Assembly: GCA_965207225.1 (NCBI GenBank)
Contig: CBDBLV010000003.1
Coordinates: 160,001 to 224,000 of the forward strand
Reading direction: 5' to 3'
Length of the DNA stretch: 64,000 bases
Origin: Dehalococcoidia bacterium
GTDB lineage: Bacteria > Chloroflexota > Dehalococcoidia > Plut-88900
Shown: piece by piece, positions 1-64,000 of the stretch
Layout of the letters: each line of letters starts with the position of its first letter
Position numbering within the stretch: the first letter of the stretch is position 1
Position numbers and translations under genes: made by a program
The notes under the pieces: generated by a model
What the model was told of the DNA's origin: nothing
The model's input: the letters and a program-made list of their open reading frames with translations, nothing else
The model's database searches: none

Positions 1-81
1 CTCAGTATCAGATAATGCTACCTTGTTTTCCAAAGTCATCTTCTTGGTTTCTAGTAGCTCTAGACGGTCATTCATATCCAT
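1..81 (-). CDS. Partial CDS (N-terminus only, runs off the window), AT-rich, directly downstream of the MTase-HNH gene
   Basis: ATG at 81 with AAGGAG SD at 87-92; open frame MDMNDRLELLETKKMTLENKVALSDTE to the window edge. Confidence 0.55.
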   Translation of the reverse strand, partial: MDMNDRLELLETKKMTLENKVALSDTE

Positions 82-96
82 GATTTCTCCTTATTC

Positions 97-1479
97 CTAG
101 CCCCCCAACCTCGCCACCAGATAAGCCATATCCCGATCCCCCTTGATCCGGTTGCAATTCGGGCACAATAGCTGCAGATTGTCCGGGTGGTCCGACCCCC
201 CACGACTCCTCGGCACCACGTGGTCCACCTCCATGATCCTGAACAGAAACTCCACCTTGCACCCCGCACACCTCCCCTCCTGCCGACCAAACAGCACGTG
301 CTTCTGCTTCCGATACGGTATCGGCGCATCGATATCCGTCCGACGCGGGATGTCCGTCCGGGCCGTCACCAGCCGTTCATGGAACAGGTCTCCCATGAAC
401 TCCCGCAGCCGCATGTTCACCAATTCGACAGCCTTCTCTGAGATATCGATCCCCACCCACTTCCTCCCCAGCTTCTCCGCCGCTACGCAAGCCGTCGCAC
501 ACCCGCAAAACGGGTCCAGCACCACATCCCCCTCATTCGACGATGCTGAGATGATACGCTCCAACAGGGCGAGCGGCTTCTGGGTAGGGTAGCCTGTTCG
601 CTCTTTTGCGTGGGGTTGGACAGGCCTTATATCTGTCCACTGATCTTGTAGAGGGACTCCGGGCATTTCATCGAGATACCGTTTGTATTGAGGCACAGCA
701 CCTGGTTTAGTTTGGACTATGCGGCCCTCCTTAATGAGTTGTGCCATCCGTTCTTCACTGTATCGCCAATATCTGGTAACTCCCATTACCTCATATATGG
801 GGTTGCCCTTTGCGGCCCCACCTGGCCCCGTTAAATCCCCTAACCGATATCTTCTGCCAGTTTCAGGCTCTACGTGACGATAGAAACGGTCTACATAGTC
901 CTCGTCGTATTCGGTATAGAGTGGGTTCCACGTCCAGTTATTGCCATTAGAGTAGAAGAGCAGCGAGTCGCGTATGCGTCCGTGTTGTCGTCGGCCTTGC
1001 TTGGTGTCACTGTGGGCACTACTCCGTTTCCAAGATATGTCACTCAGGAAGTTCCTCATCCCAAATATCGAATCCATCAACAACTTCAGGTAGTGCCCCG
1101 CTGTAGGGTCGCAGTGCAGGTATATCGACCCCGTACCTTTCAACACCCGGCGCATCTCCAGCAGCCGCACCGCCATCATGCACAGGTAGGACTGCATCCC
1201 CTTTCCGTGCGTCAGCCTCGCCGTCTCTATCACCTTGTACATCGCCGGCTGCTCATCCGCTATCAGCCCCATCCACGCCGTGTCCAGGTCCGACAGCGTC
1301 CACGTGTCCTTGAACGCCGCCCCCGCCGCCCGCGACCCGACCGGCGCAGCATAGTTCCGGTTCGAATTGAACGGCGGATCGAGATATATCAAATCCACCG
1401 ACTCGGAGTTCAACCCCCTCAAAATATCGAGGTTGTCCCCCGTCCAGATCGTCTTGTCCACAAAATTCGCTTCAGCCAT
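97..1479 (-). CDS. Beta-class N6-adenine/N4-cytosine DNA methyltransferase fused to a C-terminal HNH endonuclease domain
   Basis: Motif IV DLIYLDPPF near the N-terminus; YPTQKP and motif I VLDPFCGCAT; C-terminal CAGC...EVDHVVPRSRGGSDHPDNLQLLCPNCNRIKG. Confidence 0.9.
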   Translation of the reverse strand: MAEANFVDKTIWTGDNLDILRGLNSESVDLIYLDPPFNSNRNYAAPVGSRAAGAAFKDTWTLSDLDTAWMGLIADEQPAMYKVIETARLTHGKGMQSYLCMMAVRLLEMRRVLKGTGSIYLHCDPTAGHYLKLLMDSIFGMRNFLSDISWKRSSAHSDTKQGRRQHGRIRDSLLFYSNGNNWTWNPLYTEYDEDYVDRFYRHVEPETGRRYRLGDLTGPGGAAKGNPIYEVMGVTRYWRYSEERMAQLIKEGRIVQTKPGAVPQYKRYLDEMPGVPLQDQWTDIRPVQPHAKERTGYPTQKPLALLERIISASSNEGDVVLDPFCGCATACVAAEKLGRKWVGIDISEKAVELVNMRLREFMGDLFHERLVTARTDIPRRTDIDAPIPYRKQKHVLFGRQEGRCAGCKVEFLFRIMEVDHVVPRSRGGSDHPDNLQLLCPNCNRIKGDRDMAYLVARLGG

Positions 1480-1641
1480 GCCGTCCAGTTTACTGAAACA
1501 AGGCTATACCCTCAAAGCCCCTACCTCCCATCTTCCCCACCCCCGACCTGGAATCCATCCCTCCCTTCAAGAAATCAAAGTAATCCCTTAATCCCATAAA
1601 TCACAGTTCAGACATTCCCCAAAAAAGCCGCACATTTGCTC

Positions 1642-1670
1642 TTGACACACCTGTCCGATCGTACTATCAT
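1642..1670 (+). promoter_or_regulatory. Sigma70-type promoter with no recognisable downstream gene
   Basis: TTGACA-17 nt-TATCAT; AAGGAGG at ~1707-1713 is not followed by a start codon. Confidence 0.5.
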
Positions 1671-2297
1671 ATCCTGCGTTCGATCGAACACTAACTCACA
1701 TCATCAAAGGAGGAACCAAAAACCCAGGGAAGCCCCGAGACCCGACCGAGGACTCAACGCCCTAGCCCATCCCAAGACCTCTCCCCTCTCTTGCAGGGGC
1801 GACCGGCCAATCGCCCCCCTCGCGAGACAGGCAGGTTGCGGCACAAGCGAACAGCGCCATCTCCTCACCACAGGCCCCGTGCCCCTTCCCTGACACCCAG
1901 GCGATGGAAAGACGTTCTGGCCTAAGCTGTTCCCGTTAGGCCTAACCCCGCATTAGCGGGCCCAGGCCTTGCCCCAGGCGCGTTGGTGGCGCGCCAAGTG
2001 GGCCGGCGCCGATATGGCGTCCGGCGGCAGTAACCTTTCGTTCCTGCTCACCACAGGAGCAGGTATGGCCGTGACCCAATTAAACACGGCTGATAGCATT
2101 TCATTCCTTCGGCCCCTGGGCCGGTGCGCCTCCCCTGGGCGCATGTCTAAAATCTGCCCGAATGGGAACAGGGGCACAGCCTCCGGCCAGCGTCTTCCAT
2201 CGCCGACCCAGAACCCAGTAGCCAGAACAAAATGAATACCCAACCCCCACAAACCAACAACCCAAAATCCCTCACCACCATTCCCGCTCTTTATATC

Positions 2298-2437
2298 GTC
2301 ATTCCCGAGGAAAGCCTGCCCCCGAGAAGTCGGGGGGGAATCCATCCCTCCGAAACAATCACCCACAACCCCGCAGTTCACCCCATCCCCTCCCTTCCTT
2401 ATCCGTCATTCCGGCCCCCGAGCCGGAATCCATCCCC
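2298..2437. repeat. Two REP-like palindromes of family A (GTCATTCC...GGAATCC)
   Basis: gtcattcccg...gggaatccatccc at 2298-2348 and gtcattccgg...ccggaatccatcccc at 2405-2437; same family recurs at 7166, 7288, 7996, 8219, 43708, 45180, 56644. Confidence 0.8.
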
Positions 2438-2520
2438 GGTGCATGGGGTGAGGGTTCCGCCCTCCCGTTCCTTAAACAATCAAAGCCGTGCCTGAAACTG
2501 CAAAACAATCAAAGACCCGC

Positions 2521-2625
2521 CACGCGAAATCCCCAGAAATCCCTTCAGGCGTCATTCAATCAAAACAGCTACGAGTTCAATCAATGTTCAATCAAACTCA
2601 ATCATATTCAATCCACCTTCAATCA
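2521..2625 (+). repeat. Dispersed element with phased TTCAATCA units, copy 1
   Basis: Near-identical inverted copy at 6873-6958; units start at 2555, 2576, 2587, 2597, 2607, 2618. Confidence 0.85.
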
Positions 2626-2661
2626 TCTTTCCCGGTGGCAGGTCGGGCCCGTTCCCTCACG

Positions 2662-2691
2662 TTGACACCCGACACGGCGGAGCGATAGCAT
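2662..2691 (+). promoter_or_regulatory. Putative promoter of the DUF35/thiolase operon
   Basis: TTGACA-18 nt-TAGCAT upstream of GGAGG SD. Confidence 0.45.
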
Positions 2692-2726
2692 AGGCTCCTA
2701 CTCGATCCCCACCCACACCCACGGAG

Positions 2727-3143
2727 GTGGCCCCATTGGCGGATACTAATCGACCCCTGCCCACACCTACCCCCGAGACCAAGCCCTACTGGGACGCCCT
2801 CAGGGAGCACAAGCTCCTCATCCAGCGCTGCAAGGACTGCGACAAGGCCTATTTCTACCCTCGTCCCTTCTGCCCCACCTACCTCTGCAAGGACGTCGAG
2901 TGGTTCGAGGCCAGCGGTAAGGGCACCCTTTACTCCTTCGTCATCAACCACAGGCCGGCCCCTGGCTTCGGCCCCGACCCCTACGTCATCGCCGTCGTCG
3001 AGCTTGAAGAGGGCCCCAGGATGATGACCAACCTGGTAGGCATCGATCCCGACCCCGACAAGATCCACTGCGACATGCCCGTCGTGATCGAATACCTGGA
3101 CGTCACCGACGAGGTGACCCTCCCCCAGTTCCGGCCCGCATGA
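2727..3143 (+). CDS. DUF35 Zn-ribbon/OB-fold protein (ChsH2-like acyl-CoA binding partner)
   Basis: PTPETKPYW, CKDC...CPTYLC, ASGKGTLYSF, VELEEGPRMMTN; adjacent to a thiolase-fold gene. Confidence 0.9.
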   Translation: MAPLADTNRPLPTPTPETKPYWDALREHKLLIQRCKDCDKAYFYPRPFCPTYLCKDVEWFEASGKGTLYSFVINHRPAPGFGPDPYVIAVVELEEGPRMMTNLVGIDPDPDKIHCDMPVVIEYLDVTDEVTLPQFRPA

Positions 3144-3170
3144 GCCCATTGACGCAACAAGGAGACTGAC

Positions 3171-4340
3171 ATGGCCCCGAAAGATTTACGCGGAAAGATC
3201 GCCATAGTCGGAGCTTCAGAGTCCGACGAGATGGGCAAGCTCCCCGATAAGTCCGTCCTCACCCTCCACTCCGAGGCCATCCGCAACGCCCTCGACGATG
3301 CCGGCCTCTCCCCCTCCGATGTCGACGGCCTCTTCGTCGCCGGCGGCTCCACCGAGACCTCCGTCAACGACCTGGTCGAATACCTGGGCATCGTGCCCCG
3401 GTACGTGGACAGCACGATAGTCGGGGGGTGCTCCTTCATCATGCATGTGGAGCACGCCATGCTGGCCCTGTCTGCGGGTGTAATCAACACCGCCGTCATA
3501 AGCCACGGCGAGAGCGGCCGGTCGAGGGTCGGGCTGCCCGGCTTCGCCGATGAGAGCGCAACCCACAACGGCCAGTTCGAAGACCCCTTCGGCACCTTCG
3601 GCCCAACCACCACCTTCTCGATTCCCGTGACCCGGCACATGCACAAGTACGGCACAACCCGGGAGCAGCTGGCCGAGGTGTCGGTGGCGACCCGGAAGTG
3701 GGCGATGATGCACCCCATGGCCCGCATGAAAGACCCCATCACCATCCAGGACGTGATGGAGGCCCGAATGATCTGCTGGCCCTTCACCCTCCTGATGTGC
3801 TGCCTCGTCACCGACGCCGGGGGCTCCATCGTCCTCACTACCGCCGACCGGGCCAAGGACCTGAAGCACAGGCCGGTCTATGTGCTCGGCACCGGCGAGG
3901 CCGTCTCCCACGAGCGGGTAAGCAGCATGAGGGACATGACCACATCCGACTGTGCCCGGAAGTCGGGGCAGGCGGCGTTCGAGATGGCCGGCGTGAAGCA
4001 CTCGGACATCGACGTGGCGGAGCTCTACGACGCCTTCTCCTTCACCCCGATGCTGGCGCTGGAGGACCTGGGGTTTGTCGGGCCTGGGGAGAGCGGGCCC
4101 TTCGTTGAGGGGCAAAGGACCGCGCCCGGCGGCGAGTTTCCGATGAACACCAACGGCGGAGGCTTGTCCTACACGCACTCGGGGATGTACGGGATGTTCA
4201 CGCTGATCGAGCTCACCCGACAGCTCCGCGGCGACCAGGGCGAGCGCCAGGTCAAGGACGCCAAGATCGGCATAGCCCACGGGCCGGGCGGCATGTTCGC
4301 CGCCGCCAGCACCCTCATCGCCGGCAACGAAATCCCGTAA
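3171..4340 (+). CDS. SCP2/Ltp2-type thiolase-fold protein (thiolase or retro-aldolase)
   Basis: AIVGA N-terminus, MCCLVTDAGG, AELYDAFS, NTNGGGLSYTH; SD AAGGAG. Confidence 0.88.
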   Translation: MAPKDLRGKIAIVGASESDEMGKLPDKSVLTLHSEAIRNALDDAGLSPSDVDGLFVAGGSTETSVNDLVEYLGIVPRYVDSTIVGGCSFIMHVEHAMLALSAGVINTAVISHGESGRSRVGLPGFADESATHNGQFEDPFGTFGPTTTFSIPVTRHMHKYGTTREQLAEVSVATRKWAMMHPMARMKDPITIQDVMEARMICWPFTLLMCCLVTDAGGSIVLTTADRAKDLKHRPVYVLGTGEAVSHERVSSMRDMTTSDCARKSGQAAFEMAGVKHSDIDVAELYDAFSFTPMLALEDLGFVGPGESGPFVEGQRTAPGGEFPMNTNGGGLSYTHSGMYGMFTLIELTRQLRGDQGERQVKDAKIGIAHGPGGMFAAASTLIAGNEIP

Positions 4341-4352
4341 CGGAGGTTCTGC

Positions 4353-5096
4353 CTAAGGCGGCGTGACCAGGGCTATCACGCGCTCCCCAATCGGCTGGAC
4401 GGGCCGGTTGTTGGGCCCTCCAGTCAGGCCGAGCAAGGCATCCATCTGAGCTTTGGATACAGTCATCGACTGGCGTAGGACATACCAGTCCACGGGCTCA
4501 TCGCAGGGCGGGGTGGTTTTGGAGCCATCGTAGCGGTAGTAGGAGAGGTCTGGGGGTAGGGTGGCGAGGAGGGGAATGCGAGCATCCGAAGACTCACCCA
4601 GGGGTGGAGCAGCGTCGAGAATTGACTGCGCTACCGGATTAGCGTCTCCAAGCTCGAACAGCACGCCCACCACTGCAAGGTTCTCTGAGGAGTCGGCGTG
4701 GACTAGGTGAAGCTCGGCGGCGAAGCTCCGGCCATCAACGAGGTGCTCCGACGGCGAGTGGAAGTGGGCCGACTCCAGGTGAAAGTTCCTCCCCCGGAGC
4801 TCCGACACATTCCCTGGCCCGAATTCAGCCCTCACCTGCCTGCCGTCATTGTGGAGCGTGGCGTCCGCCTCTCTGAAGGCAAACGAGATAGCCTCAAGCT
4901 CCCCCGACTCATAGCCCGTGATGTCGATGGGGGACTGCTGCTTGCCGTTGGCGCAGGCGGAGAAGTCGGGGGAGAGGGAGGCCCAGTTCTCGGGGCCCCC
5001 AGGGCCTGAGTAGGCCCAGTCAACGAGGGTGTCTTGACTGCAAGCTGCCACGATAGCCTATAGCGAAACTACCAGGGCGACTGAGCATTTGGGCAT
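4353..5096 (-). CDS. Alpha-carbonic anhydrase with an in-frame TAG (5058-5060) in its lipoprotein signal; intact ORF from GTG 5051
   Basis: QSPIDI, HFHSPSEH, ELHLVH, GSKTTPPC, NNRPVQP; upstream in-frame MPKCSVALVVSL*AIVAAC. Confidence 0.85.
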
Positions 5097-5172
5097 GCCA
5101 GTGGGCACTCTATAATGCCGACCCGAAGCCGACACACTAGAGCGCCCACCGTATAAAGCCCTGCGTGATCGC

Positions 5173-5583
5173 CTAGCAGGGGTACATGGTCCTGGGATCG
5201 TCGACGAAGGCGTGGTCCTCGTGGCCTTCGGGGGTGGCGGTCAGGACGGTGACACCCTTCTCGGAGCGGAGCCTGTGCCACGTGCCCTGGGGCATAACGA
5301 ACAGGTCGCCAGGGCCGAAGTGGACGGTCTGATTCTCTCCGTTGACCAGCATGGTGATGTCAACTTCGCCGGAGACTACATGGACGATCTCGTCACCCTG
5401 GGAGTGACGCTCCCATCCGGCGTCGCCGTCGAAGGTGCCGAGATTGATGGCCGCATGGCGGAAGTCGCCGCGGCCGAGGATTTCGAAGCCTGCGACTACC
5501 ACGTCTTCAGGGGTGTCGGGGCCCCGGTCGGCTATGGGGGTCAGGTTCTCTATGGCCTTGTGTACGTTGTGAATCTCTACCAT
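5173..5583 (-). CDS. Cupin domain protein
   Basis: WERHSQGDEIVHVVSGE and GDLFVMPQGTWH cupin motifs. Confidence 0.85.
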   Translation of the reverse strand: MVEIHNVHKAIENLTPIADRGPDTPEDVVVAGFEILGRGDFRHAAINLGTFDGDAGWERHSQGDEIVHVVSGEVDITMLVNGENQTVHFGPGDLFVMPQGTWHRLRSEKGVTVLTATPEGHEDHAFVDDPRTMYPC

Positions 5584-5657
5584 CTTTCGGTCCTTTCCGT
5601 TGTGCTTCTGTACCCGAGTTCACCGGTTACGAACATTATAAATGCAATCTATTGCTG

Positions 5658-5673
5658 TTGCAAGTACTTGCAA
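5658..5673. promoter_or_regulatory. Perfect 16-bp palindrome, candidate operator upstream of cupin/carbonic anhydrase
   Basis: TTGCAAGTACTTGCAA in an AT-rich intergenic region. Confidence 0.4.
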
Positions 5674-5708
5674 TAAGGCTTTTCCTGCCCTGCTTTACTC
5701 TTTGATTG

Positions 5709-6818
5709 TTAAAGGCCGTATAGCTCCACAGCCGTGTCGCCGAGGACTTTCCAGCGGTCTTCCTGGGAGAGGGGTTCGAGGATGTCGGTGAGAAGCCGGA
5801 CGGGTTCGGCGACGGAGTCGGTGTGGGGGTAGTCGGCGGCCCACATGAACTTGTCTACGCCGATGAAGTCCATGGTCTCGGGGACCATCTCTTCGCTGGG
5901 TTCGAAGGAGATCCAGCACTGGCGCTTGAAGTACTCGGTGGGTTTCATGGACAGCGAGGTCGCGTAGGTGAATATCTCGGTGTACTCGTCCATCCGGTCC
6001 AGCCAGTAGGGGAGCCACCCCGACCCCGCCTCCAGCACCACCAGCCGGAAGTCCGGGAACCTTTCGAAAACCGCTCCCTGGAACAGGGTGGTCAGCCCGA
6101 TAATCACCTCCAGCCCGAGGGTCACAAAGCCCCACCAGGCGATGTTGGGGCTGGTGTCGGGATACATGTCATAGCCGAGGTGCCGGGGGTATCCCATGAC
6201 GTGGAGGGCAAGGGGCATACGGGCCTCCGACGCCCGGGCCCAAAGCAGATCGTAGTAGGGGTCGCCGTAGGGGATGCCATTGATGGGCCGGCCGCTGAGC
6301 ATCCCGCCCCGGGCCCCCAGCCCCGCCGCCCGCTCCAGTTCCGCCGCGCCTTCTTCGACATCGGATGCGACGACGTGGGCCACGGGGACCAGCCTGTCCG
6401 AGTGGGGCCGGCAGAGGTCTGTAATCCAGGTGTTGTAGGCCCGGGCGTGGGCGGCTGCGAGCTTATAGTCCTCGAACTCGGGCTCCCACTGGATGCCGAG
6501 GGTTGGGTAGAGGAGGGTGATGTCTATGCCTTCGTTGTCGAGGAGCTGGACGCGGTCGAGGCCGTTGGCTGCACCAAGGGACGAGGTCACCCGGTCCTCG
6601 AAGGCCTGGCCTCCGGGGAGCCGGGGGCTGCCCATCCAGCCGTTGCGGAGCATGAACTGTCGGGCGGGCTTGCCATCGACGATCATGACTTCGCGGCCGT
6701 TCTCGTCGGTTCCCCAGCGTATGGCCCGGTCCCTGAGCTCGGGCTCCAGGCCCTCATGCCAGATGGACATGGGCTCAAGAACATGGCTATCCGCGTCGAC
6801 GATGGGGTGCTGTTTCAT
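5709..6818 (-). CDS. Amidohydrolase family 2 protein
   Basis: Start MKQHPIVDADSHVLEP with GGAGGAG SD; LYPTLG, ALHV, LEAGSGW, WAADYPH. Confidence 0.9.
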   Translation of the reverse strand: MKQHPIVDADSHVLEPMSIWHEGLEPELRDRAIRWGTDENGREVMIVDGKPARQFMLRNGWMGSPRLPGGQAFEDRVTSSLGAANGLDRVQLLDNEGIDITLLYPTLGIQWEPEFEDYKLAAAHARAYNTWITDLCRPHSDRLVPVAHVVASDVEEGAAELERAAGLGARGGMLSGRPINGIPYGDPYYDLLWARASEARMPLALHVMGYPRHLGYDMYPDTSPNIAWWGFVTLGLEVIIGLTTLFQGAVFERFPDFRLVVLEAGSGWLPYWLDRMDEYTEIFTYATSLSMKPTEYFKRQCWISFEPSEEMVPETMDFIGVDKFMWAADYPHTDSVAEPVRLLTDILEPLSQEDRWKVLGDTAVELYGL

Positions 6819-6872
6819 GGTCGGGGACCTCCTCCCTAGGGAGGGATTATACATGGGGTGGCTGTGGGGATT

Positions 6873-6958
6873 TTGATTGAATGTTGATTGAACATTGATT
6901 GAACTCGTAGCTGGTTTGATTGAACGACGCCTAGAGGGGTTTCTGGGGATTTCGCGTG
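6873..6958 (-). repeat. Dispersed element with phased TTCAATCA units, copy 2
   Basis: Reverse complement aligns with 2521-2600 (cacgcgaaatccccagaaa...cagctacgagttcaatcaatgttcaatcaa). Confidence 0.85.
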
Positions 6959-7777
6959 TCACAGGGGGGAGGGCGACCCGCCGGTCGCCCCTACGGAGAG
7001 GGGATACCCCCAGCCCCACAGGGGAACCCTCTCCCCCTTGGTCCCCCTCTCCCTTAGGGCCTTTAAGGGAGAGGGGGAGAGAAAAACAGAGGGAGCCGTT
7101 GGCGCGCCTGCGCCAACGGCTCCCTCTAGTTTCATTACTGGGGAGAGGGAACAGGACACCACCCCAGATTCCTCGCAGGGCATCGGAATGACAGTGTGAG
7201 GGGCGTTGGTTGGTGGTTGCAGCACTGCGCCGTTCCGCTCTTGAGACCCTTCGACTACGCTCAGGGCGAGCGGAACCCCCACCCATAGGTTCCCGATCGG
7301 GGTCGGGAATGACGGGAAGGGGGTGTAGGCGATGGAAGGACCATGACCAGGGCGCAGGGGCCGGGGGGCCAAGCTGCGCCAGACCCGCAAGTCGGCAGGG
7401 CGAGAGGGAGTATCCCCTTGCGGCCTGTCCGTATGCGGGAAGCGCTCCATCATTCGGAGGGATGGGAGCGCAGACTCTTTACCGTCTCTGGGTGAATGGG
7501 AATCTCCGAGAGGAGAGACAGCGGAGTAGTCCCGGGGCGCGATGCCCTCGGGGGACCCGACAAAGTCGGGGTAGAGCCCCTCGCACATGGCGGGAGCTAG
7601 ACGCCCTGATGAGGGGGCGCAGCCGCGGGGTAGACCTGGAAGACAGGTGTGCCGCGGAGAGTCGATGGACCTTCCATCGCCTGGAGGAAAGGGTGAGGGG
7701 AGGAGGCGCGTGTCGTAGGCCGGGCGGTCGCGCAGCGCCCGGGTGCGACGTGAGTTGATCAGGCTGGTGCGGCTCAT
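6959..7777 (-). CDS. Orphan Pro/Ser/Arg-rich ORF (272 aa) reading through the REP mosaic; coding status uncertain
   Basis: AAGGAG SD at 7781-7786 and promoter at 7841-7869; no recognisable domain. Confidence 0.3.
   Translation of the reverse strand: MSRTSLINSRRTRALRDRPAYDTRLLPSPFPPGDGRSIDSPRHTCLPGLPRGCAPSSGRLAPAMCEGLYPDFVGSPEGIAPRDYSAVSPLGDSHSPRDGKESALPSLRMMERFPHTDRPQGDTPSRPADLRVWRSLAPRPLRPGHGPSIAYTPFPSFPTPIGNLWVGVPLALSVVEGSQERNGAVLQPPTNAPHTVIPMPCEESGVVSCSLSPVMKLEGAVGAGAPTAPSVFLSPSPLKALRERGTKGERVPLWGWGYPLSVGATGGSPSPL
6970..7314. repeat. Mosaic REP-like cluster (families C, D, A, B)
   Basis: agggcgacccgccggtcgcccctac (6970), ccctctccctta...taagggagaggg (7043-7078), gattcc...ggaatgaca (7166, 7288), cccttcgactacgctcagggcgagcgg (7247). 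Confidence 0.8.
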
Positions 7778-7840
7778 AAACTCCTTATTCCTTTCCTGTG
7801 TGATGGGCTCCGAGGTACGAGGTCGGTGGCCCTGGGGAGT

Positions 7841-7869
7841 AGTATAGCACGGGGGTTCAGGTAGAGCAA
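7841..7869 (-). promoter_or_regulatory. Extended -10 sigma70-type promoter
   Basis: TTGCTC-17 nt-TATACT with TGn immediately before the -10. Confidence 0.5.
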
Positions 7870-7884
7870 ATGTGCAGGTTTGGG

Positions 7885-8285
7885 GGGGATGCCCCTCAAC
7901 CCCACAGGGGAGCCCTCACTCCCTTGATCCCCTTCTCCTTTAAGGCCTATAAGGGAGAGGGGGAGGGAGGTAAAGGGCATGAGTGGGCAAATCCTAGATT
8001 CCTCGCGGGGCATCGGAATGACAGTGCAATGCGTGGGTTGGTAGAAGGCAGACGTGACAGGTTGGAGGGATGTGGGCCACCCCTCGCTCATACTTCGAGT
8101 AACCTCAGCATGAGCGGTCCCGCGCCGGGGAGGGCGACCACATAAGTTCATCCCTACAGTGGATTGTGACCCCGGCGGCCCCGCACCTGGGGAAGGGAAT
8201 CACCCACCCCACCACCCCGGGATTCCCGAGTAGTCGGGGATGACGAAGTGCAAAGGATGGATTCCGGGTCGGGAGCGGGATAACA
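7885..8285. repeat. Mosaic REP-like cluster (families D, A, B, partial C)
   Basis: 7885-7965 resembles 7001-7078; gattcctcgcggggcatcggaatgaca (7996); cgctcatacttcgag...ctcagcatgagcgg (8085); family A at 8219 and 8255. Confidence 0.8.
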
Positions 8286-8297
8286 GAGTAGGGAGGG

Positions 8298-9293
8298 TTA
8301 TGTGGGAAGGACGGTGACTTTGATGGCGCCGGTGGACTTGTCGAGGGCAGTGTCGAAGGCTCGGGTGATATCGGTGAGGGGGAACTGGTGGGTCTGCATG
8401 AAGGCGACTTCGGAGGAGTAGCGGGCGAGGGAGTCTATGGTGGAGGCGAACTCCCGACCATGCACACCCACGCCGTACATACTGGAGCCGACTATGTCCA
8501 CCTCCTTCGCCACGAGCATCAGCCCGTCGACCTGAGAGTTGGCGGTGAAGATGCCCAGGATGACGATGCGGGCCTCGGGCTGGGCAGCTTTTATGGCATC
8601 GTTGATGGTATCCGCGGCACCCCCGACGGTTTCGATGACGACGTCGGGCTGGCGGTCCCGGGCCCAGTCCTCCCACTCGGTCTCGCTGAGGGGTGTCAGG
8701 CCGAGCCTCCGGGCGGCGTCGAACTGCTGGGGATGCCGGGCGGTGATGGCGACCTCGGCGGCGCGGTCCCGGGCGAGGAGGCCGGCGAAGAGGCCGATGG
8801 TCCCCGCCCCAAGAACCAATACCCGGCTTTCGATCTTCAATCGTCCCAAAGCGACGCCCCGGTAGGAGCAGGCCATGGGCTCGACGAGGGAAGCCAAGAG
8901 CGGGGGGAGGGAGTCGGGGACAGGGTGGACGGTGTGGGCGGGGACATCGATAAACTCGGCGAGGCCGCCGGGCTCGTCGATACCGATGAACTTCATGTCG
9001 GGGCAGATGTTGGTGGCGCCAGCCGCGCAGTAGTGGCAATCCAGGCAGGCGTCCAGGGGCTCGATGGCGTATAGAGAGTCGGGGAGACCTGCGCCGCCGT
9101 CGATTATGGTGCCGACAATCTCGTGGCCCATGACGAGGTTGTTGTGCCTGGTACTGCGGCCTGCGTAGACGTGGAGGTCGGAGCCGCAGATGCCGCAGGC
9201 GGTGACGGAAACCCGGACGCGGCCCGGGGCAAGGGGGCCGGGGTCGACGTCTTCGATGACCATGCCCTGGGAAGTCCACATTGAGCGCAGCAT
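8298..9293 (-). CDS. Zn-dependent medium-chain alcohol dehydrogenase
   Basis: CGICGSDLH, MGHE, CLDCHYC...NIC, GAGTIG; start MLRSMW with GGAGG SD. Confidence 0.92.
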   Translation of the reverse strand: MLRSMWTSQGMVIEDVDPGPLAPGRVRVSVTACGICGSDLHVYAGRSTRHNNLVMGHEIVGTIIDGGAGLPDSLYAIEPLDACLDCHYCAAGATNICPDMKFIGIDEPGGLAEFIDVPAHTVHPVPDSLPPLLASLVEPMACSYRGVALGRLKIESRVLVLGAGTIGLFAGLLARDRAAEVAITARHPQQFDAARRLGLTPLSETEWEDWARDRQPDVVIETVGGAADTINDAIKAAQPEARIVILGIFTANSQVDGLMLVAKEVDIVGSSMYGVGVHGREFASTIDSLARYSSEVAFMQTHQFPLTDITRAFDTALDKSTGAIKVTVLPT

Positions 9294-9409
9294 ATGCTTG
9301 CCTCCGGGGGTGATGGGGGGAAGTTTACATGGGCCACGGGGGCCCGTCCACGAGGTGGGTGAGCTTTGGGGAGCGGCAGAGGCGACGTATAGACAATGCG
9401 GCGCCACCC

Positions 9410-9443
9410 CCGCTCATACTTCGAGAGCCTCAGCACGAGCGGC
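9410..9443. repeat. REP-like palindrome family B
   Basis: ccgctcatacttcgagagcctcagcacgagcgg; near-identical at 30597 and 45074. Confidence 0.8.
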
Positions 9444-9496
9444 CCCACCACCTGCAGGACAAGTTATGACGGATCCCCTCAAGGAATAGGGGCTGC

Positions 9497-10243
9497 TTAG
9501 AGCGCAGCCAGGGCTTCGGGCAGCTCTGAGAGGGTTGCTACACAGGCGTCGGGGGTAACGGGAACGTGGTCCCAGCCTGCGCCGCCGATGAGGACGGCTT
9601 TCATACCAACGCGCTGGGCGCCGAGGATGTCGGTCTCCGGTCTGTCGCCCACGTGGGCCGACTCCCGGGCCTCGGCCCCGATGGCATCCAGGGTGTCCAG
9701 GAACAGGCTGGGGGCAGGCTTGGCGATGCGCTCCTCGTCGGAGAAGGTGAGGTGCAGGAGGTACCGGGCTATGCCAATGTCGGCGAGGAATTTGCGGGCC
9801 AGGCTCCCGGGTGTAGTGCCGGAGTTGCAGATCAGGCCGATCCTGTAGCCTTCGTCGGTGAGTGTTGAAAGGGTCTCGAGAACGCCGGGCATCAGGGCGG
9901 GGGGGTGCTCCAGGAAGGCATTCAGGTGCCTCTCGGAGACGCGCTCCTTGCCTTCAGGGTCAAGGGAGGTGGACAGGCCCGGGTGTATGGAGTCCAGGAA
10001 GTCGTCCAGCTGAGTTTCGAAGTCGGTATCGAGGCCACGGGTGCGGACGGTCTCGAACTTCTGCTGGGAGTCCCAGTAGACCTCGGCGACGTGCTCCCTG
10101 GTACATCGCACGCCGCACTCGGAGAGGATCCTGGTGGTCGCATCGATGCGTTTTTTCGCCCTGACCATGCCGTTCCCCGGGACGTCTCTTATCAGCGTGT
10201 TCCACAGGTCAAAGGTGATGCCCTGTATTGAGTCGTTTCTCAT
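9497..10243 (-). CDS. HAD-superfamily hydrolase
   Basis: FDLWNTL, LICNS, AKPAP, HVGDRPETDILGA. Confidence 0.9.
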   Translation of the reverse strand: MRNDSIQGITFDLWNTLIRDVPGNGMVRAKKRIDATTRILSECGVRCTREHVAEVYWDSQQKFETVRTRGLDTDFETQLDDFLDSIHPGLSTSLDPEGKERVSERHLNAFLEHPPALMPGVLETLSTLTDEGYRIGLICNSGTTPGSLARKFLADIGIARYLLHLTFSDEERIAKPAPSLFLDTLDAIGAEARESAHVGDRPETDILGAQRVGMKAVLIGGAGWDHVPVTPDACVATLSELPEALAAL

Positions 10244-10324
10244 TTCCGCATTCCGAAGGTCTTTGCTTGCCGTTATGCTGAATTGTGCTTTCAAATGAAT
10301 CAGGGGCGGGTGATTTCCCGCCCC

Positions 10325-10837
10325 TTAGAATTCGATGACGGTTGTTATGGGATAGCCCTTGATGCGGTCTCTGCCTCCCAAGTCGGTGAGCTCCACCAAG
10401 AACGCGAGCCCGGCCACCACCCCGCCCAGCTCCTCCACCAGCTTCACTGTGGCCTCAGCTGTGCCGCCAGTGGCCAGCAGGTCGTCTACGACCAGGACTC
10501 GCTCTCCGTTGGACAGCGCGTCCCGGTGCAGCTCCATTGCGTTGGAGCCGTACTCCAAGTCGTAGCTGACCTTGACCGCCTCTCGGGGCAGCTTGCCCTC
10601 TTTCCTGACCGGAAGGAGGGGCTTGCCTAGTTCCAGGGCGAGGGGGGCAGCGATGAGGAAGCCCCGGGCGTCGATGGCGGCAAAGGAGTCGATGTGGTCA
10701 TCGACGATGCCCCGCTTGATGAGGTCCAGGGCGTGACGGAAGGCGGGCGGGGACTGGAGGAGGGGTGTGATGTCTCTGAACAGGATGCCGGGCTTGGGGA
10801 AGTCGGGGACGTTGGCTATGTAGTCTTTGAGGTCCAT
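10325..10837 (-). CDS. apt: Adenine phosphoribosyltransferase
   Basis: VPDFPKPGILFRDITPLL, RKEGKLP, VVDDLLATGGT. Confidence 0.96.
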   Translation of the reverse strand: MDLKDYIANVPDFPKPGILFRDITPLLQSPPAFRHALDLIKRGIVDDHIDSFAAIDARGFLIAAPLALELGKPLLPVRKEGKLPREAVKVSYDLEYGSNAMELHRDALSNGERVLVVDDLLATGGTAEATVKLVEELGGVVAGLAFLVELTDLGGRDRIKGYPITTVIEF

Positions 10838-10977
10838 TTGGGATGGTCTCTGGATAAATTCGTAATGCGCAATAACTTTAACGGATTTGAGTAGGGCAAT
10901 CAAAGGTCGGGGGTAGGGGGGGACAGAACCTCCATAAATGCAGTGCAGGTGAACCGCGATGCTGTCATAATACGTTC

Positions 10978-11214
10978 ATGTCTGTGACGATAACCATAGG
11001 GAACGTTCCCGAAGAGGTGCGCGACAAATTGAAGCAGCTTGCCGCAGAGCAAGGACTGTCTTTGCAGAAGTTCCTGCTGAGAGAGCTTCAGCAAATCGCG
11101 TCCCGTACATCCAATGCCGAATGGGTCAGGAACGTGGAAAGAATAAAGCGAGCCCAAGGCACTAAGATACCGATATCCGCAATCCTAGAAGCGAAGGATG
11201 CGGACAAAAGATGA
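10978..11214 (+). CDS. FitA-like ribbon-helix-helix antitoxin, no intact toxin downstream
   Basis: ITIGNVPEEVRDKLKQLAAEQGLSLQKFL; 78 aa. Confidence 0.75.
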   Translation: MSVTITIGNVPEEVRDKLKQLAAEQGLSLQKFLLRELQQIASRTSNAEWVRNVERIKRAQGTKIPISAILEAKDADKR

Positions 11215-11285
11215 CACGGGTTACATCGCCCAAACCACGACCGCTATAATCCCCCCACACCACCCCCTATCCGAGAGGCCTTCCT

Positions 11286-12236
11286 ATGACCAGCAAGCCC
11301 CGTATGAAGTTCGGCGTGTCCCTGGGACAGGAGCGCGTTACGTGGCCCGAGATCGAGGAAGCGGCGCTTCTCGTGGAGGAGCTGGGCTTTGACTCTCTCT
11401 GGTCTCACGACCACCTGATACCCTCCGATCCCAGGCGAAACGAGGGGCCGTGCCTCGAAGCGTGGGCGATTCTCGGGGCGCTTGCGAGGATGACGAAGAG
11501 CGTGACCATCGGGCCGATGGTAGCGGGGAACACGTACCGCAACCCGGTGCTTCTAGCCAAGTCGGCCACTACCGTGGACATCATAAGCGGGGGTCGGCTG
11601 ATATTCGGGATCGGGGCGGGGTGGTTCGAGATGGAGCACACGGCCTACGATTTTCCCTTCTATACGGTCGGGGAGAGGATTCGCAGGCTGGACGAGGCCG
11701 TCGAGCTCATCAAGAAACTCTGGACCAACGACGGTCCCGTGGACTTTGCAGGCAAGTACTACAACCTGAGGAGCGCACCCTTCGACCCCCGGCCGATCCA
11801 GCAGCCCCATCCCCCTATCCTTATAGCCGGCGGCGGAGAGAAGCGTACGCTGCGGGTCACGGCAAAGTGGGGGGACATGATGAATATCAACGGCCACGCT
11901 CAGATTGCGGCCCATAAATACCGGGTACTGGAAGAACACTGCCAGGCTGTCGGGAGGGACCCCGCCGAGATAGTTAAGACCGCCAACGGGGCCTTTGTGC
12001 CCCCCGAGAAGATGGACGACTGGAACCGCTGGATGGACCATCTCGCCGAGACCATGCCCGATCAAAGGAAATCACGGGGTGAGGGCGGGGTGGTGGGAGA
12101 CATGGATGCGATCAGGGACTGGGTGAGGGGTCACGTGGAGGTCGGCACCCAGCAGGTAATCTTCACCATGCGCTCTCCGTACCCCCTGGAGTCGCTGAGG
12201 ACATTTGCGAAGAAAGTGATGCCGGAATTCAGATAG
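11286..12236 (+). CDS. LLM-class flavin/F420-dependent oxidoreductase
   Basis: WSHDH, NTYRNP, SGGRLIFGIGAGW, AGGGEKRTL. Confidence 0.92.
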   Translation: MTSKPRMKFGVSLGQERVTWPEIEEAALLVEELGFDSLWSHDHLIPSDPRRNEGPCLEAWAILGALARMTKSVTIGPMVAGNTYRNPVLLAKSATTVDIISGGRLIFGIGAGWFEMEHTAYDFPFYTVGERIRRLDEAVELIKKLWTNDGPVDFAGKYYNLRSAPFDPRPIQQPHPPILIAGGGEKRTLRVTAKWGDMMNINGHAQIAAHKYRVLEEHCQAVGRDPAEIVKTANGAFVPPEKMDDWNRWMDHLAETMPDQRKSRGEGGVVGDMDAIRDWVRGHVEVGTQQVIFTMRSPYPLESLRTFAKKVMPEFR

Positions 12237-12246
12237 GAGAAGCGAC

Positions 12247-13410
12247 ATGGCAGCGCCAAGGGACATTCCCTTCCCCATAGAGGAGTACAGGGCCCGACTC
12301 TCGGGCGTCCAGGAGCGGATGCGCTCCCGGGACATTGATCTTCTGCTGGCGTACACGCCGGAGAACATCAACTACCTGACCGGCTACAACACCACGGGAT
12401 ATTATGTCTACCAGTGCCTGATGGTGCCCGCCGACCGGGACCCGATCATGGTGACCCGGGAACTGGAGAAGGATAACGTCACCATGGGCACGTGGCTCGA
12501 GGACTACCGCATCTTCGGGGACTCCGAGGACCCAGTGGCAACAACCTGCGACGCCATCAAAGAGTTCGGGTATGCGGAGAAGCGGATCGGCTTTGAGTCC
12601 ACGTCCTGGTTCCTGCAGCTGCGGGACTACCAGCAGACCGTGTCCCTCCTCCCGGATGCCGAGGTCAAGGATGGCGGCAACATCGTAGAGGAAAGCCGGG
12701 TCATCAAGTCGCCTCGGGAAATTGCGTGCATAAGGGAGGCCGCGCGGATAGTTGCCAAGGGGATGCAATCGGGGATTGACGCTTCGAGGCCGGGGGTCAC
12801 CGACAACTACGTGGCCGGAGAGCTTACCCGCACCCTCTACGCCGAGGGCAGCATCTACTTTGCGGGGCAGCCATACGTGGCTTCCGGTAAGCGGACGGGG
12901 CGGGGCCACATCACCTTCGCCAACGTCATGCTGGAGCCCGGCGATCCCGTGTTTTTCGAGATCTCCGCCAACGTCAACCGGTACAGCGCCTCCCTTATGC
13001 GCACCATATCCCTCGGCCCACCCGACGACATGGTGAAGAGCCTCGCCGAAGCCTCCATCGCAGGCCTTACGGCCGCCGTTGAAAATATGGGCCCAGGCAT
13101 GACCTCCCATGACGCCGACGCATTCTGCCGTGACGCCATTACCAAGGCCGGGCACGGAGAGCTCTTCAATCACCGCACTGGCTATTCCATAGGGGTCGGG
13201 TATCCGCCGGGGTGGGGCGAGGGTCACATCATGGACATCAAACCCGGGGACCAACGGGTGCTCAAACCCGGCATGACCTTCCACCTCACACCCGCGATCA
13301 TTGTCCCCGGGGTAGCCGGGCCCGGTTTCAGCGAGACTATCTTGATCACCGATGACGGTGCGGAGGTCCTCACCAGTTTCCCCAGGGAGTTCCTTGTCAA
13401 AGAGGTCTAA
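12247..13410 (+). CDS. M24 (creatinase/Xaa-Pro) fold hydrolase, ectoine hydrolase DoeA/EutD-like
   Basis: ENINYLTGY, RVIKS, HRTGYSIGVGYPPGWGE, MTFH, FSETIL. Confidence 0.82.
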   Translation: MAAPRDIPFPIEEYRARLSGVQERMRSRDIDLLLAYTPENINYLTGYNTTGYYVYQCLMVPADRDPIMVTRELEKDNVTMGTWLEDYRIFGDSEDPVATTCDAIKEFGYAEKRIGFESTSWFLQLRDYQQTVSLLPDAEVKDGGNIVEESRVIKSPREIACIREAARIVAKGMQSGIDASRPGVTDNYVAGELTRTLYAEGSIYFAGQPYVASGKRTGRGHITFANVMLEPGDPVFFEISANVNRYSASLMRTISLGPPDDMVKSLAEASIAGLTAAVENMGPGMTSHDADAFCRDAITKAGHGELFNHRTGYSIGVGYPPGWGEGHIMDIKPGDQRVLKPGMTFHLTPAIIVPGVAGPGFSETILITDDGAEVLTSFPREFLVKEV

Positions 13411-13440
13411 CCCCATCCCCGATACAGGGACTCCGACACC

Positions 13441-14391
13441 ATGATATCCAATCGACGTATGGAGTTCGGGGGGATGGTCAGCGCGGCAAACGTCTCCTGG
13501 CCCGAGTTCCGCAGCATGTGCGAGACAGTCGAGGCCGTGGGCTTCGACCACCTGTGGGTCGCAGACCTCCTGACTCCCTCGGAAGCTGACTGGTCGGACG
13601 GGCTCGTTCACGAATGCTGGAGCCTTTTGTCTGCCGCAGCTTCGTTTACGGACCGCATCCGCATCGGGCCCCTGGTCGTATCCAACACCTACCGACACCC
13701 GGTTGTATCGGCCAAGATCGCCGCCACTGTGGACATCATGAGCGAGGGCAGGCTGACCTACGGGGTCGGGGCGGGGTGGGCTCAAGAAGAGCACCGTTCC
13801 TACGGCATACCCTTCCAGCCCATCGGGGAACGCGTGGCCCGAGTCGAAGAAGCCATACAGCTGACCAAGCTCCTATGGCAGTCTCCCGACCCCGTAACGT
13901 TCCACGGACGCTACTACACCCTGGAAAACGCTCCGTTCAACCCCAAGCCCGTGCAGAAGCCTCACCCGCCCATCATGATCGCAGGCGGAGGGGAGAAGCT
14001 GACCCTCCGCGCCGTGGCCCGACACGCAGATGAGATGAACGTATACGGCAGCCCCGAGGAGGTTGCCCACAAGTTCGACGTTCTGCGGAAACACTGTAAG
14101 AACGAAGGCCGCGACTTCGATGAAATCAAGAAGACGGTGCTGGTGCAGATGGTGCCCCCGGAGCGACAGAAAGAATGGGACGAATTCCTGGCGAAAATTG
14201 CCGCCGAAGAACCCGAGCCGCTCAATCGGGGCCAGAGCCAGGCTATGACCGGAGACGTGGACGACTGGAAGGAGTGGGTGCAGGCAAGGGCTGAGGTGGG
14301 CGTCGACCAGGTGATAATCAACCTCTTTGCGCCCTATCTGCATGATGCGGTGGAACGCTTTGCTAAAGAGGTGATTCCGACTTTCCAGTAG
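13441..14391 (+). CDS. LLM-class oxidoreductase
   Basis: NTYRHP, EGRLTYGVGAGW, AGGGEKLTL; paralog of 11286. Confidence 0.9.
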   Translation: MISNRRMEFGGMVSAANVSWPEFRSMCETVEAVGFDHLWVADLLTPSEADWSDGLVHECWSLLSAAASFTDRIRIGPLVVSNTYRHPVVSAKIAATVDIMSEGRLTYGVGAGWAQEEHRSYGIPFQPIGERVARVEEAIQLTKLLWQSPDPVTFHGRYYTLENAPFNPKPVQKPHPPIMIAGGGEKLTLRAVARHADEMNVYGSPEEVAHKFDVLRKHCKNEGRDFDEIKKTVLVQMVPPERQKEWDEFLAKIAAEEPEPLNRGQSQAMTGDVDDWKEWVQARAEVGVDQVIINLFAPYLHDAVERFAKEVIPTFQ

Positions 14392-14410
14392 AATGGGCTT
14401 CCTGCCTACG

Positions 14411-14434
14411 AGGGCGACCGGCGGGTCGCCCCTA
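14411..14434. repeat. REP-like palindrome family C
   Basis: agggcgaccggcgggtcgcccctac, matching 6970 and 45121. Confidence 0.75.
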
Positions 14435-14466
14435 CAAGTCCAGAAGGGATTCGGAGGAAACGACAC

Positions 14467-15396
14467 ATGACAAAGGTGAAGTTCGGGCCCATCTACACCC
14501 GCATCGAAGACCTGATGGGCCCCGTGGAGCTGGCGGAGAAATCCGAGTCCTGGGGCTACGATTCCTTCTGGGTCCCCGATTACATCCTCAAGCCCCGCCT
14601 CGACGCCCTAATCATCCTTGCCGCCGCGGCCCAGCGCACCTCCACGATAGAGCTGGGCACCGCCGTCATGGTGCTTCCCTACAAAGACCCCCTTGTCCTC
14701 TCCAAGTCGGCGCTTTCGGTGGACGTGCTTTCCAATGGGCGGCTGTTACTGGGGGTGGGGATCGGGGCCAACCCCCGGGAGTTTGATGTCCTAGGATTGG
14801 ATATCAAGTACAGAGGTCGGGTCTCCGACGAACGGCTGGACATCATGTCCCGCATCCTGAACGGCGAGACTGTAACTCACCACGGCCGCTTCCACTCCTT
14901 CGAGGACGTTGCCATAGGCCCGCCGTCAGTGAGCCAGCCCCGGATCCCGATATGGCTCGGGGCCCATTGCGGGGGCGGCTGGGCCGAGGGAGCGTTACGG
15001 CGCACGGGCCGGTACGGCGACGGGTTCATCCCGACCGAGGCCAGTATCGAGCAGTACAAGGACGCCATGGACCGCATCTCCCGCCATGCGGAGGAGGCGG
15101 GCCGAGACCCGACCCAGATCGAATGGGGCATCTTCATCTTCATCATCATGGAAGACTCCCGTGAGTACGCTGAGCGGAAGGGTTATGCGGAGCTGGCTGA
15201 CAGGCTGGACCGGGACTACCCGCTGGTGCACGGTCGGGCGGCGGCTGCGGGGACCGTCGACGAGTGCATAGAGGCTATCCAGGCTTACGTGGACATCGGG
15301 GTCACGCACTTCATCCTGGACTCGGCATCCCCAGCAGAGGAGATTGTCGAGCAGTACGAACGGGCGGCAAAGGAGATAGTGCCCCACTTCCGCTAG
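14467..15396 (+). CDS. LLM-class oxidoreductase
   Basis: LGTAVMVLPY, SNGRLLLGVGIG, PIWLG. Confidence 0.9.
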   Translation: MTKVKFGPIYTRIEDLMGPVELAEKSESWGYDSFWVPDYILKPRLDALIILAAAAQRTSTIELGTAVMVLPYKDPLVLSKSALSVDVLSNGRLLLGVGIGANPREFDVLGLDIKYRGRVSDERLDIMSRILNGETVTHHGRFHSFEDVAIGPPSVSQPRIPIWLGAHCGGGWAEGALRRTGRYGDGFIPTEASIEQYKDAMDRISRHAEEAGRDPTQIEWGIFIFIIMEDSREYAERKGYAELADRLDRDYPLVHGRAAAAGTVDECIEAIQAYVDIGVTHFILDSASPAEEIVEQYERAAKEIVPHFR

Positions 15397-15443
15397 GCCT
15401 ACAGAGGTCGCGCATTGCGGAATTCCCCAGGAGCCTGGGAGGA

Positions 15444-16379
15444 TCAGGCCGAGGGCTTGATCCCCCTCACCAAAGGCAAAACTTCCTGGGCGAACCGCTC
15501 ATACTGCTCCATCATCCGTTCAGGCATGATCCCCGCGTTCATCACGAAGTGCGTGACCCCAGCATCCACGTACTCCTGGATCCCTTCCGCACAGTCATCC
15601 GCCCGACCCGACACGTTCGCCTCCCCACGCACCGCCTTCGTATGACTCCTCCGACGGTTCGATTCCGCCTCCAGCGTTTCCCATGCCCTCTCGGCATCGT
15701 CGTCCAAGCAGAACCAGAGCACGGTGCCGAACTCGATGGCGTCGGGGTCCCGTCTCGCGCCCCGGGCGTAAACCTTCACCTTTTCCCGCACCGACTTGTA
15801 TTCTGATGCGGGGACCAGGGTTGGAACGAAACCATCCGCCATTCTGCCAGCCCTCACGATTGTTGACTCTACCAACCCGTTCTTCCACAGCGGGCCCGTC
15901 CAGATCGGGGGGTGTGGCTTCTGTGCGGTCTCCGGCCCGACATCTACTCCGTCGAATTGGTGGTACTTCCCCTTATGAGAGACCTTCTCCCCGGACAGGA
16001 GCTTCCGCAACAGCATGAGCTTTTCATCCGCCATCTTCCCGCGTTCATGGATGTCGAGGCCCAGGGCGTCGAACTCTCTCTTGTTGCTCCCCACCCCCAG
16101 CCCCAGGATGAGACGACCGTTGGTCAGTGCATCCACCGTCGCCGCCGCTTTGGCCAACAGCAGCGGATGCCTGTACGGGAGCACCATCACCGCGGTCCCG
16201 AGCAGAATGCGCTGCGTCCTCTGGGAGGCAGCAGCCAGAAGGGGCAAGGGGTCGGGGGAGTCTCCCAGGGCGAAGTCGGTCGTCCAGAAGGAATCGAAGC
16301 CTGAGGCCTCGGCGCGGACGGCCATGTCCACGGCCTCGGTCGGGTCGTTTATGTGGGAGTGCATTATCCCGAATTTCAT
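15444..16379 (-). CDS. LLM-class oxidoreductase
   Basis: MKFGI, LGTAVMVLPYRHP, NGRLILGLGVG, QKPHPPIW. Confidence 0.9.
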   Translation of the reverse strand: MKFGIMHSHINDPTEAVDMAVRAEASGFDSFWTTDFALGDSPDPLPLLAAASQRTQRILLGTAVMVLPYRHPLLLAKAAATVDALTNGRLILGLGVGSNKREFDALGLDIHERGKMADEKLMLLRKLLSGEKVSHKGKYHQFDGVDVGPETAQKPHPPIWTGPLWKNGLVESTIVRAGRMADGFVPTLVPASEYKSVREKVKVYARGARRDPDAIEFGTVLWFCLDDDAERAWETLEAESNRRRSHTKAVRGEANVSGRADDCAEGIQEYVDAGVTHFVMNAGIMPERMMEQYERFAQEVLPLVRGIKPSA

Positions 16380-16479
16380 GTCAGCAGTGTCCCGTCCCAA
16401 AGAAAGATAAAGGGTTGGCATCGAATGCCAACCCTTTACTTCTTATCAGCAAATCTAAGCTATTTTCGGTCCTCTACCC

Positions 16480-17643
16480 CTACAGGTTCGCCACGAATTT
16501 TCGTATGCCCTCGACACCCTTCTCCAGGTTCTCCATGCTTGTGGCGAAGGATATCCGTACGAACCCTTCGCCGTACGCCCCGAAGGAGATGCCCGGGAGC
16601 ACCGCCACCCCGTTTTCGTAGAGCAGCCGGTCGCCGAACTCCTGCGCCGAAAGCCCCAGGTCAGACACATTCGGGAACAGGTAGAAGGCGCCCTCGGGCT
16701 TGAAGCAGCGAATGCCGTCGATCTCGTTCAGGGCGTCGCAGGTCATGTCTCTGCGCCGTCGGAACTCGGCCACCATTGCCTGGGGCTCTTCCTTTGACCC
16801 CTCCAGGGCCGCAATCCCCGCCTTCTGCACAAAGGGGGCCGTACAGGAGACGCTGTTAACCATCAGCTTGGAAATATGGGGCACCAACTCCGAGGGGAAC
16901 ACCCCGTACCCGAGCCTCCAGCCCGTCATGGCATAGGTCTTGGAAAAACCGTCCAGTATTACGGAGTGTTCCAGCATCCCGGGCAGCTGGGCGATGCTGG
17001 TGTGGGTGCTGTCGTAGACGATGTCCCTGTACATCTCGTCGGAGAGGACCAGGATGTCGTTCTCCCTGGCCATTTCGGCGACGGCCTCCAGGTCCTCCCT
17101 GTCCATCATCCCTCCCGTCGGGTTGTGGGGAGAGTTGAGGATGATCAGCCGGGTGCGGGAAGTTATAGAGCGCCTCACCTCGTCGAGGTCGGGCTTGAAG
17201 CCTTCCTCTTCATACAGCCGCATGGGTACGGGCGTCGCCCCCGAGAATTTGATCATCGACTCATATATCGGGAACCCGGGGTTCGGGTATATGACCTCGT
17301 CGCCCTCTTCGACCAGAGCAGTGAGGAGGAAGTACATAATCGGCTTGGCGCCGGGAGTGACGATAATAGAGTCGGGGGAAACGTCGATGCCGCGGGTCTC
17401 GGATGTGTGTTTCGCCACCGCCGCCCGGACGTCGGGGAGGCCGGCGGCGGGGCCGTAGTGAGTGAAGCCTCCGTCGAGAGCGTCCTTGGCTGCTCCGATG
17501 ATGTGGTCCGGCGTATCAAAGTCGGGTTCGCCCAGCTCCAGGTGCACGACATCGACACCTGTGGCGGCCAGCGCATTGGCCTTGACCAGGACCTCGAACG
17601 CGGTCTCTGTGCCCAGGTTGCTCATTCTCGAGGCCAGTTTCAT
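16480..17643 (-). CDS. PLP-dependent class I/II (aspartate-type) aminotransferase
   Basis: [33 protein letters not shown]. Confidence 0.94.
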
Positions 17644-17776
17644 TTTCGGTGCTCCTCCCGGGACGCAATTGCCAGAAATTACAGGCGGTAATTATATCAC
17701 GGCCACGGTTACATCCATTCGGGCTTTCAGCTAGAATGAACCCCGACTCCCTACAGTACCCGAAGAGGTTTGCGCC

Positions 17777-18721
17777 ATGCCCAAAGTCGAATTCGGCCCC
17801 CTTTACACCACCATGGAGAAATACATCGGCCCGGTGGAGTTCGCCGAAAAGGCCGAAGCCTGGGGCTACGACTACTACTGGGTGCCCGACTACGTCACGC
17901 TTAGCCCGATGGACGCCTTTGTTCTGCTGTCGGCGGTGGGACAGAGGACCACGTCCATCAAGTTGGGTACCGCTGTTGTGGTCGTGCCGTTCAGGACGCC
18001 CTTCCAGCTGGCGAAGGCCTCGGCGACGGTGGACGTGTTGTCGGGAGGGCGGTTCACCCTGGGGGTGGGGATTGGGGGGGCCGTGCCCCGAGACTTTGAT
18101 GTCGCCCAGGTCGACATGCGAAAGCGCGGGCGCATCTCCAACGAGACCCTCCACATTACGCGACGCCTCCTCACCGAAGAGAACGTCAGCCACCGCGGCC
18201 ATTACTATTCATTCGACGACCTTACAATCGAGCCAAGGCCCGTCAGCGACACTGGCATCCCCATCTGGATCGGCTCAATCTGCAACAATGGCTTCCCCCA
18301 GGGCGTCGTGGACCGGGCTGCACGCTATGGCGACGGCTTCTACCCCACCGACACCCCAATCGAAGAGTTCAAGAAGGTCCAGGAGCGCATCCGGTCCAAG
18401 GCGAAGGAGATGGGTCGGGACCCGGACTCCATCCAGTGGGGGCTGCTGGCCTGGACTTGTGGTGGTGGTTCCAAGGAGGAGGCTCGGCAGACGGCGAGCC
18501 GTGAGATAAGCAAGCGGCTGGAGTCGGAGTGGGACGTCCAGGCGGAGAATGGCTACATCCTGGGCACCCCCGAGGAGATGGCCGAGACCCTGCAGGGCTA
18601 CGTCGATATCGGGGTCACCAATTTCGTCGTGGACCCGGCCTGTGCCCCCGAGGACATGCTCGAAATGTTCGAGGTCTTCGCGAAAGAGGTGGTGCCTCAC
18701 TTCAGGGGCGAAGACAGCTGA
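17777..18721 (+). CDS. LLM-class oxidoreductase
   Basis: LGTAVVVVPFR, SGGRFTLGVGIG; first of five consecutive paralogs. Confidence 0.9.
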   Translation: MPKVEFGPLYTTMEKYIGPVEFAEKAEAWGYDYYWVPDYVTLSPMDAFVLLSAVGQRTTSIKLGTAVVVVPFRTPFQLAKASATVDVLSGGRFTLGVGIGGAVPRDFDVAQVDMRKRGRISNETLHITRRLLTEENVSHRGHYYSFDDLTIEPRPVSDTGIPIWIGSICNNGFPQGVVDRAARYGDGFYPTDTPIEEFKKVQERIRSKAKEMGRDPDSIQWGLLAWTCGGGSKEEARQTASREISKRLESEWDVQAENGYILGTPEEMAETLQGYVDIGVTNFVVDPACAPEDMLEMFEVFAKEVVPHFRGEDS

Positions 18722-19671
18722 TGAGCGAATTGGGATTCGGGGTCACCCTGTTCGACGCGAATGAACGGCCAGTCATCAAGCAGGGTGTCGATGCCGAGGC
18801 CTGGAACTACTCCATCTTCTGGGCCCCCGAGTTCCTAGGTATCCCCACCCTGGAGCCCTTTCCCGTCCTCTCAGCAGTAGCACAGCACACAACCAGCATC
18901 AGGCTCGGCACCGGAATAGCGGGGCTGTCCGTCCGCAGCCCCGTCCAGATGGCCAAGGCCGCCGTCACCACGGACATCCTTTCCAACGGTCGGTTTGTCC
19001 TGGGGCTGGGGTTGGGGGGCCTTATTCCCAAAGACCTGGAGGTGGAGAACGTACCCAGCCTGGGGGAACGAGGCCGCATCTCCAACGAACGGCTCGAAAT
19101 CCTTTACCGTCTCTTCACAGAGCGCACCATCTCCCATTCCGGCGACTACTACAACTTCAAGGACTACACGTTTGGGCCGGGGCCCGTGCAGAAGCCACGC
19201 ATACCAATCTGGCTCGGGGCACGGTACACGGGCAAGATCGCCGATGCCGCCATGAAGCGGGCCGGGACCTACGCCGACGTGTTCATCTTCCCCGCCGATA
19301 CCCCCACAACCTACTATCCCTACGCCAAGGACAAGGTCCGGGCCTACGCGGAGGCGGCGGGTCGGGACCCGGAGGCCATAGGGTTCGCCAGCACGATGTG
19401 GACGTGCCTAGGATCAACTCGGGAGCGGGCCATAGATGTGGCGAACCGTATAATCCCGGAGATGCTCAGCGTGCCCTGGAAGGTGCCAGACAACGCCTGT
19501 TACGGAATGGGTACGCCTGAAGACTGCATCGCGACGGCGGAGGAATTCAAAGACCTGGGAGTCTCCCACATCATCATGAACCCCTGCTGTGATTACGAAG
19601 AGGTCACAGCTCAGACCGAGCGGTTCGGGCGTGAGGTAGTCCCGCACTTCCAGACTAAAGGCGCTAGATGA
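18721..19671 (+). CDS. LLM-class oxidoreductase
   Basis: ATG overlaps the previous stop (TGATG); SNGRFVLGLGLG; close paralog of the next gene. Confidence 0.9.
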   Translation: MSELGFGVTLFDANERPVIKQGVDAEAWNYSIFWAPEFLGIPTLEPFPVLSAVAQHTTSIRLGTGIAGLSVRSPVQMAKAAVTTDILSNGRFVLGLGLGGLIPKDLEVENVPSLGERGRISNERLEILYRLFTERTISHSGDYYNFKDYTFGPGPVQKPRIPIWLGARYTGKIADAAMKRAGTYADVFIFPADTPTTYYPYAKDKVRAYAEAAGRDPEAIGFASTMWTCLGSTRERAIDVANRIIPEMLSVPWKVPDNACYGMGTPEDCIATAEEFKDLGVSHIIMNPCCDYEEVTAQTERFGREVVPHFQTKGAR

Positions 19672-20612
19672 GCCCAATGCAATTCGGCGTAACCCATACG
19701 AGGTCCGAGGAACGGACTGCTGTCCAGCAGGGTGTCGATGCCGAGAATTGGGGGTTCTCCATATTCTGGGCCCCGGAGTTCCTCGCCATCCCCACACTGG
19801 AGCCCTTCGCCGTTCTTTCCGCGGTAGCACAGCACACCGCCTCCATCAGGTTAGGCACCGGGGTGGCAGGGCTGGCCCTCAGAAGCCCCTTCCAGCTGGC
19901 CAAGGCCGCCATCACCACCGACATTCTTTCCAACGGACGGTTGGTGCTGGGGCTCGGTCTCGGAGGCGTGCATCCCAAGGACCTGGAAGTCGAGGGCATA
20001 CCGAACCTGCGGGAGCGGGGCCGCATCTCCGACGAACGTCTCGAAATCCTCTACCGGCTTTTCACTGAGAAGAACGTCTCCCACTCCGACGAGTACTACC
20101 AGTTCGAGGACTTCACCCTCACCCCCGACCCCGTGCAGAAACCCCACGTGCCCATCTGGGTCGGGGCACGGTGGTCGGGCAAGATCTTCGACGCCGCCCT
20201 GAAGCGCGCCGGGACCTACGCCGATGTCTTCATCTTCCCCGCCGACACCCCAACGGACTACTACCCGGGCGCCAAGGAGAAAATCAGCAAGTACGCCGAA
20301 GCTGCAGGCCGGGACCCGGGCGATATCCGTTACGCCTCGACTATCTGGACATGCCTCGCCTCATCGCGGGAAGAAGCAAAGGCCATTGCCAACCGTGAGA
20401 TTACCCGTTCGCTGCAAGTCCCCTGGGTGGTCCCCGACAACGCCTGCTACGGGCTCGGCACGCCGGAGGACTGCATAGCCACCGTGGAGGAATTCGCAGA
20501 CCTCGGCGTATCCCACCTACTCCTGGCGCCCTGCTGTGAACCCGCAGAAACCACGGCACAGACCGAGCAGTTCGGCCGCGAAGTCGTATCCCATTTCAAA
20601 GGTGTTGAGTAA
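19668..20612 (+). CDS. LLM-class oxidoreductase
   Basis: ATGA overlap; shares long identical blocks with 18721-19671. Confidence 0.9.
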   Translation: MSPMQFGVTHTRSEERTAVQQGVDAENWGFSIFWAPEFLAIPTLEPFAVLSAVAQHTASIRLGTGVAGLALRSPFQLAKAAITTDILSNGRLVLGLGLGGVHPKDLEVEGIPNLRERGRISDERLEILYRLFTEKNVSHSDEYYQFEDFTLTPDPVQKPHVPIWVGARWSGKIFDAALKRAGTYADVFIFPADTPTDYYPGAKEKISKYAEAAGRDPGDIRYASTIWTCLASSREEAKAIANREITRSLQVPWVVPDNACYGLGTPEDCIATVEEFADLGVSHLLLAPCCEPAETTAQTEQFGREVVSHFKGVE

Positions 20613-21541
20613 TGAGCAAACTGCAGTTCGGACCCCTCTTTTTCCCCACCGAAGAAGGCCCCGAGGCCCTGGAACTCGCCAAAATGGCCGACGATCTCGG
20701 CTACGACTACTTCTGGGTGCCTGACTACGTGACCCTCCCTTATTTGGACGCCTTCGTGCTCCTGGCTGCCGCGGCCCGGGAGACCAAGAATGTGAGACTT
20801 GGGACAGCGGTGACCCTGGCCCCGTTCCGGTCGCCCTTCCAGATGTTCAAGGATGCGGCCTCGGTTGACGTGCTTTCGGACGGGAGGCTGACGCTGGGCG
20901 TGGGTATCGGCGCAGTGGCCCGAGACTTTGAGATCGCCCAGGTCGACTTCCGTAAGCGGGGCCGCATCTCTGACGAGTACATCGACATCACCCGACGTCT
21001 TCTCGCCGAGGAGCACGTGGACTACGACGGCGAGTTTTACAGCTTCCGCGACCTGACCATGGGCCCCAGGCCCGTGCAGAAGCCCGTCCCCATCTGGATT
21101 GGCGCGAATGGCCAGAACGGCTTTCCCCCGGGCGTGCTGCGCAGGGCCGGACGGCTGGGCGACGGCTTTTTCCCCACAGAGACTCCGGTCAAGACCTTCA
21201 CGGAGGCCCAAGCCAGCATCCAGGAGCACGCCGAGGCCGTGGGTCGGGACCCCGACGCCATCGGCTGGGGACTGCTCACCTGGAGCGCCCTGGCCGACAA
21301 CCGGGAAGAGGGGGTCAGGACAGCTGAAAGGGAGATCGGGGCCCGGCTGAACAAGGTACACACGGTGAACCCGGATGCCGGGTACGCCGTCGGGCGGCCG
21401 GAGGACATGATCGAGACCATCGAGTCCTTCGCCGAAATTGGCGTGACCAACTTTGTCATAGACCCTGGCTGCCACCCCCGCGACATCCGCACCCTTGTCG
21501 AGACCTTCGCCAAAGAGGTCATGCCCCATTTCCGCGACTAG
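20612..21541 (+). CDS. LLM-class oxidoreductase
   Basis: TAATG overlap; paralog of 17777 (WVPDYVTL, DFEIAQVD, NFVIDPGC). Confidence 0.9.
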   Translation: MSKLQFGPLFFPTEEGPEALELAKMADDLGYDYFWVPDYVTLPYLDAFVLLAAAARETKNVRLGTAVTLAPFRSPFQMFKDAASVDVLSDGRLTLGVGIGAVARDFEIAQVDFRKRGRISDEYIDITRRLLAEEHVDYDGEFYSFRDLTMGPRPVQKPVPIWIGANGQNGFPPGVLRRAGRLGDGFFPTETPVKTFTEAQASIQEHAEAVGRDPDAIGWGLLTWSALADNREEGVRTAEREIGARLNKVHTVNPDAGYAVGRPEDMIETIESFAEIGVTNFVIDPGCHPRDIRTLVETFAKEVMPHFRD

Positions 21542-22442
21542 GCCGATGATTCGAGCCAAAGGAGACTGACATGGCCCTGAAAATAGGCATCCACGCTGGT
21601 CCGCAGGACTGCTCCTACGAAGACCTGAAACGGCTGTGGCACATGGCCGACTCCTCGGGGTTTTACTGGGTCTCGGTCTGGGACCACTTCTACGAGACCC
21701 CGGTTATCGACGGCAAGGGCCCCTGCTTCGAGGCCGTGTCCATCATGACCGCCCTGGCTGCAGAGACCAAGAACGTACGGGTAGGGTGCCTGGTATTCTG
21801 CGTCGGGACCCGGAACCCGGGCTTGCTGGCTAAAGCTGCAGTCACTATCGACCACGTCAGCAACGGGCGGCTGGAGCTGGGCATCGGGTACGGGCCCTGG
21901 GGTCCGGAATACGTTGCCTACGGGCTCGACCTACCCACCATGAAGACCCAGATGGACATCCTAGAGGAATCTGCGCAGATCACCCGCTCCATGCTCCACA
22001 ACGGGACAACCAGTTTCCAAGGTAAGCACTTCCAGATCGAGAACGCCCACGTATACCCCCGACCCGTCCAGGACCCCCCGAGGCTCTGGATAGCGGGCAT
22101 AGGTGAAAGGCGCATTCTGCCGATGGTCGCTCGCTACGCCGACGGCTGGAACGCCACATACATCCCCGACGCCGCCTTCAAGTCCAAGAACGAACTCTTG
22201 AACAGGCTTTGCGAAGAAGGGGGTCGGGACCCGGCGGAGATCGCCCGTACCTGCAACGTCGGCTTCTACATGGGCGCCGACCAGAAGGCCGCTGAGCGAA
22301 AGCGTCGGGAGTTCGAGGAGAAGTGGGGTAGGGGGGAGGCGGGACCCGACGACGCGAAATACGACAAGGACCGGGACTACCTCTCGGAATTCGAACAGGG
22401 GATGATCTTCGGCACTGCCCAGAACGCCATAGAGCGGCTCGG

Positions 22443-24330
22443 CCCAAATCCACCGCCTAATTGAATGAGAATACCTCGTTGGAGTCGGCTGCAAAGCTGA
22501 CTAAGATGGTAAGTGACAATCCCAAACCATCACCAACGAGGTGCAGTTATTATGCAACATGGAGTCCTACCGTTCCAGTACAGGGCAGAGAACCGCATCG
22601 GGGGCATGACGGCGCTATCGGGGTTGGCAGTCTACCTGGAGATGGCCGAGGCAATCGGCCTTGGCGAGTCGATCAGACGCCACGTGAGGGTCAGAGAGGG
22701 AGGCCAGGGTTGGACGGACCGTCAGATGGTCACCTCACTGACGCTGTTGAACCTGGCGGGCGGCGAAGGGGTGGACGACCTTCGCGTGCTGGAGGCGGAC
22801 GAGGGCCTTGGCCGGATGTTGGGAAGGGTGGAGACCCACCGGCAGCGAGCTTCGGAGCGCAGGGCGGTGCGCAACCGGTGGCGGCGTGACCGACACCGCT
22901 ATGTGCCGTCTCCATCGGCGGTGTTCCGGTATCTGAGCCAGTTCCACGACGCATCCCAGGAGGAGGCGAGGCAGCCTCATACGGCGTTCATACCCCAGGC
23001 CAACGACGCGCTGGACGGACTTGGGAAGGTCAACGCCGAGATGGTGGGCTTTGTCCAGGGCCACGTCGGGCATAGGCAGGCGACACTGGATATGGACGCG
23101 ACGCTGGTCGAGACTCACAAGCAGGAGGCGCTCTACTGCTACAAGGGATTCAAAGCCTATCAGCCGCTAACGACATACTGGGCCGAGGCGGACCTGGTCG
23201 TCCACTCGGAGTTCAGAGACGGCAACGTTCCTGCGGGATTTGAGCAGCTACGAGTGTTGCGAGACGCGTTGGAGTGCGTACCCGAGGGAGTGGAGCGGGT
23301 GATGCTGCGGTCCGACACGGCAGGCTACCAGAACGATCTTCTGGAGTACTGCGCCGAGGGGAGAGACGAACGGTTCGGAGTGATCGAGTTCGCGATTGGG
23401 GTACGCGTCACGGACGAGTTCAAGCATGAGGCGGCGCTGGTGGAAGAGAGCGAGTGGCGTCAGTTGCCCCGGATGATGGGGGAGTTCGAGGTGGAGACGG
23501 GGCAGGAGTGGGCCGAGGTGGGCTTCATGTCCAGTCGATTAGGTCGCTACAAGGAGGGTCCCGCCTACCGTTTCATAGCCGTCAGAGAACCTCTGAGGCG
23601 ACCGCCGCTACCGGGCATGGAGAGTGAGTTTGAGCTGTCGGTTCCGGTCATGCAGATGCCGAACCACGGCTGGTACAAGATCAGCGGGATAGTGACGAAC
23701 CGGGAGCTTCCGGGAGACGAGGTTGTGCGGTGGTACCGTGAGAGATGCGGGAAAGGCGAGGAGGTCCATAGTGTGCTGAAGGAGGACCTGGCGGGCGGGA
23801 GACTGCCGTCGGGACAGTTCGGAGCCAACGCAGCGTGGTGGGCGATAACGGTGCTGGCGTTCAACCTGAACTCGGCGGTCAAGCAGTTGGCGCTGGGTGA
23901 TGAGTGGGTGACCAAGCGGCTCAAGGCGGTGCGCTTCGCTCTGATCGACCTTGCCGGTCGAGTGGTCTACCATGCCAGGAAGCTGCTGATCCGACTGGCG
24001 CGAGGTCATCCATCGTTCCCGCTGCTGGTCGGGGCACACCGGAGAATAGCGGCGCTGGCTCACGGCCCTCCCTGAATCTGAGACGGTCCGCGCCACAGCC
24101 TATCGGTCAAGCGACGTGGATAACCGTCGTAGGGACGCTGCGTCCTCCTACGAGGCCAAACGGCTCAAAATCGACGCAAAACATCGTAAAGCAGCACCCC
24201 AAGACCCTCATACGTCCACCATCGGCCCCGCCAAACCACTGCTAACCCTGTCAGTAGCCAATCGACGCCCCCACCGGCCCAACCGAAAGGTCAGAAAATC
24301 AGATTCCTACCTTTAGGCGGTGGATTTGGG
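22443..24330 (+). mobile_element. IS1380-family insertion sequence, 1888 bp
   Basis: Perfect 18-bp terminal IRs CCCAAATCCACCGCCTAA (22443-22460) and TTAGGCGGTGGATTTGGG (24313-24330); TCGG duplicated on both flanks. Confidence 0.95.
22552..24075 (+). CDS. IS1380-family DDE transposase
   Basis: TLDMDAT, YQPL, FRDGNVPA, RSDTAGY, YRERCGKGEE, FGANAAW. Confidence 0.92.
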   Translation: MQHGVLPFQYRAENRIGGMTALSGLAVYLEMAEAIGLGESIRRHVRVREGGQGWTDRQMVTSLTLLNLAGGEGVDDLRVLEADEGLGRMLGRVETHRQRASERRAVRNRWRRDRHRYVPSPSAVFRYLSQFHDASQEEARQPHTAFIPQANDALDGLGKVNAEMVGFVQGHVGHRQATLDMDATLVETHKQEALYCYKGFKAYQPLTTYWAEADLVVHSEFRDGNVPAGFEQLRVLRDALECVPEGVERVMLRSDTAGYQNDLLEYCAEGRDERFGVIEFAIGVRVTDEFKHEAALVEESEWRQLPRMMGEFEVETGQEWAEVGFMSSRLGRYKEGPAYRFIAVREPLRRPPLPGMESEFELSVPVMQMPNHGWYKISGIVTNRELPGDEVVRWYRERCGKGEEVHSVLKEDLAGGRLPSGQFGANAAWWAITVLAFNLNSAVKQLALGDEWVTKRLKAVRFALIDLAGRVVYHARKLLIRLARGHPSFPLLVGAHRRIAALAHGPP

Positions 24331-24471
24331 TCGGGAGCCTGCAGGAGTCGGGGGCGGACCAGGTCAACATCTCCGTCCGCGCCCCCTTCGACTGGGAGGG
24401 GCTGCAGGCTTTTACGGAGGAGGTCATTCCGGCGTTCAAATAGCCGCACCTACCCATAGGCACGGTCCAAC

Positions 24472-25812
24472 TTACTCCCCCGTCACCCGATCAACAAACT
24501 CCTTAGCCAGCCCGAGATACGAGTCCGGGTCCAGCAGGCCGTCTATCTCCGCCTCCGATAGGACGCTGGTAACCCTTTCATCCTCCATCAGCAGTTCTTT
24601 GAGCCACCGACCTTCCTCGAACGCCTTTTGCGCCGCCTCGTAGACCACATCGTGGGCCGTGAACCGGCCCAGGGTTTCTGCCAACCCGATCATCACCGCC
24701 TCGGACATTATCAGTCCTCGGCTGTGGTCCAGGTTCCGGCGCATGGCCTCGGGCTTCACCTGCAGGTTCTCGAATATCCCGATGGACAGGTTGAGTAAGC
24801 CCGCGCTCAAGATGCACCCTTCCGATACGAAGTGCCATTCGCTGTGCCACACTGCCGAGTCCCGCTCGTCCTCATGCTCCAGCCCCTCCAGCGCCGCCCC
24901 GGCCAGCGCTCGGATGGTCCGGGCCACGGCGATCACCTGCTCAGACCAGGTCGGGTTTCGCTTCTGGGGCATCGTGCTGCTCCCGACCTGCCCCGCCCCG
25001 AACTTCTCCTCAAGCTCGCCCATTTCAGTCCGCTGCATCAGCACTACTTCGTGGGTCATCTTGGCCAGACTGCCCGCAATCATCGAAAGCACCGTGATGA
25101 ACTCAACAAGGTTGTCCCGGGCCGAGTGCCACGTAATGACCGGGTTCCCGAGCCCCAGGTCCTCCATCAGGGCGTCCCGCACCTCCGAGGCCCTGTCACC
25201 CAACGACGAGAGCGTTCCAGCTCCTCCGCTGAACTGCCCTACCAAAAGCCTGGGCTCGCACTGCTCCATCCGCTCGATGTGTCGGCCCATCTCCGCCGCC
25301 CACACCGCCACCTTGTAACCGAAGGTGATCGGCAATGCCTGCTGCCCATGCGTCCTACCCGCCATCAGAGTCCCCCGGTGCTCCTTTGCCAGGTCGATGA
25401 GCGTCTGGTGCACTCGCCGCAGGTCCCGGGTCAGGATCGACAGGGCCTGCCTCAGCTGCAGCACCATCCCCGTGTCCATGATGTCCTGCGTCGTCGCGCC
25501 CCAGTGGATGTACTCCCCCGAGTCCCCCGGACAGTGCCGTTCCAGCTCCTCGATGACCGGTACGATCGGGTGCCGGGTCACGTCCATGTCCCGCTTGATC
25601 GCTTCGATGCTCATTTCGTCGGCGTTGCAGTGGACGACTATGGCATCGGCGGCTTCCTGTGGGACTACGCCCAGGCGACCTTCGACTCGGGCCAGGGCTG
25701 CTTCCACATCGAGCCAGCTCTGCAGCTGGTTCCGCTCCTCGAAAACGGCCCGCATCTCGTCGGTGCCGAACAGGTCCTTGAAAAACGCCGAGTCCAGGGG
25801 TGTCGATCCCAT
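24472..25812 (-). CDS. Adenylosuccinate lyase / 3-carboxy-cis,cis-muconate cycloisomerase family protein
   Basis: HWGATTQD, GRTHGQQALP, GSSTMPQKRNP. Confidence 0.88.
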   Translation of the reverse strand: MGSTPLDSAFFKDLFGTDEMRAVFEERNQLQSWLDVEAALARVEGRLGVVPQEAADAIVVHCNADEMSIEAIKRDMDVTRHPIVPVIEELERHCPGDSGEYIHWGATTQDIMDTGMVLQLRQALSILTRDLRRVHQTLIDLAKEHRGTLMAGRTHGQQALPITFGYKVAVWAAEMGRHIERMEQCEPRLLVGQFSGGAGTLSSLGDRASEVRDALMEDLGLGNPVITWHSARDNLVEFITVLSMIAGSLAKMTHEVVLMQRTEMGELEEKFGAGQVGSSTMPQKRNPTWSEQVIAVARTIRALAGAALEGLEHEDERDSAVWHSEWHFVSEGCILSAGLLNLSIGIFENLQVKPEAMRRNLDHSRGLIMSEAVMIGLAETLGRFTAHDVVYEAAQKAFEEGRWLKELLMEDERVTSVLSEAEIDGLLDPDSYLGLAKEFVDRVTGE

Positions 25813-25958
25813 GTGTGATGTTCCTTTCGGGAGTTGAAGATACTCGCGACAAACAAGCCTAATGCTCGCTGTCGGGTATGGCAACAAATCATAATTCTTT
25901 TCCATTTGCCTAAACGCCAAGTGATCAACCCTGCATTCTAGTCATGTATAATGATGTA

Positions 25959-25970
25959 TCCCAAATGGGG
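25959..25970. promoter_or_regulatory. Candidate autoregulatory operator of the TA operon
   Basis: TCCCA-AA-TGGGA palindrome just downstream of a TATAAT box. Confidence 0.4.
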
Positions 25971-25992
25971 ACCTAATGCATAGGGGTGTGTG

Positions 25993-26256
25993 ATGGCGAA
26001 GACTGCAATGGTTCGTGCGCGGGTAGAGCCGGAATTGAAGCGCCAGGCCGAAGAACTATTTTCGGAGCTTGGACTATCAGCAACGGAGGCAATTACGCTC
26101 TTCTACAAGCAGGTCGCAATACATCGCGGCTTACCTTTCTCTGTGCGAATTCCCAATAAAAAGACCATGGAGGCCATGAGACAAGCTGAGAATCGAGAAG
26201 ACCTCCTCGAATATTCCAGTATCGAAGACTTCAGGGAAGACCTCGAGCGCGCATAA
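25993..26256 (+). CDS. dinJ: RelB/DinJ-family antitoxin
   Basis: MVRARVEPELKRQAEELFSELGLS...GLPF...PNKKT. Confidence 0.88.
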   Translation: MAKTAMVRARVEPELKRQAEELFSELGLSATEAITLFYKQVAIHRGLPFSVRIPNKKTMEAMRQAENREDLLEYSSIEDFREDLERA

Positions 26257-26523
26257 ATGCGGCTCCGCACAACCAGGCAGTTTAGGAGAGATGCAGGTAG
26301 GGCGAAGAGACGTGGCAAGTCACTCGACAAACTCTGCGCAGTAGTAGAACTGTTATTGTCGGGCGAGCCCCTCCCTGAAAGATACCGACCTCACCGCTTG
26401 TCAGGTCAGTGGTCTCACTATTGGGAATGCCACATCGAACCCGATTGGCTTCTGGTTTGGAGCCGAGAGAATGGTGACTTGATCCTGATACGCACCGGTA
26501 CGCACTCAGACCTTTTCAATTGA
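26257..26523 (+). CDS. yafQ: YafQ-family mRNA interferase toxin
   Basis: HRLSG, ECHIEPDWLL, RTGTHSDLF. Confidence 0.92.
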   Translation: MRLRTTRQFRRDAGRAKRRGKSLDKLCAVVELLLSGEPLPERYRPHRLSGQWSHYWECHIEPDWLLVWSRENGDLILIRTGTHSDLFN

Positions 26524-26585
26524 CCAGTTCCTATACCCACCCCGCGCTATAATGTCCCCACCCCACCCCGAGGAGGAACCCCGAC

Positions 26586-26987
26586 ATGGAGAAGGAAGTA
26601 GTCAATTCACCGAAGATAGGCAAGGCTTTTTCGAGCACCACCTGTCACGCTACCAAGGCCGGCGGATTCCTGTTCATAACGGGACAGGTCGCCAACCCGC
26701 CGGATGTCGGCGGCGACCCCCACTCCACCCCCGAGATGGGCACCATAGAGCAGCAGGCCACCCAGGTCATGGAGAACCTCAAGGCCATACTTGAGGAGGC
26801 CGGCACTAACTTCGACAACGTGATCAAGCGCAACGTCTACCTCACCCACATCAACGATTTCGACCCCGTCTACAAGGTCATGGAGAACTATCTCTCCTCG
26901 CCGATGGCCAGCACGGGCGTCCTCGCAGGGCTGATTCCCCCCAGCGCCCGACTCGAAATCGAGCTCATCGCCGTCATCCCAGACTAA
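26586..26987 (+). CDS. RidA/YjgF family protein
   Basis: LFITGQV, QVMENLKAILEEAG, NVYL, LEIELIA. Confidence 0.88.
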   Translation: MEKEVVNSPKIGKAFSSTTCHATKAGGFLFITGQVANPPDVGGDPHSTPEMGTIEQQATQVMENLKAILEEAGTNFDNVIKRNVYLTHINDFDPVYKVMENYLSSPMASTGVLAGLIPPSARLEIELIAVIPD

Positions 26988-27015
26988 TCCCGCCCAACAT
27001 TAGGAGAATCTCCCC

Positions 27016-27441
27016 ATGTTCATCCGCCTCCACCACGTCGGACTCCTGGTCAAGGACCTCAACGAGACCAGGCGCCTCTACTGCGACCACTACGGCCTTA
27101 GACCGGGCCGGGAGTTCGATCTGGTTGAAGAAGACGTTCGCATTCTCAACATACCTATCGGTGACAGCATGATTGAGGTCAACCAGGTAATCAATCACGA
27201 CAGCGGCGTGGGACGCTACCTGGAGAAGAACGGCGACGGCTTGCACCACATCTGCCTGGAGTCCGACAACCTGGACGCCGACTTGGCGATGCTCAAGCCA
27301 CTGGGCTACGACCTCATCAAGCCTATAGGGTCAAACGACTACGGCTTTCGGGTCGGGTGGATACACCCGAAGCAGGCGCAGGGCGTCCTGATCGAGCTCT
27401 GGGAGAATCCCAAGGGCAAGCCCGACATCTCCCGCTCCTAG
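27016..27441 (+). CDS. VOC-family protein (methylmalonyl-CoA epimerase-like)
   Basis: LHHVG, GLHHICL, IHPK...GVLIEL. Confidence 0.85.
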   Translation: MFIRLHHVGLLVKDLNETRRLYCDHYGLRPGREFDLVEEDVRILNIPIGDSMIEVNQVINHDSGVGRYLEKNGDGLHHICLESDNLDADLAMLKPLGYDLIKPIGSNDYGFRVGWIHPKQAQGVLIELWENPKGKPDISRS

Positions 27442-27503
27442 CCTTCTTCCTGTCCTACCCAGCCCCCGTCTTTCCCATGAAATCGGGAGTCCGGAGAGAG
27501 CCC

Positions 27504-28739
27504 CTAGTCCTGGGGACGTCGGTCCCATTCGGAGGAGAGGAAGAGGGCGCCGACGCTGAGGGTCAGACCAGCCATGCCTACTATGGTGAGGGCGAGGCGT
27601 CGGTCATCAGTGAGTTCGTGGAGGACGCCTGCCACTACGGGGCCGCCCATGGCACCGATCATCAAGGCCGACCTCAGAAATCCCATGGCCACGGCGATTT
27701 CCCGGGTGCGTATGCCTTTCAGCTGGAAGGGTATGGTGAAAATCACGGGGAAAAAGGTGAAGCTCAGGCCATGGAGCAGGGAGATGATCACCAGCAGGGG
27801 GAAAGAGCCGGAATAGAGCAGGGCAATTGTCGTCACGGATATCAAGATTCCGCCCATGCGCAGGGCCGTCCTGCGCCTTCCGGTCTTGTTGATCAGAAGG
27901 TTGATTCCCAGGCCCGACGGCCCGGCAACCATCCCGCCGATCGCCCAGATTAGGGCGGAGGTCTGTATGTCGATGCCATAGGTGTCCTTCATGTGGCTGG
28001 GCCAGAAGGTGAGGTAGGAAGCGAATGTCATCTCCACACCCACTAACCCGAAGGCCAGGAGCCACAGCTCCTTGTAGCGCAAGGTCCTCCTGATGGATAC
28101 CGGCTCCTTGATTTCGCTTTCGGTCTCTGCGTCGGGTAGGGGGCGCTCTCTCCCGACCAGCACCCAGACTACGGCAATTGCGATAGTGACGAAGCCAAGC
28201 ACTTGCATAGTCCTGCGCCAATCTCCGTCCAGGGCCTTCAGGATTACCGGCACCAGCATGAAGAATGCCGCCCCGATGCCCCAGAGAAGCTCAATGGACG
28301 CGTTGGCAATCAGGATCTGTCGGGGCTTGATCCACATCCTGAGGAGGAGGGTGCGGGCGGGCTCCCTGATGGTTATGGACAGCCCGTATAGCGCCCTGGC
28401 GAGGAGCAGGAAGCCGTAGACCGGGGCCCAGGCCTGCATGAAGATGACCAGTATGGCGCCGACAATGGAGGCCAGCGTGACCCACTTAGGAGAAAAGCGG
28501 GAAAGCCACAGGCCAAAGGGTATGGACAGCAGCAGGATGGTGAATTGCGGCGCAGCCCCGAGAAGCCCTTCAAGTATGGGGGTTAGGCTGAGTTCCTCGC
28601 GCATGCTGGGCAGGAAGAGCCCGAGGGTCTCCATGACCAGGTATCCCCACATGTGGATGGCCATCCAGGTGAGGATGACGACCCAACCGTAGGTGGGGCT
28701 GCTGCCGGTGTTGGATGCTTGCTGGACTGCCTGCGCCAT
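27504..28739 (-). CDS. MFS transporter
   Basis: About 12 hydrophobic segments; tandem paralog of 28824-30056. Confidence 0.88.
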   Translation of the reverse strand: MAQAVQQASNTGSSPTYGWVVILTWMAIHMWGYLVMETLGLFLPSMREELSLTPILEGLLGAAPQFTILLLSIPFGLWLSRFSPKWVTLASIVGAILVIFMQAWAPVYGFLLLARALYGLSITIREPARTLLLRMWIKPRQILIANASIELLWGIGAAFFMLVPVILKALDGDWRRTMQVLGFVTIAIAVVWVLVGRERPLPDAETESEIKEPVSIRRTLRYKELWLLAFGLVGVEMTFASYLTFWPSHMKDTYGIDIQTSALIWAIGGMVAGPSGLGINLLINKTGRRRTALRMGGILISVTTIALLYSGSFPLLVIISLLHGLSFTFFPVIFTIPFQLKGIRTREIAVAMGFLRSALMIGAMGGPVVAGVLHELTDDRRLALTIVGMAGLTLSVGALFLSSEWDRRPQD

Positions 28740-28823
28740 AATGCGGGCAATCCTATCACCAAAAGGGACGGAGGCAACGTCCTGGAGGTATGGGAAACGA
28801 ATCGATGGAGGATCGAGGACAGC

Positions 28824-30056
28824 CTAGTCGGCGTTGCGGTCCCACTCGGCCGACAGGAACAGGGCGCCGAGGGTCAACAGGACGCCCGCCAGCCCGGTTA
28901 TGGTGAGGGCGAGCCTCTGGTCTCCCGATGCCTCGTGGAGCAGCCCCGCCACCACGGGCCCCGACACCGAACCCACCATCATTGCCGCATTGAGAAAACC
29001 TGCTGCGGTGGCGATCTCCCGGGTGCGAATACCCTTCAGCTGGAAGGGTATGGTCATCACCACGGGGAAGAAGGTGACACTCAGGCCGTTCAACAGCGAA
29101 AGGACTACCAGCACGGGAAAGGACCCGGAGTAGAGCAGGGCAACGGTGGTGGCCGAGACGAATATCCCGCCCACCCGCAGCGCTGTCCTTCGCTTGCCGG
29201 TCCTGTTCACCAGCAGGCTGATGCCGAGCGCGGCGGGTCCGGCAACCATCCCCGCAATGGCCCACAGCAGGGCGGTAGTCTTAATCGGGATGTCGTACCT
29301 GTCGAGCATGAGGCTGGGCCAGAAGGTGCCAAAGGATGAAAATGTAAGCTCGATCCCCAGGACCCCCAAGGCCAGTAGCCAGAGTTCGGGATAACGCAGG
29401 GCGCTCCGAACGGAAACTGGACCCCTGGCCTCGGCCTCCTTGTCGGCGGGGGGCATCGGCCTCTCCCTGCCGACCAGCAGCCAGAGGAGCGCAAAACCGA
29501 TGGTTGCGTACCCGAAGACCTGCATCGTCCTTCGCCAGTCACCGTCCAGGGCCTCCAGGACGAGGGGAACAACGATGAAGAAAGCCGAGCCCACGCCCCA
29601 TAGCAACTCGACGGAGGCGTTGGCAATGAGTATCCGTCGGGGAGATATCCACATCCTGATTAGCAGGGTCTGGGCCGGCTCCCGAGCGACTATGGTCAGG
29701 CCATACAGGAATCGGGCAACCAGCACGAGTGCGTAAACGGGCGCCCACGCCTGGAAGAAGATCACGGCTATGGCGCCGACTATCGAAGCGAGGGTGAGGA
29801 GCCTGGGAGAGAAGCGGGACAGGTAGAGGCCGAAGGGGACCGACAGGACGAGGATTGTGAGCTGGGGCGCCGCTCCGAGGAGCCCTTCGCGCACGGGGGT
29901 GAGGGCCAGCTCGCCCCTCATGCTGGGAAGGAACAGTCCCAGGGTCTCCATGACCAGGAACCCCCACATGTGGACCAGCATCCAGGTGAGGATGACGACC
30001 CAACCGTAGGCGGGGCTACTTCCTATTCGGGAAACTCCACCGAGCGCACGTAACAT
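28824..30056 (-). CDS. MFS transporter
   Basis: About 12 hydrophobic segments; shares YGWVVILTWM, METLGLFLPSMR, TIPFQLKGIRTREIA with its neighbour. Confidence 0.88.
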   Translation of the reverse strand: MLRALGGVSRIGSSPAYGWVVILTWMLVHMWGFLVMETLGLFLPSMRGELALTPVREGLLGAAPQLTILVLSVPFGLYLSRFSPRLLTLASIVGAIAVIFFQAWAPVYALVLVARFLYGLTIVAREPAQTLLIRMWISPRRILIANASVELLWGVGSAFFIVVPLVLEALDGDWRRTMQVFGYATIGFALLWLLVGRERPMPPADKEAEARGPVSVRSALRYPELWLLALGVLGIELTFSSFGTFWPSLMLDRYDIPIKTTALLWAIAGMVAGPAALGISLLVNRTGKRRTALRVGGIFVSATTVALLYSGSFPVLVVLSLLNGLSVTFFPVVMTIPFQLKGIRTREIATAAGFLNAAMMVGSVSGPVVAGLLHEASGDQRLALTITGLAGVLLTLGALFLSAEWDRNAD

Positions 30057-30114
30057 GGCGGGCGCAATCCTAGCACCCTTTTAGGCGAGGATGCGGCCCT
30101 AATCACTAAGGGAG

Positions 30115-30153
30115 AAAAAGAACCCCGGGAATGCTCAGCAGGTTCCCGGGGTT
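30115..30153 (-). terminator. Intrinsic terminator downstream of orphan higA
   Basis: AACCCCGGGAA/TTCCCGGGGTT 11-bp stem followed by a T run on the minus strand. Confidence 0.65.
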
Positions 30154-30177
30154 GGGTGACGATGGCGTGAGGAGAGG

Positions 30178-30498
30178 CTAATCCGTAGAGGAGTGATCGT
30201 TAAGCGGGCCAATCTCATCGATTAAGGCGAGAGGACATCCTAGCTCAAGCGCCAGCCGGTATCGGCCCTCAAGCCCAACCCAAACATGGGCAGGGATCCC
30301 CAGAACCTTCTCAAGCTGCACAGCCGTCCTTGGGGTAAGTGCCCTTTTGCCCAGTACAATTTCGTTGATGACGTGAAGGGGTCGCTTCATCTCGGATGCT
30401 AGACGGCGCTGGCTCATTCCGCGTGCTTCAAGCTCATCCCTGATCATCAGGCCTGGAGGCATGGCGATTGTCGGTCTTCCCAGAGAACTAACTGGCAA
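30178..30498 (-). CDS. higA: HigA-family HTH antitoxin without adjacent toxin
   Basis: PPGLMIRDELEARGMSQRRLA...INEIVLGKRALTPRTA...W. Confidence 0.8.
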   Translation of the reverse strand: MPVSSLGRPTIAMPPGLMIRDELEARGMSQRRLASEMKRPLHVINEIVLGKRALTPRTAVQLEKVLGIPAHVWVGLEGRYRLALELGCPLALIDEIGPLNDHSSTD

Positions 30499-30596
30499 TG
30501 CACCTCTCCTCGAATATGAATATTTAGCTTTGGAAACGACTAATGCGCGTCAATGCAGATACCTTACACTGAATGCCCAAATGCGCTGCCGCCTCC

Positions 30597-30629
30597 CCGC
30601 TCATACTTTGAGGGCCTCAGCACGAGCGG
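30597..30629. repeat. REP-like palindrome family B
   Basis: ccgctcatactttgagggcctcagcacgagcgg. Confidence 0.8.
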
Positions 30630-30687
30630 CCCCACATCCCCACCTGAGTCTATGTAGGCACCATTCTTGGTGAAGAGTTGGAAGGGC

Positions 30688-31974
30688 CTACCGGCCGTTA
30701 CGCGCCCACTGCCGGACCATTGAGGGGTCTGGCTCTTGCTTGAGGCAGCCCCGAGCACCGCCGAGACGCTGGAAGTCCCGGGATCGCTTTGCCAGGTTAC
30801 GGCGGAAGAGTATCAGGCCCCGGTCCAACAGCCCGAGCTTCTGCGGCCGCTCCAGGTTGATGTGCTCGTTCTTGAAGACTATCAGGTCTTCCTTTTCGTT
30901 GATGGCTATGACCCGAGCGGGCTTGTTCCAGAAGTAGTACCAGACGTCCATCCACAGCTTGCCGAAGACGGTCCTCGGGGTCTTGCAGATGGTGAACGTC
31001 CAGACCCGGGTGTTCTCCTCGTCGACTGGTACACCCCAGCGCAGGTGCACCAGGCTCCCGATGCAGACCCTGATCTTCGTGGGCAGTTGGAGGTTGTGGT
31101 TGTAGGTGGCCCACGCCTTTTCGCCCGTGGCCGTGGCTATCATGCCGGCGTTTGGAGTCTTGGGTGCCGGGAGCTTGCGCCACCAAGTCTTGCGGGGCCA
31201 CTTCCCCAGGCCCGGGTACTCCGCATGCCCGAACTTGGCCTCCGCGGTTTTGACCCAGATGTTGTCCTCTCCCTCGGATACTATCTCCGTGCCGCCGGTG
31301 GAAACCGACTTGGGCCGCCAGAAGGGGAACCGCCAGTCCACGAAGCGCCAAAAGTTGAGGCCCCGGTGCAGGTAGAACTCATGGTAGTCGATGCCCTGGT
31401 TCATGGGCTCGGTCCAGTTTGTTTCCCACATCTTGACCCTGGTGTACTTGCGGCCCGTGAGCGTGGAGTCGGAGAACTCGTAGGGGAGGTCTTCTTCGAA
31501 GGGAACAGGGTCGGTCTCTCCCATCCACACGAGGACTATGCCGTTCCACTCGGCGGTGGGGTAGACCCGGGTGCGCATCTTGCCGACCAGCGGGGAGTCC
31601 GTGCTCTCTATCAGTCCGGCGACGCAGTTGCCCGACTCGTCAAACGTATAGCCGTGGTAAGGACAAGTGACCGTGCCCTCGAACTCGCAGAAACCCCGGG
31701 AGAGCCGGGCCCCGCGGTGAGGGCACCACTCGTTAAGCGCGACGACGTTGCCCTTCTTGCCCCGGAACAGCACCAGCTCCTCCCCGAGCATCTTGATGTT
31801 CTTCGGCTTCCGCCCGACCTCCTTCGACCAGACGCACGGGTACCAGTACTCCCGGAACCCGACCTTCGGCACGTAGTCGAACGGGCCAATCTGCGTAGCG
31901 CCGTAGGCCTCGTCCTGGACATCCGGTCTTTGGGTTGTAAGAGTTTCGATATCCCTCTTGGTCGTGACTACCAT
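30688..31974 (-). CDS. Rieske non-heme iron oxygenase, alpha subunit
   Basis: CPHRG...CPYHG Rieske motif; DYHEFYLH and EDL as candidate mononuclear Fe ligands. Confidence 0.88.
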   Translation of the reverse strand: MVVTTKRDIETLTTQRPDVQDEAYGATQIGPFDYVPKVGFREYWYPCVWSKEVGRKPKNIKMLGEELVLFRGKKGNVVALNEWCPHRGARLSRGFCEFEGTVTCPYHGYTFDESGNCVAGLIESTDSPLVGKMRTRVYPTAEWNGIVLVWMGETDPVPFEEDLPYEFSDSTLTGRKYTRVKMWETNWTEPMNQGIDYHEFYLHRGLNFWRFVDWRFPFWRPKSVSTGGTEIVSEGEDNIWVKTAEAKFGHAEYPGLGKWPRKTWWRKLPAPKTPNAGMIATATGEKAWATYNHNLQLPTKIRVCIGSLVHLRWGVPVDEENTRVWTFTICKTPRTVFGKLWMDVWYYFWNKPARVIAINEKEDLIVFKNEHINLERPQKLGLLDRGLILFRRNLAKRSRDFQRLGGARGCLKQEPDPSMVRQWARNGR

Positions 31975-32112
31975 AGCGCCTCACCCCTCGCTGACGGTCT
32001 AACAGGGAACCGCTTATGGGGCTGATTCTACCAGACGTGCGGTCGAGCAACAAAAGAAGGTGTGGAGGTTTCATTTTGTGTCGGGGCGGGATACCCTACG
32101 CCCGGAGGATTT

Positions 32113-32913
32113 ATGCCTGTACTGAGCAAGAGCCGTGAGGGTCGTAAAGAGATAATCGGCGTCGTGCACCTGCTGCCGCTCCCCGGGAGTCCCGGCTGGA
32201 AGGGAGACCTTGACGTTGTCGTGGAGCACGCCTTAAGGGACACCGAGGCCCTCGCCCGCGGCGGCATCGACGCCGTGATATTCGAGAACTTCGGCGACGT
32301 TCCTTTCCTGCGCGGGCCCCTGCCTCCCGAGACCATCGCAGCCATGGCAGTGGTGATCGAGGGTGTGGCCAACAACGTCGAAGTTCCCTTCGGGGTGAAC
32401 GTCCTGCGCAACGACCCCATCGCTGCCCTCGGCCTGGCCTATGCAACAGGTGGCGAGTTCATAAGGGTCAATGTTCACACCGGCGTAATGGTCACCGACC
32501 AGGGGATCATCGAGGGTCGGGCCGAGGATACAGTGAGGAGAAGAACTGCACTGTCAGCACCCGTCAAGCTCCTCGCAGATGTCCTGGTGAAGCACGCCGT
32601 GCCCCTGGGAGAACAGGACATCCGGGACGCTGCAAAAGCCGCTGTTTACAGGGGAATGGCCAATGCGCTGATAGTGACGGGGCCTTTTACGGGGAAAGAG
32701 GCCGACCTATCGGACGTAAAGGCGGTGAAGGAGTCGGTGCCGGAAGGCACTCCGGTGCTGGTCGGGAGCGGAATCACCGAGGCCAATATCGGGAGCTACC
32801 TGGAGTGGGCAGACGGGGTGATTGTGGGGACAAGCCTGAAGAGGGCTAGCGTGGTATCCAATCCGGTCGATGTGGAGAGGGTGGTGAGGCTCGTGTCGGC
32901 GGGGCGGGGCTAG
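32113..32913 (+). CDS. BtpA/SgcQ family protein
   Basis: IIGVVHLLPLPGSP, ENFGDVPF, GVNVLRND, ADVLVKH. Confidence 0.92.
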   Translation: MPVLSKSREGRKEIIGVVHLLPLPGSPGWKGDLDVVVEHALRDTEALARGGIDAVIFENFGDVPFLRGPLPPETIAAMAVVIEGVANNVEVPFGVNVLRNDPIAALGLAYATGGEFIRVNVHTGVMVTDQGIIEGRAEDTVRRRTALSAPVKLLADVLVKHAVPLGEQDIRDAAKAAVYRGMANALIVTGPFTGKEADLSDVKAVKESVPEGTPVLVGSGITEANIGSYLEWADGVIVGTSLKRASVVSNPVDVERVVRLVSAGRG

Positions 32914-32920
32914 GCAAAGG

Positions 32921-33111
32921 AAAAGCCCCGAGGCGCTTCAGCCTTACGGCAGTCCCGGTGGACAACCCGGGAACCTCGGGGCTCGGTGCCTGTGCGGATT
33001 CCGTAAACGGAACCCATCGGGCACAACATCGTGTCAAACCGTTTACGTTACAGACACCTCACCAGTCCGTTTATCATCTATTTCCAATTGATCACCTCCT
33101 TTCTTGATGTA
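32921..33111 (-). ncRNA. Candidate small structured RNA / sORF transcript
   Basis: TTGCGC-18 nt-TATATT promoter (33146-33117); AGAAAGGAGGTGATC (33104-33090); internal hairpins; branched terminal stem plus T run. Confidence 0.5.
33043..33087 (-). CDS. 14-aa small ORF MEIDDKRTGEVSVT
   Basis: TTG start 7 nt after the GGAGG core of an extended SD; TAA stop. Confidence 0.4.
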   Translation of the reverse strand: MEIDDKRTGEVSVT

Positions 33112-33240
33112 CTTCCAATATAAGGCCATTGTGGTGAATCGCGCAATACCGGACTTGCACAAGCCGATGTGTATTGCTGAATGGGTGGGGCGGGTCTATC
33201 ATGTCGAGCAAAATTTTTCGAGCCGGGGAAGGGGCGCAAC

Positions 33241-34494
33241 ATGGACTCGGCAAACGGAGAAGCGGGATGTACCTCAGGGCCCTTGAAGGGAATTCGGGTC
33301 ATCGAGCTGGCCGTATGGCACAACGGCGGCGCTGCCGGCTACATGCTCGGAGACCTGGGTGCCGACGTCATCAAGATTGAGCAGCCCCGAGTCGGAGACC
33401 CGAGCCGGGGCGTCACCCAGGCCTTCGGCCACAACCTCGAACTGCCCGGGGGTCGGACCCTGTGGTTCGAGATGGTGAACCGGGGCAAAAGGGCCATGAC
33501 TCTCGACCTCAAGAGCCCTAAAGGCAAAGAGGTCATGCACAAGCTCATCGCCGAGGCCGACGTCTTCTTCACCAACTACACCTCGGACGTCGTCGAACGT
33601 CTGGGTGCCGACTACGAGACCCTCTCCGCCATCAATCCCCGGCTCGTCTGGGCCATAAACACCGCCTACGGCACCCGGGGCCCGCTGGCCAACAAGCACG
33701 GCTACGACTCATCCATCCAGGCCCACACCGGCTATGCCTATCGCATGGGCAACGCCGAGGGCGGGGACCCCATAATCGTCGGGGGCGGCACCTTCGACCA
33801 GTTGGGCGCAACGATGCTGGTCTACGGCATCATGGCCGCGCTGATAGCCAGGGAGAAGCAGGGCGTCGGGCAGGCGGTGGAAGCCTCGATGCTGGGCAGC
33901 TCCGTACACCTGCAGCACGACAACTTCCACATGTACCTCTGGAAGAACGATTCGACCTTCGGAACATCCCCACGGGCTTCACTGGACCCCTTCGTAAACT
34001 GGTACAGGTGCGCTGACGGCAAATGGATCATGCTCAACGAGCCCCATCCCGAGAGGGTCTGGGAAGCGTTCTGCTCCACCATGGGGCTGGACAGGTATGT
34101 GGACGACCCCCGCTTCGACACCCTCGCCGTAAGGCTGGAAAACGCGGCGGCCTTCAGGGACATCCTGATCGAGACCTTCGGGTCTAGACCCAGGCAAACG
34201 TGGACCGACCTGTTCACCAAAAGGAAGGTACGGTTCGTCTACACCCTGGTGAATACGGTGGCCGAGTCCGCCGCCGACCCCCAGGTCCTTGCCAACGAGT
34301 ACGTGGTCGAGACCCAGCACCCGACAATGGGCGCCACCAGGACCACGGGCCTGCCGATCAAGTTCTCCAGGACACCGGCGGAGGTCGGGCATGCGGCCCC
34401 CGAGTTCGGCCAGCACACGGAAGAGGTCTTGACCGAGGTGTGCGGGTATGGCTGGGAAGAGGTCGTCGAGCTGCGGGAGTCGGGCGTGGTCTAG
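33241..34494 (+). CDS. Class III CoA-transferase (CaiB/BaiF family)
   Basis: PLKGIRVIE, LGDLGADVIKIE, NRGKR, APEFGQHTEEVL. Confidence 0.93.
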   Translation: MDSANGEAGCTSGPLKGIRVIELAVWHNGGAAGYMLGDLGADVIKIEQPRVGDPSRGVTQAFGHNLELPGGRTLWFEMVNRGKRAMTLDLKSPKGKEVMHKLIAEADVFFTNYTSDVVERLGADYETLSAINPRLVWAINTAYGTRGPLANKHGYDSSIQAHTGYAYRMGNAEGGDPIIVGGGTFDQLGATMLVYGIMAALIAREKQGVGQAVEASMLGSSVHLQHDNFHMYLWKNDSTFGTSPRASLDPFVNWYRCADGKWIMLNEPHPERVWEAFCSTMGLDRYVDDPRFDTLAVRLENAAAFRDILIETFGSRPRQTWTDLFTKRKVRFVYTLVNTVAESAADPQVLANEYVVETQHPTMGATRTTGLPIKFSRTPAEVGHAAPEFGQHTEEVLTEVCGYGWEEVVELRESGVV

Positions 34495-34506
34495 CCTGCG
34501 CTTATA

Positions 34507-35787
34507 ATGGCTGCCAGTACTATGGCAGCCATATCCCGGGAAACCTCCCACCAGCGTCCCCCCGCCGAGGATCCGATACCGCCGTACCGATGGGCGGTCA
34601 TAGGGGCCATGTCATCGGGCATTGCCACCTCCATGGCGATGCTCTTTTTCATCGGTCTCCTTCTCCCCGACATCTCCGAGGAGATGGGCCTGTCCCCAAC
34701 ACAGCAGGGTCTGGTGGGGTCCTCCGCATTGCTGGTGAACCTGGTGCTTGTTATGCCGATAAACAGCCTGATGTCCAGGTTCAGGCCCCGTCGCATGCTC
34801 ACCTTTGCCCTGCTGGTAGTCGCCGGGTCGGTGTTCATCCAAGCCCGGGCCCCGGTATTCGGGGTGCTGATTCTGGGCAGGGTTGTCCTGGCCCTCGGGA
34901 CCATGTTCACCCAGGCCCCGAGAGTCCTGCTCATCCAGCAGTGGTCCAACCGTCGCCAGATGGCCATGACCAACGGCATCCTGGTGGGAAGCGTTGACAT
35001 GATGTTCGGTGCGGTGTCATTTATGACGCCGTTCATCGTCCAGTGGTCAGGAGGGTGGAGGCGGGCGCTGGATACGTGGGGTTTTGTGTGCATTGCTCTG
35101 ATGCTGGTGTGGTTCGTAGTGGGTCGGGAGCGGGGGGCGGAGGAGCAGAGGGCCCGGGTGAAGGAGCAGGAGGGCACGCCCCTGAAGACCGTCCTGAAGT
35201 ACCGGGAGCTTTGGTATGCCAGCATAGGCCTCTTCGGAGTGGTGCTGGCGGAGATGGCCTTCAGCGTGTTCTGGCCGACCTTCGCAGAGACCCAGCTGAA
35301 CCTGTCGGCTACGATGGTCGGGGTGGCGGTCGGGATTTCGGCCATAGCCGCCGCCCCGAGCTCCATCGGCATCAACGCCGTGGCCTTCTTCAACCGCAAC
35401 AGACCCCTTGTCCTGGCTACCTGCGGGATCGCCAAGTTCATCCTCATCCTGCTGTTGCTCTACACCGAGCCCGCAGCCCTCGTAATCCTCCTGACGACGC
35501 TCAAGGGCATCTTCTCTGCCTTCTTCGCCGTGCTGATGGGCATGGTATTCTACCTGCCCAACATCAAACCCAGGGAGGTCGCCGTCGGGCAGGCGTTCCT
35601 GAGGTTGTCCATATCCACCGGCGCAGCCCTGGGGCCGATGATGGTGGGGTTCGTCCAGGAAGCGACGGGAGACCTGCGTCAGGCGCTGTTGTATACGGCC
35701 TTTGCACCGCTGGCCCTCGTCCTGACCTCGGCGCTGTTGTGGAAGCCGGGTCGGGCCTCCGGCCTCGAGCCCCGGGCCACGACCTAG
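34507..35787 (+). CDS. MFS transporter (start 34507 or 34522)
   Basis: About 12 hydrophobic segments; same family as 27504/28824 (LKYRELW, REVA, GP...TGDLR). Confidence 0.85.
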   Translation: MAASTMAAISRETSHQRPPAEDPIPPYRWAVIGAMSSGIATSMAMLFFIGLLLPDISEEMGLSPTQQGLVGSSALLVNLVLVMPINSLMSRFRPRRMLTFALLVVAGSVFIQARAPVFGVLILGRVVLALGTMFTQAPRVLLIQQWSNRRQMAMTNGILVGSVDMMFGAVSFMTPFIVQWSGGWRRALDTWGFVCIALMLVWFVVGRERGAEEQRARVKEQEGTPLKTVLKYRELWYASIGLFGVVLAEMAFSVFWPTFAETQLNLSATMVGVAVGISAIAAAPSSIGINAVAFFNRNRPLVLATCGIAKFILILLLLYTEPAALVILLTTLKGIFSAFFAVLMGMVFYLPNIKPREVAVGQAFLRLSISTGAALGPMMVGFVQEATGDLRQALLYTAFAPLALVLTSALLWKPGRASGLEPRATT

Positions 35788-35869
35788 AGGAACGATGCGT
35801 AAGCCATAACTCTGACATCGTCATCATCCCCGTCCCCGTCCATGCTTAAGCGCCCCCGCCGTATTGAGG

Positions 35870-37441
35870 CTAGCCGGAGTCTGTCACCCGCTCTCCATGA
35901 AAGCTGCCCATCCCCGGCATGGTTACCGTCACCCGCTCGCTGCGTCCCGCGTCGGGCTGGAACTCCAGGACCGCTGGCCATTCCAACCAGACGAAGCTCC
36001 CGTCCTCAGTCTCCCGGACCTCCGACAGGTAGGGCGGAAACAGCTCGCCGCTCAAATCTTCTTCCCCGTTGGAGTAGAGCTTGTCTCCCCGGCGGATGAT
36101 GTCCAGGGCGGGGTGCTGACCGAGAAACCCGACTATCGAATACCGACCCACATGATTGTCGAACCGGGAGGGGTCAGGCACAGCGAATTCCCTAGACATT
36201 GACGGCGGAAGCGCCACCTCCGCTATGGAGACGGTGCGGTGGAATATCAGGCAGTCCCAGGCAAGTCCCGGCGCCTGGGGGGTATAGCGAAGATTGTGAC
36301 GTGTCATCCGCTCGGTGTTCAGCCAGTCCGCCACGGGCCCTGAGTCCGGCGCCCCACGCAGGTCCAGGAAGAAGCAGTCCGGCCCGACCTGGTCATAGGC
36401 GAAGGCGTTGGAGTCGGGTATCGGGTCTTCGCCCTTGACGGAGTAGGTGCAGGAAACGCCGATGTACAGCAGCTTTTCCCTGCCTATACGATTTGCAGCG
36501 TAGGAACCCATGGAGGTCCCTTTCTGGATTCGCACCGGGTACAGCTGCAGGTGGCTGTTGTGGGCCCCGACAACCATCCGGGCCCCGGGGCCTTCACGTT
36601 TCAGGATCCATTCCAGGGAACAGGCCATGGAGACGTCGCGGGTATTCCAGAAGGCCCGGAACCCGTCGTCGGAATCGAGGTCCCCGGTCTGGGCCAGGGT
36701 CAGGAACAGGTCGCGTAAGATCTCTGCACTCCTCAACGCCCATTCGTAGTCGTCCTGTGAACTGGCCTCGATGTAAGCCAGCCTGCGTTGTTCGATCAGG
36801 TTCACAACCAGGGTCGATTCCGCGATGAGCCTGCGCCAGGTTTCTTCTTCAACGTCGCCCCGATTGTCAAAATTGATGCCTCGGACCGGCCCTCCAAAAA
36901 TAGTCTCCACTTGGTCGGCAAGACCGTCATCCACCTTGCGGCCAAATTCCACCACCGCATTGAAAGCGTGCCGTGCATGGAACCAATTCCCGGAGCCGTC
37001 CATCCCGTAGAAGCGCAGTTCCCGGTCACGGTCGGGGTTGGCGTTGTAGTCCCTCATCCACTGGATAAGCTCCTGGAGCTCCGCCCATATCCCCCAGGCA
37101 TTGGTCACCGAGTTGACCACCGTATCCCAGTCGACATCCGCCCCAGCCACGTATTCGTGGATTGCACGGCTTTCAACCAGCCCCGACTCCAGCACGAAAG
37201 TGTTGAATCCGTGCTCTTCGACAAGGTACTTGAACACACGCGCACGGATGCGGTTCCATTCGTGCAGGTAGTGGGCGTTCTCGCCGATTGCTACGATGCG
37301 GGCGTCCCCGACCACCTCCCCCAGGAACCCCAGATCGTCATAGTTCTCATCATGCCGGGGAATGGAGAGGGGAATGGCCTCGCCCCGCGCCCAGGCTATG
37401 AAGGGTCCTGCGTCGACCGCCGTGTTCTTTTCATCGGCCAT
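35870..37441 (-). CDS. Erythromycin esterase (EreA/EreB-like) family protein with C-terminal extension
   Basis: IVAIGENAH, LESG, FYGMD, RDVSMA, AHNSH; start MADEK with AAGGAGG SD. Confidence 0.82.
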   Translation of the reverse strand: MADEKNTAVDAGPFIAWARGEAIPLSIPRHDENYDDLGFLGEVVGDARIVAIGENAHYLHEWNRIRARVFKYLVEEHGFNTFVLESGLVESRAIHEYVAGADVDWDTVVNSVTNAWGIWAELQELIQWMRDYNANPDRDRELRFYGMDGSGNWFHARHAFNAVVEFGRKVDDGLADQVETIFGGPVRGINFDNRGDVEEETWRRLIAESTLVVNLIEQRRLAYIEASSQDDYEWALRSAEILRDLFLTLAQTGDLDSDDGFRAFWNTRDVSMACSLEWILKREGPGARMVVGAHNSHLQLYPVRIQKGTSMGSYAANRIGREKLLYIGVSCTYSVKGEDPIPDSNAFAYDQVGPDCFFLDLRGAPDSGPVADWLNTERMTRHNLRYTPQAPGLAWDCLIFHRTVSIAEVALPPSMSREFAVPDPSRFDNHVGRYSIVGFLGQHPALDIIRRGDKLYSNGEEDLSGELFPPYLSEVRETEDGSFVWLEWPAVLEFQPDAGRSERVTVTMPGMGSFHGERVTDSG

Positions 37442-37570
37442 AATCGGGTGTCCTCCTTCGATGTTATCCGAGAGTATACGGGTTAACGATAATCCCAGGT
37501 TATCGGAAGCTCCATTGGGGTAAAGTACGTTGAGCCGCGACTCCCGGGCCATAACGCAGGGATAAGGTGC

Positions 37571-38215
37571 ATGAGCAGACAGACAGGAGACCCCTTCCGC
37601 CCCGAGTACTTCAGGAGAGAGGACGAAAGGCCCGACGTACTCTTCTACGCCGAACCCCGCCTTGTAGTCCACATAGACGCACACGCCATCCGGGCCATAG
37701 GGGACTACCTGTCAGAGACCCTGCCCTCCGGGGGCGTGATACTGGACCTGATGAGCAGCTGGAGGTCCCACTTGCCGGAGGACCAGGCGAGAGGGAAGGT
37801 GGTCGGGCTTGGGCTCAACGGCGTTGAGATGAACGAAAACCCCCAATTGGACGACGCCGTAGTCCACGACCTTAACGCCAGTCCTGCCTTGCCCTTTCGA
37901 GATGCGACCTTTGATGCTGCAATTCTGACGGTGTCGGTGCAGTACCTGACCAGGCCCGAACAGGTATTCGCAGAGGTGGCGAGGGTCCTGAAGCCCGGGG
38001 CCCGGTTCCACGTAATCTATTCCAACCGCATGTTCCCAACCAAGGCAACCGCCATCTGGAAAGCGCTCTCGGACGGGGACAGGGCGAAACTAATCGGGGC
38101 ATATTTCCGGCGGTCGGGGAGATGGGACGAACCCAAGGCACGGGACATCACCCCGAGAACCGGGGCCTACAATGACCCGGTGTACGTGGTTTCGGCAGCG
38201 TCAATTGACAAGTGA
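37571..38215 (+). CDS. SAM-dependent methyltransferase (type 11)
   Basis: FYAEPRLVVHID, LDLMSSWRSHLP, SVQYL, SNRMFPTKA. Confidence 0.9.
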   Translation: MSRQTGDPFRPEYFRREDERPDVLFYAEPRLVVHIDAHAIRAIGDYLSETLPSGGVILDLMSSWRSHLPEDQARGKVVGLGLNGVEMNENPQLDDAVVHDLNASPALPFRDATFDAAILTVSVQYLTRPEQVFAEVARVLKPGARFHVIYSNRMFPTKATAIWKALSDGDRAKLIGAYFRRSGRWDEPKARDITPRTGAYNDPVYVVSAASIDK

Positions 38216-38239
38216 CAATGGCGACTTTACATTCTTGAT

Positions 38240-38530
38240 GTGATCCATTCTTTCAGACACAGCGGGCTCAGCGCATTCTTCAGTAAAGTGGAGAAGCAAC
38301 AGGTCTATACTGAGCATGCCAAAAGGCTAAGACGCGTCTTGACAATGCTCAACAGCAGTACGTCCATGGAGAGTCTGAATTTTCCAGGACTTCGGATTCG
38401 CCGGCTTTCGGGAAAGAAGAATGGTCATTACGCTGTGTTGGTGTGGGACAATTGGTGGATTACCTTTCGCTTTAAAGACGGAAACTTATACGATGTCGAC
38501 TACAGGACTTTCACTGTGGAGGCGATGTGA
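38240..38530 (+). CDS. higB: HigB-like (plasmid killer) toxin, apparently degenerate
   Basis: MIHSFRHSGL, HAKRLR, ITFRFKDG; canonical C-terminal DYH absent in frame. Confidence 0.75.
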   Translation: MIHSFRHSGLSAFFSKVEKQQVYTEHAKRLRRVLTMLNSSTSMESLNFPGLRIRRLSGKKNGHYAVLVWDNWWITFRFKDGNLYDVDYRTFTVEAM

Positions 38531-38847
38531 TGCCGATGGCCGACCCCTGTCATCCCGGCGAGATAATTAGACACGAATGCCTGGCGCCATTGGACCTGCA
38601 CGTTAAAGGGGCGGCCAGGGAGTTGGGCGTAAGTCGGCAGGCGTTTTCGAACCTGCTCAACGCCAGGGCCGGGGTGTCGACGAGCATGGCTTTCAGATTG
38701 TCCAGGGTGTTCGGCTCTACGCCCGAGACGTGGCTCGCCATGCAGACGGCATACGACCTCTGGCAGGCGCGAGAACGGGCAAAAGAGACCAAGCCCGATG
38801 ATTTACCGGGCCCGGCGCTGCCTAGCCGGACCCCGACTCCTCCGTGA
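38527..38847 (+). CDS. higA: HigA antitoxin
   Basis: HPGEII, LGVSRQ, STPETWLAMQTAYDLWQA. Confidence 0.9.
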   Translation: MMPMADPCHPGEIIRHECLAPLDLHVKGAARELGVSRQAFSNLLNARAGVSTSMAFRLSRVFGSTPETWLAMQTAYDLWQARERAKETKPDDLPGPALPSRTPTPP

Positions 38848-39493
38848 TCCCCACACTCCCCAGGGCCGCAATAATCTCTTCCCGGCTCAGAAATGCCCCG
38901 AACTTGATGTGCCGGATCACACCCTGCTCATCCAGGATGAACGTCCACGGAAGACCCGGCACCTGGTAGGAGTTCGCGACCTCGCGGCGGGTGTCGAGGA
39001 CCGTGGGCATCGTCAAGCCTAGCAGCTCCTTGTATCCCTTTACCCTCTCCGCGGACTCCCGGACGTCCACCGCCAGCACCACCAGTTCATCACCCAGCGA
39101 CTGGTGGACGCTCTCTATCTCCGGCATCTCGAAGCGGCAGGGCCCGCACCAGACCGCGAAGAAGTTGATGAAAACGGGCTTCCCCCGGTAGTCGCTGAGA
39201 ACAATGACCTCGCCCTCTTCCGTCTCAAGCCGGAAGTCCGGCGCAAGGGTCCCGACTTCCGCGCCTATGGGAAGGTCGTCGGGATTGGGTGTCTCCTTGA
39301 TGCCCAACCTCAGCGCCGACTCCGGCGTCGGGGTGGCGGTGGGGATGGGAAGGGAGGTGGGTGTAGGTCTGACGGTTGGCTCGGCAGTAGGCTCGGGGGT
39401 GGGGGTGTCCGCGGGGCTGGAACACGCTACCGCGATGAGCAGGGTGAGGGCCAGGAGGAGAAGCAGTAGTCGTATGCACCTTTTGCCGTTCAT
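38822..39493 (-). CDS. TlpA-family thiol-disulfide oxidoreductase lipoprotein
   Basis: Lipobox AVAC, PT-rich linker, APDF, WCGPCRFEMP. Confidence 0.9.
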   Translation of the reverse strand: MNGKRCIRLLLLLLALTLLIAVACSSPADTPTPEPTAEPTVRPTPTSLPIPTATPTPESALRLGIKETPNPDDLPIGAEVGTLAPDFRLETEEGEVIVLSDYRGKPVFINFFAVWCGPCRFEMPEIESVHQSLGDELVVLAVDVRESAERVKGYKELLGLTMPTVLDTRREVANSYQVPGLPWTFILDEQGVIRHIKFGAFLSREEIIAALGSVGITEESGSG

Positions 39494-39564
39494 GGTATGA
39501 GGGGTATTATAGCCCTTGACCCGAACAGAGTCCCCGAGTTACTCGCCACACAGATATTTCCACA

Positions 39565-40938
39565 ATGACGGCAACCGTAATCAAGAACACGACAATCGTG
39601 ACTGGAGGCCCGGGCAGGACCGTCCTTCACGACTCTGCGATTGGGATTGAGGATGGAAGAATCGCCGCCTTGGGCTCTTCCGATGAAGTCATCGCCCGGC
39701 TCCCGAACGCCGAGGTGATCGACGGCCGGCGAAAGGCCGTGTTCCCGGGCCTGGTGAACGCCCACACCCACCTCCTGAAGACCATCAACAAGGGCATCCT
39801 GGAAGACACGGGGTTCCCCACCACCCTCCGCTTCCCCGAAGACACCCGGGGCCTGATGGGCAAGGAGGAGGATAACATCTTCGCCGTGCTGGGGATTATC
39901 GAATCGATACGCAGCGGGGCGACCTGTGTCCTGGAGATCGAGCGGGACATCGCCAACTACGCCGACTCCCTCGCCGCCACCGGCATGAGGATGGTCCTCG
40001 CGGAATACGTCGAGGACGTGGACATGGACCTGGCCCGACAGAGCCGCTACGAGTTCATCCCAGCCAAGGCCGACGAGGGAATGCGCAAGAGCGTCGACCT
40101 CATCGAGGCCTGGCACGGCAAGGCCGAGGGCCGGGTCACGTGCATGACCTCCCCCTCCACCCCCGAGTACTGCTCGCCCGAGCTGCTGCAGGAGAATCGT
40201 CAGGTGTCGGACAGGTACGACATCGGGATGACCGTCCACCTCAGCGAAAGCTACGACGAGGTACAGGCGGTGATGCGGACAAGGGGTGTCAGGCCCACCC
40301 AGTACCTCTACGTCAACGGCGCCCTGGGCCCGAGGGTCGTGGCGGCCCACTGCCGGTACCTGGACCAGTCGGAAATCGCCCTTGCCGGACAGACCCGCAC
40401 CAACGTCTCCTTCAACCCGGCCATCGCCGCCCGGCGAGGCGCAGCAGCCCCGGCCACGGAGCTGGATGCGGCGGGATGCAACATGGGCATGGGCTCCGAC
40501 AACATGGACGAAAACATGCTCCACGTAATGCGCACCGGCCTCTTCGCCGAGCGCGTGCGCCGCCACACGCCCATGTCGCCCCAGCCCGAGCAGATGCTGG
40601 AGTGGGCCACTATCGGCAGCGCCCGGGCCCTGGGCTTGGGGGACGAGGTTGGAAGCCTGGAGGTCGGCAAGAAGGCCGACCTCTTTATGATAGACACCAT
40701 GCGGCCCCATCTCGTGCCCAACCACCGCATAGTGTCGGCCTTCATCCACAACGGCCAGGCCGACGACATAGAAGCCGTGATGGTGGACGGGAATTGGTTG
40801 ATGAGGGATGGGAAGCTCTTGACCATCGACGAGGAGGACGTCGTGGCCCGGGCCGAGGAGATGGGCCAGGCAGTCTGGCGCCGGCTCCTCGATCGAAATC
40901 CCTCGGTCCACTTCCCCTTTGCGCTTCCCCCTCGGTAG
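39565..40938 (+). CDS. Metal-dependent amidohydrolase (MTA/SAH deaminase-like)
   Basis: PGLVNAHTH, HLSES, AHC, GSDN, GSLEVGKKADL. Confidence 0.9.
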   Translation: MTATVIKNTTIVTGGPGRTVLHDSAIGIEDGRIAALGSSDEVIARLPNAEVIDGRRKAVFPGLVNAHTHLLKTINKGILEDTGFPTTLRFPEDTRGLMGKEEDNIFAVLGIIESIRSGATCVLEIERDIANYADSLAATGMRMVLAEYVEDVDMDLARQSRYEFIPAKADEGMRKSVDLIEAWHGKAEGRVTCMTSPSTPEYCSPELLQENRQVSDRYDIGMTVHLSESYDEVQAVMRTRGVRPTQYLYVNGALGPRVVAAHCRYLDQSEIALAGQTRTNVSFNPAIAARRGAAAPATELDAAGCNMGMGSDNMDENMLHVMRTGLFAERVRRHTPMSPQPEQMLEWATIGSARALGLGDEVGSLEVGKKADLFMIDTMRPHLVPNHRIVSAFIHNGQADDIEAVMVDGNWLMRDGKLLTIDEEDVVARAEEMGQAVWRRLLDRNPSVHFPFALPPR

Positions 40939-41012
40939 CGCCATCGGCCCCGTCCTGATAATATCCCTCGGGCCCCATTCGCGAGAGTTCCACCACGTCA
41001 AGGAGGACTGAT

Positions 41013-41216
41013 ATGCCTATAGTGAGAGTCGAGATGCTGCCCGGCAGGAGCGAAGCGCAGAAGTCCGACCTCGTGAAGGCCATGACCGACGCCATGGTCA
41101 ACATCGCCGGCACCCCCTCGGCTGAGTCCGTCCACGTCATCATCACCGAGACCGCGGGCGAAAACTGGGCCATGGGCGGCGAGATGCTGGCCGAGAGGAT
41201 GAAGGCCCGGTCCTAG
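41013..41216 (+). CDS. 4-oxalocrotonate tautomerase family protein
   Basis: N-terminal MP, GRSEAQK, WAMGG; 67 aa; AAGGAGG SD. Confidence 0.92.
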   Translation: MPIVRVEMLPGRSEAQKSDLVKAMTDAMVNIAGTPSAESVHVIITETAGENWAMGGEMLAERMKARS

Positions 41217-41310
41217 GGCGCATCCCTCCCTTCAGGCAAGCCTTTCCTTCAAGTCGTGCGCCGGGCGCACGATTTGAGGACTCTTTGTCCGGAAAGCAAG
41301 GTGGACGACC

Positions 41311-42285
41311 ATGGCTGACATGAGCAGGTTCAGCGCGTACATTTACGGTTGGGGCGCGACACCCCCGACCCTCGACTCCCTGACCGACGTGGTTCAGCAG
41401 CTCGACCGGCTGGGGTTCTACTCCGCCGGGTTCCCGTACCACATGACCCTGCCCCACGCCCCCATGTTCGACCGCTTCAGCAGCCACCACCTCTTCGACC
41501 CCCTCGCCCTGCTCCCGGCCCTGTTCGCAGTCACGAAGAATCTGCGACTCGGCATTCACTCCCTCATCCTGCCCGTGCTCCCGCCCTACTTCTGGGCCAA
41601 GAACCTTTCGACCATCGACGTGATCTCGGGAGGTCGGCTGATACCTGGGATGTGCATGGGCTGGTCGCCCGGCGACTTCCACATGGCCGGGGCGGATGAG
41701 CACCACCGGCGCAGGGCCCGGGTCACCGACGAGCAGATGGAGCTGATCACCCGGCTCTGGACCGAGGACGGCGTGACGCACAACGGCCGGTACTACCAGC
41801 TCGAAAACGTCACCCTTGACCCGAAGCCCGCCCAGAAACCCTACCCGCCCATCTGGTACGGCGGCGGCCTGCCCTCCATACCCAGGGCGGCGAAGTACGC
41901 CACCCACATCCTGCCCGCTCCCATGCCCGTCGAAGAGATCAGGGAGCAGTGGGTCCCGGCAATCGAGGCCGAGAACGAGCGGACGGGCGCATCCCTTAAG
42001 ATCAGCCTGATGAACTTCGTCGCCATAGTAGACGACGAAAGCAAGGTGGAGACCGAGATCGTCCCCCAGCTGCGGCAGTGCATACGCCTGACGGCGTCGG
42101 GGGTGCAGCCGGAGGACATGACCATCGTCGGCTCCCCGGAATCGTGTGCAGAGAGGGTCAGGGTGTTCCTCGACGCGGGCGTGGACCACCTACTCCTGGA
42201 CTTCAGCTACCGGGGCTCGGCCTCCCGGGAGCACCAGCGCGAACAGATACAGCGCTTCGCCGAAGAGGTAGCGCCCCTGGTTTAG
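41311..42285 (+). CDS. LLM-class oxidoreductase
   Basis: SGGRLIPG, PKPAQKPYPPIWYGG, RFAEEVAP. Confidence 0.9.
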   Translation: MADMSRFSAYIYGWGATPPTLDSLTDVVQQLDRLGFYSAGFPYHMTLPHAPMFDRFSSHHLFDPLALLPALFAVTKNLRLGIHSLILPVLPPYFWAKNLSTIDVISGGRLIPGMCMGWSPGDFHMAGADEHHRRRARVTDEQMELITRLWTEDGVTHNGRYYQLENVTLDPKPAQKPYPPIWYGGGLPSIPRAAKYATHILPAPMPVEEIREQWVPAIEAENERTGASLKISLMNFVAIVDDESKVETEIVPQLRQCIRLTASGVQPEDMTIVGSPESCAERVRVFLDAGVDHLLLDFSYRGSASREHQREQIQRFAEEVAPLV

Positions 42286-42380
42286 CGCGAGATTGTCCTG
42301 AAAGAACCCTTCTTCCTTCCCCCAGTACCGAACTAGAGGCCGACGTGTGTCCAGAGCAAGCACGTCGGCCTCTGTTCTTC

Positions 42381-42514
42381 TCTCCCCCTCTCCCTTAATG
42401 GCCCTAAGGGAGAGGGGGACCAAGGCGATGAGGCTTCCCCCGGGGGCTCGGGGGCAAACTCCCCCAAAACTGCCCCCTTTGCCCTATTGACAAATATGCT
42501 ATAAGTTCTATACT
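42381..42514 (+). promoter_or_regulatory. Family D palindrome module abutting a sigma70-type promoter
   Basis: ccctctccctta...taagggagaggg then TTGACA-16 nt-TATACT (42487-42514); similar to the reverse complement of 7841-7965. Confidence 0.55.
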
Positions 42515-42528
42515 AACGTTCAGACCGA

Positions 42529-43656
42529 ATGTCTACACCCAAACTTCACAACAAACCATTGTCAATAGACCATCGCCCTTCCAATGGGGCGTCCGCTCAA
42601 GAGGCGGCTGATCTCCCCCCGGGGCCCGACCTGTCCCCGGATGCCCGCGGTCCTGCGCCGCGGAAGAACCCCCGAGGCCCGGCGTCCCCCGACGCGATCC
42701 TCACGACCTCGGATGCCTGCGGCAACCTACCGCAGAAGAAGACCCGCACCCCCGCTCCTGTACGTCAGGAGCGCAGTCGACGCGGAAGACCGTACCCGCA
42801 AAACCGCGATGGGTCCGGTAATGCCGGCTTAGCCGAAGGCTCGTTGCCGCGTCTGGCCCCCGAGGGCCGGGGCTTCGAGCAGGAGATTACTCTCCTGCGT
42901 TCCATGATCAACCGCCTCTTGAGCAGGCGCCCCCTGGACCACACCTACATCTCCCGCTACATGCGGCTCCTCATCCAGGCCCAGTCCGCCCAGTCCAGGG
43001 CCCCCAAGGAGCTCACCGACGAGCAGGAAGTCGACTCCCTCATCAAGAAGCTCTTCTACAAGAGGGTCGAGGACAGCCAACTCTCCTTCTTCGACCTCCT
43101 GCCCATACGCACCGCCAGGCCCGGCGAGAAGTGGTGGCCGTGGAGACAGCTGATGTCCGTGGAAGAACGACGCCGGGACGGCCTCATCGGCCCTGAAGAC
43201 CGCTGGCCCCGAGAAGTGGACGAATACCTCGATGAAAAGGCAGCCCATGAAGCTGAAATGGCGGCCTTTAGAGCAGAGACGTGGAGAGACATGGAAGCGG
43301 TCCTTGACGGCATGTTCGCCCGTGACCCCGTCCTCAGCAACCTCCATGACCCGGACGAAGAATCCGCTAACCCCGACGACGATGACTATGACCCCGATGA
43401 CCCGGACCCCTCCCCTTCCGACCCCGATTACGAAGACACAGATGACGAACTCCCACCCGACTTGACCGTAATCCCCGCGGATGTGGGAACCCCGAACTGC
43501 GAAGAAATGGGTCCAATCCCATCCCCTGTAGGGGTGCCCCTCGTGGGTACCCTGGACGCTGCCCACGCCGATACCGGCCGGTCGCCCGGTTGGGCCGACC
43601 ACGCTCCGCCCCCCAACCCCAAACCCCGCATCGCCAGAGGCCGCCCCCCGCCCTGA
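42529..43656 (+). CDS. Hypothetical protein: disordered termini, helical core, Asp/Pro tract, in-frame REP-derived segments
   Basis: 375-aa ORF with GC-rich third positions in the core; promoter directly upstream; ends RGRPPP. Confidence 0.6.
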   Translation: MSTPKLHNKPLSIDHRPSNGASAQEAADLPPGPDLSPDARGPAPRKNPRGPASPDAILTTSDACGNLPQKKTRTPAPVRQERSRRGRPYPQNRDGSGNAGLAEGSLPRLAPEGRGFEQEITLLRSMINRLLSRRPLDHTYISRYMRLLIQAQSAQSRAPKELTDEQEVDSLIKKLFYKRVEDSQLSFFDLLPIRTARPGEKWWPWRQLMSVEERRRDGLIGPEDRWPREVDEYLDEKAAHEAEMAAFRAETWRDMEAVLDGMFARDPVLSNLHDPDEESANPDDDDYDPDDPDPSPSDPDYEDTDDELPPDLTVIPADVGTPNCEEMGPIPSPVGVPLVGTLDAAHADTGRSPGWADHAPPPNPKPRIARGRPPP

Positions 43657-43884
43657 GCGAAATAACCCGCGCCCAAAACACAATAACGGGCATTGCCCCA
43701 CCCTCATGTCATTCCGAACGGCAGTGAGGAATCCGGGGAAGTGGGGTGCAGGTCTGGCAATGCACCTGGACGTTCACCATCACTCCTCCCTCGTAGGGAT
43801 GACCGCGCCCTCTCCCCCTGAACCCCCGCAACGGCCCCTGCGATATAATCGCCCCAGGGAAGGCGCACCATCGGAGGGAACGGC

Positions 43885-45012
43885 ATGGCGGACTACAGGG
43901 TAATTTCATCGGACAATCACATCGTCGAGCCTCCGGACCTGTGGGAGAAGAGGATGGAACCGGAGTTCAGGGACCAGGCCCCGGCCATGCGAGAAACGGA
44001 GATGGGCCCCTTCTGGTTCGTTGAAGACCGGCCTACCTTCAACATCACCAGCATGGCCAGCCAGGCCGGGAGGCGGTTCGAGGACGCCGATTCGCTGCAG
44101 ACCGTCGACTCCTGGGAGAACGCCAGGCTCGGGGCTTACATCCCGGAGGAGGCCATCAAGGACATGAACCTGGACGGGATAGACGTCGGGGTCGTCTACC
44201 CCAGCCTTACCATCTTCCTGTACGCCTTCGTCGAAGGAAGCGACCTGCTCTCGGCCATCCTCAGAGCCTACAACAACTTCGCCGCCGAGTACTGCCAGGC
44301 CGTCCCCCGTCGCCTCAAGGGCGTCGCAACCATTAACATCGACGACGTGTCGGACGGCGTCGCCGAACTGGAACGCTGTGCGAAGATGGGCTTCGTCGGA
44401 GCGGCCATCCCCGAATACATGTCCGCCCGACCCTACTTCGACGAGGCCAACGAGCCCCTGTGGGCCGCGGCCCAGGACCTGGACATGCCCCTCGGCCTTC
44501 ACATCTCCACGGCCAGGGTCAAGGCCGGCCGGGGGTGGGACCGGGAGCTTGACGCCTTCGGCTTTGCCAACCTTATGCTGGACAATGCAGACTTCTGGGT
44601 CCGGGTCTCCCTGACCGAGATGATCCTCAGCGGCGTTTTCGAACGCTACCCGAAGCTGAAGGTCGGGGTCGCCGAGCACGAGCTGAACTGGGTGCCCTAC
44701 TGGATGGAGCGCATGGACTACAGCTACAACGAGCGGGCGGCAGGACGGGCGGGGTTCAGGCTGAAGAACGACATGGTCCCCAGCGACGTCTTCCACTCGA
44801 ACTGCTTCGTCGACTTCCAGGAGGACGCCCTCGGCATCACCCACCGCGACATCATAGGCGTGGACAACATCCTCTGGGGCTCCGACTACCCCCACACCGA
44901 GGGCACCTTCCCCAAGTCCCGGGAGTTCATCGAGACCACCCTGGTCAACTGCACGCAGGAGGAGAAGGAGAAGATCGTGGCGGGCAACGCCGCCCGTATC
45001 TACAACCTCTAG
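43885..45012 (+). CDS. Amidohydrolase family 2 protein
   Basis: ISSDNHIVEPPDLW, LGLHI, WGSDYPHTEG, GNAARIYNL. Confidence 0.92.
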   Translation: MADYRVISSDNHIVEPPDLWEKRMEPEFRDQAPAMRETEMGPFWFVEDRPTFNITSMASQAGRRFEDADSLQTVDSWENARLGAYIPEEAIKDMNLDGIDVGVVYPSLTIFLYAFVEGSDLLSAILRAYNNFAAEYCQAVPRRLKGVATINIDDVSDGVAELERCAKMGFVGAAIPEYMSARPYFDEANEPLWAAAQDLDMPLGLHISTARVKAGRGWDRELDAFGFANLMLDNADFWVRVSLTEMILSGVFERYPKLKVGVAEHELNWVPYWMERMDYSYNERAAGRAGFRLKNDMVPSDVFHSNCFVDFQEDALGITHRDIIGVDNILWGSDYPHTEGTFPKSREFIETTLVNCTQEEKEKIVAGNAARIYNL

Positions 45013-45073
45013 GAAGCCCTAAACTGTTTGTAGATGGCATCTGACGCATACCCAGATTAGATGCGTCCGCCCC

Positions 45074-45209
45074 TGCTCATACTTCGAGGGCTCAGCATGA
45101 GCGGCCTCACGCCTCCGGGGAGGGCGACCAGCCGGTCGCCCCTACGGGGAAGGAGGGCCCTTCCACACCACCCCGCGGAATGGATTCCCGATCGGAGTCG
45201 GGAATGACG
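45074..45209. repeat. Mosaic REP-like cluster B-C-A between convergent genes
   Basis: gctcatacttcgagggctcagcatgagcgg; agggcgaccagccggtcgcccctac; ggattcccgatcggagtcgggaatgacg. Confidence 0.8.
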
Positions 45210-45221
45210 ATGGGAGGCGTA

Positions 45222-46367
45222 CTACCGGGTGGCTTCTTCGATGTCGCTCATCGAAAGCTCGATGCCGAAGCCCGGCGCGTCCGAAGGCACCAGCATTCCG
45301 TCCCTGGGGAAGGCCATTCCGGGGTTGGTGCGGTAGCCGTCGTGCATCGGCTCACCGGGAGCGGTGATGATAAGGAACTCGGCCCACGTGCACACGGACA
45401 TGCCGAAGGCCAGGTGCTGGCCGTAGGAGTCTCCACCCGCAAGGTGGGGCATGACCTGGATTCCGGCGGCCTCCGCCACGTTGCATATCTTCACCGCGGC
45501 AGTCATGCCTCCCACGTAGCAGATGTCGGGCTGCATGATGTCGACTAGGTGCCCGGCGGCTGCGGCGGAGAAGGGCGCAAGCATGTACCACCTCTCACCC
45601 GAGGCCAGGGTCTGCCACGGGAGTCTCTGCCGCACCGAACGGTACCCCTCCAGGTCTTCCGGCAGCAGGTAGTCCTCCATCCACTTCAGGCGGTAGGGGC
45701 GCAGCCGCTCGGCGAGCCGGACGATGAAGTCCTGGTCTGAGCTTATGGCGTAGCAGTCGAGCATTAGCTCCCGGTCGGGGCCGAGGGACTCGCGCGCTGA
45801 GGCGACCATCTCCTCGGTCTCGCCGATGATGGTGGGGGCATGGGTGTCGGTGGCGGACAGGCCGAGCTTCGCCGCCCCGAACCCGAGCTCCTTGATCCAT
45901 TCGATATCGAAGCCGGTGGCGTAGCAGAAGAGGGCTTCCCTGGTCGGACCCCCGAGCAGTTCGTAGACGGGCTTGCCCAGCAGCTTGGCCTTCAGGTCCC
46001 ACAGGGCGAGGTCCACGGCGCTGATGGCGTACCCAGCGAGGCCTGCTGCGCTGTAGTGGACTGAGGAGTCGACCATCAGGGTCCAGAGCTTCTCGGTGGC
46101 CATGCAGTTCTCGCCGGTCAGGAAGCCGGCGTAGTGGTCGTTGATAATGGACGCGACGGGTCCGGCATTGCTGGTCATGCCCAGGCCCCAGGTGCCGTCC
46201 TCGGCAGTGACCACGCAGGCGACGTGGCCCCAGGTCGGAAACCGGGGGGGAGACCAGACGGAACCTCGGTCGAAGATCTCGCCATACCAGTCTGCCTTGG
46301 GTGTCTCGGGGCCGCGGAGGACCCTGTCGTTGGTAATGGGGGCCGCGTGGACGGACTTGATTTTCAT
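45222..46367 (-). CDS. Mandelate racemase/enolase superfamily protein (rhamnonate dehydratase-like)
   Basis: AISAVDLALWDL, MLDCY, WMED, SGE, QPDI, APGFG. Confidence 0.88.
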   Translation of the reverse strand: MKIKSVHAAPITNDRVLRGPETPKADWYGEIFDRGSVWSPPRFPTWGHVACVVTAEDGTWGLGMTSNAGPVASIINDHYAGFLTGENCMATEKLWTLMVDSSVHYSAAGLAGYAISAVDLALWDLKAKLLGKPVYELLGGPTREALFCYATGFDIEWIKELGFGAAKLGLSATDTHAPTIIGETEEMVASARESLGPDRELMLDCYAISSDQDFIVRLAERLRPYRLKWMEDYLLPEDLEGYRSVRQRLPWQTLASGERWYMLAPFSAAAAGHLVDIMQPDICYVGGMTAAVKICNVAEAAGIQVMPHLAGGDSYGQHLAFGMSVCTWAEFLIITAPGEPMHDGYRTNPGMAFPRDGMLVPSDAPGFGIELSMSDIEEATR

Positions 46368-46475
46368 GGGTAGGTCGTCCTTTCGTGGGCGGCAATTGCC
46401 GTGGTCCTATTGTAAGGGCGCGAAGGAATGGAGACCACAAGGGTCACCGTCCCAGGACAAGGGACAGGCTGGAGC

Positions 46476-47681
46476 TTAAAGAAGGAGGCTGGAGGGTCTT
46501 TCCAGGTAGCCCTTGATCTCGTTGACGAACTGGGCGGCCTCGGCGCCGTTTACCACGCGGTGGTCGGCGGAGATGGTGCACTGCATGATGTCGGCGACGG
46601 TTATCTGTCCGTCCCGCACCACGGGTTGGCTCGTGACGCTCCCGACTGCGATGCTCGCGCTCTGCCGCGGGTTAATGATGGCTATGAAGCTGTCAACCTG
46701 GAACATGCCGAGGTTGCTGATGGCGACTGTGGCCTCGGTGTACTCCTCGGGCTTGAGGACTCCGTTGCGGGCGCGGGTGCTGAGGTCTCGACTGGCCACC
46801 GAGATCTCCTTCAGCGTCTTGCTCCCACAGTCCAGGATGGCAGGTGCTATGAGGCCGTCCTCCAGGGCTATGGCCACGCCGATGTTGATGGCCGGGCCGG
46901 GCTGGATAGCGCCGTCCGAGTAGTGGGAGTTGAAGGCGGGGAACCTGGCAAGCGCCAGCGCCGAGGCCTTGATTATCAGGTCGTTGACGGTGAGGCGGGC
47001 CTCGCCGGTCCATAGCTCGTTGAGCTCTTCCCGCAATGCCATGGCTTTTGTCATGTCTATGCTGGCAGTCACGTAGAAGTGGGGCATTTCCTGCTTGCTC
47101 TGGGTCATGCGCCGGGCGATGGTCTGGCGCATCCGGGAGAGCTCGACGACCTCACCTGCAGCCGTGGGTGCGGGGGCCGGAGCAGGGCTGGACGCTTCGG
47201 CCGCGGCCAGGACATCCTCCTTGGTAATCCGGCCCTTAGGTCCGGTGCCCGTGACCGTGGACAGATCGACACCCTTCTCATCGGCGATGCGTCGGGCCAG
47301 GGGGGACACCAGGACGCGGTCACCCTTGGGTGCAGCAGCAGGAGGAGCTTCCGCTGCAGGAGGCGCCGGGTCTGGTTTGGAGGATTCGACTGCGGTCGGG
47401 GGTGGGGAGGGGGAGGTTGTGTCCAGGTCGGCGATCTCCTCGTCTGCGGCGCCGATTATGCCTATGACCTGGCCTACGGGGACGGTGATGCCCTCAGTGA
47501 CGACGATGCGGCGCAGGAGGCCGGAAGCGAAGGACTCCACTTCAACGGTGGCCTTGTCGGTTTCCACCTCAACTATGGGCTCGCCCCTGTCAACGTGATC
47601 GCCCTCGGCCTTCAGCCAACGAACGACTGTGCCCTCCTCCATGTCGAAGCCCATCTGGGGCATTATCACGTCAGTGGCCAA
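46476..47681 (-). CDS. pdhC: Dihydrolipoamide acetyltransferase (E2)
   Basis: Lipoyl ETDKA, SPLARR/GTGPKGRI binding domain, DHRVVNG. Confidence 0.92.
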   Translation of the reverse strand: MATDVIMPQMGFDMEEGTVVRWLKAEGDHVDRGEPIVEVETDKATVEVESFASGLLRRIVVTEGITVPVGQVIGIIGAADEEIADLDTTSPSPPPTAVESSKPDPAPPAAEAPPAAAPKGDRVLVSPLARRIADEKGVDLSTVTGTGPKGRITKEDVLAAAEASSPAPAPAPTAAGEVVELSRMRQTIARRMTQSKQEMPHFYVTASIDMTKAMALREELNELWTGEARLTVNDLIIKASALALARFPAFNSHYSDGAIQPGPAINIGVAIALEDGLIAPAILDCGSKTLKEISVASRDLSTRARNGVLKPEEYTEATVAISNLGMFQVDSFIAIINPRQSASIAVGSVTSQPVVRDGQITVADIMQCTISADHRVVNGAEAAQFVNEIKGYLERPSSLLL

Positions 47682-47737
47682 GGGTCTGCCTCCTTTGAAA
47701 TAGCTGCAAGTGCGACGATATGGAATGGACTGTGTGG

Positions 47738-48712
47738 CTAGAAAAGGCGGTGAACAGCCTCAATGACCCGGTCTTCGTCCGGCATAACGGCCTGTTCCAA
47801 GGGTCGGGCGTAGGGCATGGGGACATCCAAGGATGCTACCCGCTGGACGGGGGCATCCAGGTATTCAAGGGCGTTCTCCATGATCCGCGCCGATACCTCT
47901 GCGCCTATGCCCATGGGCTTCCAGCCCTCCTCCACGACAACTGCCCGGCTGGTCTTTTGGACTGACTGGACTATGGTCTCGGTGTCCATGGGGCGGAGGC
48001 AACGGAGGTCTACTACCTCGGCCTCAATGCCCTCATGGGACAGCCTTTCCGCAGCCTTGAGAGAGACGTGTGTCATGCGGGAATAGGTGATGATGGTGAC
48101 GTTGTCGCCTGTTCGCTTCACGTCGGCCTTGCCGAAGGGGATTGTGAAGTCGGGGTCGTCGTTGACTTCACCCTTGGCCCCGTAGAGGAGGGAGTGTTCG
48201 ATGAACATCACGGTGTTGGGGTCCCGGTAGGCGGTCCTGAAGAGGCCCATGGCGTCGGAGGGGGTGGAGGGAGCGACGACAAAGAGGCCCGGGACGTGAG
48301 CATACCATCCCTCCAGGCTCTGGGAGTGAGAGGCGGCAAGCTGGTTGCCGCCACCGCTGACCGTTCGGATGACCAGGGGCACGGTGACCTGACCGCCGGA
48401 CATGTAGTGGAGCTTGGCGGCGCTGTTGACAATCTGGTCTATGGCCAGAAGGCTGAAGTTGATGGTCATCAGCTCGACGATGGGTCGGGCGCCGCCCATG
48501 GCTGCGCCTATGCCCGCCCCAACGATCACCGACTCTGATATGGGCGTGTCTTTGATGCGCTCGGGGCCGTACTTGTCGAGGAAGCCGCGGGTCACGGCGT
48601 AGGCGCCTTCGTAGGTGCCGATGTCCTCGCCCATCATGAAGGCGCGTGGATCGGAGTCGAGGGTCTCCTTCAAGACTCGACTGATGGCCTTTCTGTAGGT
48701 GATGGATGCCAT
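47738..48712 (-). CDS. pdhB: Pyruvate dehydrogenase E1 beta subunit
   Basis: GEDIG, DTPISE, HSQSLE. Confidence 0.92.
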   Translation of the reverse strand: MASITYRKAISRVLKETLDSDPRAFMMGEDIGTYEGAYAVTRGFLDKYGPERIKDTPISESVIVGAGIGAAMGGARPIVELMTINFSLLAIDQIVNSAAKLHYMSGGQVTVPLVIRTVSGGGNQLAASHSQSLEGWYAHVPGLFVVAPSTPSDAMGLFRTAYRDPNTVMFIEHSLLYGAKGEVNDDPDFTIPFGKADVKRTGDNVTIITYSRMTHVSLKAAERLSHEGIEAEVVDLRCLRPMDTETIVQSVQKTSRAVVVEEGWKPMGIGAEVSARIMENALEYLDAPVQRVASLDVPMPYARPLEQAVMPDEDRVIEAVHRLF

Positions 48713-48720
48713 ACCTTGAA

Positions 48721-49701
48721 CTATGCGTAAACGTCGTCGTAGATGGCTTCGTGGGGCAGGACCGGGCTGGACTCGGCGAAGTCGACCGCATCGTTGATAA
48801 TCTCTTCGACTTCGGCCTCGATGGCCTGCATCTCGGCTTCATCCAGCAAACCGAGCTCTTCCATGTGGCGCTTCATACGGATGATAGGGCCCTTGTTGCG
48901 CCACTCCTCTTCCTCGGTCTTCTTGCGGTAGACCATGGGGTCGGCCATGGAGTGGCCACGGAAGCGGTAGGTCATGGCCTCGATGAAGGTCGGGCCCTGG
49001 CCTTTGCGGGCCCGGTCCACTGCTTCCCTAGTGGCGTCCATAACTTCGAATACGTCCATGCCGTCTATCTTGCCGGGCGTGTTCATGCCGTAGACAGGGG
49101 CGAAGCGGAAGATGTCGGTTCCGGCGAAGGTGTCCTGTATAGGCGACCCCATACCGTAGCCGTTGTTCTCGCAGAGGAAGACTACTGGAAGGTTCCAGAG
49201 GGCGGCCAGGTTGAGGGATTCGTGGAACTCACCTTCGTTGACGGCGCCATCGCCGAAGAAGCAGAGGGTCACGCTGTCATTGCCCAGGTGTTGGGCCGCT
49301 AGCCCGAGGCCCGCGGCGATGGGCATCATGCCCCCGACAATGGCGTAGCCCCCGAGGAATCCCAGTTCGGCGTTGAAGAGGTGCATTGAGCCGCCCTTGC
49401 CCTTACTGGTACCCCCGGACCGGCCAAAGAGCTCGGCCATGACCCGGCGGGGCTCCATGCCCCGGGCAAGGGCATGTCCATGTTCGCGGTAGTGGCTGAC
49501 TATGTAGTCCTGGGGTTGCAGGGTGGAGATGGAGCCAACGGCGATAGCTTCTTCTCCAATGTAGAGATGCAGAAAGCCGCCGATTTTGCCTCTCATGTAC
49601 ATCTCGGCGGCCTTTTCCTCGAACCTGCGGATGAGCAGCATCTGCCGGAGGAGGTCCGTATACTGCCATTTTTCCATGATGGGTTTGCTGAGTACTTTCA
49701 T
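48721..49701 (-). CDS. pdhA: Pyruvate dehydrogenase E1 alpha subunit
   Basis: GFLHLYIGEEA, GDGA...ENN, TYRFRGHSMADP. Confidence 0.94.
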   Translation of the reverse strand: MKVLSKPIMEKWQYTDLLRQMLLIRRFEEKAAEMYMRGKIGGFLHLYIGEEAIAVGSISTLQPQDYIVSHYREHGHALARGMEPRRVMAELFGRSGGTSKGKGGSMHLFNAELGFLGGYAIVGGMMPIAAGLGLAAQHLGNDSVTLCFFGDGAVNEGEFHESLNLAALWNLPVVFLCENNGYGMGSPIQDTFAGTDIFRFAPVYGMNTPGKIDGMDVFEVMDATREAVDRARKGQGPTFIEAMTYRFRGHSMADPMVYRKKTEEEEWRNKGPIIRMKRHMEELGLLDEAEMQAIEAEVEEIINDAVDFAESSPVLPHEAIYDDVYA

Positions 49702-49720
49702 GGCCTCCTCCCGTGAACCT

Positions 49721-51106
49721 CTACATGTGGACTGCCTGGCCCATGGCGGCCAGTGCGGCTTCCTTGAGGGCTTCGGACAGGGTGGGGTGGGGGTGTATTG
49801 CCAGGCCGACATCCTCGATGGTGGCGTCAAGGGCCTGGGCCACTGAGACCTCTCCCAGCAACTCGGTAACCTCGGGCCCGATCATGTGAGCGCCCAGGAT
49901 CTCTCCGTATTCCGCGCCGGCAACGACCTTGACAAATCCTTCCCTGTCCCCGTGTCCGAGGGCCTTGCCGCTGGCCATGAACGGAAACTTGCCAATCTTT
50001 ACTTCCATGCCGCGTTCGCGGGCCTGGGCCTCAGTGAGACCTACGCTGGCAACCTGGGGCTGGCAGTAGGTGGCCCTGGGTATGTTCTCGGCAACCAGTC
50101 GGATGGTGGGTAGGCCGGCGATGGTCTCGACGGCGATGTGGCCCTGGGCGAAGGCGGTGTGGGCCAGGAGGGGGGCGCCGGTGACGTCGCCGACGGCGTA
50201 GACATTGGCAAGGTTAGTGTGCATCACGTCGTCTGTGGCTATGAAGCCGTTCCGCATCTCGATACCCAGAGAATCCAGTCCAGTGCCCTCAACATTCCCT
50301 TCAAGGCCCACGGCCACCAGCACCTTGTCGCAGTGCACTTCAGTGGTGTCGTCACCTTTGGAGACGGTCAGGGTCGCTATGCCGTTGGTGAATTCGGAAG
50401 CTTCGACACGGGCGCCGGTCATGACGTTGATGGCCTGCTTATGGAAGGACTTTTCCAGGACCTGGCTGATCTCCGGGTCCTCGTTGGGAAGGAGGTGAGG
50501 AAGAAGCTCGATTACTGTGACTTCACAGCCGTATGTGGACCAAAGATAGGCGAACTCGACGCCCGCGGCCCCACCGCCGACTATAGCTACGCGGTCGGGC
50601 AGATCCTTCAGGGCAAGGGCTTCCCTGGTGGTGATTATGCGTTCACCGTCGACGGGAAGGGAGGGGATGCCTTTGTTGAGGGCGCCGGTGGCGACGATGA
50701 TATTGTCCGCCTCGATCTCTTCCTTGCCATCGATTGAGACCCGCCCGGGCCCCGGGATGGAGGCATGGCCGGGAAGCACCTCAATGCCGTAGCGCTTCAT
50801 CAACGATTTAAGCCCGCCGACAAGCCTCTTTACCACTTGCCGGCTGCGGTCGACGGCCTTGCCGTAGTCCACGGTGAGCTTATCGAAAGAGAATCCGAAC
50901 TCGTTGGCCCTGTGCATCAGGGACAGGACCTCGGCGTTGCGGAGAAGGGCCTTGCTGGGAATGCAGCCCCAGTTGAGGCAGAGCCCCCCAAGCTCCTCCT
51001 CTTCCACTATAACGACACTCATGCCAAGCTGGGCGGCACGGATGGCGGCCACGTAGCCCCCCGGGCCTCCACCGATAATTGCTATGTCGTAACTGGCCAT
51101 GTCCAC
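49721..51106 (-). CDS. lpdA: Dihydrolipoamide dehydrogenase (E3)
   Basis: GGGPGGY, GGLCLNWGCIPSK, HPTLSE. Confidence 0.95.
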   Translation of the reverse strand: MDMASYDIAIIGGGPGGYVAAIRAAQLGMSVVIVEEEELGGLCLNWGCIPSKALLRNAEVLSLMHRANEFGFSFDKLTVDYGKAVDRSRQVVKRLVGGLKSLMKRYGIEVLPGHASIPGPGRVSIDGKEEIEADNIIVATGALNKGIPSLPVDGERIITTREALALKDLPDRVAIVGGGAAGVEFAYLWSTYGCEVTVIELLPHLLPNEDPEISQVLEKSFHKQAINVMTGARVEASEFTNGIATLTVSKGDDTTEVHCDKVLVAVGLEGNVEGTGLDSLGIEMRNGFIATDDVMHTNLANVYAVGDVTGAPLLAHTAFAQGHIAVETIAGLPTIRLVAENIPRATYCQPQVASVGLTEAQARERGMEVKIGKFPFMASGKALGHGDREGFVKVVAGAEYGEILGAHMIGPEVTELLGEVSVAQALDATIEDVGLAIHPHPTLSEALKEAALAAMGQAVHM

Positions 51107-51116
51107 AGGATACTAC

Positions 51117-51995
51117 CTAGACCTGCTCGTGGGCGTGGTATGAGCTACGCACCAGGGGCCCAGATTCCACATGACGGAACCTCATCCTCTGGCCCTCTTC
51201 CTTCAATTTGGAGAATTCTTCGGGGGTGTAGTAGCGGCTGATGGGGAGGTGAGATTCGGAGGGTCGGAGGTACTGGCCTATGGTCAGAATGTCGCAGCCG
51301 ACATCTCGGAGGTCACGCATGGTGTGAATCACTTCCTCCACCTCCTCCCCGACACCCAGCATGATGCCGGATTTGGTCAGCTTGTCCGGTGATTTGGCTT
51401 TGGCCCTCTCCAGTAACTGTAAAGACCTTTCGTAAGTGGCCCGAGAGCGAACGACTTTCTGGAGCCGGGCGACGGTCTCGATGTTGTGGTTTAGGATGTC
51501 GGGCTCGGCGGCCAGCACGGTGTCCAGGCTGGATTCGGAGCCGCCAAAGTCCGGTATGAGAACCTCGATGCGGGTGTCGGGGTTGCGGTCACGGGTCCTG
51601 GAAATGGTCTGTGCGAAGGCGGATGCCCCGCCATCGGGGAGGTCGTCCCGGGCCACTGATGTTATGACCACGTGGGAGAGGCGCATCTTCTCGACGGCCC
51701 GGGCCACGCGCTCGGGTTCCAGGGGGTCGTTCCAGGTGGGCTTGCCGGAGGTGACGGCGCAGAAGCGGCAGGCCCGGGTGCAGACATCGCCCAGGATCAT
51801 GAAAGTGGCTGTACGGTTCTGCCAGCATTCGAAGATGTTGGGGCAGTTGGCCTCTTCGCAGACCGTGTTCAGGGACATTTTGCGCATCAGGGACTTCAGC
51901 TCCATGTAGTTGGGGCCGGTCTTGAGGCGCACCTTCAGCCACGGGGGACGGCGGGAGGGTGGGGAAGGTTTTGTGGGGGTTGCTGTGGGTCCCAT
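51117..51995 (-). CDS. lipA: Lipoyl synthase
   Basis: [26 protein letters not shown]; start uncertain. Confidence 0.95.
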
Positions 51996-52165
51996 ATCCA
52001 AAAGGTCTCGGTGCCAATTCCCTAAGGGACACGCATGCACATTATACACCGTCGTCGTTAGGAGAATTGAGAAGCCTGATTGCTATGCAATGGCACGAGT
52101 ACAGGGATGGACGCAGGTTCTGGGCCGGGCCAGAGGAGGATGTCTACTATTAAGACTTTGAATCT

Positions 52166-52190
52166 ATTATTGAGATTCTTTCGCAATAAT
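52166..52190. promoter_or_regulatory. Fur/Zur-like box upstream of znuA
   Basis: ATTATTGAGA-N5-TCGCAATAAT inverted repeat with one mismatch; second site CGAGA-N5-TCTCA at ~52318-52332. Confidence 0.55.
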
Positions 52191-52349
52191 TGACGCTTTG
52201 TCACACTAAACTTGTTGAATCGAAAACGGCGTATTATTCTTGACAATAAGCGCGCACAGCTTTAGCATGGCTAGCTGTCCTTAGGCCCAACGCAAGACTT
52301 CTTTGCCAAACAAACAGCGAGATTTTATCTCAATAGTGGGGTTCACACT

Positions 52350-53981
52350 ATGACATTCAACACCTTTAGAGGTCGTTTGCCGATGGCGTTGCTAGCACTC
52401 ATGCTGGTCGGCCTGCTGGCATTTGCCGGAATAGCGGGATGCTCGGGTGAAGAAGATGTGGTGGAAGAAGTAGAGCAAACCACCGAAGTAGTTGAGGGTG
52501 AAGAAGAGGTGGAACAGGCCACCGAAGCAGCTGAGGGTGAAGAAGAGGTAGTGGAAGAGGTGGAACAGGCCACCGAAGCAGCTGAGGGTGAAGAAGAGGC
52601 AGAGGAGGTGGAGGAGGCGGATAAGATAAAGGTTGTTACTACCACCAATTTTGTGGCTGATTGGGTCGAAAACGTGGGCGGCAACCGGGTGGAAGTGTTC
52701 AGCCTGGTCCCGACCGGCGCCGACCCCCACGGGTTCCAGCCCGGGGCGAGAGACGTTGCGAGGGTTGCGGATGCCGACCTGGTATTCAGCGTAGGGCTGG
52801 GGCTGGAAGACTCCTGGCTAAATGACCTGCTCCAAAACGCAGCCCGGGACCCCTCCCGCATTGTAGCGCTGACGGATTCGATAGAGCCGATAGAGTTTGG
52901 TGAAACCCACAGGGAAGACGTGGAACTGATCGCGGCCATCGAGGAAATCGTCCATGAAGTTGAAGAAGGCCATTTAAGCGCTGCTGATGCCATCGAGGAG
53001 ATAGAGCACCTCCTGGCTGCCAAGGAAGAGGGCCACGACGACCATGACCACGACGAGGAAGAGGGCCACGACGACCATGACCACGACGAGGAAGATGACC
53101 ACGACGACCACGACCACGATGAGGAAGATGACCACGACGACCATGACCACGATGAGGAAGATGACCACGACGACCATGACCACGATGAGGAAGATGACCA
53201 CGACGACCATGACCACGATGAGGAAGATGACCACGACGACCATGACCACGATGAGGAAGATGACCACGACGACCATGACCACGATGAGGAAGATGACCAC
53301 GACGACCATGACCATGGAGGGGAAAGTGTTGCCGCAAAGGTCCAGGCCATAATCGACCAGGTGGAAAGCGGCGCTATGTCCTTCGGCGAGGCCATTGAGG
53401 AGATCGACCACCTGGTGCATGATGAGGAGGATGCCCACGCGGGACACGGGCACGGCGTAGAAGACCCACACTTCTGGTTCGACCCACTACGGGTGAAGCT
53501 GGCAGTGGACTACATAGCTGAGCAGTTGTCAGTGCTGGACCCGGCCGGGGCCAACGGTTACTGGTCCAATGCGACAGCCTACAAGGCTCAACTGGATGAG
53601 CTGGACGCATGGACGCAAGAGCAGGTCAGTGCGGTGCCTGAGTCCAACCGATTCCTATTGACCTCCCACGACAGCCTCGGATACTTCGCCGACAGGTATG
53701 GCTTCGAGGTGATTGGAGTCATACTCGGAATCACCACGGAGGTAGAGCCTTCGGCGGAGCACCTGGTTGAACTCGTGCATACTATCGAGAGATACAATGT
53801 GCCGGCGGTGTTCGGCGAGACTACGGTCAGTGAACGGCTGGCCGCTGCGCTCGCTGGGGAGACGGGCGCCGAGTTGGTTAAGCTGTACTCGGGCTCGCTG
53901 GGCGCGGAAGGAAGCGGCGCGGAAACCTACATAGGCATGTTCAGGGCCAACGTGGAGAGCATAGTCGGCGCACTGAGGTAG
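52350..53981 (+). CDS. znuA: Zn/Mn ABC substrate-binding lipoprotein with a very long His/Asp-rich insert
   Basis: Lipobox IAGC, ADPHGF, DPHFWFDP, SHDSLGYF. Confidence 0.9.
   Translation: MTFNTFRGRLPMALLALMLVGLLAFAGIAGCSGEEDVVEEVEQTTEVVEGEEEVEQATEAAEGEEEVVEEVEQATEAAEGEEEAEEVEEADKIKVVTTTNFVADWVENVGGNRVEVFSLVPTGADPHGFQPGARDVARVADADLVFSVGLGLEDSWLNDLLQNAARDPSRIVALTDSIEPIEFGETHREDVELIAAIEEIVHEVEEGHLSAADAIEEIEHLLAAKEEGHDDHDHDEEEGHDDHDHDEEDDHDDHDHDEEDDHDDHDHDEEDDHDDHDHDEEDDHDDHDHDEEDDHDDHDHDEEDDHDDHDHDEEDDHDDHDHGGESVAAKVQAIIDQVESGAMSFGEAIEEIDHLVHDEEDAHAGHGHGVEDPHFWFDPLRVKLAVDYIAEQLSVLDPAGANGYWSNATAYKAQLDELDAWTQEQVSAVPESNRFLLTSHDSLGYFADRYGFEVIGVILGITTEVEPSAEHLVELVHTIERYNVPAVFGETTVSERLAAALAGETGAELVKLYSGSLGAEGSGAETYIGMFRANVESIVGALR
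53034..53315 (+). repeat. Coding 33-nt tandem repeat, 9 copies of HDDHDH(DEEDD)
   Basis: Direct reading: cacgacgaccatgaccacgatgaggaagatgac units, 282 nt. Confidence 0.95.
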
Positions 53982-54016
53982 GGGCCTTCAAAAGGGCGTA
54001 GATACCGGAACCCGAG

Positions 54017-54784
54017 ATGATAAAGACAGTTTCCAGTCCCGGTATAAGCGTCGATGACATCACCGTAGTTCGCGGCGGTCATACGGCGCTGACGGACGTT
54101 ACCTTTTCGGTAGGGCCAGCTACTCTCTTGGGAGTGGTAGGCCCTAACGGAGCAGGTAAGAGCACCTTGCTGGAGGCTATTGTTGGCCTATTGCCCCTGG
54201 ACAAGGGCTCGGTCCAACTTCATGGCTCTGCCGCCGAAAAGGGAGGGATAGCCTACGTTCCGCAAAGGGACAGGATAAACTGGGCCTTTCCGGCCACGGT
54301 GCACGACGTTGTGATGATGGGGAGGTGCTGCAACCTGGGATGGTTTCGACAGCCCGGTAGGTATGACCGGGAGTTGGTCTGCGAATGCCTGGAGCGGGTT
54401 GACATGTGGGACAGGCGCAGTTCGCCAATCACCGAGTTGTCGGGAGGGCAGCGCCAGAGGGTATTCATAGGTCGGGCGCTAGCGCAGGAGGCCAGTGTAA
54501 TCCTGCTGGACGAGGCATTCAGCGGCGTGGATGCCGGGGCCCAGGAAGACATCATCGAAGTACTTCAGGTTCTCCGGGACGAGGGCCGGGTAGCGGTGGT
54601 GGTAACCCACGACCTGACCAACCTTGCCCAGCGCTTCGACGAGATACTCTGCATTAACCATCACCTCTGCGCCAAGGGCCCTCCTGAAGAAGCCTTCACT
54701 CCTGAAGTCATGACGGAGCTCTACGGGTCTCACGGCGTTGAGTTCGCCCCCGATCACTACGAGCCGACCCTCAGCGGACGGTAG
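54017..54784 (+). CDS. znuC: Metal ABC transporter ATPase
   Basis: GPNGAGKST, YVPQ, LSGGQRQR, LLDE. Confidence 0.9.
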   Translation: MIKTVSSPGISVDDITVVRGGHTALTDVTFSVGPATLLGVVGPNGAGKSTLLEAIVGLLPLDKGSVQLHGSAAEKGGIAYVPQRDRINWAFPATVHDVVMMGRCCNLGWFRQPGRYDRELVCECLERVDMWDRRSSPITELSGGQRQRVFIGRALAQEASVILLDEAFSGVDAGAQEDIIEVLQVLRDEGRVAVVVTHDLTNLAQRFDEILCINHHLCAKGPPEEAFTPEVMTELYGSHGVEFAPDHYEPTLSGR

Positions 54785-55602
54785 TGGACTACATATCCGA
54801 TCCCTTCCAGTACAGCTTCATGGTGCGGGCGCTTATCGTGTCGGTGCTGGTGGGGGTGATGTGCCCGATACTGGGGGCATACGTGATCACCAGGGGTCGG
54901 GCCTTCATGGGCGACGCCCTGGCCCACTCCGTGCTGCCGGCCATGATAGCGGCCTTCATGCTGGGTTTCAGCCCCTTCTTCGCCGCGGTGCCGGCAGCAG
55001 TCCTGATAGCCATACTAATGGGGAGCATCAGTCGGCGCACGGGCATCAGCGAAGACACCTCGATTGGCATCATATTTGCGGGTATGTTCGCTCTCGGGCT
55101 GGTGATGCTGTCCACGGCGACAAATATCAACATTGATATAGAGGACCTGTTGCTTGGGCAGGTGCTGGGGGTTTCGCAGACTGATGTCTACGTGTCCCTG
55201 GGGCTGACGGCTCTGGTGCTGGCGGGACTATATGCCTTCCATCGACAGCTGATCTATACGACGTTCGACCTAGTGGGGGCGGCTGTTGTCGGGATCAAGA
55301 CCAGGATAATTGAATACGTGCTGCTGGCCCTTTTGGGCCTGGTGATAGTGATCGGGATCCAGGCGGCGGGTATCGTGCTGGTTATGGCTATGCTCATAAC
55401 TCCTGCCGCTGCGGCCTACCTGATAGCCAAGAGGTTCGTGGGGGTGATGGTGTTGGGGGCAGTGATTGGGGCTGCATCGGCAGTCACGGGCCTTTACCTC
55501 TCTTACTATGTGGACCTACCCTCGGGGCCGGCGATGGCACTGGTGGCGACGGGGGTCTTTGCAGTGACGGCTGTGGGGAAGCGGAGATTCGCGACCAGGT
55601 AG
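54784..55602 (+). CDS. znuB: Metal ABC transporter permease
   Basis: FMGDALAHSVLP, EDTSIGI, LITPAA. Confidence 0.9.
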   Translation: MDYISDPFQYSFMVRALIVSVLVGVMCPILGAYVITRGRAFMGDALAHSVLPAMIAAFMLGFSPFFAAVPAAVLIAILMGSISRRTGISEDTSIGIIFAGMFALGLVMLSTATNINIDIEDLLLGQVLGVSQTDVYVSLGLTALVLAGLYAFHRQLIYTTFDLVGAAVVGIKTRIIEYVLLALLGLVIVIGIQAAGIVLVMAMLITPAAAAYLIAKRFVGVMVLGAVIGAASAVTGLYLSYYVDLPSGPAMALVATGVFAVTAVGKRRFATR

Positions 55603-55810
55603 TCTGGCGGTCCCGCTCCACGAATGTCCGAAGAGTCCTTCCAACCCCGTTCAAGACGGCTGTGCCTATTCCCCGTTTAGTGAATGTGACGGGCCCCTGA
55701 AGTTAAGGCACTAGCAGTGCTTTTCCAACGAGGATTCGGGCGCTCCGTAAATTGGTTTTGATGTCCTATTGCATTTAATGAGACATATATGACATACTTA
55801 CTGAGACACG

Positions 55811-55831
55811 TATGAGATTTTGTATCTCATA
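55811..55831. promoter_or_regulatory. Perfect palindromic operator candidate upstream of the His/Cys peptide
   Basis: TATGAGAT-N5-ATCTCATA. Confidence 0.55.
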
Positions 55832-55899
55832 GCTTCAGCCGGGCCCCCGGACAGTCCGGGGGTTGGCATGCTGGAGAAAAAGCTCAGGAGGCAAATACT

Positions 55900-56121
55900 A
55901 TGGCAAACGCCCATGACTCTCATGAGTGCGACGCTCATGAGCACCACGGTGACGAGCCCGGGCACATCCACGACGCTCACGAGTGCGACGGGCACGAGCA
56001 CCACGCCGAGGACCACGGCCACGACTCGCATGAGTGCGACACGCACGAGCACCATGGCGACGAAGCCGGGCACGTACATGACCCGCACGAGTGCGACGGA
56101 CACGAGCACCACGGACACTAG
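55900..56121 (+). CDS. 73-aa His/Cys-rich repeat peptide, putative metal-binding protein
   Basis: AGGAGG SD; four HDxHECDxHEHH units; 24 His, 4 Cys, no Lys/Arg; own terminator. Confidence 0.75.
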   Translation: MANAHDSHECDAHEHHGDEPGHIHDAHECDGHEHHAEDHGHDSHECDTHEHHGDEAGHVHDPHECDGHEHHGH

Positions 56122-56168
56122 ACCGAAATATCCAGAAAATCGGCCAAGGTCGCTGGACCTTGGCAAGG

Positions 56169-56200
56169 AAAAGCGCCGACCTCTTTGGGTCGGCGCTTTT
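56169..56200. terminator. Bidirectional intrinsic terminator
   Basis: AAAAGCGCCGACC-loop-GGTCGGCGCTTTT. Confidence 0.8.
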
Positions 56201-56241
56201 GCGTTCACTGCGTTTAGAGGCCCGCTGCTAAGGATGGTGTG

Positions 56242-56544
56242 TTAGATGGGGAACCACTTCCTTCTAACGTTGCCGAAGCGAGACCGGGACACGAGGTGGT
56301 CTTCCTTGCATCCCAGTACGGATTCCTCTGCCTGTATCGTAGCGTGGGTGATACCGAAGTTGTCATGGGCGAGGTCCTTGATGCTCCTCAAGAGCTCATC
56401 CCTGTCTCCTGGGTAGTTGGGATTTATGAGCACATGGGCGGTGAAGGCGACCATTCCGGGGGTGATTGTCCAGACGTGAACGTCGTGGATGAAGGTAACG
56501 CATGGGATGTCCTCGGCGTCCCAGGGCTGGGGATGTGACTCCAC
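56242..56544 (-). pseudogene. C-terminal fragment of a CDF (CzcD/ZitB-like) metal exporter
   Basis: IHDVHVWTIT...TAHV...FGITHATIQAE; transmembrane domain absent, REP repeats lie upstream instead. Confidence 0.75.
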
Positions 56545-56597
56545 CGCTGCCTAGATCTGGAAATATCGTCGGAAGTACGGGTCCGTCAATTCTTGAG

Positions 56598-56708
56598 ACC
56601 CTTCGACCCAGTTCAGGGCGAGCGAAATGCCCCGCCCCCAAGGGATGGATTCCCGATCGGAGTCGGGAATAACGTTTATGCAAAGGTCTCCTTTAAGGGA
56701 GAAGGGGA
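56598..56708. repeat. Mosaic REP-like cluster B-A-D
   Basis: cccttcgacccagttcagggcgagcg; ggattcccgatcggagtcgggaataacg; tctcctttaagggaga. Confidence 0.7.
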
Positions 56709-56895
56709 AGAATAAACAGAGAGATGCACCTGCACCAAGACACAAGTGCATCTCTCCGATTTGTTACTGGAGGAGGACCAGGGGCCCTGATTGCAATATC
56801 ATTGTTTCAATTTATGGCCTAGTTTGGTACAATCAAAAACCGTGAGCAAAAAAAGCTCGAAATGGGTGCCTGATAGGAGAGGAGTGATTTTAGTC

Positions 56896-58014
56896 ATGAG
56901 ATATAAAGGCTTATTTGGGATGCTTGTACTCGGCGTCCTCCTGGCCGTGGTTGTCGCTTGCGGCGGTGGGCTTTCGGAGGAGGACGTGGAGACCCGGGCG
57001 CAGGAGTTGGCTGACCAGATGGCTGCCGAGATGGCCACGGGCGAAAGGCTGGCCGCCATACAGGAACGGGGCGTAGTAATATGCGCCAGCAGGAACGACG
57101 TACCGGGCTACGGATCCCTTGACGCAGCCGGCAACAACGTCGGATTCGACATAGACCTGTGCCGGGCGGTTGCTACCGCGGTGCTCGGGGACCCGAACGC
57201 CATTGAGATCCGGCTGATCACGGCGGCGGAACGAGGCCCGACGATCCAGTCAGGCGAAGTGGACCTGCTGGTAAGGACCGTGACTTGGACCACCTCCCGA
57301 GACGCAAGCTGGGGCAACTACGTGCAGACCATGTTCTACGACGGACAGGGTTTCATGGTCCCCAACTCTCTGGGCATTTCCAGCGCCCTGGAGCTAAAGG
57401 ACGCCACGGTCTGCGTAACCCAGGGAACTACGACAGAACTGAACCTCCAGGACTTCTCCAACCAGAACAACCTGAACATCACTCCGCTGACATTCGAGGA
57501 CACGGACGCCGTGGTCGCTGCTTATGAGAACGAGCAGTGCGACTCCTTCACCAATGACAACTCCCAGCTGGCCGCGCTGGGCACTGCGCTTTCGGACCGG
57601 AGCGCCCACACGATTCTTCCGGACACGATATCGGAAGAGCCCCTGGGGCCTGTTGTTCCTCATGGGGACGACCAGTGGTTCGACATCGTGAAGACGGTCA
57701 TGGGCATCCTGATCTACTCGGAGGCCTACGGGGTTGACTCGGGCAGCGTGCCCACATCGAGCACCGGAGACACCAAGGTTGACAGGCTGTTCGGCCTAGA
57801 GGGCTCCTTTGGACAGGACGCTCTTGGCCTGGACCAGACTGTTGCGCAGGACGTAATCAAGGCCGTTGGAAACTACGGCGAGATCTACGACCGCAACCTG
57901 GGCCCCGACGGGATCAACCTCCCCCGGGAAGGCGGACGGAACGCACTGTGGTCCAACGCCCCGTGCACCGACTGCCCGAAGGGCGGCCAGATATACGCAG
58001 CGCCTCTGCGTTAA
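56896..58014 (+). CDS. aapJ: General L-amino acid ABC substrate-binding lipoprotein (AapJ/BztA)
   Basis: GFDIDLCRAVA, TWTTSRD, FYDGQGF, GNYGEIYDRNLG, YAAPLR. Confidence 0.9.
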   Translation: MRYKGLFGMLVLGVLLAVVVACGGGLSEEDVETRAQELADQMAAEMATGERLAAIQERGVVICASRNDVPGYGSLDAAGNNVGFDIDLCRAVATAVLGDPNAIEIRLITAAERGPTIQSGEVDLLVRTVTWTTSRDASWGNYVQTMFYDGQGFMVPNSLGISSALELKDATVCVTQGTTTELNLQDFSNQNNLNITPLTFEDTDAVVAAYENEQCDSFTNDNSQLAALGTALSDRSAHTILPDTISEEPLGPVVPHGDDQWFDIVKTVMGILIYSEAYGVDSGSVPTSSTGDTKVDRLFGLEGSFGQDALGLDQTVAQDVIKAVGNYGEIYDRNLGPDGINLPREGGRNALWSNAPCTDCPKGGQIYAAPLR

Positions 58015-58147
58015 GATTTGAGCGCCATAGCGTAAAAGCAAACATGAAGGGTGGCCGACGGATGTGGGCCGCCCCTCAGCTTTTTGTCAAAAACGGGCAA
58101 AAGTCTTGCCGATGTAATAGAATCAGCCTGTTACTGGACTGGCTACA

Positions 58148-59362
58148 TTGCGCAACGCCATTACATCTCGACTCAACAGCCTGACCTACAAGGGCATACC
58201 GGTTTGGCGTCATGCCCAGGTAATCCAGTGGACGGCACAGATAGTCTCCGGGGTGGTGGTGGTTGCACTGGTTGCCTGGTTCTTCACCAATATCGGTAAT
58301 GCGATAAGCGACCGGGACATCCCGTTCGGGTTCAGCTTTCTGAGCCGGGAGTACCAGACGCCCATAGGACAGCATTTCCTGCCCTACGAATCGTCCGATT
58401 CATTCCTTTACGCCCTGGTTGTGGGCGCGACGAATACGATCTTCGTATCGGTCATCGGGGTAATCCTGGCGACGGCGCTGGGGATATTCATCGGGGTATC
58501 CCGGTTGTCGGGGAACTGGCTGGTCTCGAAGATCGCCTTGGTATACATCGAGTTCTTTCGAAACGTGCCTCTGCTGGTACAGCTCTTCTTCTGGTTCTAC
58601 ATCGTGCTTGCCCTCCCGACGGTTCGCGAAAGCTACAGCCTGGGAGACATCATCTACCTGAACAACGCAGGCCTGTACATTCCGATGGTGACTGGAAACG
58701 GTGTAACCCAAGGGTTCCTGTCGCTGGCATCGGTCGTGTTAGCGTTGGCCGCCGGTTACGTGGTCCACAAGGCGATGGCACGGCGAGAGGAGCAAACGGG
58801 ATCGACGTCTTACCCGGTTATTTCAGGCATTGGCGCGACGATCCTAGTGGGGCTGGTGGGATGGTTTGTCATCACGGCAATAAATGGAGGATTTCCCCTG
58901 ACAATCACGACTCCCGAGGCCCAGGGCACTTTTGGGCGTTTCCTGAGGGGCGACGGGTTTGAGTTGTCAGGTGGGATGATGGCGCTCCTGATTGGGTTGG
59001 TGATGTACACGGCATCTTTCATAGCGGAAATCGTGAGGGCAGGGATACAGTCGGTCGGGAAAGGCCAATCGGAGGCATCCAGGTCTCTCGGGCTTTCGGC
59101 CCTGGGCACAGTCAGGGAGGTGACCTTCCCCCAGGCACTGCGGGTGATTGTGCCGCCGACGATCAGCCAGTACCTGAACCTGACCAAGAACAGCAGCCTG
59201 GCGGCGGCAATCGGTTACACGGACCTGACGAACGTTGCCAAGACCATGACCCAGACGGCGCCGGCTCTGTCCATATTTGTCCTGATAATGGCGGCCTACC
59301 TAGCAATGAGTCTGACCTACTCTCTAATCGGAAACATCTATAACCGACGCATATCCTTCTGA
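58148..59362 (+). CDS. aapQ: Amino acid ABC permease (AapQ/BztB)
   Basis: FRNVPLLVQLFFWF, AEIVRAGIQSV, YLNLTKNSSLA. Confidence 0.88.
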   Translation: MRNAITSRLNSLTYKGIPVWRHAQVIQWTAQIVSGVVVVALVAWFFTNIGNAISDRDIPFGFSFLSREYQTPIGQHFLPYESSDSFLYALVVGATNTIFVSVIGVILATALGIFIGVSRLSGNWLVSKIALVYIEFFRNVPLLVQLFFWFYIVLALPTVRESYSLGDIIYLNNAGLYIPMVTGNGVTQGFLSLASVVLALAAGYVVHKAMARREEQTGSTSYPVISGIGATILVGLVGWFVITAINGGFPLTITTPEAQGTFGRFLRGDGFELSGGMMALLIGLVMYTASFIAEIVRAGIQSVGKGQSEASRSLGLSALGTVREVTFPQALRVIVPPTISQYLNLTKNSSLAAAIGYTDLTNVAKTMTQTAPALSIFVLIMAAYLAMSLTYSLIGNIYNRRISF

Positions 59363-59390
59363 CGAGGATGCGGAGAGGAATTTCAATCAA

Positions 59391-60656
59391 TTGGCCACTA
59401 GCCTGAATACGGGCCCGCCTTCGGTCCTTCCCCCGCCGCGATTCAGCCGGGGGGCGGTGGGGTGGGCGCGCGATAACCTGTTCAGCTCGTGGCACAACAG
59501 CGTGCTGACCGTGGTGTCGGGAGTGCTGGTAGTGGTGGGGCTGTGGTGGGGACTGAGGTGGGTGCTGGTGGATGCCGACTGGACGGTGATCTCCACCCTC
59601 GGGGGCTTCCTGGCAATGGGGGAGTATAACACCGAGAAGGCATGTGAGGGGCAAAACTGCTTCTGGCGACCCCAAGTCTCCCTGATGCTGGTGATGGTCC
59701 TGGCCGGGATGGCCTGGGGGATTGCCCAGGGAGGGACAGCCAGGAGGATCGCCATCATAGCGACCGTGGCGTTAGTCGCATTCGCTTTCCTGCCGTACAG
59801 CTTCGAGCGGATGGGGATGGACGTCCGGTTGCTTCTGGCGGCCAACATCCCGGCGGTCGGAGTCGGGTGGGCGCTTGGAAAGTACACGTCTCTGGGATCC
59901 ATACGAGGCGTCGTGATTTCCGGTATAGCTGTCTTCGTGCTTATCCTGTTGCTGCTGAGGGGGATACCCGGGGTCCCGGGCCTGGAGCCCGTGTCCGTGA
60001 TCTACTGGGGCGGCATGATGCTAAACCTGCTCCTAGCAGTTGCAGGAATAGTGCTCAGCTTACCCATCGGGATTGCGCTGGCGCTCGGGCGGCGGTCTCG
60101 GCTGCCGGTGGTGAAAGCCCTGTGCGTAGCGTTCATCGAAGTCTTCCGGGGGGTGCCGCTCATCACGCTTCTGTTCATGTCTTCCGTGCTGGTGCCACTG
60201 GCTTTCCCGGAAGACTTTCCGCTGAACAGGCTGTTTCGGGCGGGGATAATAATCACGCTGTTCAGTGCAGCCTATATGGCCGAGAACGTGCGGGGAGGGC
60301 TGCAGGCGCTGCACCCGGGACAGGCGGAGGCGGGGAGGGCTTTGGGCCTTCCAAGCTGGCAGACGATGACGTTCATATCGCTGCCGCAGGCCCTACGAAA
60401 CGTCATCCCGGCGATTGTCGGGCAGTTCATTTCCCTTTTTAAAGATACGACCCTGGTCACCATTATCGGCATGTTGGACATACTGGAGTTCGGTCGATCC
60501 TTCATCCAGTCGTACACCGTGGGAGGAGAGGTCATATACCTGGATAGACAGGAGGAACTCTTTATTTTCATAGCCCTCTGTTTCTGGGTATTCACCTATG
60601 GGATGTCCTACGTGAGCCGCAAGGTCGAACGGCATCTGGGCATAGGAGAGCGATAA
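59391..60656 (+). CDS. aapM: Amino acid ABC permease (AapM/BztC)
   Basis: [33 protein letters not shown]. Confidence 0.88.
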
Positions 60657-60676
60657 CGGGCATACAAGGTCGGGGG

Positions 60677-61441
60677 TTGAAGATGACTACGATGGAAAGC
60701 AAGAACGGCGCCGAAGACATAATCATCTGCAAAGACGTACATAAGTGGTACGGTGAGTTCCACGCACTGCGGGGGGTGACGACGACGATCAAGAAGGGGG
60801 AGGTGGTGGTGGTGTTCGGGCCCTCGGGGTCTGGGAAGTCGACGTTCATCCGGACTATCAACAGGCTGGAGGAGCACCAGCGGGGGCAGATCATAGTCGA
60901 CGGGATAGAGATGACCAACGACGTGCGGAACATCGACGCGATCCGCCGGGACGTGGGGATGGTGTTCCAGTCCTTCAACCTGTTCCCGCATCTATCGGTG
61001 ATGCGGAATATCACTCTGGCCCCGACCAAAGTGCGAAAGCTCCCGTCCGCCGAGGCGGAGAGGATAGCGATGGAGCTGCTGGAGCGGGTCGGGATCCCGG
61101 AGCAGGCCTACAAGTACCCGAAGGAGTTGTCGGGGGGGCAGCAGCAGCGGGTGGCGATAGCTCGGGCGCTGGCGATGCAGCCGAACATCATGCTGTTTGA
61201 CGAGCCTACCTCGGCGCTGGACCCGGAGATGATCAAGGAAGTGCTGGACGTGATGAAGGAGCTTGCGGAGTCGGGGATGACGATGATCGTGGTGTCACAC
61301 GAGATGGGCTTCGCCCGTGAGGTGGCGAACAGGATGATGATGTTCGACGAAGGGGTGATAATGGAGGAAGGGACCCCGCACCAGATCTTCAACGACCCGC
61401 AGAGCGACCGGACGAAACTGTTCCTATCGCAGATTCTGTAG
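60677..61441 (+). CDS. aapP: Amino acid ABC ATPase (AapP/BztD); start may be 60683 or 60692
   Basis: [29 protein letters not shown]. Confidence 0.9.
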
Positions 61442-61448
61442 CTTCCCC

Positions 61449-62498
61449 TCATACAGGGGATGTTAGCTGGTCTCGAGCCAGCTGGGCCCCTTCCACCATT
61501 GCCCTGAGTTTTCGTTTGGCCGAATTCCCACTCAAAGGCACCAGTCCGCAGTCGGGGGCGGCCTTTAGCTTTTTGGCGGGGTGGTGCTTTGCTGCTTCAA
61601 GGAGCCTATTGGCCAGGTCCTCGGGGTTTTCCACTTCTTCGGTAGTGTTTGCGATACATCCAAAGAGAACTGTCTTGGTCGGGCAGAGGGATAGTAGATC
61701 CAATGAGAGCATCGGGGACTGAAACTCAAGGGCCAGCTGGTCAATGGAGGATGAGTCGAGGGCAGGGAGAATGGTGGGGTAGCTGGGGACAATGGGGCGG
61801 GGCACACCGGGGAGGGGATAGCTGTAGCAGATGTGGACTGCGGTCTCAGCCTCGATGCCGTGCGCGGACCTGTCCAGGGCCTCGATGCCCCAGTCCAAGA
61901 CCTTGTCAGGGTATCGGCTGAAGACCGGTTCGTCGAACTGTATTGTCGATGCGCCTGCCTCAGCCAAAGCGCGGGCTTCCTTGTTCAGGGCCTCAGCTAC
62001 TGCAAAGGCCATCAACTTCTCGTAGCCGTAAAACTCGTCGAGGATGGAATCGCAGACGGTCATGGGGCCGGGAAGGGTGACCTTGACCGGGGTGCGGGAA
62101 TAGCTAAGGGTGAAGCACAGGTCCTCTACGAGCATGGGGTTGGGCCAGGCCACGGGGCCCGTGCACCGGCCGACCTGAGCGAGGCGTCTACCGCCCCTGA
62201 CCCACTTTTCTCCGAAGGTTTCGAAATCGAATCCTTCCAGCTTACGCACCACGTAACTGAGATAGGACTCTCGCCTCTGTTCTCCGTCGGATATTTCGTC
62301 CAGAGCTGCCGACTCCTGTACACCGATGGCCAGCCTAGTTGCATCATCTTGTGCTTCTCGGAGTTTCTCACCAGAGTAGGCCCAAGCTCCGCCTTTCCCG
62401 TGAATCTGTTTTGGATTAGTGGAGAAGGCCGACGAGTCGTAGAGCCATCGGGGCTTGGGCAGGCTTCCTATGACTGTAGTCTCGAAGGGGACGGTCAT
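61449..62498 (-). CDS. Cobalamin-independent methionine synthase II family (MetE C-terminal-like)
   Basis: GSLPKP, DGEQRR, PGPMT, HICY, PDCG. Confidence 0.88.
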   Translation of the reverse strand: MTVPFETTVIGSLPKPRWLYDSSAFSTNPKQIHGKGGAWAYSGEKLREAQDDATRLAIGVQESAALDEISDGEQRRESYLSYVVRKLEGFDFETFGEKWVRGGRRLAQVGRCTGPVAWPNPMLVEDLCFTLSYSRTPVKVTLPGPMTVCDSILDEFYGYEKLMAFAVAEALNKEARALAEAGASTIQFDEPVFSRYPDKVLDWGIEALDRSAHGIEAETAVHICYSYPLPGVPRPIVPSYPTILPALDSSSIDQLALEFQSPMLSLDLLSLCPTKTVLFGCIANTTEEVENPEDLANRLLEAAKHHPAKKLKAAPDCGLVPLSGNSAKRKLRAMVEGAQLARDQLTSPV

Positions 62499-62564
62499 GG
62501 CGGCGAGTATATTACAATCCTGCTCAACTTAAGGCCGGGACCATACTGGGCACGGTGCAGAACT

Positions 62565-63278
62565 ATGACTGAAAAGGACGAAATAAGAAAGGCCGTTTGG
62601 CAGGCGATGAGGGATGCCGGGGTGGCGGCGTTTCCGGGCGCGGTGGGTCGGATCCCGAACTTCACGGGGGCTGGGAGGGCGCATCTACAGTTAGCAGAAC
62701 TGGACGTATGGAAAAACGCCCAGGTGATCAAGTCAAACCCCGACCTGCCACAGAGACCTTTGCGAAGATTGGCCTTGGAGCAGGGCAAGACGGTCTACAT
62801 GGCCGTTCCCCGGCTCAGGGAAGAAAAGTGCTTCGTGGAGCTGGACCCGGGCCGTTTCACCGACTACCGGCTGGCCAGCAGCATCAAGGGTGCAACTCAA
62901 CTGGGCCGATTGGTGCATCCGGACGAGATGAGGCCAATCGACCTGATAGTCTGCGGGTCGGTGGCGGTAAACAGGAAGGGCGCGAGGCTGGGAAAGGGCG
63001 GAGGATATTCGGACCTGGAGTACGCGGTGGCCTTGAGCCTCGGGCTGATCAGCAAAGAGACGCCGATAGTGACGACGGTCCACCCTGTCCAGCTGCTGCC
63101 GGACGACCTGCCCATGACGTCCCACGATATCTCCCTGGACTACATAGGCATGCCGGAAGAGCTGGTGAAGTGTGAAGGAGGGTTTCCCAGGCCAATCGGA
63201 ATAATCTGGGGGGACCTGGGGGAGAAGCTGGATGAGGTGCCTATACTTCAGACCATGAAGGCGAGGGGTTGCGGATAG
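62565..63278 (+). CDS. 5-formyltetrahydrofolate cyclo-ligase family (MTHFSD-like)
   Basis: GRIPNF, NPDLPQ, GSVAV, RLGKGGGYSDLEY. Confidence 0.88.
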   Translation: MTEKDEIRKAVWQAMRDAGVAAFPGAVGRIPNFTGAGRAHLQLAELDVWKNAQVIKSNPDLPQRPLRRLALEQGKTVYMAVPRLREEKCFVELDPGRFTDYRLASSIKGATQLGRLVHPDEMRPIDLIVCGSVAVNRKGARLGKGGGYSDLEYAVALSLGLISKETPIVTTVHPVQLLPDDLPMTSHDISLDYIGMPEELVKCEGGFPRPIGIIWGDLGEKLDEVPILQTMKARGCG

Positions 63279-63382
63279 TCCATCCCTGTGTGGAGGTTTA
63301 TGGACGCTCCAGGGTCGGTATGCTATTCTCGGCGAGCGTGCCGAAGCACTTAATCCCCAATCGGAGAGTTGTATAAGCAGTC

Positions 63383-64000
63383 ATGGAACGCCCGATTTTC
63401 AAGGCCCCCGGCACCCCCGTTGAAGAGCTGGATACCCCGGCTTTCGTAATCGACCTTGATGCACTTTCGCAGAACATCGAGACGGCACACTCCTTCTTCA
63501 GGGGGCAGGAATCGGGGCTGAGGCCCCACGTTGAGGCGCACCGGTGTCCGGCGATAGCGAGCATGCAGCTGGCGTCGGAGGGGACGGTGGGTGGGGTGTC
63601 GGTGAACACGGTGGGCCTAGCGGAGCACTTCGCCAATGCGGGAGTCAGGGACATCTACGTGGCTAATCCGATAGTGACTAAGGTGAAGATCGAAAGGTTG
63701 TGCCGGCTGGCGAGGCGCGTCTCGATGCGGGTCTACGTGGACAATGTACGGAACGCTGAAACCATTTCTGCGGTTGCATCCTCACTGGGAGTCAGCCTCA
63801 GTGCCGTGGTAGGCATAGACACGGGCCTGCACGCTTGCGGCGTGACACCTGGCTCTGAAGCCGTGGATCTCGCCAAAGCGATTGACGGGTTGGATGGGTT
63901 GCAGTTTGTCGGGTTTGGGACTTACGAGGGACGCATTGTTGGTGAGGACACGACGCGGGAAGTGGCCTCAGCGATGGTGGAAACCAAGGGCTTGGCGGAG
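63383..64000 (+). CDS. Partial DSD1/D-threonine aldolase (alanine racemase fold) family protein lacking the PLP lysine
   Basis: LDTPAFVIDLD, LRPHVEAHRC, IYVAN, IDTG, YEG; frame open to the window end. Confidence 0.8.
   Translation, partial: MERPIFKAPGTPVEELDTPAFVIDLDALSQNIETAHSFFRGQESGLRPHVEAHRCPAIASMQLASEGTVGGVSVNTVGLAEHFANAGVRDIYVANPIVTKVKIERLCRLARRVSMRVYVDNVRNAETISAVASSLGVSLSAVVGIDTGLHACGVTPGSEAVDLAKAIDGLDGLQFVGFGTYEGRIVGEDTTREVASAMVETKGLAE

What the first reader, a model, noticed from the sequence alone, without database searches (positions are those of the whole stretch)
32921..33146. Stand-alone ~190-nt transcript with a 15-nt perfect 16S complement, a 14-codon ORF and a structured 3' domain
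Seen on the minus strand between btpA-like and the CoA-transferase: a promoter (TTGCGC-18-TATATT), then within ~10 nt AGAAAGGAGGTGATC, then a TTG-initiated ORF MEIDDKRTGEVSVT that contains a second SD-like TGAGGTG. After that come hairpin GGGTTCCG-TTTA-CGGAATCC and a three-way junction (stem GCCCCGAGG/CCTCGGGGC enclosing CCCGG-loop-CCGGG and GCC-GTAA-GGC, a GNRA tetraloop), ending in TTTT. Established: GATCACCTCCTTTCT is the conserved 16S 3' end, and I noticed no other SD of this length in the window. Inference: a small RNA that captures 30S subunits, or a dual sRNA/micropeptide. I could not match it to SRP, 6S, tmRNA or a riboswitch from memory.
Basis: partly seen in the sequence, partly recalled or inferred. 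Interest (0 to 1): 0.8.

Follow-up and report, generated by a model that had tools for sequence, protein, structure and literature searches.

The report
Translated small RNA with giant ribosome-binding site
This is a stand-alone gene for a known but uncharacterised small RNA family (Ms_IGR-5), found here outside the Actinobacteria, whose tiny translated reading frame is woven into the RNA's own knotted fold, so that a ribosome reading it must unfold the RNA.

Summary
Window 33110-32917 (-) is a full-length match to Rfam RF02471, Ms_IGR-5 (55 bits, cut-off 45), an "actinobacterial" sRNA that is expressed, ribosome-protected and NAD-capped in mycobacteria or Streptomyces and has no known function.

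New here:
- The family also occurs in all 12 of 12 genomes of this organism's order (inferred Dehalococcoidia, Chloroflexota), in the Methylomirabilota-titled phylum (32 of 121) and sparsely in the Acidobacteriota-titled phylum (5 of 151).
- The 15-nt complement to the genome's own 16S tail is the longest in 4.03 Mb.
- The mini-ORF is truly a reading frame. An in-frame start is present in 157 of 172 sequences (7 and 9 in the other frames), frame 0 is open in 172 of 172, and the stop is always 9 nt after GAGGUG. The peptide itself is not conserved.
- Covariation supports a fold Rfam lacks. The ORF's second half and stop codon pair with the 3' domain (Pa, Pb), and GGACN pairs with the GUCC loop (pseudoknot).

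Best reading: a ribosome-operated RNA switch. Its output is unknown.

The parts
33117..33146 (-). Probable promoter: -35 TTGCGC (33146-33141), 18-nt spacer, -10 TATATT (33122-33117)
   Evidence: Read. Both hexamers are conserved across the 12 genomes of the order while the surrounding bases vary. The generic scanner did not call it. No transcript data exist for this organism.
32917..33110 (-). The RNA gene: a full-length member of Rfam RF02471 (Ms_IGR-5), about 194 nt, with probable +1 at A33110
   Evidence: cmscan gives 55 bits against a gathering score of 45, E 1.6e-09, model positions 1-184 of 184. My own model R1 gives 124.9 bits. The +1 is inferred from the model's start, the conserved (U)ACAC, and the +1A reported for M. 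smegmatis IGR-5.
33090..33104 (-). SD1: AGAAAGGAGGUGAUC, a 15-nt perfect complement of this genome's own 16S 3' tail
   Evidence: The 16S tail was read in the genome and the k-mer census shows this is the longest complement in 4.03 Mb. The predicted duplex is -26.8 kcal/mol. It is invariant, or carries a single G-U, in all relatives.
33043..33087 (-). Mini-ORF: TTG start, 14 codons (MEIDDKRTGEVSVT), TAA stop at 33045-33043
   Evidence: Across 172 distinct relatives a canonical start 4-14 nt after GGAGG is in frame in 157, against 7 and 9 in the other frames. Frame 0 has no stop in 172 of 172, against 6 and 46. The stop lies 9 nt after GAGGUG in 130 of 130 motif-selected loci. It does so in 66 of 67 model-found loci, and the 67th does so for its second GAGGUG.
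33064..33068 (-). Pseudoknot 5' strand: GGACU (codons 7-8 of the ORF)
   Evidence: It pairs with the GUCC loop. The base after GGAC covaries with the base before GUCC, complementary in 89 of 142 sequences with all four Watson-Crick types. On A4 there are 30 double changes against 17.9 +/- 2.4 in shuffles. In this window the fifth pair is U-U, so there are 4 pairs here.
33055..33062 (-). Inner SD-like block GUGAGGUG (SD2), always ending 9 nt before the stop codon
   Evidence: Its last four bases open helix Pa.
33050..33058 (-). Helix Pa, 5' strand: GGUGUCUGU (codons 11-13)
   Evidence: Pairs with 32993-32985. Pa is 94.8% paired on A4 and 89.4% on A6, with compensatory changes in 5 and 6 of its 10 pairs.
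33039..33047 (-). Helix Pb, 5' strand: CGUAAACGG (last sense codon, stop codon and 4 more bases)
   Evidence: Pairs with 33010-33002. Pb is 82% paired on A4 and 78% on A6, and all 7 pairs have compensatory changes. UAAACGG:CCGUUUA here becomes UAGGCG:CGCCUA in the Methylomirabilota-type copies.
32996..33015 (-). It contains the Pb 3' strand CCGUUUACG (33010-33002) and the conserved GAAUCC block (33001-32996)
   Evidence: It is in the MFE fold. The Pa+Palt state is -75.5 and the Pa+Pb state -73.3 kcal/mol. The outer stem varies as GGGUU:AAUCC, GGAUU:AAUUC and GAAUU:AAUUC in relatives (read by eye, no formal count).
32985..32993 (-). Helix Pa, 3' strand: ACAGGCACC (a 16S-tail-like CACC that pairs with the GGUG of SD2)
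32925..32982 (-). Terminal stem Pt (GCCCCGAGG / CCUCGGGGC) enclosing hairpin Ph (CCCGGG-UUGUCCA-CCGGG, with loop GUCC at 32963-32960) and a lineage-specific hairpin GCC-GUAA-GGC
   Evidence: MFE fold. Pt is 98.8% and 91.7% paired on A4 and 91.6% on A6, with 13 of 13 pairs compensated. Ph is 86% on A4 and 74% on A6. The GUCC loop is invariant within the order.
32915..32924 (-). U tract and tail (UUUUCCUUUG). With Pt it looks like an intrinsic terminator, and it ends 4 nt from the stop codon of the convergent btpA-family gene
   Evidence: The generic terminator scan did not call it, because the stem encloses two hairpins.

Best explanation
Shown.
- The locus is a stand-alone gene for a member of the Ms_IGR-5 RNA family (RF02471). 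It has its own conserved promoter-like hexamers, a terminator-like 3' stem, and no co-directional downstream gene.
- The RNA carries a 5'-proximal 15-nt complement of the cell's own 16S tail, followed 7 nt later by a mini-ORF.
- Start, frame and stop of that ORF are conserved across four phyla. The peptide is not.
- From codon 7 onward the ORF is built into the RNA's fold. GGACN pairs with the GUCC loop of a 3' hairpin (pseudoknot). GGUG plus the next 5-6 bases pair with a CACC-ending strand next to the terminal stem (Pa). The stop-codon region pairs with a strand a little upstream of that (Pb).

Inferred.
- A ribosome recruited by the very strong SD must unzip the pseudoknot, Pa and Pb to reach the stop codon. 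A translated RNA and a folded RNA are therefore mutually exclusive states.
- The freed 3' strand can refold into the alternative hairpin, which is nearly iso-energetic with Pb in this window.
- When the stop codon is in the A site, the inner GAGGUG sits 6 nt upstream of the P-site codon. That is the spacing of an initiation complex, so it could hold the terminating ribosome by pairing with the 16S tail.
- The element would thus work as a ribosome-operated RNA switch. Translation itself is the signal and the peptide is a by-product.

Not known: what the switch controls. Candidates are the RNA's own lifetime, exposure of the CACC strand or the conserved GAAUCC block to a partner, or retention of ribosomes.
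For: Membership:
- 55 bits against a cut-off of 45, full length.
- Present in 12 of 12 genomes of the order.

Translation:
- In 172 distinct sequences a canonical start 4-14 nt after GGAGG is in frame in 157, against 7 and 9 in the other frames.
- Frame 0 is stop-free in 172 of 172, against 6 and 46.
- The SD1-to-GAG distance ranges from 28 to 50 nt over all residues mod 3, yet the start stays in frame.
- ORF lengths of 9-19 codons are all in frame.
- Start codons turn over among ATG, GTG and TTG, and stops among TAG, TAA and TGA.
- Ribosome-protected reads on Ms_IGR-5 homologues in M. abscessus and M. smegmatis are reported in PMC4974804 (one passage read).

Fold:
- On 98 motif-selected sequences 91.0% of cells pair, against 75.7% in shuffles and 38-46% with slid partners. 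29 of 36 pairs have compensatory changes.
- On 70 model-found sequences 85.6% pair against 64.2%, and 32 of 36 pairs are compensated.
- The fifth pair of the pseudoknot shows all four Watson-Crick types.
- Single variants fit: GGAU:AUCC (L178), UGACC:GGUCA (L148) and CGACC:GGUCG (L160). Two copies that lack the loop also lack GGAC (L147, L149).

Bistability: -73.3 against -75.5 kcal/mol.

Stand-alone status:
- The downstream gene is convergent and the upstream gene divergent.
- Neighbours differ between the genera of the order.
- No neighbour is universal in Actinomycetota; the commonest occurs in 36 loci and is convergent.

SD1: unique in the genome, duplex -26.8 kcal/mol.
Against: - There are no transcript, ribosome-profiling or structure-probing data for this organism. 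No RNA run holds the locus.
- The switch and the termination hold are inferred from geometry only.
- The constant 9-nt distance from GAGGUG to the stop could simply follow from the lengths of Pa and Pb.
- The motif-selected set was chosen for AGGAGGTG and GGACNNGTGAGGTG, so the invariance of those blocks in that set is by construction. The alignments A4, A5 and A6 were fitted to my own model, which favours its structure.
- Related sequences are not independent, so the shuffle controls overstate significance.
- In one group 11 copies have CTG, 1 has ATA and 1 has ATT at the start position. 'NUG' could therefore be partly an RNA-level constraint.
- In this window the fifth pseudoknot pair is U-U.
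- The support for Palt from variation in its outer stem was read by eye on a few lineages and not counted formally.
- No output of the switch has been identified.
Confidence: 0.5

Rival explanations
1. A 30S-capturing or ribosome-parking RNA. The 15-nt SD1 binds the 16S 3' tail so tightly that the RNA's main role is to hold or protect small subunits or 70S ribosomes, for example in slow growth. The pseudoknot 19 nt downstream of the start acts as a roadblock, and translation of the mini-ORF is only the release route.
For: - SD1 is the longest 16S-tail complement in the genome, with a predicted duplex of -26.8 kcal/mol.
- 15-17 nt of complementarity is kept in four phyla.
- Ribosome-protected reads are reported in mycobacteria.
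- The folded part of the ORF begins 19 nt after the first base of the start codon in this window and about 13 nt after it in actinobacterial copies, close to the mRNA entry site of an initiating ribosome (established geometry; positions).
Against: - One RNA gene per genome would have to be very abundant to titrate ribosomes, and no abundance data were seen.
- Strict conservation of the frame and the stop codon shows that ribosomes are expected to reach the stop, which a pure trap does not need.
- No co-sedimentation or binding data were found in the papers read.
Confidence: 0.2
2. A base-pairing or protein-binding sRNA whose 5' SD and mini-ORF serve mainly to stabilise it. A bound or translating ribosome near the 5' end would block 5'-end-dependent RNases, as with STAB-SD stabilisers. 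The working part would be the 3' domain: the CACC strand, the GAAUCC block or the GUCC loop.
For: - SD1 starts only 6 nt from the probable 5' end.
- Blocks outside the ORF are conserved: GAAUxCC, CAGxCACC and the GUCC loop.
- The RNA was first recovered as an sRNA, and RNA-seq validated it in Streptomyces.
Against: - The conserved 3' blocks are explained by intramolecular pairing with the ORF (Pa, Pb, pseudoknot). That leaves little free seed sequence.
- A stabiliser needs neither a conserved stop codon nor a conserved frame.
- No targets are known.
Confidence: 0.15
3. A dual-function RNA whose 14-residue peptide is itself the active product.
For: A conserved, translated frame with a strong SD. 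Small peptides can be functional.
Against: - Only E-V is constant, and it is the GAGGUG block.
- Variation sits at first codon positions: xGG gives R, W or G, and NGU gives R, C, S or G.
- Residues 2-4 are free, and length runs from 9 to 19 codons. This is the pattern of constraint on the RNA, not on a protein.
Confidence: 0.07
4. A cis-acting leader or attenuator (regulatory uORF) of a neighbouring gene.
For: A short ORF followed by alternative structures and a terminator-like stem is the anatomy of an attenuator.
Against: - The next gene downstream is convergent and lies 4 nt from the U tract.
- Neighbours differ among the genera of the order.
- In Actinomycetota the commonest downstream neighbour is convergent, and no co-directional gene is conserved.
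- The alternative hairpin does not compete with the terminal stem.
Confidence: 0.03

Closest known systems
Rfam RF02471, Ms_IGR-5 ('Actinobacteria sRNA Ms_IGR-5'), first reported in Mycobacterium smegmatis between MSMEG_5794 and MSMEG_5795
   Same: - Full-length match above the curated cut-off.
- The same conserved blocks, and the same order of ORF and 3' domain as in 118 actinobacterial copies.
- Published homologues are expressed, ribosome-protected and NAD-capped at a +1A.
   Different: - The host is not an actinobacterium.
- The ORF is 14 codons instead of 12, and the SD-to-start spacing is 7 nt instead of 10-12.
- This copy has an extra GCC-GUAA-GGC hairpin and a U-tract terminator.
- The Rfam consensus structure lacks Pa and the pseudoknot. 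Its first hairpin has no covariation support: 90.0% paired against 89.7% in shuffles.
STAB-SD 5' mRNA stabilisers of Bacillus (an SD-like sequence near the 5' end that binds 30S and protects the RNA). Recalled from general knowledge; no paper was read here
   Same: A near-perfect, extended complement of the 16S tail lies a few bases from the 5' end of the transcript.
   Different: Here a start codon and a conserved reading frame follow the SD. A classical STAB-SD does not initiate translation. A stabilising effect was not tested.
Regulatory leader peptides or uORFs, and the programmed frameshift site of prfB (an inner SD upstream of an in-frame stop). Recalled from general knowledge
   Same: A mini-ORF whose translation, rather than its product, matters. 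An SD-like block inside the ORF lies at a fixed distance from the stop. Alternative RNA structures are present.
   Different: - No regulated downstream gene.
- The spacing is 9 nt to the stop, not 3 nt to a slippery codon.
- The other two frames are closed: open in 6 and 46 of 172. No frameshift product is therefore expected.
Dual-function (coding) sRNAs such as SgrS/SgrT or SR1/SR1P. Seen only as a review title in a search listing (PMC12612679); the rest is recalled
   Same: One short transcript with both a structured RNA part and a translated ORF.
   Different: In those RNAs the ORF and the RNA-acting part are largely separate and the peptide is conserved. Here the ORF is inside the fold and the peptide is not conserved.

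Membership tests
Rfam RF02471 Ms_IGR-5 | Score at or above the curated gathering threshold over the whole covariance model | tested here: met
   55 bits against 45, model positions 1-184 of 184, E 1.6e-09 over the 64-kb window and 1.8e-11 over 701 nt. It is the only family above threshold in the window.
Rfam RF02471 Ms_IGR-5 | Shared conserved sequence blocks in the same order: 5' ACAC...GGAGGUG, GGACNNGUGAGGUG, GAAUxCC...CAGxCACC, GUCC loop, G+C-rich terminal stem | tested here: met
   Seen in the cmscan alignment and side by side with 118 actinobacterial copies. My own model R1, built from 32 sequences that include 5 from this order, gives 124.9 bits.
Rfam RF02471 Ms_IGR-5 | Conserved secondary structure supported by covariation | tested here: met
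   Terminal stem, Ph, Pa and Pb are supported. The first hairpin of the Rfam consensus is not supported, and in this window it shows non-canonical pairs.
Rfam RF02471 Ms_IGR-5 | Host in Actinobacteria, as in the family's name | tested here: not met
   - The family was found in 0 of 150 other genomes of the host's phylum above cut-off, against 20 of 151 in the phylum of a Mycobacterium MAG.
- Same-class genomes carry 19-30 reductive-dehalogenase matches in closed genomes of 1.4-1.9 Mb. This points to Dehalococcoidia (inference).
- The taxon is a label and not part of the model, so it does not bar membership.
Rfam RF02471 Ms_IGR-5 | Expressed as a discrete small transcript | not testable with these tools
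   No RNA run holds the locus. Expression is published only for Streptomyces and mycobacteria.
Leader-peptide attenuator or regulatory uORF | A co-directional gene downstream whose expression depends on the short ORF | tested here: not met
   The downstream gene is convergent. There is no conserved co-directional neighbour.
Programmed +1/-1 frameshift site (prfB- or dnaX-like) | An inner SD at 3 nt (+1) or about 10 nt (-1) from a slippery site, with an extended ORF in the shifted frame | tested here: not met
   No long ORF exists in the other frames: stop-free in only 6 and 46 of 172 even over the short stretch. A slippery heptamer was not looked for formally.
STAB-SD-type 5' stabiliser | A 5'-proximal SD-like sequence that binds 30S without starting translation and lengthens RNA half-life | tested here: inconclusive
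   The 5'-proximal extended SD is present. A conserved start codon and frame follow it, so 'without translation' is not met. Half-life cannot be tested here.
   No such family was reported at the gathering threshold in the window, nor at E up to 1 with permissive filters in 32700-33400.

The most novel reading that the evidence does not exclude
Ms_IGR-5 is not an 'actinobacterial sRNA'. It would be a multi-phylum, ribosome-operated RNA device: a compact pseudoknotted RNA that recruits a ribosome through a 15-17-nt duplex with the 16S tail. That ribosome unfolds the RNA while reading a mini-ORF whose peptide is irrelevant. The RNA then holds the terminating ribosome with a second SD placed at initiation-complex spacing from the stop. 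This would be a free-standing sensor or buffer of translational capacity (initiation, helicase or termination activity). It would represent a class of trans-acting, translation-gated RNA that has not been described.
Probability: 0.3. Interest if true: 0.85.

Novelty: new member of a known kind. Interest (0 to 1): 0.6.

Why it matters
Ms_IGR-5 has sat in Rfam for years as one of many mycobacterial sRNAs of unknown function. This locus, together with the relatives gathered here, shows three things:
- It is conserved well beyond the Actinobacteria.
- It contains a reading frame under selection for being read, not for what it encodes.
- That frame is threaded through a covariation-supported pseudoknotted fold, next to the strongest possible ribosome-binding site.

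This gives a concrete, testable mechanism for an orphan RNA that is present in model and medically relevant genera (Mycobacterium, Streptomyces, Nocardia, Rhodococcus). It also gives a better structural model than the current Rfam consensus. If the ribosome-operated reading is right, it would be a new way for cells to couple an RNA's conformation to the state of the translation machinery. If it is wrong, the finding is still a clean annotation: a known sRNA family newly placed in Chloroflexota, the Methylomirabilota-titled phylum and the Acidobacteriota-titled phylum.

Tried and rejected
- Transcript evidence in this organism. The look-up of sequencing runs listed 6 holders from 2 studies, and no RNA holder was listed. 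I did not use read laying, because contigs cannot show an RNA.
It was not used.
- Generic promoter and terminator scan. Nothing was called in 32700-33400. I kept the promoter and terminator readings on conservation and fold only.
- First hairpin of the Rfam consensus (SD1 3' half with codons 10-11). It is 90.0% paired against 89.7% in shuffles, so it has no covariation support. I rejected it as a conserved helix, though it remains possible as a transient G-U-rich pairing.
- Closing helix between SD1 and the 3' tail. It is in the MFE fold of this window, but the tails of relatives are not consistently complementary. I did not count it as part of the family fold.
- Conserved gene neighbourhood in Actinomycetota. 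After clustering ORFs within 2.5 kb, the best cluster is a convergent THAP4-like heme-binding (nitrobindin-type) gene in 36 loci. Fur, DtxR-type, GCV_T, rhodanese and DUF1416 genes each occur in fewer loci. The ORF lists in high-G+C DNA include shadow ORFs, so the counts are rough. No universal partner gene emerged.
- Best-complement scan for Pa. For about 24 of 125 loci the top hit was at a non-homologous site, and 101 of 125 passed the position filter. The model-based alignments replaced this scan.
- Literature. I searched 'Ms_IGR-5' (3 papers). I also searched 'IGR-5' with M. smegmatis and sRNA (3 papers) and MSMEG_5794/5795 (4 papers). Six possible M. tuberculosis sRNA names returned nothing. 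Two further searches were a broad small-ORF/SD/sRNA query and the original Hfq study (found only as a cited reference and not read). No passage I read assigns a function or mentions the mini-ORF. The main texts of PMC4633059 and PMC9094748 do not mention the locus. I therefore cannot claim that the ORF is unreported.
- The weak 27-bit hit in another genome of the host's phylum (G169, L013) scores only 21.6 bits with my model and lacks the core block. It is left as an unresolved possible distant relative.
- A rough identity ranking puts Methylomirabilota-type copies (59-65%) closer to the window than actinobacterial ones (57% or less). No tree was built, so I make no claim about transfer or its direction.
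Full report
WHAT IS THERE.
- TTGCGC (33146-33141), an 18-nt spacer and TATATT (33122-33117);
- a probable +1 A at 33110;
- AGAAAGGAGGTGATC at 33104-33090;
- a TTG-initiated ORF, 33087-33043, reading MEIDDKRTGEVSVT;
- GTGAGGTG inside that ORF (33062-33055);
- the hairpin GGGTTCCG-TTTA-CGGAATCC (33015-32996);
- a three-way junction closed by GCCCCGAGG/CCTCGGGGC, followed by TTTT.

The 201-nt stretch folds to -77.3 kcal/mol, z = -3.37, with 0 of 200 shuffles as stable. The genome's own 16S gene ends in GGATCACCTCCTTTCT. The 15-mer is therefore a perfect complement of that tail. It is the longest such complement anywhere in the 4.03-Mb assembly: two runs of 12 nt come next, and the single 16-nt run is the antisense of the rRNA gene.

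IT IS A KNOWN FAMILY. cmscan of the whole window against Rfam 15 gives one match above threshold. It is RF02471, Ms_IGR-5, at 33110-32917 (-), 55 bits against a gathering score of 45, covering model positions 1-184 of 184. From the papers I read only passages:
- The family is listed as an RNA-seq-validated sRNA in Streptomyces lividans and S. avermitilis (PMC8079986, PMC8780764).
- It is seen in M. smegmatis transcriptomes (PMC10454040).
- It carries 'significant ribosomal reads' in M. abscessus and M. smegmatis (PMC4974804).
- It lies between MSMEG_5794 and MSMEG_5795, is NAD-capped at a +1A, and is 'validated but yet uncharacterized' (bioRxiv 10.1101/2021.12.14.472595).

None of these passages gives a function or mentions an ORF. 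The original description is cited in those papers but is not in the library. Supplements are closed.

WHERE IT OCCURS.
- The family is present once per genome in 12 of 12 genomes of the host's order, which is one family of four genera.
- It was found in 0 of 29 other families of the same class.
- Among 150 other genomes of the phylum, one weak hit of 27 bits and none above cut-off.
- Five closed genomes of 1.4-1.9 Mb in the same class carry 19-30 reductive-dehalogenase matches each. From general knowledge this marks Dehalococcoides and Dehalogenimonas. I therefore infer that the class is Dehalococcoidia and the phylum Chloroflexota. No tool named the organism.
By record title 116 are Actinomycetota. 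One is a chance hit inside a Streptomyces coding region (L042). One is a Candidatus Methylomirabilis MAG (L116) and one a Candidatus Polarisedimenticolia MAG (L039).
- With the Rfam model, matches at E up to 0.001 occur as follows. Phylum of a Mycobacterium MAG: 44 of 151 genomes, 20 above cut-off. Phylum of the Methylomirabilis MAG: 32 of 121, 21 above cut-off. Phylum of the Polarisedimenticolia MAG: 5 of 151, of which only that flagged MAG is above cut-off.
- My own model confirms three of the four sub-threshold Acidobacteriota-phylum hits at 59-78 bits and the fourth at 51 bits.

The name 'Actinobacteria sRNA' is therefore too narrow. These are samples, so 'not found' means not found in the genomes searched.

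THE MINI-ORF IS A REAL READING FRAME BUT NOT A CONSERVED PEPTIDE. In 130 of 131 motif-bearing loci the block xGG-ACN-NGU-GAG-GUG lies in an ORF of 11-15 codons. Of these, 115 have 12 codons, 10 have 14, 3 have 15, 1 has 13 and 1 has 11. Starts are TTG 68, ATG 41 and GTG 21. A stop codon (TAG, TAA or TGA) lies exactly 9 nt after GAGGUG.

That set was chosen by motif, so I repeated the test on 70 sequences found by covariance models.
- 67 have both SD blocks.
- The stop is 9 nt after GAGGUG in 66. The 67th has two GAGGUG blocks and obeys the rule for the second.
- 54 have a canonical in-frame start.
- The other 13, one group, have CTG (11), ATA (1) or ATT (1) at the same place, with the frame open.

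Over all 172 distinct sequences:
- a canonical start 4-14 nt after GGAGG is in frame in 157, against 7 and 9 for the other frames;
- frame 0 is free of stops in 172 of 172, against 6 and 46;
- the distance from SD1 to GAG takes values from 28 to 50 nt in all residue classes mod 3, while the start stays in frame.

Against a functional peptide: only E-V, which is the GAGGUG itself, is constant. The variable positions are first codon positions (xGG gives R, W or G; NGU gives R, C, S or G). Residues 2-4 are free, and length ranges from 9 to 19 codons. What is selected is that the frame is read, not what it spells.

THE FOLD. A search for the best complement of 'GGUG plus six bases' found a partner ending in CACC just 5' of the terminal stem. 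In most loci it lies at the same homologous site. Of 125 loci, 73 score 10 of 10 and 50 score 9 of 10, and 101 pass a position filter. Double compensations are plain, for example GGUGACCACC:GGUGGUCACC in L051 and GGUGGCUUCC:GGAAGUCACC in L098. In the window the pair is GGUGUCUGU:ACAGGCACC.

I wrote a structure with four helices:
- Pa, as just described;
- Pb, the stop-codon region with the strand just 5' of the conserved GAAUxCC block;
- Pt, the terminal stem;
- Ph, the hairpin with the GUCC loop.

I built model R1 from 32 sequences. It matched 98 of 100 loci; the two misses are the chance hit L042 and the weak L013.

On that alignment 91.0% of cells pair, against 75.7% in shuffles and 38-46% with slid partners, and 29 of 36 pairs show compensatory changes. 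Pa is 94.8% paired, Pb 82.0%, Pt 98.8% and 91.7%, and Ph 86.2%. On the 70 model-found sequences the figures are 85.6% against 64.2%, with 32 of 36 pairs compensated.

Caveats: both alignments were fitted to my model, the sequences are related, and the shuffle control is not a probability. The first hairpin of the Rfam consensus has no support beyond base composition, at 90.0% against 89.7%.

A PSEUDOKNOT. GGAC in the ORF and GUCC in the Ph loop are both nearly invariant, which proves nothing by itself (99% paired, no variation). The next position is informative. The base after GGAC, which is the third base of the Thr codon, is complementary to the base before GUCC in 89 of 142 usable sequences, and all four Watson-Crick types occur: A:U 26, C:G 12, G:C 19 and U:A 28. 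Thirty-two of 174 sequences were unusable, mostly because the core differs. On A4 the fifth pair shows 30 double changes against 17.9 +/- 2.4 in shuffles, with 0 of 500 shuffles as high.

Rare variants change both sides together: GGAU with AUCC (L178), UGACC with GGUCA (L148) and CGACC with GGUCG (L160). Two copies that have no Ph hairpin also lack GGAC (L147, L149). In the window itself the fifth pair is U-U. Other members of the genus have A there.

TWO STATES. For the window RNA the best fold with Pa+Pb is -73.3 kcal/mol and with Pa+Palt -75.5 kcal/mol. In the order and in the Methylomirabilota-type copies the Palt tetraloop changes together with the stop codon and the two bases after it: UAAA with UUUA, and UAGG with CCUA. 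That is Pb covariation. The outer Palt stem also varies compatibly, as GGGUU:AAUCC, GGAUU:AAUUC and GAAUU:AAUUC. These last readings are by eye on few lineages. I take them as a hint that both states are kept.

HOW IT PROBABLY WORKS (INFERENCE). The RNA is stand-alone.
- Its terminator-like stem ends 4 nt from the stop of a convergent gene.
- Within the genus the CoA-transferase gene is upstream in 9 of 9 genomes and btpA downstream in 8 of 9, but the three other genera have other neighbours.
- No neighbour is universal in Actinomycetota.

SD1 can form a 15-bp duplex with the 16S tail, -26.8 kcal/mol. The start codon follows 7 nt after GGAGG. From the seventh codon on, the ORF is paired: pseudoknot, then Pa, then Pb with the stop codon. 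A ribosome that reads the ORF must therefore unfold the RNA, and a folded RNA resists reading.

With the stop codon in the A site, GAGGUG ends 6 nt before the P-site codon. This is the usual SD-to-start spacing (general knowledge), so the 16S tail could re-pair there and delay release. The freed 3' strand can form Palt. I therefore read the element as a ribosome-operated RNA switch in which translation is the signal. Its output is unknown. Published ribosome protection fits this reading, and it equally fits the 30S-capture rival.

RIVALS. The following rivals remain:
- a ribosome-parking or 30S-capturing RNA (0.2);
- a partner-binding sRNA stabilised by a 5' ribosome (0.15);
- an active micropeptide (0.07);
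- a leader of a neighbouring gene (0.03).

The evidence for and against each is given in its own section.

VERDICT. The finding is real and well described. It is a new member of a known family in a new phylum. The family is an orphan, and the analysis gives it a revised, covariation-supported architecture and a testable mechanism. Claims that include rows from genomes flagged as unpublished (G187, G192, G209, G239, G311) are listed under Tried and rejected.

Noticed in passing
L190-L200 (G362, G367, G453, G377, G456, G386, G364, G403, G343, G365, G385): A sub-group in the Methylomirabilota-titled phylum scores below the Rfam cut-off (25-35 bits) but 43-56 bits with my model. It has GGAUCU or UGAUCU in place of GGACNN. 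Its 3' hairpin loop is of the UUUCACC type instead of GUCC. Its ORFs are of the type M-x-x-x-x-V-I-C-E-V-V-[AT]-S. In L195, UGAU faces an AUCA loop. It may be a variant fold in which the 16S-tail mimic sits in the loop.
   Followed up: partly
L150-L152, L154, L155, L159, L163, L165, L182, L184, L185 (phylum of G189): Eleven copies have CTG at the canonical start position of the mini-ORF. L156 has ATA and L189 has ATT. The frame is open in all of them. These are either non-canonical starts driven by the very strong SD or a sign that the 'start' is partly an RNA-level constraint.
   Followed up: partly
L013 (G169:C2:57850-57984, same phylum as the window): This weak hit (27 bits with Rfam, 21.6 with my model) has GAAAGGAGGUGGU near its 5' end, a 15-codon ATG ORF that contains GAGGUC 6 nt before a TAG, and a G+C-rich terminal stem. 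It lacks the core block and the Ph hairpin. It may be a distant, reduced relative or a chance match.
   Followed up: partly
G212:C126:9255-9458 and G212:C17:3902-4104: One genome of the actinomycete phylum sample has two copies of the RNA (43.9 and 41.1 bits). Every other genome with a match has one.
   Followed up: no
window 32913-32925: The U tract of the RNA's terminal stem lies 4 nt from the stop codon of the convergent btpA-family gene. The stem may therefore serve as a two-way terminator for both genes.
   Followed up: no
Actinomycetota loci L014-L132: In 36 loci the RNA is followed by a convergent gene for a THAP4-like heme-binding (nitrobindin-type) protein. Fur-family, DtxR-type, GCV_T, rhodanese and DUF1416 genes recur nearby. 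This matches the MSMEG_5794/5795 neighbourhood named in the literature. Many metal- and sulfur-related genes are present, but none is universal.
   Followed up: partly
window 30688-31974 (-) and 34507-35787 (+): A Rieske-type ring-hydroxylating oxygenase-like gene and an MFS transporter gene flank the btpA / RNA / CoA-transferase trio.
   Followed up: no

What the first reader, a model, noticed from the sequence alone, without database searches (positions are those of the whole stretch)
55811..56200. Independent 73-aa HECDxHEHH tetra-repeat peptide gene: candidate new His/Cys metal-storage protein
Seen: palindrome TATGAGAT-N5-ATCTCATA, AGGAGG SD, a peptide of four HDxHECDxHEHH units arranged as a duplicated dimer (24 His, 4 Cys, highly acidic, no basic residues, no signal peptide) and its own terminator. 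It lies directly after znuACB and converges on a CDF exporter remnant. Established: Hpn-type His-rich proteins and SmtA metallothioneins buffer Ni/Zn, but this motif matches neither pattern as I recall them. Inference: a cytoplasmic Zn/Ni buffer under a metalloregulator that shares TGAGA half-sites with the znuA promoter.
Basis: partly seen in the sequence, partly recalled or inferred. Interest (0 to 1): 0.75.

Follow-up and report, generated by a model that had tools for sequence, protein, structure and literature searches.

The report
His/Cys repeat protein partnered with zinc exporters
A real, strongly conserved 73-residue gene encodes a histidine/cysteine/acid repeat protein of an unnamed family that usually sits beside, or is fused to, zinc-type CDF exporters in uncultured Chloroflexota and Acidimicrobiia, so it may be the metal hand-over partner long suspected for these pumps.

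Summary
ORF 55900..56121 (+) encodes 73 aa (24 His, 4 Cys, 11 Asp, 11 Glu, no Lys/Arg) built from four HxHDxHECDxHEHH units. It has the stated palindrome, an AGGAGG site and a terminator.

- **Real gene:** relatives occur in 234 species-level genomes. Third codon positions vary about 3.5 times more than first and second positions, and median dN/dS is 0.10.
- **No known family:** there is no Pfam, NCBIfam or PDB match and no source-given name. AlphaFold gives no fold.
- **Partner is the exporter, not znuABC:** a ZitB-like CDF with a His-rich N-terminal tail lies within four genes in 60 of 81 loci, usually convergent. Znu genes are near in 26 loci and a Fur-family gene in 4.
- **Fusion:** in 5 of 7 longer database relatives, and in locus L048, the module forms the cytoplasmic N-terminus of a CDF.
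- **This window:** a 1,130-bp deletion has truncated its own CDF.

Best reading: a cytoplasmic multi-site Zn(II) binder that buffers zinc and hands it to the CDF, or regulates it. This parallels CopZ and the N-terminal domains of copper ATPases. Metal binding, metal specificity, the regulator and any contact with the CDF are all untested.

The parts
55900..56121 (+). Coding sequence of the 73-aa HECD-repeat protein: four HxHDxHECDxHEHH units, linked GDEPG within a pair and AED between pairs
   Evidence: for sequence and composition. Purifying selection in this frame. 36 invariant columns among 64 four-unit homologues.
55886..55891 (+). Shine-Dalgarno AGGAGG, 8 nt before the ATG
   Evidence: An SD-like GGAG/GAGG/AGGA lies at -20..-4 in 76 of 82 family genes.
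55763..55838 (+). Conserved non-coding block, presumed promoter plus operator. It holds TGAGACA at 55779-55785 and 55802-55808 and the palindrome.
   Evidence: Nearly invariant in the window, L008, L007, L017 and L001, while the flanks and synonymous sites have diverged. No sigma-70 consensus was found by the scan.
55811..55831 (.). Perfect 8-5-8 palindrome TATGAGAT-TTTGT-ATCTCATA, a candidate repressor or activator site
   Evidence: One arm position differs in L017 and L001. Absent upstream of the gene in other lineages.
55842..55864 (+). G+C-rich hairpin in the leader, with no U-tail
   Evidence: MFE -39.9 kcal/mol for 55805-55899, z = -4.0. In my reading of the five aligned sequences the stem is kept despite differences in both arms. 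No pair count was run.
56143..56164 (.). First inter-gene hairpin. On the minus strand it is followed by a U-rich run, so it looks like the terminator of the CDF gene.
56169..56200 (.). A-tract / GCGCCGACC stem / UUUU: bidirectional intrinsic terminator that ends the HECD transcript
   Evidence: Conserved in L008, L007 and L017.
56242..56544 (-). Remnant of the partner CDF exporter: the C-terminal ZT_dimer domain only. Homology to the intact gene ends at 56515.
   Evidence: Pfam PF16916. ZitB/CDF C-terminus in NCBIfam. The window lacks L008 positions 8629-9758, 1,130 bp. L008 encodes a 431-aa ORF here.
52350..53981 (+). ZnuA-type substrate-binding protein with a very long His/Asp/Glu loop
   Evidence: PF01297, E = 1.6e-59. 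33-nt repeat, 8.8 copies, at 53023-53314.
54017..54784 (+). ABC ATPase of the uptake system (ZnuC-like)
   Evidence: PF00005
54784..55602 (+). ABC-3 permease (ZnuB-like)
   Evidence: PF00950, E = 2.4e-70
52319..52331 (.). GAGAT-TTT-ATCTC palindrome 19 nt before the znuA start. It has the same half-site as the HECD palindrome but a 3-nt spacer.
   Evidence: GAGA[TC]-N3-7-[GA]TCTC occurs only here and at 55814 in the 64 kb. The same two places carry it in L008 and L017.

Best explanation
The gene encodes a small, very acidic, cytoplasmic protein that binds several divalent metal ions, most likely Zn(II). The ligands would be its invariant His, Cys, Asp and Glu side chains. The protein is a free-standing copy of a metal-binding module that some ZitB/CzcD-like CDF exporters carry at their cytoplasmic N-terminus.

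Proposed mechanism:
1. The apo-protein is largely unfolded.
2. Each pair of units offers two CDxH knuckles, a possible Cys2His2 site, plus about nine further His and several carboxylates for weaker sites.
3. The loaded protein buffers cytosolic zinc. It then passes zinc to the neighbouring CDF, or tunes that CDF, and the CDF exports the metal by proton antiport.

Shown here: the gene is real and constrained, the family has a conserved partnership with CDF genes, and fused forms exist. Inferred: metal binding, zinc as the metal, hand-over or regulation, and metal-responsive transcription from the conserved upstream block.
For: **Coding and constraint**
- Among 66 four-unit genes, heterozygosity by codon position is 0.113, 0.132 and 0.402. 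Median dN/dS is 0.10 over 918 pairs.
- 36 of 73 positions are invariant in 64 proteins, including every His, Glu, Cys and Asp of the HECD cores.
- 76 of 82 genes have an SD-like site and 72 of 82 start with ATG.

**Cytoplasmic location**
- There is no hydrophobic segment, and 61 of 82 family members have no Lys or Arg.
- The fused copies sit at the CDF N-terminus. I recall that this terminus is cytoplasmic from CDF structures. The passages I read describe a cytoplasmic N-terminal tail only for one class of CDFs that lack the C-terminal domain.

**Link to the exporter**
- A CDF (Cation_efflux + ZT_dimer) lies within four called genes in 60 of 81 loci. It is the immediate neighbour in 59.
- Of the 62 CDF genes found, 47 are convergent immediate neighbours and 11 lie immediately downstream on the same strand, with gaps as short as 11 nt (L050) and 51 nt (L010). 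The outer neighbours fall into 314 different clusters.
- 5 of 7 longer database relatives are PF01545 proteins with 2 or 4 HECD units at the N-terminus.
- In L048 a free 4-unit gene converges on such a fused CDF.

**Zinc**
- The CDFs score best against ZitB (242-264 bits, below its 408-bit cut-off). They pass the general CDF model TIGR01297.
- The TM2/TM5 site residues H158, D162, H267 and D271 are invariant in 53 sequences.
- Znu genes are near in 26 of 81 loci and a Fur-family gene in 4. In all, 71 of 81 loci have at least one of CDF, Znu or Fur within four genes.

**Regulation**
- A 75-bp upstream block is nearly invariant across five genomes whose synonymous sites are close to saturation.

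**Context in the field**
- A CDF review states that how CDFs acquire metal is unknown and speculates about a specific metallochaperone (PMC8341793, passages read).
Against: - There is no biochemical or expression evidence of any kind.
- AlphaFold2 with a 64-row alignment gave pLDDT 44.9 and pTM 0.12, so no structure supports defined sites.
- 21 of 81 loci have no CDF within four genes. Seven Acidimicrobiia loci place the gene after znuA/znuB and before a helicase. Uptake-side or zinc-limitation roles therefore remain open.
- In this window the adjacent CDF is truncated, yet the gene is intact: 1 residue differs from L008, pN 0.006. The protein is thus either not strictly dependent on that CDF, or the deletion is very recent or an assembly artefact.
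- The A-site residues alone do not fix metal selectivity (PMC8341793). Co, Ni, Cd or Cu cannot be excluded.
- My gene calls in the loci come from a simple longest-ORF script, so exact start sites and some neighbour calls may be off.
Confidence: 0.55

Rival explanations
1. Zinc-limitation protein of a Zur-type regulon. It would be made together with ZnuABC, take zinc from the importer, and hold or distribute it to client proteins as a reserve or allocation chaperone. It would not serve export.
For: - In 9 of 81 loci, including this window, the gene lies directly downstream of znuB on the same strand, with gaps of 87-297 nt.
- 26 of 81 loci have Znu genes nearby, 9 of them with neither a CDF nor a Fur-family gene within four genes.
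- The znuA leader and the HECD upstream block share the GAGAT/ATCTC half-sites. These are the only two such sites in 64 kb.
- Fur-family-like boxes lie upstream of znuA in relatives: TTGAGAC-N-TATTATCA next to Fur-family genes in L065, L069 and L080, and TGATACTGATTATCATTATC in Acidimicrobiia.
Against: - 43 of 81 loci have a CDF but no Znu gene.
- All fused forms found are fused to the exporter. None is fused to an uptake component or a COG0523-type chaperone.
- Half-site spacing differs: 5 nt here against 3 nt at znuA.
- A Fur-like box also precedes the CDF in L064 and L067. A Zur-type sensor could therefore control both directions, and a shared box does not say which way this gene responds.
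Confidence: 0.2
2. Pure sequestration protein, a histidine-based metallothionein or Hpn analogue. It would only soak up excess or toxic metal (Zn, Cd, Ni, Co or Cu) and have no specific contact with any transporter. The CDF adjacency would reflect co-regulation only.
For: - Composition: 33% His plus Cys and 30% Asp+Glu.
- Unit number varies from 2 to 10, as expected for a capacity device.
- Tandem paralogues occur in L001.
- No fold is predicted.
Against: - The near-invariance of every position of the 14-residue unit across two phyla contrasts with the freely varying HD-rich tails of the neighbouring CDFs and of ZnuA. This argues for a precise geometry or partner rather than bulk chelation.
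- The fusions place the module on the transporter itself.
Confidence: 0.18
3. Not a functional protein. It would be a leader or attenuator peptide rich in His codons, a chance ORF in a DNA repeat, or a detached fragment of a once-fused CDF gene.
For: - The DNA is an imperfect tandem repeat.
- Two other long ORFs overlap it.
- Only a few four-unit forms appear in the protein collections, which suggests that gene callers often miss it.
Against: - dN/dS is about 0.1, with third-position variation in this frame only.
- It has its own SD and a strong terminator, and no gene follows on the same strand in most loci.
- It is conserved as a separate gene in 80 fetched loci from two phyla.
Confidence: 0.03

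Closest known systems
CopZ/Atx1 copper chaperones and the N-terminal metal-binding domains of copper P1B-ATPases (recalled knowledge, not tested here)
   Same: The same genetic logic applies. A small soluble metal-binding protein is homologous to a module found at the cytoplasmic N-terminus of its exporter, and it is encoded beside that exporter.
   Different: The fold and motif are unrelated: a ferredoxin-like fold with CxxC against a His-dominated 14-residue repeat with one Cys. The transporter class differs (P-type ATPase against CDF antiporter), and so does the metal (Cu(I) against presumably Zn(II)). Hand-over is proven for CopZ and only inferred here.
His-rich cytoplasmic segments of CDF transporters: N-terminal tails, the TM4-5 His-rich loop of MTP1/ZnTs, and the N-terminal HCH motif of ZnT8 (PMC8341793, passages read)
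   Same: These are cytoplasmic His/Cys/Asp/Glu-rich elements attached to CDFs that chelate metal and modulate transport. The HECD module occupies the same N-terminal position in the fused proteins.
   Different: Those segments are low-complexity and poorly conserved. The HECD unit is a fixed 14-residue motif that is nearly invariant across phyla, and it also exists as a separate gene.
Hpn and Hpn-like histidine-rich nickel-storage proteins of Helicobacter pylori (features recalled)
   Same: Small, cytoplasmic, about a third to a half His, a few Cys, no signal peptide, and a role in buffering a divalent metal.
   Different: The sequence shows no poly-His runs and no Cys-Cys pairs. No similarity to any described family or solved structure was detected. 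The genomic link is to zinc transporters, not to urease or hydrogenase.
Bacterial metallothioneins SmtA/BmtA (features recalled)
   Same: A small zinc-buffering protein encoded near, or co-regulated with, zinc homeostasis genes. As I recall, in marine Synechococcus one Zur sensor controls both znuABC and the metallothionein.
   Different: SmtA is Cys-dominated with a zinc-finger-like fold. This protein has 4 Cys against 24 His, no Pfam hit at E <= 0.01 and no predicted fold.

Membership tests
HECD-repeat module family (unnamed; defined here) | Two or more HxHDxHECDxHEHH units in one frame, with the protein starting and ending close to the repeats | tested here: met
   The window protein has four units. 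Homologues carry 2-10 units. 36 columns are invariant in 64 sequences.
HECD-repeat module family (unnamed; defined here) | Genomic partnership with, or fusion to, a ZitB-like CDF exporter | tested here: met
   The window converges on a CDF remnant. A CDF is near in 60 of 81 loci. Fusions are seen.
Bacterial metallothionein (SmtA/BmtA) | Match to the family profile and a Cys-dominated ligand set. That the profile is Pfam Metallothio_Pro, and that the set is about 9 Cys, is recalled. | tested here: not met
   No Pfam family at E <= 0.01. 4 Cys against 24 His.
Hpn / Hpn-like His-rich Ni storage proteins | Poly-His runs and Cys-Cys containing pentapeptide repeats (recalled), with association to Ni enzymes | tested here: not met
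   The longest His run is 2 and there is no CC. No urease or hydrogenase gene appears among the window genes scanned. The motif definition is recalled, not taken from a call.
Polyhistidine-triad (Pht) zinc-binding proteins | HxxHxH triads within the Pfam histidine-triad repeat, in surface lipoproteins (recalled) | tested here: not met
   No Pfam hit and no signal or lipoprotein sequence.
Zur (Fur-family) regulon member | A Zur box in the promoter with the same architecture as at the genome's znuA, and response to zinc | tested here: inconclusive
   The half-site is shared with the znuA-proximal palindrome, but the spacer is 5 nt against 3 nt. No Fur-family gene was seen among the window ORFs scanned. 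Expression is not testable here.
Neighbouring transporter: Zn-type CDF (ZitB/CzcD group) | CDF profile match. HxxxD in both TM2 and TM5 as the mark of the zinc group is recalled. | tested here: met
   TIGR01297 scores 264-293 bits against a cut-off of 82. ZitB is the best specific model but stays below its equivalog cut-off. H158, D162, H267 and D271 are invariant. Substrate is not testable with these tools.
Zinc ribbon / zinc knuckle fold | Two CxxC or CxxH knuckles on a beta-hairpin, recognisable by structure prediction or profile | tested here: inconclusive
   Two CDxH motifs per unit pair are present. However, AlphaFold2 gave pLDDT 44.9 and the PDB profile search found nothing at E <= 1.

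The most novel reading that the evidence does not exclude
HECD-repeat proteins would be the dedicated cytosolic metallochaperones, or trans-acting regulatory N-domains, of CDF zinc exporters. They would collect Zn(II) at picomolar free concentrations and deliver it to the transport site or to the C-terminal sensor domain. That would answer the open question of how CDFs acquire their metal. It would also define a new, histidine-based, sequence-precise metal-cluster motif distinct from metallothioneins.
Probability: 0.3. Interest if true: 0.82.

Novelty: new variant of a known kind. Interest (0 to 1): 0.62.

Why it matters
- **An open question becomes testable.** CDF/ZnT exporters are central to zinc homeostasis from bacteria to humans. 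A review of the field says their metal acquisition is unknown and that a specific metallochaperone is only speculated (PMC8341793). A small protein that is encoded next to CDFs in most loci, and fused to their N-terminus in several, is a concrete candidate that can be cloned.
- **An unusual motif.** It is a His-dominated, almost invariant 14-residue repeat, unlike the loose His-rich tails usually seen. It may form a new kind of zinc cluster.
- **An annotation gap.** None of the 85 profile hits carries a source-given name or a Pfam domain. Few four-unit forms appear in the protein collections at all, so annotation pipelines seem to miss the gene.
- **Ecology.** The family is concentrated in uncultured Dehalococcoidia/SAR202-type Chloroflexota and in Acidimicrobiia, including Candidatus Spongiisociaceae. 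Their metal physiology is essentially unknown.

Tried and rejected
- **Complex prediction.** I submitted two copies of the L008 CDF (residues 110-431, alignment A4), the HECD protein (A2) and 4 Zn. The result was no verdict (score 0.00, mark 0.32, partner pLDDT under 50). It counts neither for nor against binding.
- **AlphaFold2.** The model was too poor for a fold search, so none was run.
- **ESM Atlas.** The best feature score was 0.76, to an unnamed cluster. This is uninformative.
- **Rfam.** The whole window at gathering threshold gave only Ms_IGR-5, elsewhere in the window. The permissive search of 55550-56800 found nothing. No known riboswitch, including metal riboswitches, lies around the gene.
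- **Sigma-70 promoter scan.** No plus-strand promoter was found upstream of the gene. Candidates read by eye (ATGACA-16-TATGAG) fall below the scan's rule, so the promoter is not placed.
- **First palindrome search.** I used the wrong spacer. One search corrected it.
- **Shared 11-mers between the HECD upstream region and the rest of each locus.** This gave mostly noise and no general shared operator with the CDF promoters. Only L059 shows a repeated stretch before both genes.
- **GATAC-N-GTATC palindrome before the gene in L044, L050 and L051.** It is not repeated before their CDFs.
- **The listing of cluster members.** Accessions and source names of the NCBI-held members therefore stayed unchecked.
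- **Context of the 2-unit forms of about 35-55 aa.** This could not be examined. The 80 loci kept are the best matches to the 4-unit query, and 154 further matching loci were not returned.
- **Literature.** Five searches found no description of the motif or family. The literal motif search returned 0 papers. Subscription-only papers are not covered.
Full report
**1. What is in the window**

The region reads as the first-stage reader said.
- An ATG at 55900, preceded by AGGAGG at 55886-55891, opens a 73-codon frame ending at 56121.
- The product has 24 His, 11 Asp, 11 Glu, 8 Gly, 6 Ala and 4 Cys. It has no Lys or Arg and no hydrophobic stretch.
- It consists of four 14-residue units of the form HxHDxHECDxHEHH. 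The first unit lacks the leading His. Units are joined GDEPG within a pair and AED between the pairs.
- The two halves share 27 of 32 residues and 80 of 96 nt. Tandem Repeats Finder sees period 108, 1.9 copies.
- The perfect palindrome TATGAGAT-TTTGT-ATCTCATA lies at 55811-55831. It is the only exact TGAGAY-N5-RTCTCA in the 64 kb.
- After the stop codon come two strong hairpins. The second has an A-tract before it and UUUU after it (-45.3 kcal/mol, z = -5.2).
- Upstream on the same strand lie a ZnuA-type binding protein, an ABC ATPase and an ABC-3 permease. Downstream on the other strand lies a 100-codon ORF that matches only the C-terminal dimerisation domain of CDF transporters.

**2. It is a real, constrained gene**

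*How many relatives*
- A word-indexed search found 36 proteins (E <= 0.01) among 49 candidates.
- An exhaustive phmmer search of 1.84 billion cluster representatives found 27 at E <= 0.001.
- A profile search found 85 at E <= 0.001 among 6,118 candidates.
- A scan of one genome for each of 185,579 species found 464 pattern matches. Of these, 234 encode a relative, and the best 80 were returned.

*Evidence that this frame is translated*
- Among 66 four-unit genes from those loci and the window, mean heterozygosity at codon positions 1, 2 and 3 is 0.113, 0.132 and 0.402.
- Median pairwise dN/dS is 0.10 over 918 pairs.
- Against most relatives the synonymous sites are saturated, while non-synonymous divergence stays at 0.03-0.18.
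- In an alignment of 64 distinct four-unit proteins, 36 of 73 positions are invariant. These include every His, Glu, Cys and Asp of the HECD cores.
- 76 of 82 family genes have an SD-like site and 72 of 82 start with ATG.
- The two longer ORFs that overlap the gene are therefore by-products of its codon composition. Some database 'proteins' are visibly such wrong-frame or over-extended calls.

**3. The family**

- My motif count gives 3 to 10 units for the free proteins in the fetched loci. Four units is by far the commonest (66 of 83 ORFs). The single two-unit ORF in the loci is the fused CDF of L048, and six ORFs have 8 units and three have 10.
- The returned loci are biased towards the 4-unit query. 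Many database members of about 35-55 aa have two units.
- By record title, 62 of the 80 loci are Chloroflexota. That breaks down as 52 Dehalococcoidia, 5 'Chloroflexota', 3 Tepidiformaceae, 1 SAR202 and 1 Anaerolineaceae.
- Another 13 are Acidimicrobiia, including 2 Candidatus Spongiisociaceae or Spongiisocius. The remaining 5 are named only 'bacterium' (my count of the titles).
- L008, a Dehalococcoidia chromosome, is the closest. Its protein is 99% identical and the flanking DNA is 84-94% identical.
- No member carries a source-given name or a Pfam domain.
- The window protein hits nothing in Pfam at E <= 0.01, in NCBIfam at E <= 1, or in the PDB by profile at E <= 1.
- AlphaFold2 with the 64-row alignment gave pLDDT 44.9.
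- Five literature searches, one of them for the literal motifs, found no description.

**4. Neighbours: the exporter is the partner**

*Method.* I called ORFs in each locus with a simple longest-ORF script. I took up to four genes on each side (625 proteins), clustered them by blastp into 314 clusters, and named cluster representatives with Pfam.

*CDF adjacency*
- The largest cluster, 62 proteins in 60 of 81 sources (80 loci plus the window), is a CDF transporter with Cation_efflux and ZT_dimer domains.
- It is the immediate neighbour in 59 sources.
- 47 are convergent with the HECD gene. 11 lie directly downstream on the same strand, with gaps of 11 nt in L050 and 51 nt in L010. 2 lie directly upstream.
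- The genes beyond the pair differ widely. The pair is therefore a conserved two-gene module in changing surroundings.

*Nature of these CDFs*
- They have long N-terminal tails rich in His and Asp.
- They score best against ZitB, at 242-264 bits. That is below the 408-bit equivalog cut-off, while the general CDF model is passed.
- They keep H158, D162, H267 and D271 invariant in TM2 and TM5 across 53 sequences.
- From memory, that HD-HD set marks the Zn/Co/Cd group. The review I read warns that this site alone does not fix selectivity.

*Other zinc genes*
- ZnuB, ZnuA and ZnuC clusters occur in 20, 17 and 10 sources. That is 26 sources with at least one.
- A Fur-family regulator occurs in 4 sources.
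- In all, 71 of 81 sources have at least one of CDF, Znu or Fur within four genes. L048, counted among the 10 'none', has a fused CDF.

**5. Fusion**

- The search among longer proteins gave 7 hits among 217 candidates. Five are PF01545 proteins of 398-448 aa that begin with two or four HECD units. These are followed by an HD-rich stretch and then the membrane domain.
- The best is 81% identical to the window protein over 78% of its length, with E = 1.5e-32.
- The other two hits are over-extended ORF calls.
- In L048 a free four-unit gene converges on such a fused CDF.
- As I recall from CDF structures, the N-terminus is cytoplasmic. The review passages I read speak of a cytoplasmic N-terminal tail only for CDFs that lack the C-terminal domain. 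If so, the module works in the cytoplasm, on or next to the exporter.

**6. Regulation in this lineage**

*The conserved upstream block*
- I aligned the window with L008, L007, L017 and L001. About 75 bp (55763-55838) are nearly invariant. The sequence further upstream is hardly alignable, and synonymous sites of the gene differ at 0.48-0.73 per site for L007, L017 and L001.
- The block holds TGAGACA twice (55779, 55802) and the palindrome.
- In my reading of the five aligned sequences, the G+C-rich hairpin that follows keeps its stem although bases differ in both arms. I did not run a pair count on it.

*The same half-sites at znuA*
- GAGA[TC]-N3-7-[GA]TCTC occurs only twice in the 64 kb: 19 nt before the znuA start (52319, spacer 3) and here (55814, spacer 5). 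The same two places carry it in L008 and L017.

*Fur-family-like boxes elsewhere*
- Upstream of znuA in relatives there are Fur-family-like boxes. Some of these begin TTGAGAC and lie next to a Fur-family gene.
- A similar box precedes the CDF in L064 and L067.

*Limits of this evidence*
- The different spacers mean that a single regulator for znuA and this gene is not shown.
- No Fur, ArsR or MerR gene appeared among the 59 window ORFs of 90 codons or more that I scanned.
- No consensus promoter was found.
- Other lineages have unrelated upstream sequences.
- From memory, Zur activates a CDF in Streptomyces and a metallothionein in marine Synechococcus while repressing znuABC. Even a Zur site would therefore not tell the direction of the response.

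**7. This window's own exporter is broken**

blastn against L008 shows colinear matches on both sides of a gap. Window 55721-56515 matches L008 7822-8628, and window 56515-61441 matches L008 9759-14685. The window thus lacks 1,130 bp. That stretch holds the CDF's N-terminal two-thirds and its promoter. Only reads could tell whether this is a true deletion or an assembly fault.

**8. Interpretation**

*Best reading.* This is a cytoplasmic, multi-site Zn(II)-binding protein. It is the free form of a CDF N-terminal metal-binding module. It buffers zinc and passes it to the exporter, or regulates the exporter.

*Closest analogy.* Recalled, not tested: CopZ and the N-terminal domains of copper ATPases. 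There, a soluble chaperone is homologous to its transporter's own N-terminal domain.

*Rivals*
- **Zinc-limitation chaperone or reserve.** This role on the uptake side is supported by the znuB-HECD arrangement in 9 loci and by the shared half-sites.
- **Plain sequestration protein.** This is supported by the variable unit number. It is weakened by the extreme conservation of each unit position, which contrasts with the freely varying HD tails next door.
- **Non-functional ORF.** This is contradicted.

*What is not shown.* Metal binding, zinc as the metal, stoichiometry, any contact with the CDF, expression, and the regulator.

*Complex prediction.* It gave no verdict and counts neither way.

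**9. Novelty and score**

- His-rich metal-binding proteins and His-rich CDF tails are known kinds.
- What appears undescribed is a sequence-precise His/Cys repeat module that occurs both free beside CDFs and fused to them.
- A review of CDFs states that their metal acquisition is unknown and speculates about a specific metallochaperone (PMC8341793, passages read).
- I rate it a new variant of a known kind, with interest 0.62.
- The boldest reading not excluded is a dedicated CDF metallochaperone with a new zinc-cluster motif. I give it a probability of about 0.3.

Noticed in passing
window 52350-53981, repeat at 53023-53314: The ZnuA-type binding protein carries an 8.8-copy, 33-nt, 98%-identical tandem repeat. 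It encodes about nine DHDDHDHDEE(D/E) units, an unusually long His/Asp loop. A second 51-nt repeat of 2 copies lies at 52503-52606.
   Followed up: partly
window 56242-56544 (-), breakpoint 56515: The CDF exporter gene is truncated by a 1,130-bp deletion relative to L008 (OZ241876.1). Only the last 90 codons or so remain. Whether this is a real deletion or an assembly artefact is unknown.
   Followed up: yes
L001 8001-8228 and 8375-8605: Two four-unit HECD genes lie in tandem in one Dehalococcoidia genome.
   Followed up: no
L048 1920-2138 (+) and 2307-3503 (-): A free four-unit HECD gene converges on a CDF whose own N-terminus carries two HECD units.
   Followed up: partly
L031, L048, L054, L049, L028, L010 (Acidimicrobiia or 'bacterium') and L074, L077, L071, L063 (Tepidiformaceae, Anaerolineaceae, Chloroflexota): Partner-switching genes (STAS protein, REC-PP2C phosphatase, HATPase_c_2 kinase) recur within four genes of the HECD gene in loci from two phyla. 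This may be a co-transferred block or a regulatory link.
   Followed up: no
L039, L043, L052, L053, L060, L070, L076: In these loci (Acidimicrobiia, one Candidatus Spongiisocius, one titled only 'bacterium') the gene is followed by a convergent DEAD-box helicase with an MrfA Zn-binding domain instead of a CDF. In six of the seven, ZnuA and/or ZnuB were called upstream.
   Followed up: no
L064 and L067, about 100 nt upstream of the CDF start: A Fur-family-like box TTGATATTGATTCTCATT lies before the CDF gene. It resembles the boxes before znuA in L001 and L002.
   Followed up: partly
window 32917-33110 (-): Rfam match to Ms_IGR-5, an sRNA family described from Actinobacteria (55 bits, gathering score 45), in a window whose closest relative is a Dehalococcoidia genome.
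   Followed up: no
window 38240-38844 (+); 22513-24072 (+); 100-1479 (-): A HigB-like toxin gene with an adjacent small ORF, a DDE transposase, and a DNA methylase fused to an HNH nuclease.
   Followed up: no
window 11286-22461: Five luciferase-like monooxygenase genes lie within about 11 kb. An alpha-type (eukaryotic-type) carbonic anhydrase, a zinc enzyme, lies at 4356-5051.
   Followed up: no
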